A stretch of 64,000 nt of DNA from Takakia lepidozioides (lineage: Eukaryota > Plantae > Bryophyta), in assembly GCA_030704615.1 (NCBI GenBank), contig CM060734.1, positions 52,142,001 to 52,206,000 on the forward strand, read 5' to 3'. Within the stretch, counting starts at the first letter, position 1. Every line of letters begins with the position of its first letter. Of this stretch, positions 1-64,000 are shown piece by piece. The notes under the pieces are model-generated. The model made no database searches. It was not told the origin of the DNA and was given only the letters and a program-made list of their open reading frames with translations. The translations under genes were made by a program, and so were the position numbers.

Positions 1-560
1 AAATGGAAGAACATGAGAGAGGAACAAAACCAGAAACCACAATTAATGTTCTAGCGATTGTCTAAGGGTGAAGGCCTCGTGCAGGTAGGTTGCCAAGCAT
101 TTTTTATCCTCATAGTGGAAGACATCAGTGAGAGTTTGGGTTCCACTGAATAAACAGTGAAACGAAGAAACGAAGAAAGTAGTAAACTGGACTTGAAAAA
201 ACCTACTCCCCTCTTAAGTCAATCTTCTCTGCCCCCAGGGAGGTAATGAGACATCTTTCCCTCATGCTTTCTTACGTCCTTTAGGCTTTCTTGTTGTTAT
301 ACCCACCCATGGGCCCTCACAGCCTTGCGTGGACATTATGAAGTTTCTTTTGGCTGTGGTTTTGTCTCTTCTTTCTTGTTTTTCCGTTTTGTCCCGCAAG
401 CTCTTTGAGCTTTTCGCCAGATTGTAAAGTTACCATTTCATTTCATTTCTCTTTTCCCTTCATTTCTCTTCAGTTCTCTACTGCCTTTAGACTGTTTTTG
501 TCCCAAAAGCTCATTGGGCTTTTCATAGCCCCTAAAAAGTTCCTCTATATCTTTCACACC
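1..560. repeat. Dispersed repeat remnant (possible LINE 3' tail); inverted partial copy in the AUX1/LAX-like intron at ~3150-3340
   Basis: 1-76 (..ctagcgattgtctaagggtgaaggcc) is the reverse complement of ~3190-3275 (ggccttcacccttagacaatcgctagaacatta..). The block taaagt(t)ccatttcatttcatttctct occurs at ~425, ~3155 and ~3310. Confidence 0.55.
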
Positions 561-1091
561 CCTCCCAAAAGCAGAATCGCATAAAAAAGGAAAATCACTC
601 ATGTTGATTTTAGTTCCAACTATCAGACTTGATGAAGCTTAGAATGCAAGTATTGAAATGGTCTCAAACCAACATTCTCAAGCCACAGCAATACTACAGG
701 CTTTTGCGATTTGCCTTTCAAGCCTGGATCCCAAGTTGGTATGCGAGTGAAGGCTTCCATCAACATTTTTCATGACTATTTTAGGCCTTGGTGAGCAATT
801 CAGACATAGAAGATAAGATGAGGAAACATAAATGGACTGTCTTTCCACATAGCACTACGGTAATGCCTTGTGTTTATGACCAAGGTTGTAGATGGTGCCA
901 CAATATTTAAAAGACAGTCAAGCTGTCAAGAAGACCACTTGCATAATAGCAAATGCATTTTGCATCAGTGTGCAGAAACCAAGCTACTTAGCTCTCAGAG
1001 AAATACTAAACATGGAATGAACTGTATCCCATGCATGATGATTTTGAATTCAGTGGCACTTTACAATGGCACTGCAACCGCCAGATTTTGC

Positions 1092-4000
1092 TTAGTGATG
1101 CTGCGGGCATTGGAAGCATTTATCAAAGAATCCGAATGTGTGAACCTGTCTAAAGAAGTTGGTGATGCTGGCCCACCCACCCAAACCCAACCCCACAACC
1201 AGAATCCATAAAATTATGAGCCCATTGAAGAGGAACATGAGTATCCAACTGGGCATGAAGGGTGGCAGTGCCAGTGCTGATTTCTGCACATCACAAACAA
1301 CACACCAGTCTTCAAGAGGTTTTCCAATTAAGGTTCATCTGAGATCTTGGTCCTTTTCTCTTTAACCCAGAAAAGAGGGAGGGAGGGAGAGAGAGAGGTA
1401 GAGACCTGGCGGGCATCATCCGTACGGTAAGTCCAAACGAATGCAGCGGGGGGGATGATGTAGACACCGATGGTCACCAGGAACGCTCCCATGAGCGAGT
1501 TGATGGGACCGAAGAAGGGAATGGCCAGAGCCACAAACCACAGGATGAGGACCACAGGGATGCGAACTAAGACGCGGAATATGAACTTCCCCGTGTGAAC
1601 CTTGGCAGCCTTCTCACATACAAGGAACACTGGGTGCACAAAAAGGATGAATGCCATACTCTGCACTTACAACCCACTGCAGGGCATCAGTTAATGTACA
1701 GACCATCTTCAACTGAATTAGATTTTGCTCAATCCATGCAGAAATTAAATGGTGCTTTATAACATCCACAGAGAAAGCTCACCAATTAGACGTCAGCAAA
1801 TGCGGAGCACAAGGTGGGGATCTCATGATGGACCAACATAGATGCAATCTATAGTTCACCCATCATGTGATTTGACAATGGAACTTACAAGCAGGATCCT
1901 TCCATGTTAAACTTACCTGGTGCACAACCATAGCCACAACAGCCATGGTCCGCCAACCCGTGGCTGGAAGGACTGCAAAAGCATTTGATCGTGTAAGAAG
2001 AATGTCACCAAAAGCCCAATACGTTGAAATGGAGCTCGGTATGGTCAATAGGAATGTGTAGCAAACAACTACCACATATACGAATTTGAACTTGGAGGGT
2101 TTCTTCATCGCCTCCATTATCTCTCTGCCCAGAGGCACAACAGCCCCGGTCACCAAATTATGAAGTGACATTACCTTACACAATTTGAACCTGCCGCATA
2201 GGAGGCAGCTAGAATGTGGTCCAAGAGACAAAGAAATGTTTGTCTCACACAGTCTTTCATAGAATCAGATGGACTGCAGCACAATCTTCGACGTCATGAA
2301 CTGGGAAGTTTCATAGAAAGATTCTTCATCACTGGAGAGGTTGTATTCCATGGGGTGGCTGGCTGCACAGACCATGGTATCTATGTAGTGGCAAAAAGCA
2401 TTACACTGGAAATCTAACAATAGATGACTTAACCTTAGGAGGCAAAATTCGCATGCCAAGGGCAGATTAACTCACACAGTGATACCATGCCCGCCAAATG
2501 CGAAGAGAATATTTGTTGCACCGGTAAAAACATCCACCAGGTTGTTTGCACCAGTGTGTTTCACCCCCTTTGCCTGTCTTCAAAGAAATGGACAACGTCT
2601 TAGCAGGTGTAGTTCTAAAGGCAGCTTGGGCTGTAGGGCTTCCAAAACTTTACTCTATTTGCGCAGGGGATTGTATCTTCATATACTGACAATGTGGAAT
2701 AGTGAGAACACTATCACAAAACAAAACTTACAGCACAAACAAGATAAAATGCGGCAAAAGGTAAGACATAACAGTATGCACCTGGCCATGGGAGAGAGAT
2801 GCAACTGTCAAGTAGACTGCTGTAATGGTGGTTGTGCCCAGGCCCAAAACAGCACCCACCCGGAAATGACGAAAACTGGGTACAAGCACACTCCAAATGG
2901 CTATGCCGCCCACGACATATTGCCACTCCCGTTTGTTCAACTTCGAGTTGGCATAGTACAGATCACTGCAATCGTTGAGACATTTATTTCACTCCTTGAG
3001 TGTTGGTGGTTGATTTTGTAGTTGGGTTTCAGTCGAATTTTCAGATCCATTCTTCAAAGTAAGTTCGTCATCATCTCCTCGTTTTTTTCTTTCCTCCTAT
3101 TTTCTAGGAAAGGAATGCTCTCTCTCTCCCTCTCCCTCTCTCTTCTGCGGACGTTATAAAGTTCCATTTCATTTCATTTCTCTCGTCAATGGCCTTCACC
3201 CTTAGACAATCGCTAGAACATTAGTTCTTATTCTTGGGTTCTGGATTTGTTCCTCTCTCATGTTTTCTTCCATTTTGTCCCATAAGCTCTATGAGCTTTC
3301 CGCGGACGTTATAAAGCACCATTTCATTTCATTTCTCTCGTCAATGGCCACAAGGCTACGGCAAACAACGTCTTATGAGTACATTCTTTCTCTCTTCAAT
3401 GGCCACAAGGCTAAGCAAACAATGTCATATGAGTAAATCCTCTCGTCTCACACCCACGATATGCAACAATTTTGTCACCATTCTTAACAGCATCAATAAG
3501 ACTCAGGAAGTAAAAATATGGCTTACCTGGCACATGCAATGAGTTGGATGACAGAGGCAAGGGCCAAGGAGACAATGATGAAGAAATATGTAAGATACCC
3601 ACCCCATTTGCCCACCAGCCCATGGATAACCTCATGGTACTGCACACACACATAATCACTTCTAGTCAAACGGAAACAAAGATGAATAGAGAATCAACTC
3701 AACTCATAAAAGGCTTCACAACCATCTAGATCTTGAACCTTCAGGTTATGATGTGATGATCACAAATCCTCTTGAGTTCACCTGGATAGACAGGGGTGCT
3801 GCTGTAGATTACCCACAAAAAGGGATAAATAATCTGTTTCACCAAGTTTTTATCTTTGAGTTGATCTCTTCAATCACAGCAATTGGTTTGACTTTGCAAT
3901 TGATTTCCCTGAAACCACATTCAGCTTTGAGCATAACGACAGGCAGAAATAGTCTATTTGATGCTCATGGAAAGGGCTATCCTCCGTGTCTCACCAAGAA

Positions 4001-5763
4001 ATTGAGAGATATTGCAAAGGGTAGTTCACCCAAGCCCAAGAACTACAAGATTTCTCAGGCTACAGCGTTTCGGATTAATAAGATCTTGAAATGCTGTTTA
4101 TTGGATTTTGATGCTATGAATATGGGTAGAAATATTCCTTCATCGCCTACTCACGCTCCTTATCAAACAGAGACATCAAGCTTTTTACTGCTGTAGCCCA
4201 ATTCATTTCTATATTTCTTAGATTCACACAGGCCAAAGACAATCAGATTGCATGGCGTGGTCCATTCAATGGAACAGGGACTTGTGTAGCAAGAAGTTGG
4301 GTGCATCCAAGGAGACTGAATTGGGTGACATAGTCACATCATATCAGTGGAGGCGCCTTATGTGCGGTAGAATCTTCTAGTGTAGTAGTGTCGAAGAAAA
4401 TCAGGATATTTTCTATCTCAGGAAGTTGTCGCGGAGTTATCTCAATCTGCAAATTGTGCTGCATGTTAATGAAATTTTGTTCTGCTATCATAGTTTGTCC
4501 ATGGAGGCTGTACCTTCCAGAGAACATGTATTGCAGAGGCTGATCTCTACCTGCCAAGGAGTCAAAACTTCAACTTCAGATTACAACGTCATAATAAGAC
4601 CTGGAGAAGGTGGTAATAGACCAGTACCTGGAGAACATGTCCCTCGGGGTGGACCTTGCCTGCATTCTTTGCACGCTCTTTGAACTCAAAGTAGAGCCAT
4701 GTCAATAGATATACGGACCAGCAACCCAAAAAACTGTAGAGGACTAGGAGGACAACGCCATAGGCAACTCCCAGTTGAGAAAAGGAATAAGGGAATGTCA
4801 AAATCACTTGACCCACCTGACAAAAGTCAAGAGATTATCCCTTATGAGGAGGGAAGGGATCGACAAATATTGCAGAGAAGCAATCAGCAACAAAATTGAT
4901 CACATTCTGCCAGGTTGGAGAGGATTGAGGACTTCCCCGAACTTGTTTCCAGCTTGTGACATGGATGAGGACCTTAAGGATAATCTGAAGGGCCTATCTA
5001 CCCTCGGCACTAGACTGACATTAAACTCAGGGTGGGGAGTCTACCTTTGAACAATAAGCAGATGCGGGGAGGAAAGGAGATCGTTAATGCCCAATATTCC
5101 GGCGACCTGAAGACAATATCCATTTTCTGATACTATGTCCGGGTATTCTCTTCAGGACCCATCATAGTCCCTGCACCTCTGTTCACCAGCTTTCAAAATC
5201 TCTAGGCTGAGTAAAGCCCTGGCCCTGTTGGGGTCTAATTGCTGGGCATCTCACACACGGCAGATTGATGCTTGTGTGAAGGGCTTTCTAGAGGAAATCT
5301 GGAAAGCCCAAACCCATTAGACCAAGGTAAGTCCCGCTACTGGAGTGAGCCCCTCACAAAGGTATTGTCTGTTCCCTTTTGTTCCGCCCAAACTGAAGGA
5401 TTCTACTTCAGGCTTTGTGGCTACACACCCGGCATGACTTGGAGGGAAAGAAGAAAATTCAATATTGTCTACGATTTACCGGTTATGCCTCTATGTTTAC
5501 CTGACCCAAACCCAGCTTGGCTTTACACTAAATAGGCAGGGGGGAAGATAAAGAAAAAGGAAGACTTGATAGTGGAAGGGTACCTGAGCAGCGGCAGCAA
5601 TAAGCCAGGAATCGAATACAGATGCACTCGTCCAAATCGACGTAGCTTTGATGCGTGGCAACCTCCATCCTTGGGCATTCCCCGTCTTACCACCATTTCT
5701 CTGTATGGACAAGCCACCATTGCCTACTGGCTGTTCGATAGACTCCATGTCAGCACCCACCAT
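1092..5763 (-). CDS. AUX1/LAX-like auxin influx carrier / amino-acid permease, 8 coding exons (5763-5584, 4816-4628, 3639-3527, 2965-2782, 2573-2476, 2124-1917, 1660-1406, 1283-1092)
   Basis: GT-AG bounded exons join in frame. Family motifs: QVGQVILTFPYSFSQLG, IQLIACASDLYY, NKREW, FTGATNILFAFGGHGITVEIMEAMKKPSKFK, YWAFGD, IPFFGPINS and the C-terminal NFFRQVHTFGFFDKCFQC. Confidence 0.9.
4983..5353 (+). repeat. LINE ORF2 C-terminal remnant in intron 1; further copies at ~50583-50840 (-) and ~55515-55630 (-)
   Basis: Three mutually alignable copies share gggctttctagaggaaatctggaaagccc...ccaaggtaagtc.c.ctactggagtga. The translation GFLE(E/N)IWKA(Q/R)T resembles the IWKxRN motif of plant L1 C-termini. 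Confidence 0.55.
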
Positions 5764-7536
5764 CTCTCCCTCTCTCTATATTTTTTATGAACTCAGATTC
5801 ACCTGCAGAAGCAGCTCATCCAACGAAACTTCTTTGACATGATCTGCAACGTGAGCTGCTGTGGGGGATGGTTCACCAAACAAGCCATTGCAGGACCAAT
5901 TAAAGCAACTCAGCATTTCAGTGTCTGCACACCGTCTGAATCTCCCCACGAAACAACCTGTTCAACATGGGCTGAGAAATCTGAGAAATCTGCTGCGCAT
6001 TCCGACATGTCTGTGGCATCTGACAAGTGCAAGCAAAACAAATCTAGTGCGTTGCTAATTCTTTAAATATAACGGGCGGTTCGGGCAGCTTTTGAAAGAA
6101 CTATATTTTAACTGTTCCTTCTGGGATAAGGCCACCATGACAGTCTTTTTTTCTTTTTTTTGGCAAAACAGGGGATACATGTATTCACTTCATGATCTTT
6201 CTAAAATCACAACTGATATGTGCAGAAAATTTTCTAAGTACCGGATGCTCCTTCCTCTTCCGATTGTGATAGTATTGGGTGTATAGTTCATAGAAAGATT
6301 TGTCCTTGCTGAGAAGAAAGGATCAACCTTAGAGGAATGTCGGAATCCGATCCACATTAAAAGGAACACACATTCATTATATTCACTCTGAACATGTAAC
6401 TTAGCACACAAAGAATACCGACACCAGTCTCTCTACAGTCTCTATATAACCCATTTTACAACATGGCTGCACATCATGAATTTTCTAATCCTTACCGGCC
6501 CATACTGATACCCGTCACTCCTCCGCCACTTACCGACAGGTACTTCCGCACTCCAGAGTCCACACCAAATTGTGTAAAGACCGCCATCTCTAGTCAACCA
6601 CTTGCTCTGTTGGGACTTAAATTGAATGAAATGGAGGAATTGAGTCCGGCGCCATAAATATGGCAATGTGTTCATAATCAGTGAATGTTATAATTGATTA
6701 CAAAAACAACTGCCGTGTTGCGCCAAAAACCTGTAAATCATTGCTCACGTCCAACAATGAATAGTACCAACCATAAACTATGCCTCAAGAAAAAGAGAGA
6801 GAAGAGTCCGGCCGAAGCCGGCGTAACTAAGAGCCACTTCGCCTTGCGACTACTGAAAACAGTTTATATATATATATATGATGCCAGCCCAAGCTGGGGT
6901 AAATAGGAGCCTCTTCCGAAACAGTTAAAATGTAAATCATCAGTTGATGAATCCTTAGAGAAACAATTATTCGGTTGGGCAGCAACCAACCTGCCCTACT
7001 ATTGTGACTTTACTCATCTCAGACATTCCATCCTTCATTATTAATCATTTGGACTGTGGCCCAGTGCTTTGGCATATTTGCTGACCCTGTACATTGGTCA
7101 GTGGGTCTGGGCTCCGATCCCCATTCGGTGCCTTCCGGCTGCGTCTCTCTCCCCTGTGTCATGCCATGCCTCATGGCTCAGAAAGGGGGTTATTTTCCAC
7201 CCTCAAGGTCTAGCCTTTGACTAAAAAAATTCAGTTTGGTATTCAAAAACCTCCTTGAATCTCCAAGGCCGGTAGGTCGACCAGTCGCCTTGCAAATTCT
7301 TTGCTCCATTTATCCCCTTTGACATTGTCATCGGACATGCAAGTATCCCCAGCTGTGGGTATGATCAATTGATCTTCGAAGTAGAAGGTTAAAATTTTCT
7401 TCAGCATCCAAATGATAAGCCGCAAGTGGTTGTGCGTTGAAAGGAGTGTTTAGATGGACAATCACTGAGTATCATCAGTAAAGCCTTTATGGCCTTTGTT
7501 TTGTTTTTTTCTTGAAAAAGAAAGGGGACTGCACAT

Positions 7537-7597
7537 GGGCTGGTAGCTCAGCTCGCAAGTGCATAGTGTATCGCCCTGGTGGTTCGGGGTTCAAACC
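7537..7597 (+). repeat. tRNA-derived SINE-like head (Pol III A and B boxes)
   Basis: gggctggTAGCTCAGCTCG (A box) followed by GGTTCAAACC (B box) at tRNA-like spacing; no complete cloverleaf. Confidence 0.45.
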
Positions 7598-7896
7598 AGT
7601 GTTGGGAGGTTATTATCTTTTGTAAGACCCGCTAGTTCCGGGTATTGGCGGTGTGAGGTTGTGGACATACCCGCCGGAGATCAATACTAGATTTATTTAG
7701 GATTTTACATACCCGGGGGTTATCAATCAAGCCCATTATCAAATTATTAGACAGCATATCAATAACAATCAAACATGGATGATAACCTACTCTTACCAAC
7801 CCGGGACCGGGGTTTAAGAGAAATTCTTCGACCATTTTTTAAGAGCACCCTGTCCATGTAAAATTCATCCAAACTTATCAATATATAAAGCGAGAT

Positions 7897-7956
7897 GTTT
7901 GTTTGTTTGTTTGTTTGTTTGTTTTGATTTGTTTTGTTTTGTTTTGTTTTGTTTTG
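7897..7956. repeat. (GTTT)n/(GTTTT)n microsatellite
   Basis: Seen directly. Confidence 0.9.
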
Positions 7957-7959
7957 TAG

Positions 7960-8125
7960 CATCGGTGAGATCTCCCAAACCGCGGGTGCCGTTGGAAAGC
8001 CCTCGACGAGGAGGGGTGCAACGGCTTGGTCTCATGATTTTTGGACATGCGATGTAGGAGATGTGGAATTTCAAGTACTTTTGGTTGGTCTTTGGAAATT
8101 CGCGAAAAATAGCAAAGTGGGCTTT
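7960..8125. repeat. Degenerate tandem-unit repeat, left part (interrupted by E1)
   Basis: The unit ggaatttcaagtactttt.g.tcg.tggaaattcgcgaaaaatagcaaagtggg continues after E1 at 19822. Confidence 0.75.
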
Positions 8126-8664
8126 TGTCATGGTTTTGTTTGTGATTAGTTAGAAATAGTTATTTCTAGCTAATTAGGACATTATACATTTATATTTGTA
8201 TTTTGTTGGCATTGGGACTTCATTTGGTTCCATGTGCCAAGTGAGGTGACGAACCTCACTTGGGACGTGGGGAGGTTATCTCCACGTGAGACGTAGGCAG
8301 GCTCGTCTTCTTCTAGTGATACGGAAATGGTGAAAAGAGGAGAAACCACTCTATCACGTTATATAAGTCAAGCCAATGGCACCTTTGTTAAAGGACTCCA
8401 CTATACAGACCTCACCCACTCTCCATCTCAAGAACTAGAGCTATGGCGGCGAGAGAGGCCTCGGAAGGCTCGACTAGAAGAAGACGAGCATGCCTACGTC
8501 TCACGTGGAGATAACCTCCCCACGTCCCAAGTGAGGTTCGTCACCTCACTTGGCACATGGAACCAAATGAAGTCCCAATGCCAACAAAATACAAATATAA
8601 ATGTATAATGTCCTAATTAGCTAGAAATAACTATTTCTAACTAATCACAAACAAAACCATGACA
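8126..8664. repeat. 192-bp near-perfect inverted repeat (8126-8317 / 8473-8664) formed by two opposed copies of E1 repeat A
   Basis: The arms are reverse complements; I saw one mismatch. Confidence 0.92.
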
Positions 8665-9029
8665 GCTGTCGAGCACCTAAACATCATGCCACAACATACA
8701 TCGCTGTCCAACCACACTTCCTAGCATATAGTCCTAGAAAGCCACGCCACAATCGCCCCCCTAGCTGGTGATTAGGTCCCTCTAACAGCGGATAGCTTGT
8801 AAGTATCCACCCCAATAAGATCATCGCTTGGTCTTCAATCGCACAAGTCCCAACACCTGAAGTCAATAGATCAAGAGGCCGGGTGCAAACGTAGCCCCAT
8901 CGTTAGTCGCCTTCATGCAATCCATGATCTTCAGTTGAGTATCTATGGCATTGAAGCCCCACTAACTAGACCTTGGATCACTTGTCCGCCTCAGCATTGT
9001 CATGCCTACTACCTCTGTCCAAGACATCG

Positions 9030-9805
9030 TGGACACAACCATTCTCCGATAAGAACTTCCTCAAGTGGTGGTGTCAAGCATCCCATGTGTCACCCCCTTG
9101 AGCATTTGTCACACCCCAACATGGTTGCGGCGCCACCAGCATGCCCACATAGCATGCAACGCAACCCTGCAGGTACCACTGCAAGGTTGGGATCATCCTC
9201 ACATCCACATGTGGAAGGTGACATGGCGCACAATTGCGCACATGGTCCTTCCATACCATGTCATCTCGACCCTCCAGAATCAACACTCCTGAAGGCAACA
9301 CCTCCCTGACCCTTAGAATCACACGTCTTGTTGTAACATCTAAGGTCGTAGGCGCTGTCTGCTGCAAATACATATAGTCCCTAGGTTGGAAACACCGAAC
9401 ACTTGGCTGATATCCTCCTCCACGTATAGTGGCGTACCTCAATGTGTCTCGGTGTTGGGCAATAACAAGGTTCTCAAAAGCCATAGGCATGACTCTCTTG
9501 AACAACTCTGCCCGCTGGGCACATGCTTGTGTCCACACATCCGGATCATCAAGGTTGAGAACTACTGCAGCCTCCCTACGAATAGATGCAGGCAAATCCG
9601 GCTTTCGGCCGAAGAGAAGAAAGTAAGGTGAGAAGGAGGCAAGTGAAGCTTGTTTGCTGAACCTATAGCCCATAGCTAGCCAAGGCAGCTGAAGGTCCCA
9701 ATCTCCTAGGTGTCCCTTCTGCAAACCGTACTTACGCAAACCTCTCTTGACTGTCTGAACAACTCTCTCCGCCAAGCCATCAGCCTCGGGATGATCCCGA
9801 GAAGT
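9030..9805 (-). pseudogene. E1 integrase C-terminal half plus frameshifted PHD finger
   Basis: PEADGLAERVVQTVK, WDLQLPWLAMGYR, SPYFLLFGR, FQPRDYMYL; the CMLC..CDKC..WHMGCL..WLC remnant aligns with E3 34756-35280. Confidence 0.85.
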
Positions 9806-11641
9806 AAGCTCAAGGTTGATGGTTCCATTGATAGGTACAAAGTGAGACTTGTCGCCAAAGGATATTCACAGTTACTAGGTAATGACTATGACGAGACATT
9901 TTCACCTGTTGTAAAGTTTGATTCAATTCAAACCATCCTGGCCATGGCGGCAACCTACGACACGGAGATGATTCAGTTTGACATAAAGACAACGTTTCTA
10001 ATGGTGATCTCAACGAAGAAATCTTTATGGATTAGCCAGAAGGTTATGTCGTAGAAGGTTCTACGAATTTGGTGTGTTTGTTGAAGAAGAGTCTCTATGG
10101 TTTGAAACAAGCCGGGAGACAGTGGAATGAAAATTTTGATGGTTTCTTGATCAAATATGGACTCACTGTGAGTGAAGCTGATCCGTGTATTTACTACAGC
10201 TGTGACAAGGTGGAGTCGATTACAGGCATTTTTGTAGACGACAAGATCTCATGCAGTGTGAATTCTGCTAAGCTCTAGGACATGATTAATTACCTCAGTT
10301 GGTATTTTAAAATTACAACAAGAGCAGCTGACTATTACGTGGGATTGCACATTTTCAAAAACAAAACCGCACGGTTGATTTTTGTCAACCAGGAGCGATA
10401 CATTGCTCACATTATTTGTCGGTTTGGTTTGCAAGATGCAAACACTGCATCGACACCAGCAAACTCACACTCTCATTTGAGTATGGAACAAGATGGAGAC
10501 GGTGAAGCCTTCGGAGAACCTTACAAAGAGGCTGTAGGTTGCTTAATGTTTGCAATGATCGCAACTAGATATGATATCGCCTATGCTGTAAGCGTAGTTG
10601 CAAGATATTCACAAAGTCATAAGAAATCGCATTGTACTGCGGTCAAAATGATCTTCCACTATCTTAAGGAAACTAGTGACTACGGACTTTGTCACGGAGA
10701 AGTGGGTCAAAGTCATGTTCTCACAGGATTTTGCGATGCGGATTTTGCTAGTGATATGGACGATCGTAGGTCCAGGACTGGGTACGTCTTCATGCTTGGA
10801 GGTGGTGTGATTGCATGGTCTAGTCAAAGACAAGTTTGCACAGCAAGCTCCACCACCGAAGCAGAATACATGTTTGCATGTGTAGCAATGAAAGAAGCTA
10901 TCTGGCTCAGGAGACTGCTAAAGAGTATTGGCATTGAGCAGCAGGGAGCTACTACTCTTTTCAGTGATAGCCAGAGTGCTATTCGACTTGTGAAAAACCC
11001 AGAGTTTCACAAAAGAACGAAGCACATTGATGTGCAGTTCCATTTTATCCGAGAGAAGTATCAAGGGGGTGACATTGACATTCAGTTTGTGGGCACAAAA
11101 GACCAAGTGTCGACATCATGACAAAAGCTCTTCTGAAAGATAATTTTCAGTCCTTCAGATTGTCTATGGGAGTAAAGCGAAAAGAGATCATGACAGAGAA
11201 ATGATCATCCGAGAATTGTGGTTGCTGCTGATCCGTAGACTTGAGGTTTTGTATCCATGAGTGGGAGTTTTGAATGAATTACATGAATACAAAACACTTC
11301 TACATGGGGTAGGATCAATGAGCAGTATCTTAGGGTTCTTGATCTGACCACAGTTAGATCTAACTAGTGATGTTCATCCTGATGCTTCTGCAAGACGTTT
11401 GGTTCTTGAAGACGTTTCGTCTTCCACACTTCTTGGTACATCTAGTTCTTAGGGTATGCAGGTAGTCAGTGTTGTAGATCTTCAGAAGTGAGATAGATAC
11501 TCTAGTTGCAGGAGCTTCTTGGTGTTGTAGTCGATAGTGGTTTTGATCACATATGCAGATATAGATCAAGTATACATTTGATATAGCTTGAGGACAATTT
11601 ACTGATGTACTTGATGTACTAGGAAGTAAGGTTTTTCAACA
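9806..11641 (+). mobile_element. 5'-truncated Ty1/Copia: RT-RNase H, PPT and 3' LTR (~11268-11641)
   Basis: RYKVRLVAKGYSQ, LKKSLYGLKQAGRQW, GIFVDD, GFCDADFA..RSRTGY, SSTTEAEY, HKRTKHIDV. Purine tract gagtgggag at 11259-11267. LTR runs t(t)ttga...tcaaca. Confidence 0.88.
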
Positions 11642-12748
11642 AAAACAACATAAGAATGATACCGCGAAGACCCCCAATCGTTGTAAATGTTGGGATGAGT
11701 GTCCTGAAGAAACCCAGTCAGACACATCAATTTGAAAACCCGGATCCACCTAGCCAGATGGTGCATTAATTTGGCAACAACACCAAACTCCTGTCCTCCA
11801 ACCATAAGTCTATTGACATCGACAACAAGATGATACTTGTAACACCACATCGCCAAGGTGCCACAAAAAATCGATGTCATAAAGCACAAGGGATCATTAT
11901 GAGCTCCATGAACAGTCTGAAAAGACTTGTAAGCGGCCTGGTAGGACTCATAAGTACTGAACTCTCATGGAATTATCGGCCAGTTGTAGGGCAAAGACGT
12001 CAGATGTTCATTTTCACCCCATTGACCACGACGAGGACAACAACATACGCAGCTCCCTGTTATGTTACGTGGCCATTGCATGTTGATAGGTGCCGGTCGA
12101 TTACCCAACTTAGTATGGAGTCTCTTGCACAAAATTCACATTGTTGATTGGCCGTTGCCTCATTAGGTAATTTTTCATTTTTACCCTATTTTGTTCACAT
12201 TCCATCTTGGAATGACCACTAAGATTGCATATGTGGCAAAGGTTCCCCTTTGCCGGACGCATAAAATGTTATGTTTCCTGTCCTTTTGATGCATTAATGG
12301 GCTCGTGATTAATTCCGGCTGATATACCGGGTAGGTACTTTGACGGTCATGTTTGTCTTCTTGTGTGATGGCGTTCGTTATTGCAGTACATGCAATGCGG
12401 AGTGCCGAATTTGACTCCCAAACTGTCTTTATACTTACCGGCCATTTTACTGACGTTAACTCGTGTCCACCTGTCACTGCCCTTATGGACTGTGCAACCT
12501 GTGTGGGCTGTGTTGCCTGTGTTGGGCTGTAACAGGCTGTATTGGGCTGTGATATGCTGTGACAGACCGTGGTAGGCTGTGATGGCTGTGTGAACACCTG
12601 TGTTCTCTGCTATGGCCATACACATCCGGCGTTATGACCAGTGCTTCATGCTCCACTGGTCCTACTGGTGTAGTATACGACTGCATCTGTGTTTCAAGAT
12701 GCAAATCATGCTGCAATGGTCTATCATGGATACCGAGGTTTACTATTT

Positions 12749-12795
12749 CATGAGCCCATGAGCCCATGAGCCTATGAGCCTATGAGCTCATGAGC
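12749..12795. repeat. Short tandem repeat (CATGAGCC/TATGAGCC) x~6
   Basis: Seen directly. Confidence 0.85.
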
Positions 12796-13158
12796 GGGTA
12801 TCCGCGGAATTGGAATTTTTGTGTCTTTACTGACGGTATTATGTCCTCATACCTCGATAATAGGTCTCTTTCTCCTGGTCCAGGATGCTGAATGAGGTAT
12901 TTCGGCGCCGTTATTCCACGTCATGACTGAAAAACATTGTGCATGACAGGAAAGAGACACAAATTTGTAGCCCGAACAAGCCATTGTACTGACAAGGTAA
13001 CATATTTAAACCACAAGAAGACCCGGCGGGAGGGTGACTCCTTCCGACCGGAAAAGAAGTAGGATAGGCCACGCGGCGATAATGGCACATGGAAATCAAA
13101 GGGAGGGCCTTTACACGTCACAGCGGCACCCGGTGCTCCGAAAGGAAAATCAGGTGCG

Positions 13159-13912
13159 GTGGCTTATGGTGGACAGAAGTCGACCTTCGATAGAGTGTGC
13201 TTTAATTGCGGGGAGCCCTGGCACATGGCCAAGAAGTGCGCGAAACCCCGACAATTGAACATGACTCGGACGACCACGGAGCTGTCCGAAGATTCCATCA
13301 GCCACTTGGTGGACGCGGTGGTTGCCAAGACTTGTAAGGTAGGCAACTACTCTTGTGAGTTGTATCAGGAGACCGGCCCCTTGCGTAAAGGGAGTCAGTT
13401 AATGTTCGTGAGTGGGATAATTTCCGGAACTAACGTGTCGTTGTTGGTGGACATAGGAGCGTCGTACTCCTTCATGACACCGGGAACGGCACGGAAGCTG
13501 GGGCTCCCGACAAGTGATGTGGGGGCCTCTATTGAAGTGCGTTCTGCCAAAGGAGAACCACAACTGGCGACGAGGTTGGCATTCGATGTTCCTCTTCAGC
13601 TGGGGAATTGGGAGGGACGTGAAAACTTCACCATTTGCGAGATCCATTGAGTGGATCTCATTTTGGGGATGACCTTTTTGAGCAAATCCGGAGCGGTCAT
13701 AGATGGCCGCAAGAGAGTAGTCACGCTACCGTGTGGGGATGGTGGCGAATTTTTACGGGTGTCGAAAACGCCCAACCGAGTAGGAGGGCGAATAAACCTG
13801 CTGACAGCACATGAGTGGGCCGTGGAGAAGCCACACGAATCCCAGTTTTTGCTTTACGTAAGACAAGTGGAAGGAGAAGTCGATAGGGAGCCGAGCCTAG
13901 ATTGGATCAAGG
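13159..13912 (+). pseudogene. Gag zinc knuckle plus aspartic protease fragment of an unrelated Ty3/Gypsy element
   Basis: CFNCGEPWHMAKKC knuckle, LLVDIGASYSF and DLILGMTFL; in-frame stop at 13648-13650. Confidence 0.8.
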
Positions 13913-13915
13913 GGA

Positions 13916-15700
13916 GTGATCTATCAAGGCTTGCTCACACAAAGCCTGAAACTCCCCCAAGAACTCTCTCCCCTGGTTCGTGAGTACCTCGGTTGCTATC
14001 ACACACCATGCACCTTGCCACTAACTGTTGCACATCCGTGTGCATGCCCCGCCACCAATACTGCCTTTGCGGCAAACTATGAGTGCGCCGCATTCCAAAA
14101 TGTCCCAACTCCTCATAGGCATGGTGTACCAATCGCGCTCGTTGTGTTGGATAGGATCCGATCTCTCTTCTTAGCAATCACACTGGCTGCTGTCTCTCCA
14201 GTACGAAGGTAGGCCAACACTGCTGCATCTTCATGTACATCCTTAGCACCACCAAACTCCTCACTATTCTCTGGATCGTCATGCACGCTATCTACATGAC
14301 CAATCGCATGAGATGAACCAGCTTGAGCTCCCATTGCTAGAATGCACAAAAAGACCGATGCATGCCATCCTGGCACCATCTCCTCATCCGTCTCATCATG
14401 CCACCGAGCTCCAGTATCATCATGCTCGTTCATGCATAGATTACGACTCAATCCATCTGCATCCCGACTGACAATACCGGCTCGATGCACCACCTGGAAG
14501 TCATAGTCTTGAAGCATAAGTGCCCACCGTGCAAGCTTCCATGTAAGCTTGTCTGACTCCATCAACCACTTCAATGGTTGGTGATCCGTGACAAGGGTGA
14601 AGAGATTGTCATAGAGGTAGCATCTGAAATGTGTCACTGCCCATACCGCAGCTAGACACTCCCCTTCATAGGAACTATACTTCACCTCGGCATCATTGTT
14701 CGAGCGGCTAGCATATGCCACTACAAACTCTCTTCCCTCATCATCCACCTGTGTGAGCACTGCTCCAATCCCCAGCATACCCCAATCCATATGTAGCTGG
14801 AAAGGCCGCCTCCGAATAGGCCGCCTCAGAATAGATGCAGAAGTCAATCGAGCCTTGAGTTCCTCAAAGGCTTCCTCCTGCTCTTCCTCCCACTGCCACT
14901 CCTGACCCACCTTGGTCAACTTGGTAAGAGCCTTTGCAATGCTGCTAAATCCCTTGACAAACCGTCGATAGTAGTTTGTCAATCCCATGAAAGCACGAAC
15001 TTTGCTCACATCCATGGGGCGTGGAATGCATGCAATGGCCTCCACCTTTGTCTGTTGAACACCCAATCCTCCAGGGTATATCATATGGCCCAGATACTCA
15101 ATCTGATTGTGGAAGAACTTGCACTTTCCGGGGTGCAGTTTCAACCCGTGCGCTCTCAAGCGCTTAAACACCACCTGAAGGTGTCTCTCATGCTCCTCAA
15201 CCGTAGCACTAAAGATGATGATGTCATCAATGTAGCACCGGGCGAAGTCTAGCCCCGCGAGAATCCTATCCATGACCCTCTGAAACTCTGCAGGAGCATT
15301 CTTCAACCCAAACGGTAAAAACCGCCATTGGTACAAACAATCATTCCCATGTTGATCAATCCCCCAGAAGGATGGTATGGCATGGCATATCTATCAGACT
15401 TAGTCTGACGGTTCACAGGACGATAGTCTCCACACATCCTTCTTTCTGTCCAATTGCCATAGATATCTTTATTAGCTGGCATCACCGTTGCCGAGGCATA
15501 CTCCTCGCCTGACAACTCCACCAATCCAGCTTCGAACAACTCCATAGTCCTTGACTGGATCAATGACCTCTCCATGTCACTATACCGGTAGGGCCTTCGA
15601 AAGATTGACGTGTCACTTGCCAAATCAATACGAATCTCCTGACCTTTCAAACTCCCCAAATCCTTCAAACCGAAGGCAAAGCAATTTCTATAAGCCCTTA
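13916..15700 (-). pseudogene. E1 RT-RNase H-integrase N-terminus (with internal deletions)
   Basis: RRMCGDYRPVN, LPFGLKNAPAEFQR, CYIDDIIIFS, YSSYEGECLA, LVTDHQPL, DADGLSR and HHAYEELGHFG..CMVC. Confidence 0.9.
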
Positions 15701-16199
15701 GAAATCGATGGATCCTCCGTCTCTCTCCTCCGGTGACTGTAGATCCAACATCTGGTTCCCAATTGTCCTCAGTGACTGCAACCTTGGGTACACCAGGCTT
15801 GGAGGTAAGAGACGAATCCTTTGGTTGCTAGATAACAACCTCTTGGGCCTTGTCCGCCCAATCTGACTGTGGCGTAGCCTCCAGTTGCTTCGCCATAGCC
15901 ACCTTGAGAACATCCTCTGAGCAAGAAACATTTTCAACCTCTTCAAAAACCTTGGCCACCTTGGCCTCCAACTCATCCTCAGTCCATGGCTCTCCCCACT
16001 CCTCATACTGCTCCTTGAGAGATCCAATGACTCTCTTTTTGCGCCTCTCATCCCACATCTGCCATGGGTGTTTGCAACCCACGATCCTGTGCTCGCCCCC
16101 ACTCACTGCCTCAACCGTCCCGGTTGGCAGGGAGGATGCACCATCCAATGGGAGTGTAGAAGTAGCCATCAATGCTTGCAATCTCCGTTGCTCAGCCAT

Positions 16200-17153
16200 G
16201 CACAAGCAAATTATCCATGTCAAGCAATTTAAATCCATTGCTTGACCCAACACTTGATGGCGTGATGACTCTGACAGAACTGGCACATCTGTAGTGCCGG
16301 TGGCAAATCCCATTGCCCGCTCTCGTTTATCCGCATTGGGCTCCACCAATTGCTGTAGCACACTCTCCCAAATCAACCCAGGACCATTGTCTTGAAAAGC
16401 ATGAGACGAGGGAAAGCTCATGAGCGTAGGCAAGGCCGCACGTGGCTGCCCCACTTGATTGACCACGGCTAGAGGTGGACGATCATCATGTCGCACTCTC
16501 TGTGGTTGCCTCCCTTGGTCCAAAATGCCTTCAACCGTAAGATTGGGTGGCCGTTGAATGGAATCGTATGCTCTCTTGAGCAGCTCTGGTGGTGCAAGAT
16601 TGGTCCACCACAATCGAGGTTGATGCGCGCGTGATCCCACAGATGCTGCATCCAATAACACCGCCGATCCAATCCAAGACCGCACCTGATGCACACTGGC
16701 CATTACCCTGGCCCGAGAATCCCCCATAAGATGAACATTCTCTAAGATATAGCCTAGAGGTTGCACTTGCCTCGTCTGCAAGTCCCGCAACACTCGCAAC
16801 ATCTCCCAAAACAAATGCGATCGTGCATCATGCAAGCCATTCCCATGACCTGCGGGAGAGTGTCATTGGCAAGGCCATCCAGCTATCACCAAGTCAATGG
16901 AACCATACCGGTCCAAATCATCCGCCCCCAGCAAGGTAATGTCTGCTGGCAAGGCCTTTTGATACCTTTGAATTGTTGAGAGAGGCAACAATTCAGGATA
17001 CCGGTGTGTGAACAAGACGATGTGGCGCATAGAAATACGCCGAGCTATCTCATCATTCTCCACATACAAGTACTTGCGTAATTTAATCCCTGCTTGCAAC
17101 ACTCCTGCAAGCCCAGTGTTCATGCCTCCAAACAGGTCTAGCAAACAAATCCC
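16200..17153 (-). pseudogene. E1 DNMT3-like C5 cytosine methyltransferase domain (one in-frame TGA after PCQ)
   Basis: Motif I LLDLFGGMNTG, II YLYVEND, IV DLVIAGWPCQ, VI YILENV, VIII LDAASVGSRAHQPRLWWTN, IX RERAMGF, X QVLGQAMD. Confidence 0.88.
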
Positions 17154-19449
17154 TGAGTCAGGTGGTTGCCAAGTAATGGGCACCGTGTCCAAAGGAGCTA
17201 ACTCAGGAGGTCTAGGTGATGTCACTAAACTCCCCTCACTCATCAATGGAAAAGGCCTCCTGCCATGCTTGGTGCACACACTCGCCTGCTACTCGATGCA
17301 AATTCCCAACCGTACCCCACAGTGGAATATGCATAGGCACATGAGGAAGCAAATCAGCCTTGTATGCCAATTGTTTGTCCTCATCAGGTGATGGCCTATC
17401 ATCTGCATGGCTATTGCCCTCCAAGAGCTCACCACCCCAAGCCACCACCCCTAAAAATGCAGCCAATGTGGGCATCATGTTTCTATGATCCACTACTACA
17501 TTCCCAATAAACCGCATTGGGAGCAGTGCACATCGGCCATCTCCTGACTGCCATTCCGGCCTATAGGATGTCGTTTCCTCCCAAAAGTCCAGAGTGAACC
17601 CCATGGGGTATAACACCGCCCTACCAACAAGCACATCATAAGACATCGCGTCCGTAACAATGGTTTTAGCTCTCATGACAGAGCTGGCCGTAGGATGATC
17701 CGGCTGCAATCGAATGAAAAGCTCATGACATATAATCCCTCGTGCCTTCTCTGAACCGCCCAAAGATGTTTGAATTTGGAAAGGGCAAGGCTCCAAATCC
17801 GCCCAAGCCTGCAATTGCTGCTCTTCCCAATATCAATGGTTGTGCTCCCGAGTCCAACAAGACCCGTAGTGGCCTATACCTCCTCCCGGCTGGGCCACCC
17901 AACTGAAACACACCATCTTGATTGTCCACCAGGACTACCCCAGGAGTCACCATACTACGCTTAATGGCTGGTCTAGCTTGCAATTCCTGCGACCTTGCAG
18001 CTGCCGCTTGTCATGGTGCAGCTGTGGCTATCTTCACCCTTGAGTCCAGGGCATCCATGCATTGCACATTATCCGGTATCCCCACAGATAGTGCCGATGC
18101 ATCACCACTCTCACAAAGTCTAGCTGCTAGTCTGAACACAGCAGCTGGCCGAATCCCCGGCATTGCAATTGTCATTGCAGAAAACAATGGAGCTTGACAA
18201 ACCGTTGTAGCCGCCCCCAACAATATACTGGCTGCACCTTGCTTTGCAGCACCACCCACTGGCATTTCCCGAGCCACACCAATTCTCCCCACTGGCACTC
18301 GTGGCTCTACCTTGACACACTTGGGCGAGCGGGTACCATCGATGGTGTAGTTGGCACTGTCTCAGCCAATGTGAAAGACTGTGGAAGCCTTGTCTGTCGA
18401 CTTGCTTCCCCTCTTTGTGGATCCAAATCCACATCTGCTCATCTTGGCTCAGGAGCACGCGTTGTTGCTCGAGTGATAGCAGCTGCAGAGTCCACATGCA
18501 ATGGTCCTGCAAGTGCGGCTCCAAACATGAAGCCTATACCAATCTGGTCTTCCCTAGACATAGGAGGTTGTGCAGGTGGGGCTTGAACCTCAGGCCTTGG
18601 AGCTGGTGCAACATGAGTAGTGGCCATGGTAGCAAGACGTTGCTCTAGCTGGGCAAGCCTATCCATCATGCATTGGTCATGACCTTGACCTTGACCTTGT
18701 GCTCCTTGGTTCTGGTTACGACCTCCACCGCGACCTCTGCCTCATCTACCTCTCTGGACTACATTGCCTCATCCTTGGCCACCATTGTTCCTTTGGAATT
18801 GGCCTGGCCGTAGCTCAGGATGTAAGTCATAACAATGGGCCTCCTCATGCCCATACTTGCCACAATGCCCACACTGTAGTTGTGTAGGCTGTGCCTGTGC
18901 CGACCCTTTGCCTCTCTCCGGGCAATCTCTCTTAACATGGGGTCCTCCACAATCCCAACATGTCACACCCGACTGTTGTTGGCCTGAGAATGAAGGAAGT
19001 GACCTCTGCAATTGAGATCCTCTCTGTCCTTCCCTGGGCTTCGCTTGAGCCCCCTTGTTGCCTTGAGCACGTTGGGGTAGTGGTGGTTGTTGGCTAGGAG
19101 TCCCACTTCGTTGTGTCTCCTTACCAAATCCCACCATGACCACACGCTCCTCCACCATATTGAGCTCTATCCGCTCTGCTAGCAAAAACACGTTTGCTAA
19201 GGTGGGTTGGTCCACTTGTAGGAGAGTTGCATCCCGCACCCTTCTCCTCAGCTCCTTGTCCAATATCCCATACCAGAATTGGATTGCTTGAGCTTCCGTA
19301 ACCCCTTGGGTCACATTTATCAATCGCCTCATACGCGTGTAAGCCTCCCTCGAACTCTCAGTAGGCCTCCGCTGGAACTCTTGCAAGCTCCGCAACTTCT
19401 CTGTCCTTATTCCCTGGTAATTTCTCCTTAACTCCTCGAAGAACTCCAC
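17154..19449 (-). pseudogene. E1 Gag C-terminal part and aspartic protease; an N-terminal gag piece lies inverted at ~19451-19733 (+)
   Basis: Knuckles CWDCGGPHVKRDC and CGHCGKYGHEEAHC; protease LRVLLDSGAQP and YDVLVG. MAWKGLFQHLE on + matches E3 gag. Confidence 0.85.
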
Positions 19450-19821
19450 AACTGTTCACGTCTTTTATGGCGTGGAAAGGGCTGTTTCAGCACCTTGAGA
19501 GGCCGCCTATAGATGACTACCATGAGTTTAGGTGGGGAAATGAGGTGGAGATTGAGGAGTGGCGACAATATTGGTCACCTGACTATATCTCCATCACTAG
19601 AGGCACAAGGGCAGCGGCGACACCAGCAGCTACACCAACATCCCCACGGCAAGCACTAGTAGTGGGACAAGTAAAGATGGAGCTGGGAAATCCACTCAAG
19701 CTCCTGCTGCACCACCAACACCCGTGCCTGCCTTATTGTGGCATGACTTTCTAGGACTATATGCTAGGAAGTGTGGTTGGACAGCGATGTATGTTGTGGC
19801 ACGATGCTTAGGTGCACGACA

Positions 19822-20450
19822 CTTTCCTTGAGCAATGATTGGCCCTTCATGTGAGAGATTTGGAATTTCCAGTACTTGTGGTCGCTGGAAATTCGCAAAA
19901 AAATAGCAAAATGAATATATCAGTGTATGAAACCTTGACAGGGGCGATTGCAAAAATAGCAAAGTGGGTTTTCCTTGGACAATAACTGGATAAAAAACTA
20001 CTCAATAAATTCATGGAAAACAATAAATTGGTTTTTTCTGAGATATGGAATTTCAAGTACTTTTGGTCGCTGGAAATTCGCGAAAATTAGTTGTGTGTTT
20101 GTTTTGTTGGTTTTGTAGCGTTGAGATGTCCCAAACCGCGGGGCCCAACCTTGGTGCTTGGTACCGTTGGAAAGCCCTCGACGATGAGGGGTGCACTGGC
20201 TTGGTCTCATGATTTTTGGACCCGCTTTGTGAGAGATGTGGAATTCCAGTACTTTTGGTCGTTGGAAATTCGCGAAAAATAGCAAAGTGGACTTTCTTGG
20301 AGCAAATGATTGGCCCTTGATGTGGGAGATTTGGTATTTGAAGTACTTTTGGTCGCTGGAAATTCATGAAACATCGCAAAGTGGATATATCAATATACAA
20401 AGCCTCGACAAGGGAGATTGCAAAAATAGCAAAGTGGGTCTTTTTTGGAC
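19822..20450. repeat. Degenerate tandem-unit repeat, right part
   Basis: At least four copies of ggaattt..agtactttt.gtcgctggaaattcgc.aaaaatagcaaa; shares gttggaaagccctcgacga with 7991. Confidence 0.8.
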
Positions 20451-23400
20451 CGGTATATAGGTCTTGGGCGGGTATCAACTAGGGTAAGGGTAATGGTATG
20501 AAGGATCATGCGGGTACCTACAAGGGCAAAACCCGGCAATACCCTGGTGGGGTAGGATACATGGACTTCTAAAACCCTGGCGCAAAACATACCGGTCTGG
20601 TCTTCTTCATCGCGTTACCACTCCAGTACCATGCATGCGTCGGTTGAGGGACATGATGCAAGGGTAGGGTCTAGGGTAGTTTGTGGTTAGGGATATTAAC
20701 TACATATAGTGTTTTCAAGAGGGCACTTCAATGAGGATGAGTTACAGGATGCTAATATGTTTGAAGAGGAGTAGATAAATGCAATTTGTTAGTTTTTGCT
20801 CTTAAAGAGTGATAGAGAAGAGTTAGGGGCCATTTGGGAAAAATTTCAATATTGAAATGGGCCATTTCAACTATTCAAATGGCCATTTGAATAGTTGAAA
20901 TCTTAATATGATTTAAAGGGCCTCCGTCCATTTTTTTTATTTTTTATTTTTAAATTTTTTAAGAGTTAGAAAGAATTGCACTAGTGTAGCTGGTATCAGA
21001 TGTCGTGCGCATACATATCGCTACACAACTACATCGCTGTCCAAAACCACACAACACATGTGCACACCACACACTAGTATACCACTAGTCCAACACTAGG
21101 CTACAACTGTCATCACTAGGCTGCCAACACTCTGCCCCACTATGGCAGTCACTAGTCCACATCAATGATAACGAAGAAATCAAGCCAAGCTCATGCCGAG
21201 CTTCACAAAAGCTGAAGGCTAAACTCATGCATATATAACCCTCATCACTCAATCAAGTCAAGCCCCGTGCACCCCACGCCATGGGGAATCCACACTACGC
21301 GCCATAGCTAGGCGCGGTGAGGCTCAACTCGAGAAAAATGAGCCTCCCGCGCTTGCCGTGAAAGATACCACTTCCATGGCCTAAATCTCTGCGCTTGACC
21401 CCTGGATTGCACGATTGGGCCAATCCCAAGCTATTTCCTAGCTAGTTTCACACTAGTGGTAAAATAACTTGACAGCTGTCGTGCGCATACATATCGCTAC
21501 ACAACTACATCATCGCTGTCCAAAACCACACAACACATGTGCACACCACACACTAGTATACCACTAGTCTACCACTAGTCCAGCCACTAGTCCAACCACT
21601 AGGCTACAACTAGTCAGTCACTAGGCTGCCACTACGCTGCCCACTATGGCAGTCACTAGTCCACACAATCGCCCCCCTAGCTGGTGCTTAGGTCCCTCTA
21701 AGTCCAGGTAGCCACAAGATGTGATAGTGACCATAGCCGTGTCCACACTAAAATCGCCCCCCCTAGCTGGGCTTAGGTCCCTATAAGTCACAGGTAGCCA
21801 CAAGATGTGATAGACATAGCCTCCAAGTCCTCCACACCTATCCCTATACATCACATCGATAGATCAAGAGGCCGGGTGCAAGAGTTGCCCCTCGTTCGTC
21901 GCCGTCTGGGAACCTGTGACTTGAGCTTGGGATCTCATGTATTGACTCCTATGAGCTTGGCCTCCCATGTCTTGTTAGCTGCCTCCAGTCATGTCCACTG
22001 CCACTATCCAGGCAGTGTGGACACAACCATCATCCGTCAGGAACCTCTCAAGAGGTGGTGTCAACATCCCATATGTCCAACCCTTGAGCACCGATCACAC
22101 ACCAGCATGGTGGTTGCCCTTTGGCAGACCCACAGAGCATGCACCTCAAACCTTGCAGGTACCACTGCCAAGTTTGGGTCAACTCTGCCATCGACATTGG
22201 GAAGGTGGACATGGGCACAAGTACGCACAGGTCTTCCAAGTCATGCCATCACGACCCTCTAAGATCAGGACCCCTGAGGGCAACACCTCTCGAACCTCAG
22301 AATAACACGCCCTGCAGTAACATCCAGAGTCGTAGGAGCAGTCTGCTTGCCAATAAACATAGTCACCAGGGCTAAAACCCCGAAACCCCAGGACGATATC
22401 CTCCACCACGTATAGTGGCTACCTCAACGTATAACAGTGCTGTGCAATGGCAAGGTCTCAAAGGCCATGGGCATGATTTCTTGAACAACTCTGCACGCTG
22501 ATCACATGCACGTACCCACACGTCCGGATCGTCAAGGTTAAGGACTGACAGTGTCCCTACGAATGGCTGCAGGCAAATCGGCTCTCGGCCAAAGAGAAGG
22601 AAAATATGGTGAGAAGGAGGCAAGTGATGCTTGTTTGTGAACCTGTAGCCCATGGCTAACCAAGGACCTGAAGATCCCAATTCCTAGGTGTCCCTTCTGC
22701 AAGCCATACTTGCGCAAACCATTTCTTCACCGTCTGAACAACTCCTCTGCTAAGCCATCGGCTCAGGATGATCCCGAGAAGTGGGCGGTGGTCTATCAAG
22801 GCTTTATCACACAAAGCCTGAAACTCCCCCAAGAAACTCTCTCCCTTGGTCCGTGAGTACCTCCGCTGGAGCACCAAATCGGCTAAGCACACGATCCAAG
22901 AATGCATACGCAGCCCCCTCACTAGCCTTGTCAGGCAATGGACCAACTCAATCCACTGGAGAAGTGCTCCACCATCACCAACACATATGTGGTGGCGCAT
23001 AGTCAATGGCAACGGTCCTGCGAAGTCAAGACTCACCTGTAGCCCAATCCATGATAGGTAAAGATGCAACTGTGGTGTAGGGGCGTTGAATGAAGCACGC
23101 ACCCTGTCACACACCATGCACCTAGCCACAAACTGTTGCACCTCTGTATGCATACCACGCCACCAATACTGCCCCTGCAGTAAACTGTGAGTGCGTCGCA
23201 CTCCAAAATGCCCCAACTCCTCATGGGCATGCCGCACTAACCGTGCACGCTATGTGGGGTGAGGCACAATCCTCAACCCGACCACCCTCCCACACTCGAA
23301 GTAGGTGTATCCCCTACCCTTGAACCTCTTGGCTCGTTGCAGGATCCGATCCCTCTCCCTGGCAGTCACAATGGCTGCCGTGTCTCCCGTGCGGAGGTAG

Positions 23401-25379
23401 TCCAACACAGCCGAATCCTCATGTATATCTCTGGCACCACCTAGCTCATCACTAGCCTCAGGGTCCTCAGACACTCCGTCTACAGTCATCCCTGTTGTAG
23501 GTCCATTCTGACCTCCCGATGCCAAGATACACAAAAATGCAGATGCATGCCATCCCGGCACCATCTCCTCGTCCGTCTCACCATGCCACTGAGCTCCAGT
23601 TCAATCCATCCGCATCCCGATTACCAACCCGGTCGATGCACAACCTGAAATCATACTCCGAGAGTTAAGTGCCCACCGTGCAAGCTTCCCCGTAAGCTTG
23701 TCTGACTCCATCAACCACTTGAGTGGCTGGTGATCCGTGACAAGGGTGAAAAGATTGCCGTATAGATAGCACCTGAAGTGTGCCACGGCCCACACTGCAG
23801 CTAAGCACTCTCCCTCATATGAGCTGTACTTAGCCTCTGCAAGCGTTGTTCGAGCGCTAGCGTAAGCCACTACGAACTCTCTTCCCTCATCATCCACCTG
23901 TGTGAGCACCCGCTCCCAAGCCCAGCATGCTCCAATCTGTATGCAGCTGAAAGGACGCCCCCTGATAGGTCGTCTCAAGATAGGCGCCGAGGTCAACCTC
24001 GCCTTGAGCTCTTGAAAAGCTCATTCCTGCTCATCTTCCCACTGCCACTCCTGGTCCACCTTGGTCAGCTTGGTTAGAGCCTTTTGCAATGGTACTAAAT
24101 CCCTTGACAAACCGTCTATAATAGTTTGCCAACCCCATGAAAGCTCGAACTCGGCTCATATCCGTGGGGCGTGGAATTTGTTGCAATGGCCTCTACCTTA
24201 GTCTGCTGTACCCCAATCCTCCAGGATATATCATGTGACCCAGATACTCAATCTGGTTGTGGAAAAACTTGCACTTCCCCGGATGCAACTTCAATCCGTG
24301 CGCTCTCAAGCGCTCCAATACCACCTGAAGGTGTTCTCATGCTCCTCCATCGTAACACTAAAGATGATGATGTCATCTATGTAGCACCGAGCAAAGTCCA
24401 CCCCTGCTAGAATCCTATCCATGACTCTCTGAAACTCTGCAGGAGCATTCTTAAGCCCAAATGGTAAGAACCGCCAACTGATAAGGCAATCCTTGCCGTG
24501 CTCATTGATCCCCCAGAATGCCGTCTTCTGCTTGTCCGCCTCCTTGATTGGCAACTGGTGATATCCGGATCGTAAATCCAAAGTGCTAAAGCCTTAGCAT
24601 GCCCGATGGCATCAAAGATCTCCTCTGGTGTGGCATGGCATACTTATCGGACTTGGTCTGACGATTTACAGGCCGGTAATCACCCACATACGTCTCTCCG
24701 TCCAATTGCCATAGACATCCTTCTTGGCTGGCAATCACTGTGGCTGAAGCATACTCTCCACCAGAGCTCCACCAAACCTGCCTCCCAGAGATCTTGAGTC
24801 CTCATCTGAATCAAAGACCTTCTGTCACTGTATCTATAGGGTCTCCGAAAGATTGGCGTGTCAGTGGCCAACTCAATACGGATCTCTTGACCCTTCAGTG
24901 CTCTCAGTCCTTCAAACTGAAGGCAAAGCAATTCCTGTAAGCCCTCAGGAACCGCCGTATACGTCGTCTCTCTCCTCCGGTGACAATGGGTCCAATGTCA
25001 GGCTCCCAATTGTCCTCCGTAACTACAACCTTAAGTCCAGTGGGCTTAGAGGTAGAGACGCGTCCCGTGGTTGCTATGCTGCAACCTCTTGAGCAGTACT
25101 CCCTGCCTGCTCAGTCAATGACAAGACCTCATCCTGCCCCATCCTCTTATCATTGAGGACCTCCTACACCGAGAAGAATCCCAACCTCATCTATCACAGC
25201 CGCCTTGGCTGCCAACTCCCTCTGAACCTCGAGCACCTCCCACGTGTGCCATGGATGCATGCACCCCGTGGTCCTCACATGCTCGCCCCCACTCACTGCC
25301 TGTACCGTCTCGGTAGGCAGAGAGACCATTGAGGGAAGGTGTATTCCGCACTCTGCGTTGCTCAGCCAGAGCCAAGCTG

Positions 25380-26315
25380 ATAATCCAGGTCAAGGCAATT
25401 GAGATCCATTGCTTGCCCCAACACTTGACGACGTGATGCCTCAGAAAGAGACGACACCGCCGTGGTACCAGTGGTAAACCCATTGCCCGCTCACGCTCGT
25501 CAGCATTAGGCTCCACTAACTGCTGCAACTGAGCATCCCACAGGAGGCCAGGTCCACTATCCCGGAAAGCATGCGATCCTGGGAAGCTGAGCAGTGTAGG
25601 TAATGATGCTCGTGTTGACCCACCTTTGTTGACCACTGCAAAGGCGACACGGTCATCGTGTCTCACACGTTGAGACTGCCTCCCTGTGTCCAGAATGTTT
25701 CCACTGTGAGATGTGCTGGCCGCTGCACCCCATCAATGCTCGCTTGAGCAGTGCGGGTGGCATCATGTTAGTCCACCATAGCGTGGACGATGAGCCCGTG
25801 ACCCCACTGTAGCTGCATCTAGCAACACTGCTGACCAAGCCAAGACCGGACTTGATGCACACTGGCCCCCACCCTGGCCCGAGAATCACCCATTCAGTGG
25901 CACATTCTCCAAGATGTATGCTGGAGATACAGCTTGATGAAGCTGCAAGTGGCCGCAAAACCCGCACCATCTCCCAAAACAGACCCGACCTCGATCTCGC
26001 AATCCATTGTCATGCCCGGCTGATGAATGCCCTTGGCAGGGCCAACCTGCCACTACCAGATCATGGAGCCAACCCGCTCCAAATCCTGCGCCCCCAGCAA
26101 CGAAATGTCTGCTGGCAAGGCCTGCTGATATCACGAATTGCAGACACCGACACACTCAGGGTACCGCTGCACCAACTGAGCAACATGGCGAAGTGAAACG
26201 CGTTGTGCAGTCTCATCCCTCTCCACATACAGGTAACACCGAACTCGTACACCTGCCTGTAACACAGCAGCCAATCCGGTGCTGATCCCGCCAACAAGTC
26301 CAGAAGACAAATGCC
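25380..26315 (-). pseudogene. E2 DNMT3-like methyltransferase domain (frameshifted)
   Basis: ICLLDL, DLVVAGWPCQGHS, AYILENVP, (A)HRP.LWWTN and PNADERERAMG. Confidence 0.82.
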
Positions 26316-28299
26316 TTCATCCGGAGACTGCCACACAATAGGTGTGGTGTCCAATGGAGACAATTGAGGTGGTCCTGGTGCAATCCCCACACTCTCCTCC
26401 TCTCCTGACGGTACAAAAGCCTCCACCCAGGCTTGTTGCACCCGTCGATTCAGCATCCCGCTACAAATCCTTGCTCGTGCCCCACAATGGAGTCTGAGCA
26501 ACCATGGTAGGCACCTCGTCATACCATACTGTCATCCTGCTCTCCCGGAGGTGGTACATCCTCTGAATGAGCATTGCCCTCAAACAACTCTCTAGGCCAA
26601 CTCACTGCCGCTGTGAATGCTGCTAGTGTCGGCATCTTGCCTCGCTGGGCAACCGCAACTCCTCCTATGAACGTCACAGGGAGCTGCACACGCCGGCCCT
26701 CCCCTGACTGCCATGCAGGCCTATATGAAGCTGACTCCCCCAAAAATCCAGGGTGAAGCCCATGGGGTACAACACTGCCCCATCAACCAGGACATCGTAT
26801 GAGACTGCGTCTGTCACAATGGCCTTGGCTCGCATCACTGAGCCATCTGTAGGGTGATCCGGCCGTAGTCTGATAGCCAACTCATGCGTGTCATGCCCCA
26901 AGCCTGCTCCGATCCTCCCAAAGACGTCTGTATCTGGAAAGGACAAGGCTCCATATCCGCCCTCCGTGAGGCCCAAGCCTGCAATAGCAGCTCTGCCAGC
27001 ATCAATTGGCTGAGCTCCCGAGTCCAACAAGACCGCAGTGGCCGGTAACCTTCTTGCCTGCCGGTCACTCAAACAGAAAATGCCATCCTGGTTGTCTAAC
27101 ATGACAACTCCAGGTGTCACCATGGCGCGCTCAATGGCTGGCCTAGCTGGCAGCTCCATCAACCTGGCAGCTCCATCAACCTGGCAGCTGCAGCTTGCCA
27201 TGGCGCCGCCATGGCAGTCTTAACCCTCAAATCCGAGGATCCCTCCGGCACTACACCTCCTACTATCTCCGCAGAAGATGAAGTAACCTCCCCACTCTCA
27301 CAGAGTGTAGCTGCCAGCCTGAACAACTCAGCTGGTCTTACCCCCGGCGTCGCAATCATGGTAGCCGAGAACAATGGAGCCTGGCACACAGATGTGGCCG
27401 CTCCTAGCAGCACACTAGCTGCCGTAGCCTTGGCAACACTAGGTAGTGGTGCTACCCGTGTAGCTCTCCCCAATGGCATAGTAACCTCCGCCTCGGTAAC
27501 AGTCGGGCGAGAACTAGGTACCGCACACCTCGTCTCGTGTACCCACTAGTATCGCTAGTGCTCGAACCGGCACTGTCCCCAGCAACTAGTGGCACCTCCG
27601 TGTTGACACTCAACCGGTCATGAACATGTCCCTATCCCCCTCTTCACAAGGTAACCGGGTAGAGAACCTGTTGCGGCTTATGGTTTGGAATACTAAGTTC
27701 CTAACATAGCCTACACCTGTACCTGCATCCACCGCAAGCACTCCTATGGTTGGCTGGTCATCACCTCCAACCTCACCACAGAGAAACAATGATGGTCTGG
27801 CTGGTCATCACCCCAGCCTCACCATCGACAGCATGCTCTAGGACTGGCCGGTGATCAAATCCGGACCAATCACCTATAAAAACAAGCGCCCACACAAAAC
27901 TAGCATGGCGCACAGTCAGCATGCAGGTATGGAGGGGATCCAAACACAAGAAATCAGATCGACACTCCCCCACACCAAAAACAACTCCACGGTGTGCTCC
28001 TGCAAGGACACCCCAGCCCAAACCCGGACTGACTCTTGCCTCCACCTACGGAAAGGTCTTGGCCTAATGAGAGGGTGGAAACTACAAGAAGAGAAGCTAA
28101 AGCAATGCCTAATCCCAGCATGCTCTCATCCCAACACTCTGCCTCTCCTCTCTACCCTCACTTGCATGACCATGGGAATATCTTGAAGATACTCCTCAAA
28201 ACCGCCCTCCACGAGCTTCAAAATTCGGCCTTCCAGACCACATGCCAGTCCTTAGGCAGTCCACCAGTGCCTCCACGAGTCAGCACAGGCCGTCCACAG

Positions 28300-29015
28300 G
28301 TCAACACGGGCCACCACAGACCAGCACAGGCCCCACAGCTCACCGGTCACAGCCGTCACAGTCCCACAGGCCACTGGGCACAGCCTGTCGCAGCCCCTGC
28401 ACAGCCTGTCACAGCCTCAAAGGCCTCAGGCACGGCCTGTCACAGCCCCTCACAGCCCCTCACAGCCCGTCACAGCCCCAAAGGCCTCAGGCACGGCCTG
28501 TCACAGCCCCTCCATAGCCCGTCACAGCCCCAAAGGCCTCAGGCACGGCCTGTCACAGCCCGTCACAGCCCGTCACAGCCTCAAAGGCCTCAGGCACGGC
28601 CTGTCACAGCCCCTCACAGCCCGTCACAGCCCCAAAGGCCTCAGGCACGGCCTGTCACAGCCCTCACAGCCCGTCACAGCCTCAAAGGCCTCAGGCGCTG
28701 TCACAGCCCGTCACAGCCCCACAGGCCTCAGGGCACAGCCTGTCCACAGCCCGTCCACAGCCCCACAGCCTCAGGGCACAGCCTGTCACAGCCCGCACAG
28801 CCCGTCCACAGCCCAAAGGCCACTGGGCACAGCCTGTCACAGCAGTCACAGCCCAACAGGGCACAGGGCACAGCCTGTCACAGCCATCACAGCCCATCAC
28901 AGCCTCAAAGGCCTCAGGCACGGCTGTCACAGCCCGTCACCGCCCACCGTCACAGCTCGCCACAGCCTGGACACAGCCCGTCACAGCCCGTCACAGCTTG
29001 CCACAGCCTGTCCAG
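28300..29015. repeat. Minisatellite of (GT)CACAGCC(C)-based units with AAAGGCCTCAGGCACGGCCT spacers in the E2 leader
   Basis: Seen directly; a related short array in opposite orientation lies at ~12490-12600. Confidence 0.9.
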
Positions 29016-31519
29016 CCCCCACACATGGCCGCTCTGGCAGTGTAGCCATTCTCCAAGGGGTTTAGCCACGCCAAGCTAGGTTTGTGTCTCTTGGACTCTA
29101 GGCTTCTTTCCACCGAGCTATGGTGGCTGTGAGGAAATCAGCAAGGTATCCTTGCTCTTTCGGCTCCCCACACACCACCATAGTAGCCCTAAGCCATGAG
29201 GTGGTTGCCACAAAACCAAGCCTTTTTCTCACTTAGCCTCCCCAACACGCCACTAAACTCAATGGCAAACAACCAAGCCCTGCGGTTCCCAGCCCTGTGA
29301 GCACTCATTCAAGCACTCCCCTCATTGGCCATAGCATCTGTCTTAGAGCCTATTCTAGCCTCTACACCTGTTGCTTCAAGAGTTGCGCTCCCTTCAAGCT
29401 TGAAGTTGAAACCCAACACATAGGGCCCTACAAGTGCTGTTCTTTCACTCCAAGTGGAAACCAGCCCTAGACCTTCCGTTCTAGCTCTCTAAGGCTTGAA
29501 AACAAGAGCCTCAATGGGCTGAAGGCATGCTCCACACATGCCCCACTCTCACCATAGAGAATCAGCTCCTTTGCTTCATTTCTTGCACCCACAAACCTGA
29601 TAATACAAGCTTCAGTAGGCTTAAAGCATGCTCTACATGCCCTACAGGAAACCAGCCCCTTCCTTCCTTTCTTGCACTCCACACCTAAAAGTGCAAGCCT
29701 CACCAGGCTGTGATAGCATGCTCCACACATACATTGCCCTCACATAAGGGAAGTCAGCCTTCCTCTTCCTTGCTTGCCCTCCCCAAGCTTGAAGATGGAA
29801 GCTTCAATGAGCTGAATACATGCTCCACACATGAAACCTCTTCACACAAGAGATATCAGCCCCTATCTTGGCTCCTTGGCTCCTTGATGCTCTCTATGAC
29901 AAGACTAAGCACTCCATAGCCTTTGCCAAGCTCCTGAAACCCTAAGGCTTACATTTCCAGCCACAAGACACTTCTCTTGTGGTGCAAGAACTCTTCTTCC
30001 AAGCTTTGAAACCCTAGGTGCACATTCCATGGCCTTTGCCGCACCTCTTAGCTCCTGTTCCAGCCCTGCTCTTGCCATGACAAGAGCCCTCTCAATGCTG
30101 AAGCTCGAGATTGAAACCCAATCTCACCATACTCCACAAAGTGCACTGATTTGCCCAAGCAAAATCAGCCCTTTCGCCTGGTCTTGCAATCCTTCACACA
30201 ATGAAAGCTCGCATTCCCAAGTCCAGTTCTCAGCTTTGCCACCAAAGCCACTATTAACCTGCTCTTGACTGGTCCTCTTCCCAATCGTGCTTGCTCATGC
30301 ATGTACACAATCTGGAACCATCAAGGTGCTCTGGAATTACCTGCAGCATGGTGCTTTCATTCTCTGAAGCTGAACTGAAGATCGAATGCCAAGGTCTACC
30401 ACCTCGTAACCCACATCCCTCCGCTTCTAACAACTAAGAGGCTCCACGGTGCTCCTTGCATAACAACTTGGTTTCTCTCATTCTCAAGCAAAACACAAGT
30501 GCTACAACTAACTCGTATCTGGCACTCACAGATACGAGCTGATCTTTCTCGAGTGATATAAAGAAAGAAGAATACAAGACACAAGCTCATGCGAGCTCAC
30601 AAAGCTGAAGGATAAACTCATGCATATATAACCTCATCACTCAAATACAAGTCAAGCCAAGTGCCCCACGCCATGGGGAATCCACACTACGGCACATAGC
30701 TAGGCGCGGTGAGGCTCAACTCGAGAAAGATGAGCCTCCGCGCTTGCCGTGAAGATAACCACTCCAGGGCCTAAATCTGCCTTGACCCTGGATGACACTT
30801 GGGCCAATCCCAAATGTCAATATGTAAAAGATAGCTATTGGACCCTGGATGTATTGGACCCTGGATGTACACTTGGGCCACGCCCAATGTCAATAATGTA
30901 AAAGATGCTATTCCTAGCTAGTTTTCACACTAGTGGACCAATAACTTGACACATACCCTGGCACATACCAGGCTGGTAGGACTTTTAAAAGTTTGTTTAA
31001 TACCATACCAGTCAGATTTTCACTTTGATACCATATCATATATCATACAAAGCTATTAAATTTACACATCATTTAATACCAGTACCATACTGGTTTCAAT
31101 AATTCAACTATACCCCCAATACCTTTACCCTAGTGGTATCAAAAAACCATGATACCAGTCCAACACTGGTTGGAACAATGACTTGGAGATCTCCCAAATT
31201 GCAGGCTCTCTAGACCCATGGGGAATTGTACTTGGACTTAGATGACATTGGACACTGGAGGTCACACTTGGGTTTATGGGTTGAAATTACTATTCAGCTA
31301 TCTGGCAATTATTGGCATCTTCTAACATTTTGATTAATGAACTTAGCCAGGATATCATGGAGCTGGAGATTGAACCCAAGATCTCATGGCGTTGAAGCAT
31401 TAAACATAGAATCTCGTGGCCTTCAAGCATTGAACCCAGATCTCATGGAGCTTGAGAGCACTAAAGAAGTTTTGCCATGGGGCCCACCAGCTCTCAAGAG
31501 TTATGTCAAGGGCCCACCA

Positions 31520-31729
31520 AGGGTTCAAGAACCGGAACCTGTTTTTATCCCTGGGCGCCCCGGTTCTCCGGTTCTCATACCCAGCAGGAACGCCGGTTCG
31601 GTTATGCGCCGATCCCCATTGGCAGGTTCCGGTTCCGGGTCAGGTTCTGCAAGAATGGGCCCGGTTCCGGTTAACCAGAACCTGAACCGGCGATTAAACT
31701 GGGTCCCGGCGGGTAACTGCCCAACACTG
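31520..31729. mobile_element. MITE-like remnant with GGTTCC/GAACC subrepeats ending in CCCAACACTG
   Basis: Clustered ccggttc/gaaccgg motifs. The terminus is the reverse complement of cagtgttggg at 7597. Confidence 0.4.
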
Positions 31730-34700
31730 AAATTTACCCTCATACCAAGTGGCACATTGAGCCTTTCACATATGCCAGAGGGTCAAGGCTCTGAGAGCAA
31801 CCCACACCGGGCAAGCACTCCATCTTTGGCCTTCATGGAGATTCATGAGGTGAAGAGAGAGAGAGCCAGCATCAACCTGGCACCCCGCAAGATCTGACGA
31901 GAAATCATCTAACTTGTGAACAAACAACATAGGCAAAACAACTACAGTAGAAAATACTATGTTCCATAGTTTCCATCAACCTAAGAGACTCGCATAATTT
32001 GCAAAGCAAAGGAGGATCAGACCCAAAGTGGGGTGAAGAGACATTATAATTTATGTTCGTCTCTAAGTTAGAGCCAACTTTTTTTTAACAATTTTTTAAA
32101 ACCTTTCTTCAGATTTCCTAGAGTTTTTGAATTAAATACGGTCTTACATACAGAAGGTGCATAGTTGTTGTACTCTGAACCATGCGCTTGCTCTGGCCCA
32201 GTTTTACAGCCTAAACTGTTTTTGTTTTTTTTTTTTAAATAAAAGGGGGTAATAGCCCTTTGACAAAGAAATAACCATGATAGAAGGCCACAACCGTGGT
32301 GTTGGATCTCCAAAAAGAAGGACCCATTCTTTGCCCTCACTGTAAATTGGGGTTATTCCTTGTTTTCTCCCTCTAGCCTCCTTCTTCGCAAATGGAGTAG
32401 ATATGAAAGGGAGGAACCCGATCCACTTGCCTGGGGACACCGCTTTCAATTGGGAAAATCGACACATTAACGTCCGTAAGCAGGACAAATGTGGCTTCCC
32501 AACCCCCTCCCAAGGACTTGAAAGTCTGTAGATACCCACACATTAAATAACCGGTTGACCCATTCCATCTTTCCTTCCTTCCTCTGCACAATTCCATAGT
32601 GCACAATGTTAAATTTGACAATGGGGATTGAGTGTTGAAGAATAGACGAGGATTGTACTCACATTGAGCTAACTGCAAACGTTGGAGAGCATGTGAGTAT
32701 GCTACAAGCCTTCAATGAAGTGGAGCACCCCTACTCAAACCATTACGATTAGATAATACAATAATCCCATCTTTGTTACCTCCATAGTATCTAGAAAATG
32801 CCGATTCTCAAGATCTACTCAATCGGACTAGGGATACTCATGGCCACTTTAGACTATGGACAAAGACCAAGACGAACTCAAAATGCGAGGATTCTATTGG
32901 TCAAGTGCATTTTCTTGGTCATAGTGGCTTTACATGGGGATTGGTAGGGCATGAGTGGGATCCACGGTTATGGGGGTGATATGTATGCCAACATAAATAC
33001 ATATAATAGACGGACATATCGTCTTTCTGTGTTAGTAGGGTCTACATGGTGTCTAAATATAATCTTAAACATATAGAAGGAGCTTGAAAGGGAGAAACCT
33101 TTAAAAAACAAAGAAAAAAACAAAACAAACACCAATTTTGCCATGAAACCCTAGTTTCGTTGGAAAAAACCCAAGATGCTTTGTATTTCGCTAGCGAAAT
33201 CCATTTTTTGGGTGGTTCTAGGGGATGTTCTACATACAATGTTTTTAGCAAATGTCACATGGTTTATGTTCCCTGTCCTTTGAGTTCTGGCAGATATATT
33301 TGTGGGTCTTTGTGCTCACGTGAGTTAAGCTTTGACGATTAATTTCATAAGTTTTGTCGGTGAGCACGGTTTTACAGATAATTTCGTATTTTCTTTTCGC
33401 ATGGGCACATTTTGGTTTCGCTATCATATATTCTTTGGATTCTTGGGGAATATACAGAATATGCCTATGTGCTCGTGTGAGTCTGCTCACATTGACGTAA
33501 GCCTACTCACATGCTACCCAACCTTGCCTTACACTATGGACCAAGACCAATAAAGGTAGGAATGACATGGCGTCTAAGCGGTGTTGATTATGGCGGGAGA
33601 TCATTGGTCTAGGGACGAAGAAAAGAACCCATGTAGTTTGGAGGACCAATTCTTGGACCCGAGACATGGAAACATTAAACTATAATTTACTCCCTGACCA
33701 TCGTTAGAATCTTTAAAAAATAAAAAAAAAAAGGGGACAGATCAGCATGTTACTCAAATTAATTAAAGGACAGGAAAAATAAGCCGTTACAAATAAGCCG
33801 TGAAGCTAATTAAGGGGATACCACCCCGAGACCAACAAATTAAGGAATGAGAGATAGAGCCAGCCTAGTGCAATTGGGGGCAGCTATCGTGTGAGCATAA
33901 CTCGTGAGCATATTCCCTTACGCGTGAGCAGAGTGAAAACGTGAGCAGATTAGTGATGCGGATGGTCGTGGCAATACGTATCGCTACACAACTACATCGC
34001 TGTCCAAACCACACCACACATATATGCACAATAAAGTAGTCTGCCACAATGATAAACAAGCTAAAAGGGCACACACTTTCAACACAAGAAATATGAAATC
34101 CATCGCTATCACTCTTTAAAATAGAAGTCGAGCCAGGGGCACCCCAAGCTATGGGGACTCCACCCCACAACAACCTACACTCCCATCATAAGCACACTCA
34201 GATCTAAACGCATGAAGGAGCTCGGTCGCGCAGGCTCAACTCGAGAGAGATGAGCTGCGCGACTGCCGCTCTCGTGAAGATAAGACGGTTCAGGTGTCAA
34301 ACTAAACTTGACACCTGACTTAACACTTGACCTAACCAAGTGTTAAATACAAATAACTAGCTTTATTCTAGTTGTTTTCACACTGTGCTTATTTAACTTG
34401 ACAGCTGTCGTGCGCATACGTATCGCTACACAACTACATCGCTGTCCAAACCACACCACACATATATGCACAATAAAGTAGTCTGCCACAATCGCCCCCC
34501 CTAGCTGGTGGATAGGTCCCTCTAACTCCAGATAGCTACAAGATGTAATAGCCACAGCCGTACTAAGTCCTCTATCACTCTCTGCCCCTATTGTACTCAA
34601 ACTCTATAGACCAAGAGGCCGGGTACAAGAGTAGCCCCATCGTTAGTCGCCGTCTTGCAATCTGTGAACTTGAGCCAGGACCTCGTGTGTTCAAGGTCTC

Positions 34701-34755
34701 CTAGTAGCTGGGCCTTGCGTTTCTTGTTAGCCTTCCATGGTTGTATCCACTCCCA

Positions 34756-35280
34756 CTATCCAATGCAATGTGGACATAACCAATCCCCATCCGGAACCAT
34801 CTCAAGAGGTGGAGTCAAGCATCCCATATGCCAACCTCTAGAGCATCGATCACACACCAGCATGGTGGCTGCCCCTCTAGCAGACCCACACAACATGCAC
34901 CTCAAACCTGCAGATACCACTGCCAGGTTTGGGTCAATCCTGCCATCGACATTCGGAAGGTGACATGGCGCACAATTACGCACATGGTCCTTCCAAGTTA
35001 TGCCATCCCGACCCTCCAAGACCAAGACGCCTGAGGGCAAGACCTCTCGAACCCTCAAAATAACACGTCCTGCAGTCACATCCAAGGTCGTAGGAGCAGT
35101 CTGCTGCAGATAGACATAGTCACCAGGGTTGAATCTCCGAACCCCAGGACGATAGCCCCCACCACGTATGGTAGCATACCTCAACGTATCACGGTGTTGT
35201 GCAATGGCAAGGTTCTCGAAAGCCATGGGCATGACTCTCTTGAACAACTCTGCACGCTGCTCACATGCACGTGCCCACAC
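34756..35280 (-). CDS. E3 integrase C-terminus with an intact PHD finger
   Basis: FNPGDYVYL (GPY/F-like module), then CMLC..CDRCSRGWHMGCLTPPLEMVPDGDWLCPHC (C4HC3), then stop. Confidence 0.9.
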   Translation of the reverse strand: MWARACEQRAELFKRVMPMAFENLAIAQHRDTLRYATIRGGGYRPGVRRFNPGDYVYLQQTAPTTLDVTAGRVILRVREVLPSGVLVLEGRDGITWKDHVRNCAPCHLPNVDGRIDPNLAVVSAGLRCMLCGSARGAATMLVCDRCSRGWHMGCLTPPLEMVPDGDWLCPHCIG

Positions 35281-37700
35281 GTCCGGATCGTCAAGGTTAA
35301 GAACTGTAGCAGCCTAAGCACACAATCCAAGAATGCATACGCAGCTCCCCCTAAGCACACAATCCAAGAATGCATACGCAGCTCCCCTCACTAGCCGTAT
35401 CAGGCAAAATGGAAACCAATGAATCCACTTGGAGGAGTGATCCACCATCACCAACACGTACTTGTGTGGATGGTGACATGGTAGTGGGAGAGTGGCAACG
35501 GCCCTGCGATGTCAAGACCAACCTGTAGCCCAATCCCATGATCGGAAAGAGGTGTGCAAATGGTGGAGTAGGGGCGTTGAATGAAGCACCGCACCCGGTC
35601 ACACACCATGCACCTAGCCACAAATTGTTGCACATCTGTGTTGCATACCACGCCACCAAATACTGCCCTGCAATAACTATGAGTGCGTCGCACCCCAAAA
35701 TGCCCCAAACTCCTCATGGGCATGCCGCGCACTAACTCGTGCCCGCGATTTGTTTGTGTTGGGTGAGGCACAATCCTCACTCGACCATCTCCCACACTCG
35801 GAAGCAGGTGTGTCCCCTCCACTTGAAACCCTCTTGGCTCGTTGTAGGATCCGACCTCTCCTGGCAGTCCACAGTGGCTTGCCCTGCAGTTCTCCATTGA
35901 AGAGGTAGTCCACACAACTGAATCCTCATGTATATCTTGGCCGCCACCTTGCATCATTGCTGGCCTCAGGGTGGTCCTCAGACACGTTGATCTACAGTCA
36001 TCCCGTTGCAGGTCCAACCTGGGCCTTTCCGCTGGACAAGAATCACAGAAATGCAGATGCACGCCATCCGGGCACCATTTTCATCCGTCTCACCATGCCA
36101 CCGAGCTCCAGTGTCATCTTGCTGGCTCGTGCATGGAGCGACTCAACCCATCTGCATTGCAATTAACCAAACCCGGTCGATGCAAACACCTGAAAGTCAT
36201 ACTCTGAAGGATGAGTGCCCACCGTGCAAGCTTCCCCGTAAGCTTGTCTGACTCCATCAACCACTGAGTGGTTGGTGATCAGTGTGACAAGGGTGAAGAG
36301 ATTGCCGTATAGATAGCACCTGAAGTGTGCCACGGCCCACACTGCAGGCTAAGCATTTCCATATATGAGATACGTAGAATCAGCAGCATGGTCGAGCGGT
36401 AGCGTAAGCCACTACGAACTCTCTTCCTATCATTCCACCTGTGGGAGCACGCTCCATCTGTATGCTAGCTGAAAAAGGACGCCCCAATAGGTCGTCTCAA
36501 GATGGACACAGGAGCGAGTCGAGACCTCCAACTGAGGGTAGCGAGCCCCGTAGCGCAAAAGCTTGCTTCATTCAGCTCAGGTACTACGGACAACGTCACC
36601 CTGGACGATGCCTAAACAACCGGTTGGGACTACCATGGCTATGACGGTACAGCCACCCTTGGTCCGACCAGTTTAGTAGTTATGAGTAGCCTGTTAGGAA
36701 CCTATGTATTGCACTGACGGAGATAATCCATTACATACCGACAAATTGTAAAAAGTAGCCTGCAGAGGGTAAGCAACAAAAAGATGTGCACCACAAGCAG
36801 GCCTCAGGAGGCAGACTCGAACTCAGCTCACATCGCTTGGCACATACGCGCAGTGCGTCGAATACGCAAAAAGTAGAAGCCTGTTGCCCCAAGGCACTCT
36901 ATCCTTAGTCTGCGAATGGAATCCCGCAATCCTCCAGGATATATCATGTGATCCAGATACTCAATCTGGTTGTGGAAAAAAAACTTGCACTTTCCCGGAT
37001 GTAACTTCAATCCGTTCGTCCTCAAGCGCTCAAATACCCCCTGAAGGTGTCTTCTTATGTTCCTCCACCGTAGCACTAAAGAATGATTGGATGTCATCTA
37101 TGTAGCACCGAGCAAATTCTCCACCCCTGCTAGAATCCTATCAATGACTCTTTGAAACTCAGCGGGAGCATTTTTAAGCCCAAATGTAAGGAACCGCCAC
37201 TGGTATAGGCAAATCCCTTCCCGTGCTCATTGATCCCAGAATGCCGTCTTTTGCTTATCCGCCTCCTTGATCGGCAACTGGTGATATCCGGATCATAAAT
37301 TCCAACGTGCTAAAGACCTGGAATGCCTATGGCATCAAAGATCTCCTCTGGTGTCGGCATGGCATACTATCGGACTGGTCTGACGATTTAACAGGCGGTA
37401 ATCACCGCACATACGTCTCTCCGTCCAATTGCCATAGACATCCTTCTTGGCTGGCATCACTGTGGCTGAAGCATACTCTCCACCAGAGAGCTCACCAAAC
37501 CTGCCTCCCAGAGATCTTGAGTCTTCATCTGAATCAAAGACCTCTCCATGTCACTGTATCTATAGGGTCTCCGAAAGATTGGCGTGTCAGTGGGCCAACT
37601 CAATACGGATCTCTTGACTCTTCAGTGCTCCCAAGTCCTTGCAAACTGAAGGCAAAGCAATTCTTTGTAAGCCCTCAGGAACCGCCGTATACGTCGTTTT
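35281..37700 (-). pseudogene. E3 RT-RNase H-integrase core (very indel-rich, partly scrambled)
   Basis: Colinear with E2 ~22500-24960; LKLHPGKCKFF and HAHEEF..GHFGVRRTH remnants. Confidence 0.75.
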
Positions 37701-38109
37701 CTCTCCTCCGGTTACAATGGGTCCAATGTCAGGCTCCCAATTGTCCTCCGTACTGCAACCTTAAGTCCAGTGGCTTAGAGGTAGAGGACGCGTCCCGTGG
37801 TTGCTATGGCTGCAACCTCTTGAGCATACTCCCTGCCTGCTCAGTCAATGACAAGAACCTCATCCTGCCCCATCATCTTATCATTGAGGACCTCCTCAAC
37901 CCGAGAAGAATCCCCAACCTCATCTATCACAGCCGCCTTGGCTGCCAACTCCCTCTGAACCTCGAGCACCTCCCACGTGTGCCATGGATGCATGCACCTC
38001 GTGGTCCTCACATTCTCGCCCCACTCACTCTCCCTGTAACCGTCTCGGTAGGCAGAGAGACCGTCAAGGGAAGTGCACTCCGCACTCTACGTTGCTCAGG
38101 CATAGCCAA

Positions 38110-39050
38110 GCTGATAATCCAGGTCAAGCAATTGAGATCCATTGCTTGCCCCAACACTTGACGACGTGATGCCTCAGAAAGAGAAGGCACCGCCGTGGTC
38201 CCAGTGGAAAACTCCATAGCCCATTCTCGTTCGTCGGCATTAGGCTCCACTATCTGTTGCAACTGGCTATCCCACAAGAGGCCAGGTCCACCATCCCGAA
38301 AAGCATGGGATCCTGGGAAGCTGAGCAGTGTAGGTAATGCTGCTCGTGGTTGACCCACCCTGTTGACCATGCCAAAGGCGAATGGTCTCGTGTCTCACAC
38401 GTTGAGACTGCCTCCCTGTGTCCAAAATGCCATCCACGGTGAGGTGTGTTGGCCGCTGCACCCCATCAAATGCACAGTAGTGCGGGTGGCATCAGTTAGG
38501 TCCCCAAAGCCGTGGACGATGAGCCCGTGACCCCCACTGCAGCTGCATCCAGCAACACTGCTGACCCAAGCCACGACCGGACTTGATGCACACTGGCCAT
38601 CACCCTGGCCCGAGAATCGCCCATCAGTGGCACATTCTCCATGATGTATGCTGGCGATACAGCTTGATGAAGCTGCAAGTGGTGCAAAATCCGCACCATC
38701 TCCCAAAACAGACCCGTCCTCGAGTCTCGCAATTCATTGCCATGCCCGGCTGATGAATGCCCTTGGCAGGGCCAACCTGCCACTACCAGATCAATGGAGC
38801 CAACCTGCTCCAAATCCGGCGCCCCCAGCAACGAAATGTCTGCTGGCAAGGCTTGTTAGTATCCACGAACTGCAGCCACTGGCAACAAAGCAGGGTACTG
38901 TTGTACCAACTGAGCAACATGGCGCAGTGAGACGCGTCGTGCAGTCCCATCCCTCTCCACATACAGGTAACACCTTACCCGCACACCTGCCTGTAGCATA
39001 GCAGCCAATCCGGTGCTGATCCCGCCAAACAAGTCCAGAAGGTAAATGCC
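38110..39050 (-). pseudogene. E3 DNMT3-like methyltransferase domain, in frame with the protease (one in-frame TAA, later frameshifts)
   Basis: ORF 38856-40331 runs from protease LLDSGAEP directly into LLDLFGGISTG..YLYVERD. The same frame continues to DLVVAGWPCQGHS and YIMENV; later PNADEREWAMEF and RRQVLGQAMD. Confidence 0.9.
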
Positions 39051-42000
39051 TTCATCCGGATACTGCCACACAATAGGTGTGGTATCCAATGGTGACAACT
39101 GAGGTGGTCCTGGTGCAATACCCGCACTCTCCTCCTCTCCTGACGGTACAAAAGCCTCTACCCAGGCTTGTTGCACCCGTCGATCAGCAACCTGCTGCAA
39201 ATCCTTGCTCGTACCCCACAATGGAGTGTGAGCAACCATGGCAGGCAACTCCGCCATACCATGCATGTCATCCTGCTCTGATGGAGGTGGCACATCCTCT
39301 GCATGAGCATTGCCTTCCAGCAACTCTCCAGGCCAACTAACTGCAGCTGTAAAGGCGGCTAGTGTTGGCATATTGCCCCATTGGGCAGCCGCAATACCCC
39401 CAATGAATGTCACAGGGAGTTGTGCACGACGACCATCCCCTGACTGCCATCCAGGCATGTAGGATGCTGACTCCTCCCAAAAGTCCAGGGTGAAGCCCAT
39501 GGGATATAACACTGCTCCACCAACAAGGACATCGTAAGAGACCGCGTCTGTCACAATGGCCTTGGCTTGCATCACTGAGCCATCTACATGATGATCTACT
39601 TGTAGTCCAATGGCCAACTCACGCCGTGTCATGCCCCGAGCCTGCTCTGATCCTCCCAGAGATGTCTGTGTCTGGAAATGACAAGGCTCCATATCCGCCT
39701 CCATGAGGCCCAAACCTGCAATAGCAGCTCTGCCCAACATCAGTGGCTCAGCTCCCGAGTCCAACAAGACCCGCAGTGGCCGGTACTTCTTGCCTGCCGG
39801 TCCACTCAAAGAGAAAATGTCATCCTGGTTGTCTAACAAGACAACTCCAGGTGTCACCATGGCACGCTCAAAGGCTGGCCTAGCTGGCAGCTCCGTCAAC
39901 CTGGCAGCTGCAGCTTGCCATGGCGCAGCCGTGGCAGTCTTGACCCTCAAATCTGAGGATTCCTCTGCCACTACACCTTCTAGTAACTCCGCAGAAGATG
40001 AAGTGACCTCCCCATTCTCACAGAGTGTTGCTGCTAGTCTGAACATTGCAGCTGGTCTTACCCCCGGCGTCGCAATCATGGTTGTCGAGAACAGTGGGGC
40101 TTGACACACAGAGGTGGCTGCCCCCAACAACACACCGGCTGCACTAGCCTTGGCAGCAGGTGTCAGTACTGCACGTGTAGCTCTCCCCAATGGCATAGAA
40201 ACCTCCGCCTCGGTAACAGTCGGGCGAGAACTAGGTGCCATGGATGGCGTTGACACTGTCTCCGCCAAGGTGAATGACTGAGGTAGCCTCGCCTGACGGC
40301 TTGCCTCCCCACGTTGTGGATCCAACTCCACCTCTGCACTTCGTGGCTCAGGAACTCATGCTACTCCTCGAGTCACGGCTGCAGCAGACTCCACCTGCTC
40401 TAGTGGTAGTGCTGCTCCGCACATGAATCCCATGCCTCCCATATCTCCTCCCTCAGGAACAGGAGGTGGACCATCCCGCCTGGGAGCCGGTACTGCCTGA
40501 GCTGTAGCCATGGCAGCGAGCCTCTACTCTAGCTGCTGAAGCCGGTTGGCCATGCCTTGGTCAACACCCTGACCTCCGCGTCCTTGGCCATGTTGAGCTT
40601 GCCCTTGGCCTGCACCTCGTGCCCGACCACCTCGTCCTCTCTGGGCTGGTCCACCTCGCCCCCGGCCACCATTGTTCCCTTGGAACTGGCCTGGGTGCAA
40701 CTCAAGATGCAAGTCATAACACTGGGCATCTCCATGCCCATACTTGCCACAATGCCCACACTGCAACTGTGCAGGCTATGTTTGTGCCGGCCTTTTGCCA
40801 CTCTCTGGGCAATCTCTCTTGACATGGGGTCCTCCACATGTCCAACATATCACCCCTGGTTGTTGTTGGCCTGCAAAAGATGCCACGGGCCTCTGCACCT
40901 GAGGTCCCCTGTAAGCTCCATGGAACTTGGGTTGGGAAACCTTGCCCCCCTGACCACGCTGTTGGGCAGTCCCTTGTGCCTGTGGGCTGGCAGCTGCGCC
41001 TCGTGCAGACATGTCCTTGCCAAACCCAATGGTAACAACTCGCTCCTCCACCATGTTGAGCTCTTGGAAGCAGAGAGAGAATGAATGACAGCTATGATCT
41101 ACCCAGAGATAGAAATGATCCCGCTCAGCCAGCAGAAACACATCTGCTAATGTGGGTTGGGCTGCTTGTAACAGGGTTGCATCCCGCACCCTTCTCCTGA
41201 GCTCCTTGTCCAAAATTCCATACCAGAACTGGATTGCCTGAGCTTCAGTATCCCCTTGGGTCACACTTATCAAGCGTCTCATACGAGTGTAGGCCTCTGG
41301 CAAGCTCTCACTGGGTTTGCGCTGGAAGTCTTGCAAACTTCGCAGCTTCTTTGTCCGTACACCTTGGTAGTTCCTCCGCAACTCCTGGAAGAACTCCACC
41401 ACCGGGTTGAATCTAGGCACATGTGTTGTAATCGTGGTAGGAGGAGTAGTAGCACCTTTTGAACTGGTACCACCTGCAGAAGTACCGGCACTACTTGTTC
41501 CACTACTAGTGCTGGTAGTGGGAGATATTGGTACTGATGCAGCTACTGGTCGCGTCGTGCCTCGAGTAATGGAGACGTAGTCAGGTGACCAATACATCCT
41601 CCACTCCTCAATCTCTGCTTCATGTCCTCGCCTGAACTCGTGGTAATCGTCCATAGGCGGGCCTTCCAAATGCTGGAACAGTCCCTTCCACGCCATGAAT
41701 GGGGTGAATAGCTGTGGATTGCGCATCTGCTGCAAATCACACCAGCTGTCGAACTCCTGGATAAAGTCATCCAACTCAATTGTGCCCACAGCTCCAGAGT
41801 ACCTACGAGGCCCCTTGGTAGCTCCATACATCTCCTCCATGTCGTCCCACAACAATGGCGAATGAAACTGCACACCTGTTGATGAAGCCTCCGAGTCTGT
41901 GTCTAACTCTACAGTAGTTGAGGGTGGCGGTGAAGGTGGTCTGAACCGAATACCTCGTCTTGTGAACCCACTCTCACTGTTACTGCCTGTAGCCGTACTC

Positions 42001-42056
42001 CCCTCAAAACCCTTGGGTAACTCCGTAATGACACTCACAATGTGCACCTCCTCCAC
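39051..42056 (-). pseudogene. E3 Gag (two CCHC knuckles) and aspartic protease
   Basis: 426-aa ORF 40776-42056 with CWTCGGPHVKRDC; then CGHCGKYGHGDAQC; protease VLLDSGA and YDVLVG. Confidence 0.9.
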
Positions 42057-43714
42057 GTGGCACTATAAGGCTCTAGTACTAATCTAATAGTGACACGGGT
42101 GGGCACATGTTGCAGTCTAAGGGTCATATCCCAATGGCTTAGGGCACCTGCACCTGCATCCACCGCAAGAACTCCTATGGTTGGCTGGTCATCAACCCAG
42201 TCTCACCATAGAAGAAACACTGGTGGTCTTGCTGGTCATCACTCCAGCCTCACCACCGACAACATACTCTAGGATTGACCGGTGATCAAATCCGGCCTAA
42301 TCCCTATGAAAGCAAGCGCCCACACAAAACCAACATGGCACACAGTCAAGCATGCAGGTGTTGGGGGGGATCCAAACACAAGAAATCAAAACATCAACAC
42401 CCCCACACCAAAATCCATCTGCAGTGCTGACCTGCAGAATATCCCAGCCCAAAACCCCGGACTGACTGGCCTCCACCAAGAGAGGCTTTGGCAACTACAA
42501 GTACAAAGTAATGAAAATAGTAAAGAGATGGAGGGGAAGAATAGAAGCCCGACCAAGCAAGATCTAATCCTGATCTATGCTATCAACTGCCAGACTTCTC
42601 TCAAAGTGCCTCGCTCTGCATGATGGTAAGGTATAGGAGGTATATCTATGTCCAAAAACCTGCCACTAACCTTGTCCCAAGCTACAGTAGCTCGCTCTAA
42701 CCAACCCTCCTCCTCTTTCTGCTAGGTAGAGACAAAGCAATACTCCCCTATCTCCCGCTCACTGAACACTAAAGAAAACAAAGGTAGGGTCTGATAGTCT
42801 CTCAACTCGAAAGCTTTGAGACGGTTGCGGGTGTCCTCATTGCGAATGACTGCATCTCCCTCAAGCAAAACAAACTTGTCATTGTTAATGAACCCCCGCT
42901 CATGGTTGCCTTGTGCAGAGTGTGTCCGGCTGCAACCATGTCTGATTGCACAAACTTGTGTAGCTCCTGCTCCTCTGCTCCAGTACACCACGGCCTTGTG
43001 GCTGAACACCTGGTCCCCGGGGCTGTCTTTGGCTGTGTTCCAAGCCTAGCTTTCACCCACTTTGGTATTTCACCTACAGCTGCAGAACTGCTGGCTCCAA
43101 CAGAGTTCTGACTGTCCAAAGCAATATTGAGGCCCTCAACGCCAACTACAACAGTTTGTTGTCCACTGCTAATGCCTGACTCCCAGTATGCAATCAACTC
43201 GTCCAACTGTTCTCCACTCAAATCAGTCTGAGTTCCTTGGGAAACATAAATCCTATCCCCTTGTGTGCACAGGCTAAGAGAAGAAACCTGCCCTTCAATT
43301 ACGTCCTCATTTCCCCCAGCCATACAAGGAGTACATCCACAGATTTGTCTCTCATATAGACTAGCACAGGTTCTAGAAACAGAATTGTGGATCTTTCATG
43401 GCACACTCACACTCTAAAAATTCCATAGATTTTTAGCAGAGTCCTAAAAACAAAAACCAGGTCTAGATTGGTAGATTTCCCCTTTTTGCAGCTATCCCCT
43501 CAAAAACTGAGTCAAACAGAGCCCATTTGACAAAGATATAACCAATTTGGCTCTAAATCATTCAAATTAGATCAAAGGCCCCCCCCTTTTAGGTTTTCAA
43601 ATTTAAAAATTTAAAGTTGCACCCAAAATATCTGGTAACTGGTTCCCGGTTCCCTAAGTTCTATATGGTTTCCTCGGTTCCCTGGCCACGTGCGTGCTGT
43701 TCCCCTCCGTTTCA

Positions 43715-43900
43715 TTTGAGTTCAACAGCGTTGTGAGATCCGAAATTTCAAGTAGAGTGAGGCTGGAAATTTCATCAACTAGCCTGTGAATCTTCTCCGA
43801 TGGCGGGGGCATCTGAGCTCTGGCGATGGCGGATCTGCTCCTGCGCTCTTGCTCCTCTTCCTCGAACTGGGCCTGCACGCTGCGGCTGAGGATGGAGCCT
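43715..43900 (-). pseudogene. Captured fragment of organellar ribosomal protein L7/L12 (N-terminal dimerisation domain) inside the E3 leader
   Basis: PPSEKIHRLVDEISSLTLLEISDLTTLL matches the L7/L12 N-terminal signature (..I..LTLLE..DL), then truncates. Confidence 0.65.
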
Positions 43901-44189
43901 GCAACAGTGAGCGGCAGCAGGACGAGGCAAGAACTGACTCATAGCAGGGAGCTCCCCTGCTCTGCAATGGGCCCCGTCTTCTTTGCCTCCTGTGGCTGTA
44001 ACATTTTTCCCCCATCTACCTCACAAATTCACTGCTGTTCCTTTACTTCTGACCTTTTATCACTCCAGTGGGACAGAGTACAAACACAGCAACCAGTGCC
44101 ATATTCTGTTTAGGGAGAGGCCTACAGTAGTAGTCCTGAACTCAAAACTCCACTTTATGTCCCACCCTGCCAGCCCTTGCAGGAACATC

Positions 44190-44945
44190 CAATCAACTGT
44201 CGTTCAATCTCTGATGATGGTGTACTCATTTGCCAGCATATCCATATGGCTTGAGTTAAGCTGAAAAAGAAGCTTTTCATCATCAGTTTGTGCAAAGATA
44301 GACTGCAGGGTGAGCACAGTAACAAGAATTCCAGTCGATGAATCCCTTTCCTCGTTCATGTGTACCTTATAACCAAATAAAAGATAGCAGGCCTCCCTGA
44401 AAATTGAGATCTTGTTTGCAAGACTTGCCGGTACCGAGCTTAACGCTTCTCAAGTGATATCACCCGCTGAGTGAGCTCGGCAACTTCCATGGCCTGAACG
44501 TTGCCACTCCCCTTGGCAGACCCCAAGTCTCTTGCACTCCCATCGCCCAGGCTATGCGGCCTCGCTCCAGTGTATCGAGCTTCTCACGCAGTGCTTCCAC
44601 TTCAGCTTGCAATGCTTCTTGTCGGTCTTCTCTGTGGGCCTCTGCTTCAGGATTGTTGATCAAATGCAGCACCTTGGTTGTTGACCGGTCATATTCACCG
44701 TGTCCTAGCTTGGACTCCAAGACTGCAACCTCCTGCCGAAGTCTCTCACTCTCCTGCTGCAAGGACTTGACACTCTCATGGGTTTGGTTGAGCTCTTCGG
44801 ACAGATTCTCAGCCTCCCGCCGTTGTTCAGTTGACGCATTGCTGCTTCTTGCAATGACCTCTTCCAAATGAATTGCATTATATTGAGCCTCTGTGAGAGC
44901 CACTTGCAATTCCTTGATGCGCTTATCCTTGGCCTTCTCCGACAT
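44190..44945 (-). pseudogene. MAD1: Captured intron-less C-terminal fragment of spindle checkpoint protein MAD1 inside the E3 leader
   Basis: LESKLGHGEYDRSTTKVLHLINNP (Mad2-interaction motif region). After frameshifts: KISIFREACYLLFGYKV..LQSIFAQTDDEKLLF..MDMLANEY. Confidence 0.8.
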
Positions 44946-46084
44946 AGCCAGTGAGGAAGATGTCGCGAGGAGATGGGCTGTTTGAACTCTCCAGGGTTTT
45001 GTGAGGGCGCGAATCGGGCCTACAACATACAGATGTGACTTTTAACTCCCAAAATGTATGGGCCTAAGCAGCTCTCCAGCTATCCATTTCACTCCCGGCA
45101 CTTTGTATTCATCCTAGGGACGTTGTGGTAGTGCAGATATCAGCGTTCACAGCTTGCCAGCGCTGCTCCATGCTGCACGGTAGAGCTTCTCTATAAGCTT
45201 ACTGGGGAAACAATCATCCAGCTTCAAGGATCACGCATAGGTGCCAACTAGCATTTGCTGCTGCATTTTTAAGTCTCTCCTTGTGTGCTCCAAAGCCTTT
45301 GGTGACTTGGTAGCTTCAGCGACTGCAATAACAGTGGCGGCTCCGGCATCGTCATCCTCCAGGCGTTTCAGGGCACGCTGAATCTTGTGATCACATTCAA
45401 TGATATGCTTCTCAAACTAAGCACTACTTACACACGGGTAATCTTGCAAGTGCTAACCCTCAACTCCTACCTTGTAGTCACAGGTAAGATAACATCTCTC
45501 TCGAGTGATAAACAAGCTAAAAGGGCACACACTTTCAACACAAGAAATATGAAATCCATCGCTATCACTCTTTAAAATAAAAGTCGAGCCAGGGGCACCC
45601 CAAGCTATGGGGACTCCACCCCACAACAACCTACACTCCCATCATAAAGCACACTCAGATCTAAACGCATGAAGGAAGCTCGGTCGCGCAGACTCAACTC
45701 GAGAGAGATGAGCTGCGCGACTGCCGCTCTCATGAAGATAAGACGGTTCAGGTATCAAACTAAACTTGACACCTGACTTAACACTTGACCTAAATCCAAG
45801 TGTTAAGTACAAATAACTAGCTTTATTCTAGTCGTTTTCACACTGTGCTTATTTAACTTGACACGGACCCTAAAACCGAGGGAAAAAGTGGGCCTATTGC
45901 CGTGGATGCAAACTCCACTACAAGGATGCAATCTCCTTTCCATCAGACCAAAGACAGAAAGGCTCCAAAAAACAATGTGGCACGAATGTGCGATGAAAAA
46001 TTGACGGATGAATGTAATGGATGAACGTTGGATGAGTGTCGGATGAAAAATTGCCCAGATGAGTGAGCCATAATTCCAGCCCAG

Positions 46085-46400
46085 AAGATCAGCCAGATTA
46101 AGGTGGCGTCAACGCCACCTTAATTTGGCACATTCGGGGAGAAAAAACAATATTTGTTTTTTGTTTTTGGTTTTTTTGTTTTTTGAAAAACTTGCAAATG
46201 AACCCAACCGGGCCTGCTTTGCAAGCAAAAGACCTGGCCTTTACCCCACATGGATTTCTGGTCATCTCGAAGAAGGACATGACAACGAATCATAAGTTAT
46301 GTGGTCCGAGCAATATGTAGATGCCATTCACCCCAAATAACACACCATAAGACCATCCGGATTAAGGTGTCGTTGACAACAACTTAATCTGGCACATTTG

Positions 46401-46448
<48 letters not shown>

Positions 46449-46700
46449 TTACAAATGAACCCAACCGTCCCCTGCTTTGCAAGCAAAAGACCCGGCGTTT
46501 ACCCAACATGGATTTCTGGTCACATGGAAGGACATGACAACGAATCATAAGTTATGTGGTCCGAGCAATTTGTAGATGTCATTCACCCCAAATAGCACAC
46601 GAAGACCAGCCAGATTAAGGTGGCGTCAACACCACCTTAGCACATTCGGGAAAAAAGAAAAACGGATTAAGGTGGCGTTAAGGTGGCGCATTCAGGAAAA
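46085..46700. repeat. ~260-bp tandem duplication (about 2.3 copies) with a palindromic head and a (TA)n tract at 46403-46444
   Basis: attaaggtggcgtcaacgccaccttaat at ~46097, with variants at ~46361 and ~46614; downstream blocks are duplicated. Confidence 0.8.
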
Positions 46701-47559
46701 ATAAAATAAAATCAGATATTTTTTTTTATTTTTTATTTTTGAAAAACTTGCAAACAGATTTTGAGTTATCATGTTATGCGGAGGTTGCCGCGGGCGATTT
46801 AGTCTCCTCTCATCTCCCCCTCCTATGTTTTACGACAAAGATGGTTTTGTGCAGAGCAGGGCTAGTGTCTTCATAGACAGTTGTGCCTTCGTTTTGGACA
46901 CTGACTCCAATAGCAATGGATATTCTTCGTCGGAATGAATCGGCTGTTTTCAAACGATTTTTATTAAAGCATCAAATGACCTCTCCACCTTCTTTGCAAT
47001 TGGCTGTGAGCATCTCTCTCAACTTAGGATACCTGGTAAAAAGACAACCACAACCCTCCTCAGTTGGCAAGGATTCATTCTGGAGCCCGGGGGATTTGGC
47101 AACCACTACTACAAAACGCTTCTTAATTTCCATTCATCCACAAACTACATTCATCCATGTGCCATTCGTCCATCCACCATTCATCCACCATTCATCCGTC
47201 ATTCATCCATGACGACCTTGTAGGTATGCATGTTATACTGGACACCACCCGCAATAATAGGTCCTCTAAGCCGAACAGGTGTCCGCTGTTATAGGTGAGC
47301 AGATCCTGATGCGTGGGCATAATTCTGCTCACGGAATTTTCTGCTCACGCTTCAGCTGGCTATGAAAATAAAAGGGGCTAAGAGATAATTAGGGGGAAAG
47401 GGGTGAGCACACAAGCTAAGGGCTTATGAGAAAGCAAACACCCACAGGAGGAGAGCTTACTGTAGAAGCTAAAAAACTAGAGTCTTAATGCGAGCTACAC
47501 ATTCATTCCGGTGACGCCAGTTGATATCCAATTCCTCAGATTCAGGAAGGGGGCTTCCA

Positions 47560-49440
47560 TGCTTCGGGGAGCAGATGCTTTCAGGTGACTCGGAGTCCGA
47601 GATGCGAGAGCAGAGAATGCCGTTCTTGCCCCAGGAGAGGTCAAAAGCTTGAAGCAACTTTGATTTTGTCCGAGATGAGCACCTACAAACAGCTGCCAAC
47701 AGCGAAAACCAAGCTTTCCTCCCCTCAGTCATCAGGTCTGAATAAATGTGAGACATAATCAAACTGATGCTCAAACAGAAGATCACAGTGCCTAGCCTTC
47801 CAAATCTGCCAAGAGTGTGATCTAAGACGGCCACACAGAGCAAGAAGGGCTAATCTGCGAGGAATCCGAGTTTAGCAGAAGGAAAGAGAGGGAGAGAGGG
47901 GGAAGAGGGAGCCAATTGGGCGCATAGAACCAAGAGATCAGTCTCCAGACTACACTGGCAAGAGGGCATAGCACCAAACAATGCTCAATTCCAACGTTCT
48001 ATGAGCAGGAAGGACAGGGCTTCCGAATGAGATCATTACGAGGAGAATCCACAGGGAGAAGCCGATTACCAGTTTCCAAAGGAAGGCGCTGACCTTGGCA
48101 GCCTTGTCCTTGCGCCATATTTCTTTCCAGAGCTTCTTCCACAGAGAGGGTACGGCCCATGTTCCACTTCTTGTTCCTGCATGAAGCTGTACGGGAACGA
48201 GGGGGCCGAAGGAGGGAGTAGCCCAGCTTGACAGAGTAACCAAAAAAAGGGGTGTGACTAGAGTCCATCCATGACCATTCCCCAGGGTCAAATTGAAGCC
48301 TGGCAATTGGAGCTTGGATAAACCAAATAAGAATAAGCAATCCAGGAGAGCTCACCCCCAGGCGGGGGCATTAAAGGATTGCAGCCACCGTCCTTAGAGT
48401 TGATGATCCGAATGTCAAAGAGATTGGAAGAAGGCCCGAGGGAGAACTGACCAGCCAAGGAAAGGGAGCCCTTTGTATCTGTAAGAAATCCCAAGCCAGA
48501 GGCAGAGTCGAGGGCCAGAGAAAGCACCATAATGACATGGCAGGGGAAGCTCGGAGGGCAACCTTTCCAGGCTGGAGTAGGGCCGAAAGGGGACCAGACA
48601 AAAGAAGAAATAGGCGTCTACATCCCGACCCGATAGCTAGTCTCGTTTCCTCGTCCAGCTCCAACAGGCGACGGTGGCTCCGACCTACCAAAGAAACTGG
48701 AAATACTAGAAGTAATTATGCCAGCTCCGAGTAGCCCTGCTCTTCCCAACCAACTGGGCAACAAGTTGGTCAGAAAGAAAACAACCATTCTCCCAAATGT
48801 GGCCAATGCAATCCAGGCCAGAGGACTCCCAGTGCGTCCATTTGGGGGAGAGCTTGGCCAAGCACTCAGAGTCCGAATTAAGATTCCCAAACAGAGGCTG
48901 ACGACAGATCTCATCAAATGAAACAAGGGACCGAAGGGTCAGATGGTCCCTAATTTGAAGCCAAGCCTTCCATATAGATTTCCAAGCCAGAGAACCTGAA
49001 CGAGAGAAGCTCCTATCACCTTGCATCAACCATTTAAGCGATCGAGGGAGGCCAAGCACCAGCTGAGGCCGAGGGCGAAGACTCCATCAGATGGGGCTGA
49101 ACCAGCAAACACCAGGGTCTGTCACTCTGAATCAGGGCCCTAGAATCCATTTAGCCAGGAAGGCATTAATCTGAGCTTGGGGGTTAAGGACACCCAGACC
49201 ACCATCTGACTTGTGCGACAGATCTGATCCCATGCCACCAACGCTCGACGACTGGAGGAGAGGGATCCCCCTAGAGAAAGTTTCGGAGCAAGGCCTTGAT
49301 TTTTGAAATAAAGGAAACACTCGGTGCCCATGAAGCAGAGTAGTATCAGGTCAATAACAAGACCTGATTGAGAATAAGAGCTCTACCTGCCAGAGATAAC
49401 ATGGCCGAGCTCTAGTAAGCGAGCTTGGCTTTAAGCTAGA
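47560..49440 (-). mobile_element. L1-type LINE ORF2 3' remnant
   Basis: LSLAGRALILNQVL, VAWDQIC..DGGLGV, LAKWI, SLAWKSIWKAW and KEIWRKDKAAKVSAFLWKL (zf-RVT-like region). Confidence 0.8.
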
Positions 49441-51417
49441 ATCAATTGTTAGAATGTTAAACTGTTAGAATCAATCTTGAATGTCGAGTGGGAAAGATGA
49501 ACTCAGTTTAAGTTTTTTGGTCTTGGTCCTAAGGCCTTTACACACACCCACTTTGGTCCCTAGGATATTAATATTTTAATATGCATCTGGGGACCAAGAT
49601 CTGAACCAATTTGAAGCAAATTGGTCCAAAGGTTTCTTGGTCAGTAGTCTGAAGTGGCCCTTAAGTTCATACTCCTCATATTGATAGCATCTTTTGATAG
49701 CATCTATAGAGCATATTTCTGTGAAAAATGATGATTAGAAGTTCAAATCCCCTTAGACTTTTGTGGGGTTTTGATGGTTGTTTGTTGGGTGTTTGCTTTG
49801 CTAACTAAGCTTCATGGTGAAGGATAGAGGAACAGTGGAAGTGGTCTGAAGGGGCGAAAATTACATGGCCTCATTTGTTGTACAGGAGGGGGCAACTAGT
49901 TTGAAACTTTCCATCTGGAGTGGGTTTTCTCCCCTCCACAGTTCTCCCACAGATGTAGCTGTCGTTCAGCAACAAAAACGCATTGCTAAATTAGCTCAAA
50001 TGGTGGCTGCTCTCATGTTCTCGGGCCTTTTTCCTGTTTGAGACCTACTGTAACGACCCATCTCTTTGGTCTATTCCGTTGTCTTTCTCTCTGGCATGCT
50101 TTCACTTGTGGATTCTGATTTTTGTAGCTTCTGTAAGCAGTTGAGAGAATTTATTGTTGTCTTGATCCTTTTTACTGTTTTTCCAACTTGCGACAATCCA
50201 AGGGTCTGTCCTGGTCCCAAGTCCTCTGGCTGTCCTTTTAGCCTCTGTGAGCCTTTGCGTGAACGCGGGCGTTGGGACGTGTTGGGTGTTTGCGGAAGAA
50301 ATGTAATTCTCAGTGGTCTCTTGGTTGTCTCTTCTCTTTCCTTTTGTGTTGTCTTTCTATGTCCACTCTTTCGCGTCTCACAGAACTCGTTAGGGGTTTA
50401 GTTCTGCGCAAGTCAATTTTTGGTAGAAGAGGAGTTCCTCTAAGGCTACATATCGGGGGTTTTTGCAACCGACATTACAGAAACAAGGTACGGGCAATGT
50501 TTCTTCTGTTCACGTTTTGATTTTAAATGAGAATTGAAGCCTATATAAACTTCCCAGGTTCATGGCGATGACTCCTTGTTAAGGGGCTCACTCCAGTAGT
50601 GGGACTTACCTTGATATGAACAGTTACTCGGGGCTTTCCAGATTTCCTCTAGAAAGCCCTTCACACAAGCATCAATCTGCTGCAAGTGCGCTGCCCAGGA
50701 ATTAGACTACAGGGGATACTGTATTGGAAAATGGATATTGTCTTCAGGCCGCCTGCACATCGCGCATTGACAATCTTCCTTTCCTCTCTACATCCGTTAA
50801 TTGTTCAGTCTAGTGCCGAGGGTAGGTAGGCCCTTCAGATCCTCACCCATGTCGCTTTGCTGAAGAGAATGAGGGAGGAATGAAGGGCGAGTGACAAACA
50901 GTTGTAGTAGGGTCTCTGAGGAAAAGGTTAGATTGAACATCCATGTTGTGTCTAGTCATCTGTTAACTTGATTTCATGCTTCCATTCAGATTTTGTCGCA
51001 CTGGCCATGGGAGATGAGATATTGTTGGTATCAAGGGAGGCGCCAATCTCCTTCCCTCTTAGAGCATTTTTTGAAGTATGGCCCTCTTTAGTGAGCTTGG
51101 CACGGCTAGATGAAAATGTAAGATAGTGTCTGACTTTCCACTCATCTTCTTAATCAGATGGGTGTTATTTAATGCAATTGATCAAGGGAGATGTTTTTCG
51201 CTTAAGCTGGCCATCAATCACTGGAGGTTGCCCCCCAAGATTTTCCTACCAGTGATATGAAAGAAGTGGAGTTCGGGTCTTAGGTGATCTGATCACTTTG
51301 CAGTCTCTATAGTTGATCCCTTGGTTTGGACAAAGGACCAGGTGTTTGGTCACTAGCTTAAACAAGTAGATTATACTTCTGAAGTGACGTTTTTTCTATT
51401 GCACTCTCTTTGTGCAG

Positions 51418-54400
51418 GGGAAACAGGTTCTTGAGTTAAAGGAGTATTTCTCACGCCGAACAGCGGAGGCGCTGCTGCGGTTTGTGAAATTTCCAGAGTT
51501 TCGAAGAGCATGGTCACCTGTAGGTGTTGAGTGGGTTGACTTGAAGCTATTGCAAGAACTGGTGCTCGCCCTTCAAGACAGAGAGGTAAGTGCCTCTTTC
51601 TGTTTTGACGAGCTTGAAGGAATCATGTCCCATCAACCTCTCCTGGCAGTTTGTAGCACCTATTTCGCCCTCGCCCAGGATGTAGCTTTTAACCCCTAAA
51701 GGCCTACAGCTTTTTTCATCCTTGACAGCAGAATCTGCACCTCTGGCCACCTTTTTATCAATAACTAATAACCATGCTCCTATCCTACAAAACTTGATCA
51801 TTGTATCATGTTCCTGACTACATCACCTACCTTCGCCTAAAATTTCATGGCAGTATGCCATCAAAATTGGAATCTTACAACTTTTTTTTTAGCGTGAAAA
51901 GTTTCTGCAACCTCTGCAAAGTATGAAAAAAATTCACAATTTGAAATTCCTAAATGGCGAAGCCAGTTGAAACCAAATTCCACAGGAAGATGCCTCATGA
52001 TGTTAGCCACCTTCTCCGCAGATTTTGGTATAACTCCGGAGGGGTTCCAGAACTACGTTTGGAAGGTCCTCCTATTTTTTATTCATTCCAGCCATGGAAA
52101 CCCCCTCAGATGGGCATTTCCCTCCCTCACAAGAACTCTAATTCTGTATTGCCCCTTTTTTCTTAGGGCTTATTCAGTGGGCCTCTGAAGATGGGTCACC
52201 CTCACCAGCCAGCCCTGCAGAAGAGGGACCTGCCCTGCCGGCCTGCATTCAGTGCACCCTGCAGTGGGCAGGACACATCCCTCCCCCACCCCTTGCCCAA
52301 GATTCGGGCAGCAGGCAGGGCAAGGCATATCCATGGCCATAACCGCCATAACTTTCTGCCATGTGCAACAATGGGTTTTGGGGCAGGTGCCATTGGAAAG
52401 CCCTTGCACCAGGTTACTTTTTTGCTGTTTACTGCATGTCAATCAGATGTGACCTGTTTCGTGTTTCTACAACATTACAAATTTGCTCCAGGATTGTCTT
52501 TTGGATATGATTGTTTCTGTAATGAAAAATGGAATGTCTTACACTGATGCAAACTGTGCATGTGGTTTTGGAAATTCCACAGAAAGACAATGAACACTTT
52601 GCGCTGCTTCAAACTGGCATTTACAAGGGAATCTCTGAAGGTGTGTTGAGGCTAGTAACTTCTTGCATCTGAAATCTTGTTCCCTATTTATCTCATGGAA
52701 ATTAATACAGATCAGTGTCGTCAAACATGGTCTCCATCGTTCAGGGTAAAGAAAGAAAGGATTGTGAGAGGTTGGCGGGCTTTTCAATGTTAACTCAACA
52801 CTGCCTGACTGAAACTCTGGGGGGCGAGGTTTTGTGCCAACAGTGCAGAGCCTTTTCATTGGCCTTCAACTGCCAAGTACTGGCCTTGAAGACACAGATA
52901 CGCCTTCTGCAATAGCTATGATGCCGGGTTTGATAACTGTACCTTGTCACTCTGTTTCCCCTTGTGTTGGGTAACATATCCGACATGTGGTTATTTTGAC
53001 TGAATATCTGCCAGTACGACTTCAACAAGCATCTCCAACCAGTACAAGTAGGCCTCAACTTTGGTTGCATTGTGGCCCAGTTAGTATTTCACAAACTGAA
53101 GCCTAGCTAATGTCTTGAGATGCATATGCAGTCTCCGAGGCTGTATGTTTCATGCGTACATGGATCTTCTACTGAGCATAATGCTTTGTCAACTGTTGGT
53201 CAAACCAAGCTGATAGAACTCAATTCCCTTTCTCATTATTTTGTTGTTCATTGGTAACTTCCAGCATATATGTGTCCCAACTTTTATGCGTCATTTTGAA
53301 TGCTAATTGCAGAATCAAGCGAGTGTCCTGATATTTCATACCCCCCTAGCGCGCCACATCAAATGGCAGGCTCGACCGGCCTTGTAATCACTCCAGTCAC
53401 TGCATGCGTACAAGGTGGCTCTCTCTCCCCGTGTGTCATGTGGCTGTTATAAATTGTTGTTGTTTCTTTCTCTTTCTTTATCCAGGTTGCATTTGGAGTA
53501 TTTTGATGTGGGTTTCTTGTTGATATAATTTGTTCTTATCTTTCTCTCGCTGACATGCACAATTGTGACTGGAAAATGGGCAATCCCACAAATTCACGCA
53601 CACTTCCTGTGGTGCCCATTGGGTGAGGTCTAGAGAAAAGCAGTACTGTACTGTGAGTGATTGATTATGATTATGGTTGACTGGCTCCACTCAGAGGTTG
53701 CTCTTTCTTCAACACTTCTTTCTTCAAGGTCCACAGGACGAAAGCGAGATGACACCAGTCGGGAGCGAAAAACCCACCGCGTAAAACAGCTAAATCAAAG
53801 TGATGCACTAATTCGGCGAAGGCTACGACGTCAAATTGCTCGCAGAGAGAGGCGAGAGGCCAAGGCCAAGACCATGACCTATGAAAATGGATCATGGACA
53901 GAAGAGGTATGGTGTCCGTCTTGTTGTGCTCTGGCATCTGTTTCTTGGGTAATTTTCTTTGAGCTCAATCTTGCCACCTTGGTACGGATGCTGGGATTGT
54001 AGGCTTTATTTTAGATGCTAGTCCATCATGTGTTTCTTTCCCAGGTAAGCATCAGTCGAGTGCAGATTGGTGAATGGCTTTAGTTACAGAACTTGAAGCC
54101 TGGAAATCCTGGATTGATATTCGAACCAAATGTAAACCGTCAAAATCTAGTGAACAGTCAGTTATCTGATATTCTCCTTTGTCTGCTACATGCCCATGGC
54201 CTTTCCCTTCTATCCTGCTTGGTATGTTTGCCACTGCTCACTGTAGGAGGATGTCGTATGATTTCATGTCTCCGAGTCCTTGTGAGCGTACCAGGTTGCA
54301 CTTCAACAGTTCTGCCAGACGATCTTGTTTCTCCTTTGACTAGAGGGAGTGCTAACAGATAGCTTGAGTTGTTAGGCCACTCCGTTAGGTCTAGGTGGCG

Positions 54401-55102
54401 TTGAGTCCAACTCTTCATGGGCTGTATGTAGGATACAATTTGCTGTGAACATGCAACTGGTTCACTGGGTGAAGTAGTCACCTGCAACGAGCTGGGTACA
54501 TGGATGGGCCCTTTTGGATAACCAGACCAGTGTGGAAGCCAGTCCTGCCAGTTGCAGTATGCATAAGGAACTGGGGAAAAAGACTGTCCAAGCTGACACC
54601 TGAACTGATGTTGTCCCAGCCCCTGTGAGGTAGGAGGCTGGAACAGGGTGGTCAAGTAAATAACCACCCATTGCTTGCCTTTATAAATGTCACATCCCAA
54701 GCCTCAAGTAGTTCATAAAGGCATCAATTTCACTTCAATATTTCTGAGACAAGGAGCATTAGAGGGCAGAGAGGGACTGTCAGGGCCTGCCTGGCTGCCA
54801 GCAGACGCCCCCTGCCAATGATGTTCAGTGGTTTTATGGGGAAAGCAAATATTTGTTCTGTTGATTTTTTTTTTTGCTGATATTGGTACCAGGTGATGCT
54901 GGCGGCAATCGCAGAGATCAAGGAGGGTGCAGTGTCAATTCGTCAGGCTGCAGACAAGTATAATATACCCCCAACATCCATACGCAATTGGTTGCATGGG
55001 AAATCAAAATCAAAAAAGCGGGGGCCACCATGTCAGCTCAAAGATGATTCAAAGGATTCATCAAAAGAGGGAGAGGTTTTGCTTTCAAGCATTTCAGCTT
55101 AA
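51418..55102 (+). CDS. Putative spliced gene with a pipsqueak/CENP-B-type HTH (candidate exons ~51418-51584, ~53696-53906, 54893-~55075); 5' end unresolved
   Basis: Donor gaagag|gt at 53906 and acceptor ag|gtg at 54893 join GSWTEE|VMLAAIAEIKEGAVSIRQAADKYNIPPTSIRNWLHG, an HTH_psq pattern. Confidence 0.55.
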
Positions 55103-57096
55103 CCTCATCAGAAAGGAATTGCATACAATTGTGTCATAGGTTTTCCCTGGTCTGGCACATTGTCAGACAAACTAAAGGTGTAAGCAAGAATAAAAGGAAA
55201 AAGATGCGGGTGTGGTATGCAGGGAATTGGACCTCGGAATCCCTCTAACCATAATTTCTGTTGTGGTTCTGTAGCTGGTAGGATTATACTCAGGAGGAAG
55301 GTGAGAGTTTGATCTAGTGGATAGTGTTCTTTAGAGGTTCATTCTGGTAAAATGCGATTTAATCAGGGTGTGCTTCACGGCCTGTGTGTGATTTCACACA
55401 GCTGGCTTTCATATGGCATATGACAAGCTTAATAACGTACCTATAAGACTTTACTTGCCGTAGCCTTGTTGCCATAGACCCCGTGCCAGTTTGGATGGAA
55501 ACGTAGGGAATAGGAACTACTTCACTCCAGTAGTGCGACTTACCTTGGTATAAACAATTAGTTCGGGCTTTCCAGATATTCTCTAGAAAGCCCTCCACAC
55601 AAGCATCAATCTGTTGTGTTTGAGCAGCCCAAGAGTTAAGACCCCAACAGGGTCAGGCATATGACAAGCTTAAGAGATAGGAGAGAGGAGTAACCCTCTT
55701 TTTCTTGATTAGAATCAAGCACGCCTGGGGCTACCTCGGGGCGCAACGATGTTGCGTCCCACGCCTCCACGAAGCAGGACTCGTACCCCCTCTCCTGCAG
55801 CATCCATGGAATCGCTGCCAAACTCGGGACAACATGCCGAGGATGGGCATGTTGCTTCAGCTATGTCCATCTTTAGTAGCCTCCACAGACAAGTTTATTA
55901 CTCCATATCAGCTTTGGCGGTTGGATACATCCATTACAGTTCCATTACATAATGTAAATGGCTCCATAGCAGCTAGCTGGTCCCATCTTGTGAAAAAGGT
56001 TCAATGGAGGAGATTCTGAAGGAATCAACACTTCAATGGTGTTGAGCATCCTACTTTGGCATATTTTTGTCTTTGTCATGGACAGTTATCAGCACAACTA
56101 AGGCAACGGTACTGGAGTAAATTTGGGATGGCACTTTCTGAATTACAAATGAGATTTGGACGGAAGTGTTTTAAGTTCTACTATTGGATGTGGTGTGTTC
56201 CAAAGGGGAGTATTCTTGCATGAGATGTTGCGTAAATCGCTGTAAATGGTATGTACAGTCCAAGGGAGACGAACGCATTTGTCGACAAAACTAGGGATGT
56301 ACAAATCACATTCGTAGGAGGAATTTAGTGTACAGTGCGACTTGACTTTGGCCTCTTGGCATACAGGATCAGGCCTCGAGGAGTTACAGCTTGTATCTGG
56401 AAGCCCATTGGGGTTGTGGCTTCCTAGAGTGAATAGTTTGGAAGGATTATACTGCAGGATTTGACAGCCACAACCCCATACATTCAGTATCCTAGGTCCT
56501 GCAGCTGACACCACTATTTTACCTGAAGGGGGGACTAGCTGAAAGCACTGAAAGCAGTGAAAATTACTTGAACACAGGATGATTTCTGTTGCCAAATGTT
56601 TTCAAGTTCAAGAGTCTCACCTCAGAGTTCAGCATTGCCCCCACCAGGCTTCACTGATTAGCATGAAATCTAGGAATTTGGCGCCCACGATCCACCTTTT
56701 GCTCTTCCAAGGGGTCACATCTCCTTGCTGATGATCAAGGGGTCAGGATCTCTATTCAGCCCTTCAAAGACTGTGCTGCCGGGTGATAGCATTTCTCACC
56801 ACTTCTACTTTAGACCAAGTGTAGAGAGGTGCTGCAAGAAAGCCAAGAACTTATCACCAGAAACCATGCATCTCTGCCTGCGAGAAGTACCCAAGCTGGC
56901 CAATGATGCAACTTGAGGGCAAATAAATTTGTTCCACCCACACCATCTGACATAGCAGTTTCCAATTACTTTTGCAGCTGATGGCAATAGGTAGCCTGAC
57001 AATTGCGACAGAAGGCTGGGGCAAGCAGCTGTGTCAATCTTTCTATTACTGAGATGTCCATGCCAGATGGACAATCGTTGTTGCTGTACCCTGCAC

Positions 57097-60000
57097 CTAT
57101 GGTCGGATGTTTGACCCAGGAAGACCTTCCCAGAAGCCATGAAAGCCCATAGGGAAGGCAAATTGTTGAGGAATGCGGAGCCGCGCTTGAAGGGCATCTG
57201 GGGTGCCCATCTTCTGTGCATCCATTATGACAAGGTAGCAGGTCTTTTCACCTGCTGCATACTGCAGGTGCATTACCCCAAGATTACAACCAAGTCATTA
57301 CATCTCCCTTCCTTGTTATGAACATTGTGTGTACTTCCTTTACAAATGCTAGCATGCTATTACTGGTCTGGCACTTTTTCTCAAGGTATGTCGCCACCCA
57401 GGGTGACTATGTCCCTCAGAATTACTGTCTAAAATTGTTTGGAGGGCTGAAGTCTCCCTTACTGAAGCGGGTGCATGTGTACCCATCAGTATGTATCTTT
57501 GTCATGCGGATAGTACATAACTGCAGTTGTATTCCAAATTATGTGAGGAATGGGATCTATCAACATCTTATAAGAATTTCTCAGTAACTTCTCATCAGTA
57601 ATCCTAGCCGCAACAATGAATTCTCTCTGAACAAGGGCAGGAATAGAATAGAGGAGCACTGACCTCTACAAATATCACATAACCATCGTCCTCCACAAAG
57701 CCAGGGTTGCCCAGAGCCATTCCATTAGCCCTGGAAACGAAAACAGGCTCTCCCACAAAGTTTCTTTTGCCAGCCCACCACGAAAATATGGAAGCGTCAG
57801 TGTTAGGCCCACTGACTTGACCATGGTATCAAACGGGAAGTTCTGAAGTGCTTTCCGTTCACCAGATGCAGCAGGCAGGTATGAATGCTCGTGTCTGGAG
57901 CCTGCCATCGTGGGATTAATTGCAGGCAAGTCACAGGACATGGTAGACAATTCGAAGATTTGGATCTGAGTTTGTGGTTCCACTTTAGAGTTGTCAAATG
58001 ATGCAGACACCCTGACGAGGTGGGGTGCGGCTAACTCTCCTGCCTTCGGAGCAACAAGAGGGTCAGGATCATTCATGTAATGAGGATCTAGCCATTCCTT
58101 CCGTGGTTCATACCCTGCGAACAGTATTAACAAATTGTGCAATCAGTTCCATGTTGATCTGCATCCTACAAACATGTGAGGGAGGCAGACTGTGAAGGAA
58201 GACGCTTTCTCTTTGATTTTCTTAAAGCCCTCACCAACTACTGGTTAATTTATAACAAGTGAAGAATCTCATCCACAAACCTGAAAGATTGAGACACGGG
58301 TACAGACAATTTCTTTTGTGTTCGTCTATCTCTCCATGCACCATCAGTGAGAACTTAAGTAGACCTGGCTTACCAAACATGTCCACATAGGAGAACCATC
58401 TGTAGGAGCATGCTACACCATCCAGGATCAAGTGTGTGCGCCCAGTTTCATCGATTTCCTCAAATGTGTTCACCACATGAGTCAGCCAAACTTGTTCTGG
58501 AATTCGCAACGGCACTCGCCAATCACGCTCTATCCCACTTTCTGGAGGTGACCCTCTTGGTAGCAGATAGAGAGGTGTGTAAGGAAGCGATTCATCAGGC
58601 TTGATGCATTTAAGCCAGGGCGCCAATCCTATGACCACTTTTGCGCTCCCTGTTTTGCATTGTCATCCAAATTTCGAAAACTCAGGGGCATGAACTGTCT
58701 GTATGAGGACCTTACGATGAAGACTGATCACCTTCACGTAATAGTTAACGTGTCAATATAGTTGGATGCGATTCAAGCTTCCCCGATCGGAAATCTGTGT
58801 AGAAAGTTAATATCTGGTCATCTTTCCGGTTAGAAAATTTTCTCCAGATCATTCAAACCGATGATCTCCATCTGACTGCTAGTGTCTGTTGCCTCCAAGT
58901 TCTACTGCGTTGGCTACCTCACTTTCGGCCTCACAGCTCGAACTTCAGACAGCTTCACATGCATATTAGCAGCACAACAAATCCTTTAACAACTGCCTTA
59001 GGATTGCTACTTGAAGCGTTTCAGTTGCTCAAACGGTCAGTAAATGTAAAGATTCTTCTCAAATCCAGGGACAAAATTCAAGATGCAACTACCAGGGCCT
59101 GTACCAGGTATATCAACTTTGACACGATTGGCGACGACGACATAGAAATTGTCGCTTATGCCCCAGTCATGGATGAGTAGCTGCTCATGGATAACAAACT
59201 CCTTCTTCTGTCTTAGCCCCATCTTTCCATCAAGTTCTGTCCCAGCCAATTTACGGATCACACATAAAATTCACATAAGCCATATGTTGGGCCCTGGGTC
59301 CAGATGGATGCCACGATGATATTCGTGGTTCCTACAACAATCCAGTGCCTACCCAATTGATGAAACTTGCATCCCTCCATACTGAACTTGCACGGACTAC
59401 TCACATCGGAGGATAGCTCATAATGGGATACATCTATCTACATGGATACAAAGTCAGTCGCATTGGTTCGATGGAACTCACCGTAGACTCTGAAGGTGGT
59501 TTGGGGGAGAATTATATCCGCTAGTGGGGAGGTCATCGCCACCAGACGCTGTCGTTTGGCGTCTATTTTGAAGTGCGAGAGCATGCGCTCTTCAGGAGAG
59601 TCAAACATTCCTGCACGCAATCCGGACTGTGAGCTCTCTTAATTTCTTCACGTGCCTACGAAGTAACGGGCAGTATGCTCCTCAGTAAGCAGTTCCATTA
59701 AAAAAAATTGGCCGTTCCTTCTAGATACCCATATCTTTTTTTGGCCTCGCAGGGGCAAGGAAGAGATTAGATACTTATTTCCAACTGCATGGATCACGAA
59801 TCACGTACAGGTTGTGTCTCCACAAGACCTTATGCCTTTGTCAGAAGCAATATCTCCGCAACCTCAGCTTCTCGTTTAGTGAGGCCCCTCTAGAGAACAC
59901 GTCCCGAAATTCATCGACCTTTCTTCTGGAGCTTAGTGTTCTAGACAAAATCTAATTCGACTTGTGTGAAACATGCTCGAGGTTTGGGGAGTAAGTTGGG

Positions 60001-63000
60001 CGACAAGTTTTCCAGAGTCAGCCATCTAGTAAAATCTCCATATAGCAAGCTGTGTACCTGAAAGAATGGGCTGGATAAGCTTTGATGTAAGAGATGTAGC
60101 AGCTCGCTTCAAAAAACTGGAACTCGTGCACTCCAAAGGTAGCCTAGGTTTTCCATCATATTCTTGGAGGGGGGAGCGGGAAACATCTCCCTCTGAAAAT
60201 TCGGTGCCATGCTGCACAAGTAACAATTTACGTACACATGGTTTTCCGGAGTGAGTTCAGTTCAGCACGATCGTGGAATTTAAATGACAGTACTGGATTT
60301 CCTAGGACCTACTGAATATACCTCGAATCATATGCATTATATACTATCCCGACACTCGTGGATGTATCATCTTATGTAGAGAACAAGCTTCGGAGTTCAA
60401 AAGTTACTTGACACCGCCCATCGTCTTGAGAGACAGAGGGTCTACTTCGTAAGGAGAGTCGCCGCCCTCCCAGAGGCACATCAAACGCCCCGCCCATTGC
60501 AGCACGCTAGTGTTGGCCACGTTTTTGAATATCTTCCTTACATTCTGCACCGATTCCACCGACATTCTCAAGACAGAGAAGCAGCCTCGGTATGTGAAAT
60601 GCCATGAGTTTGTCTTCTCATCAAACTCTTCTTGATGCGCCTTTGTGTCTATATATCTGTCGAGGACGCAATAGAACACAACTGAGGTCTTCAGTTAAGC
60701 TTCTCCAAAATACTGAGCTGAATTCAATTGTTTGTCCAGACCTCTCTAAATAGTAGAGACATTATATAAATGAAGCTCTTCATTACGATTCTCTTTTTCT
60801 CTTGCTCTCTCCAGATGCTCTTTGTCTTAGGTCTACGAAGCAAGAACACACAAGGTACACCGGGAGCTGAGATGGAAGAGAGCCGAAGGTATAACTTAAA
60901 GAACATTGATCTCTAGTCGTTGGATGTCCATGAGCACTAAACTGTCTGGACAACTTTTCTTCCTCGCTGAGCACTCTACTTGTTTTGAACACTTATTGAA
61001 CATTCGTAGATCCGCCCAAGCCTAGTATTAAAGATTCCCCAGTTTGGGCACAGGTATGTCTTTCAGAATTCCCTCTGCTGGCCACAAGCTTGCTACTGCA
61101 AGCAACGTCAAATGAATTCCATGATGGATTAGCTGACCGGAATTGTTTCGTTGTCAACCGAGTGTAAATCAAACCACAAGATCCGACTAGACAATAGCAT
61201 AGCCATCCCTCATGTATTCATGAGCGGGCTACGACTCTGAGACTCTCCTCCGTGGAAATGAGTCCAATGGCGGGCCCCATCACCGCCTTTTTCCACCGTG
61301 CTCGAATGGCTGATGTCTGCCAGTGACGACCCTAGCTTCATAATCTATGTTGTTTACAAGTGATTCTGAGATTTATGTGCCGGGCAATGTTGCATAGTAA
61401 TTTGGAGGGTAAGCTACGAAATCATCTTATACAGATGCTTATCTCAACAAGTAAATCAAATCATAACAACTGCAGCTGCATAAAATTTCGGTACCACACT
61501 CTCTCCACATCAGGCAGGAAGAGAGAAATACTATAAATCTTGGTGCGATCAGGCAGGCAGCATGTAAGTTACTGCAAACCCATCACATGATTCCAGGGCC
61601 CACAGATGCAGTGACTGTTAAGAATATTTTACTTGTCTTCCTATCACTCAAGGTTTTTCATGCCGACCTTCTGGTAGACCCGTAATAAAAGGACTGCACC
61701 TTACAGTTTTGCTAGTTAACGTCCTCAGAACTTAAAAGCTTCTCAGCTTGCTGATACTGTTAATTCACCACTTAAAACCTGCAGATTCAGAGGATATAAT
61801 CTGAACTAGGGAGTCTAAGGAGTGTGCACACAAGACGTTTCCATTGAGCTGTCAGATTCATATGTACAGGAATGTAAAATATTGTGAGTCTATTATGCAG
61901 CTGGGTCGGGCCCCTTTCGACGGATCAAGGAAGATTAAGGTGGAACACTATTGTCAAGAGGTTTCATATACCAAGGATATCTCATGCAGGAACGAAGTGA
62001 TTAGTAGTCTAGAGCCCATTTAATCACGCAACGTCGCTCTCATAGATCATGAAAGTTCACTCCTCGATTCTAATTCGTGGCATAAGGGCCGGATATATGA
62101 AGGGTTGATGAAAGGCAGAGACATGCTGGGCTATTTCGTTCACTGCAGATTACTTCCCCCATTCTGAGGTCCATGAAGTGACCCTCCGCCACTCTCTCGT
62201 TCAATTGATGTTGCTTGAAACAGAGACGTTATGCATCACATCCAATCAACTATTATCTATGTACAGAGAGGATACCAGGGGGTATACACGTTCAGTATTG
62301 TAGGAGGGCAAATGAGGCTTTAATTAATTATCCTGGACATCAAGGAGATTACCTTGCTGATATCCCTTCTTTGATCTCGAACTTCCGAAGATAGCCGTGC
62401 CCATCCAGCGGGTGGACGTTATAAGACCCATGGTCGTCTGAGAACAATCCGGGGCCGCAGAGATAGTAGACACCAGCAAGGTCTGCAGGTACAGAACCTT
62501 CAACTGCTGCCAGTTCTAGCGGCTCCACCACCTCAGATCGCTGTGATTGGAATACAAATTGGTAGTCCCAGAACGCATCCAAATCTTCACCAATTTCTTC
62601 CAGAGTTGTAGCTTCACGGTGTCGAACTTCATCTGTTTCCTCGATCAGAATTTGTGGAACTTTTCTTCGGTGCAATAACTGCTGTAACCCTGCATACACC
62701 AGGATTGCAAAAAACTAAGATGATTAAGAGATTGCCGTAATTACTCCCGGGTCCTGAATCATTCTTTAGTTAGAGCTGTGGGTTGGAGCAGAGGATTGTT
62801 GCACTCGAGTACATATGGTATATTAAGTTCTCGTACCTTTTGAAGCAGTACTGACTTTGAGGGCATCAGCAGTTGCTGTAGAGAGCAATACTTCTCGGGA
62901 CTTCGGCCGCTCTCTAATCACCTGGCAAACTGGGCTTCCGAGTTTTTGAGTCTTTAAAGACGCGGATGCTGGGAGATAAACATTCCGAGTACCAAGTTGT

Positions 63001-63107
63001 AAATATGACGACGATGATCCCCATTTATTACAGATTTCAGCTCTACGTGCATGGGATGCTGATATCGGGGTGTTACAATCGCGCAAAATTCTGGAGGATG
63101 TGTCCAT
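57097..63107 (-). CDS. CCD7: Carotenoid cleavage dioxygenase 7 (MAX3/D17-like), ~9 exons (63107-62837, 62689-62353, 60656-~60410, ~60190-60058, 59610-59482, ~59237-59107, 58649-58374, 58114-57664, 57261-57097); apparent 1-bp frameshift near 57815
   Basis: AFWDYQFVFQSQRSE, YYLCGPGLFSDDHGS..HPLDGHGYLR, KNVANTSVL, LWEGG.PYE, RMLSHFKID, LIHDW, WLTHVVN, FPFDTMVK, FVGEPVFV, EDDGY and FPMGFHGFW are CCD7-type motifs. The N-terminus resembles a transit peptide. Confidence 0.9.
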
Positions 63108-64000
63108 AGTTTTGGATTGGCGCGTCAGGCCCAGCCTCAGGGAAGAGCGACTGAGGTCTGGCTAGCTTGTCTGTCTCACCCAAATAATGAACAGTACACT
63201 TGGGGAGCTGACCAGCATGCGCTGTAGCTCTAAACTCTCATTGTGCTAGAAGCTCGTGTTTGCCGATCCGTTGCATGCCTGCGTTTCGTGAATTTTCACT
63301 TGAGGAGCCTCCCAACAGTCAAACCTGCACAAGATAATATAATGGGTTTTGTCAGTTGTCGTCCGAAATGGTCCTTGAAGCAAGGAATACACGGTAAAGA
63401 CTTCTACACAAAAGACGAATTCGCTGTCGGCCAGAGCGACATCGAAGCCCTGAGCCGACATCTAAGAATCAGCGATCCACCAAGCTTGCAGTGTTCAGTT
63501 TGCGGTAAGTCAGAGAGCTCAATTGTGCAAACACACGTACAAAGACAGGAAAGCAGAGCTGGAGGCGAGGTCAAGTGGAGCACAGGGAAGTGTGTGCGGA
63601 GGAGGAGTGATGTTGAAAGCAAGCTTTTATGCGTTGCGTGTGTGTGGGCCCCGAGTGGCGTTCAAGTGATCAGATCTTTGTGATGAGGTCAACTAACATT
63701 CCTAAGTTAGGCCTTCAATCTAGCTTACCTCCACTTTTTCATTAACTAATTCATTCATCCCTTTGATTTACACAACTTGAGAATGGTGCACCGCCAAGGT
63801 GGGCCCCGAGGGGAGGGGGGCTTTTGGCTGCGTAAAGACAAGAGGGTTCTTTCCAGAAGTCGTGGATGGCTGAGATCTCTTGAAGATCGGGGTGGATGGC
63901 TCAGATCCCAGAGCTAAAATAAAAGAATTGAGTTGAGAAAAGGAAACATGGCATGGGTAAGATCTAAGATCCCACTACAATCCCCGCCCTAGGGATCTAC

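Follow-up and report, generated by a model that had tools for sequence, protein, structure and literature searches.

The closest described system is KnitGypsy-Dnmt3 from the alga Klebsormidium nitens, a Gypsy element with an intronless Dnmt3-like domain and a Ka/Ks below 0.2 (de Mendoza et al., 2018; PMC5890265). In the accessible part of that paper, the element is described from this one alga as a lineage-specific acquisition with the DNMT in the Pol ORF, and its A-coding-B-A-B repeat layout is noted without a mechanism. The Klebsormidium domain had no detectable activity in yeast, a result that the authors call inconclusive, while the DIRS-borne SymbioDIRS-Dnmt3 methylates CG de novo in yeast (PMC5890265). 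As far as the available portions of the sources go, SymbioDIRS-Dnmt3 and SymbioLINE-Dnmt (PMC5890265) and the EpiLTRs (bioRxiv 10.64898/2026.05.21.726589) share with the family reported here a retrotransposon-borne C5 methyltransferase under purifying selection. They differ in element class or DNMT clade, and have a tyrosine recombinase or a chromodomain where this family has a DDE integrase with a PHD finger; the EpiLTR DNMTs are sister to DNMT4 and lie at the 3' end of pol. Gypsy-borne DNMT3 is briefly mentioned for 'streptophytes' in accessible passages of two sources (bioRxiv 10.64898/2026.05.21.726589; PMC12344493). Within the full-text literature searched, it is described only in PMC5890265. 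The accessible text of PMC11244446, PMC12885004, PMC11982613, PMC10952607 and PMC6453930 contains no land-plant element of this kind.

The window, the whole 64-kb stretch of DNA that was analysed, contains three copies (E1, E2 and E3) of a Gypsy family in which a DNMT3-like domain follows the protease. All three DNMT domains lie on the minus strand. The features are as follows.

8126..19821, ends on plus and most coding sequence on minus strand, E1 whole element, rearranged, flanks CTTT/CTTT
15822..15830, minus strand, E1 TAG CAA CCA, in frame with the upstream DNMT ORF and the downstream RT ORF
16200..17162, minus strand, E1 DNMT3-like domain, single frame, one stop after PCQ
20997..30951, minus strand, E2 whole element, gag deleted, protease-DNMT-RT-RNase H-integrase-PHD, flanks TATG/TCTG
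30554-30951 (A1), 21473-21669 (B1), 21170-21474 (A2) and 20997-21166 (B2), minus strand, E2 repeats
25068..25076, minus strand, E2 TAG CAA CCA, homologous site
25373..26324 (about), minus strand, E2 DNMT3-like domain, several frameshifts
33963..34050, minus strand, E3 repeat B2, 3' end, then TCCG at 33959-33962
34050..34403, minus strand, E3 repeat A2, 6 substitutions and 4 gap columns against A1
34407..34501, minus strand, E3 polypurine tract and repeat B1, the B1/A2 junction being the palindrome GACAGCTGTC
34759..35745, minus strand, E3 integrase (PF17921) and C-terminal PHD finger (PF00628, E 3e-11)
36130..37751, minus strand, E3 RT and RNase H, heavily broken, YIDD at 37104
37798..37806, minus strand, E3 TAG CAA CCA, predicted from its sequence context to be a leaky stop closing ORF1 (Gag-PR-DNMT)
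38104..39059, minus strand, E3 DNMT3-like C5-methyltransferase domain, motifs I-X, one stop at 38858, frameshift near 38531
39402..39860, minus strand, E3 aspartic protease, LDSG at 39764 (PF13650, E 0.001, below cut-off)
40527..42062, minus strand, E3 gag with two CCHC knuckles, same frame as protease and DNMT, 4 stops in 1188 codons
43657..45416, minus strand, E3 host-gene fragments, MAD1 (no introns seen) and a ribosomal L12 piece, between 5' repeat and gag
45493..45505, minus strand, E3 predicted self-priming site, 13 nt complementary to 45698-45710 within A1 (0 of 500 shuffles as long)
45506..45863, minus strand, E3 repeat A1, 5' end, begins TGTCA, 4-bp flank TCCG at 45864-45867

Intron-containing genes flank the elements, which identifies the window as plant chromosome. 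A CCD7-like carotenoid oxygenase gene (57112-62714, minus strand, eight matching segments) is 48-52% identical to four Sphagnum proteins and 43-48% to seven angiosperm proteins, which places the host among the land plants, probably the seed-free ones. An amino-acid-permease gene (PF01490, about 1100-5800, minus strand) may be of the AUX1/LAX type. A short dispersed repeat occurs in three copies of about 80% identity (5048-5359, 50576-50807 and 55522-55678).

Each copy follows the order gag (CCHC), protease, DNMT, RT, RNase H, integrase and PHD finger, except that E2 lacks gag and E1 is rearranged. The first-pass annotation had reported a methyltransferase domain of about 310 codons between protease and RT in E1, E2 and E3, and the domain was found there in all three, recognizable by Pfam PF00145. 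In the proposed PF00145 check, pieces of all three copies matched: E3 lay above the curated cut-off (E 5e-13) and E2 at the cut-off of 22 (22.1 bits, 1.2e-4), while E1 remained below it (19.3 bits, 8.6e-4). The C5-methyltransferase motifs I, IV (PC), VI (ENV), VIII (RxR) and IX-X occur in that, non-permuted, order. Their positions in E3 are 39035 (DLFGG), 38969 (YLYVE), 38777 (GWPCQ), 38639 (ENV), 38524 (AHRPR) and 38163 (RQVLG). E1 has AHQPR in place of AHRPR and a stop directly after PCQ. The E3 domain had also been said to be in frame with the protease; the two share the open frame 40355-38859, which covers the protease and motifs I-III, and after the stop at 38858 the frame continues to motif VIII. 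Most or many contigs of the family lack the stop that E3 has at 40778 and its frameshift near 38531. All three copies are broken and dead. The placement of the domain 'inside Pol' has to be corrected, since in this subfamily the domain closes the Gag-protease ORF, upstream of a conserved in-frame UAG.

The affinity to DNMT3 was supported, DNMT3A/B being nearest by sequence and by fold before DRM and the bacterial enzymes. The Calypogeia homolog P0003 is 58-62% identical to the window domains over matched stretches. Against PDB sequences, its top 29 of 48 matches were DNMT3A/B/C (best E 8e-11), followed by DRM (4e-7) and then by HaeIII/HhaI; its Atlas model reached a TM of 0.77 to DNMT3A clusters. 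An AlphaFold model of one locus domain, weak (10-row alignment, pLDDT 60) and used as a fold check only, gave DNMT3A as first fold match. The host DNMT3 enzymes of animals and moss have the non-permuted order, the motif-VIII segment and the fold in common with it (PDB matches; accessible part of PMC6453930). In contrast to them, the retrotransposon domain lacks PWWP and ADD domains, has an 18-residue insertion after motif II-III and PCQ rather than PCN, and is situated inside a polyprotein; aligned by fold with DNMT3A, it shows about 22% identity.

Pairwise codon counts of the DNMT domain gave a dN/dS of 0.15 for E1-E2 (251 codons), 0.14 for E1-E3 (281) and 0.30 for E2-E3 (241). Two pairs of relatives with an uninterrupted domain gave 0.12. 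In comparisons across subfamilies and among these relatives, the protease had values of 0.08-0.13 and RT-RNase H of 0.05-0.08; the linker from the DNMT to the stop reached 0.51-0.77. These ratios, none of them near 1, indicate that the DNMT domain is under purifying selection (0.12-0.30). Contig depth in short reads, which is not a copy number, is as high over the DNMT as over gag; most subfamily members thus appear to carry the domain. On sequence evidence, the DNMT3-like domain of this land-plant Gypsy family is real and selected.

Searching with the E1 domain yielded 44 proteins from 793 candidates, among them 14 from Marchantia polymorpha, one from Calypogeia fissa and one from Sphagnum fallax at 53-70% identity. 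A profile search found 438 clusters (50% identity) at E 1e-30 or better. Among the best 150 of the 438, the DNMT follows the protease or precedes RT in 17, follows RNase H or precedes the integrase in 85, and is unplaceable in 48. Thirty proteins were looked up, and those named came from Calypogeia, Klebsormidium nitens, Mesostigma, five Closterium and, with the second architecture, Scenedesmus. Homologs are present in Marchantia, Calypogeia, Sphagnum, Closterium and Mesostigma. The two architectures split apart in both the DNMT tree (205 rows, 14 of them phage outgroup, computed without host DNMT3, DRM and DNMT1 rows) and the RT tree (59 rows), both made with FastTree. The large sister group (e.g. 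P0159, P0035, P0114; named member Scenedesmus) has the DNMT between RNase H and integrase and the PHD finger at the end. Viral contigs contained only distant phage-type methyltransferases (30 loci, 28-48% over short segments). The simplest reading of these distributions is one old green-lineage family and not a capture in Klebsormidium alone.

In common with KnitGypsy-Dnmt3, as far as that element is described in the accessible text of PMC5890265, the window family has the Gypsy domains, an intronless non-permuted Dnmt3-like domain, DIRS-like A-coding-B-A-B repeats (in E2 and E3) and a low Ka/Ks (0.12-0.15 between subfamilies, within the bound of 0.2; 0.30 for E2-E3). It differs in the land-plant host, in the in-frame UAG-CAR-YYA between DNMT and RT and in its streptophyte-wide range. 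A single open frame with DNMT and RT is absent from the window's clade and occurs in clade C, a related group of metagenome loci, and in some Closterium models. The PHD finger, self-priming and 4-bp target site duplications (TSDs) are not mentioned for KnitGypsy-Dnmt3 in the accessible text. The K. nitens protein GAQ93235.1, which we infer to be one of the elements of de Mendoza et al., is a homolog in which CCHC, protease and DNMT follow one another as in the window family, with 34% identity to the E1 domain; it is placed outside the window's clade, in a part of the DNMT tree with open branching. Judged from its domain order and repeat layout, the window family is probably a land-plant relative of KnitGypsy-Dnmt3, a variant with a stop and not a new kind of element. 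The first-pass statement that it knew of no described land-plant family agrees with the full-text literature searched, in which none was found. The putative new elements are the streptophyte-wide range and the conserved leaky-stop context that would place the enzyme in the Gag-protease ORF.

TAG CAA CCA stands between the DNMT domain and RT in all three window copies, although E1 is near synonymous saturation against E2 and E3. Within the nine bases of the E3 stop, no substitution of at least 1% is listed in the family contigs, an absent row not being proof, and nearby places vary by 2-15%. From 311 metagenome hits 80 loci were retained, of which 58 reach from the end of the DNMT into the beginning of RT, with a common frame in 45; as they were retrieved with a DNMT query, they are uninformative on how often the domain is lost. 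In clade A, all 20 same-frame loci have the stop, with a linker that hardly differs from the one in the Sphagnum protein. Alignment of the nucleotides shows a stop at the homologous site in 32 of 33 clade A loci (23 TAG, 9 TAA), mostly followed by CAA CCC, which deviates from CAR-YYA at the sixth base. All four clade B loci read TAG CAG TTA or TAG CAA TCA; one of them, L026, consists of 1369 codons, a single TAG and 1047 codons in the same frame. Clade C is without the conserved stop: of its 21 same-frame loci, 13 are open, and in 8 stops occur at scattered places. For this clade a gag/pol frameshift was also considered but rejected, being seen in L046 and absent from most loci. Clade C appears to have a single ORF, so the family would be able to work without the stop.

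Counted by lineage and not by copy, CAR-YYA is complete in five of six lineages and CAR-YY in all six. After background decay stops, the corresponding frequencies are 0 of 169 and 1 of 169. Among the relatives, three lineages repeat the stop in its perfect context, and one large subfamily has it with the one-base variant. The spacer from stop to RT varies in length by lineage, yet is in frame and open, without a shared Met. Of the database proteins of the window's clade, 26 of 30 terminate before RT, and the elements with the stop group together as a single clade in both trees (DNMT 96, RT 100). No shared RNA structure was found 3' of the stop; z was below -3 in two of seven sequences and in none of the window copies. 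CAR-YYA is a known plant readthrough signal of the TMV type with about 10% efficiency in vivo (PMC2754532), also listed for plant viruses in PMC4132726. According to the consulted parts of these papers and of PMC2194720, a lone in-frame UAG with CAR-YYA between two functional ORFs is common to this site and those of TMV, MuLV, SIRE1 and Tca2; here the coding regions on both sides are in frame, and clade A is off at the sixth base. Whereas the known breaks follow gag or precede env, the one here comes behind both protease and DNMT, and its readthrough is a prediction. A conserved stop in leaky context in DNMT-bearing Gypsy elements was not found in the full-text literature searched. The in-frame UAG between the DNMT domain and RT implies a Gag-PR-DNMT product of ORF1, and by analogy RT-RNase H-integrase-PHD likely needs stop readthrough.

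The gag-protease-RT-RNase H-integrase order, the DDE integrase, the TG..CA ends and the short TSD are those of Ty3/Gypsy. E3 has the layout A1-coding-polypurine tract-B1-A2-B2 with A and B pairs about 95-97% identical, and E2 is built alike. Of the 21 loci that extend far enough at the 3' side, 5 show both pairs and 5 more show one pair. The 4-bp TSD is exact in six of eight two-ended elements, matches in three of four bases in E2 and is missing in L049. The palindrome at the B1/A2 junction occurs in E1, E2, E3 and several loci. Membership in DIRS/PAT/Ngaro was rejected because of the DDE-type integrase and the 4-bp TSDs, with no recombinase match in 116 pieces scanned. The bases after A1 complement a stretch inside A over 12-16 nt in six of nine cases, with a sequence that changes between subfamilies; the complement is absent in L055 and short in L012, where the element boundary is misplaced. 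Neither a tRNA primer site behind A1 nor a tRNA gene anywhere in the 64-kb window was seen. Both the lack of a tRNA primer site and the complementarity to the repeat recall the self-priming Gypsy elements Tcn1/Tf1 (accessible part of PMC6317226), from which the family differs in its split repeats and the DNMT. It was not assigned to these chromoviruses, as the chromodomain is absent and a PHD finger forms the integrase C-terminus. The finger resembles those of KDM5B-PHD1, PHF21A and UHRF1, which may indicate binding of unmethylated H3K4. Its cage Trp is lost in 63 of 64 relatives, 59 of which have Gly there.

Several peculiarities concern single copies. At about 9806-13900, the E1 integrase is interrupted by inserted DNA that carries part of a Copia-type RT (PF07727, 9710-10051, plus strand). 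E1 is also inverted internally (8126-8664 and 19445-19821); two A copies make up a long inverted repeat, and the TSD reads on the plus strand like the ends. E2 has lost about 1.7 kb of gag relative to E3 (27520-27522), and its 5' region contains a tandem array (28200-29040) of units about 51 bp long. The E3 subfamily is very abundant in short-read data (window positions 33900-46000 compared). The MAD1/L12 region of E3 is covered at a much lower short-read depth than the rest of the element, which makes this capture rare or private; a search for homologs of the MAD1 fragment found none.

For the land-plant branch we lean, with modest confidence, towards a reading in which the DNMT closes the Gag-PR ORF, UAG-CAR-YYA is read through and the enzyme, made at Gag level, is packaged and probably methylates new cDNA. 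Most ribosomes would stop at the UAG and release Gag-PR-DNMT; a minority, on the order of 10% judging from known recoding signals, would extend to RT-RNase H-integrase-PHD. The protease would free the DNMT, and the packaged enzyme would be present at capsid numbers at the site of cDNA synthesis. With the enzyme at Gag level, RT and integrase rationed and the break after the DNMT, a packaged, stoichiometric role on the cDNA is predicted. The likeliest substrate would be the new cDNA, so that the fresh copy would arrive methylated, as a self mark or a brake. If the LTR corresponds to B+A, normal reverse transcription would give B-A-internal-B-A. Joining of the ends would form a two-LTR circle, and cleavage of the internal GACAGCTGTC palindrome by the integrase may produce the observed layout. 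The PHD finger may steer integration to H3K4-unmethylated chromatin. Only tentatively, as a possibility short of a probability, can these parts be extended to a lineage as old as green plants and still abundant in seed-free land plants: it would deliver an active DNMT3 at capsid stoichiometry via the leaky stop, methylate its cDNA before integration, open the circle within one LTR and choose H3K4-unmethylated targets through the PHD finger.

The strongest competitor, itself unlikely, has the enzyme act mainly on chromosomal DNA, i.e. the new insertion, its neighbourhood or older members, and so dampen the element's own expression. Gag-level synthesis would exceed the amount of enzyme needed for one cDNA. 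The ADD domain of DNMT3 prefers H3K4me0, a preference echoed by the integrase PHD finger with its KDM5B-PHD1/PHF21A/UHRF1 likeness and frequent Gly at the cage position. That finger, however, sits on the integrase beyond the stop and not on the DNMT. A slow-down role of retrotransposon DNMTs to the benefit of the host is raised in the accessible text of PMC5890265, where the K. nitens methylome is not unusual, and in moss a host DNMT3b already methylates TEs de novo (PMC6453930, in the part available).

Less probable still is a non-catalytic task of the domain, such as binding or shielding the cDNA or interfering with host DNMT3. Pseudo-enzymes usually lose the catalytic Cys, the ENx glutamate and the motif-VIII arginines, but all three are conserved throughout hundreds of clusters at 50% identity, with PCQ/ENV retained in the clade of the window copies. 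Among the best 150 of the 438 clusters, the motif-IV cysteine is present in 136, while in 74 of the 150 motif IV reads EC and not PC, the proline being replaced by glutamate with the cysteine kept; the loci L043-L080 show EC too. This exchange would suit a non-catalytic role, as would the absence of detectable activity of the Klebsormidium relative in yeast (PMC5890265, accessible part) and the lack of CpG depletion as a sign of self-methylation beyond that of the flanks (observed/expected 0.49-0.53 within the elements against 0.45-0.50 outside them).

A bypass of the stop by splicing or an internal promoter, which would leave the DNMT at Gag level and supply RT from another mRNA, is rather improbable. 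Ogre elements splice out a Gag-PR/RT spacer, and clade A has a pyrimidine-rich stretch ending in AG upstream of the RT start. Four Marchantia and one Sphagnum gene models fuse DNMT to RT; the two examined (P0006 and P0031) omit the linker in a splice-like manner. In Tca2, local context gave no readthrough at the in-frame gag-pol stop (accessible part of PMC2194720). Splicing, however, needs neither the same frame nor CAR-YY after the stop in six diverged lineages. Contig X7, possibly RNA although its kind is guessed, is unspliced across the site; this is weak evidence, since genomic RNA must exist anyway. A chance host-gene capture or assembly artefact, suggested by the passenger gene fragments of E3 and the indel-rich copies, is already refuted by the same DNMT position in all three copies and from Mesostigma to mosses, the dN/dS of about 0.12-0.15, and a DNMT depth like that of gag where the MAD1 part is about 100-fold lower or more.

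The favoured reading, of a packaged enzyme made at Gag level, bears on the question why some retrotransposons carry an enzyme that normally silences them. The only Gypsy example in print showed no activity in yeast, and the system now extends to Marchantia and mosses, both genetically tractable. A supposedly Klebsormidium-specific capture becomes an old lineage of 438 clusters at 50% identity. One subclade with a recoding stop offers a structural clue, as the break after the DNMT would keep this enzyme at Gag level with RT and integrase rationed. Some bryophyte gene models annotated as 'DNA methyltransferase' are transposon ORFs.
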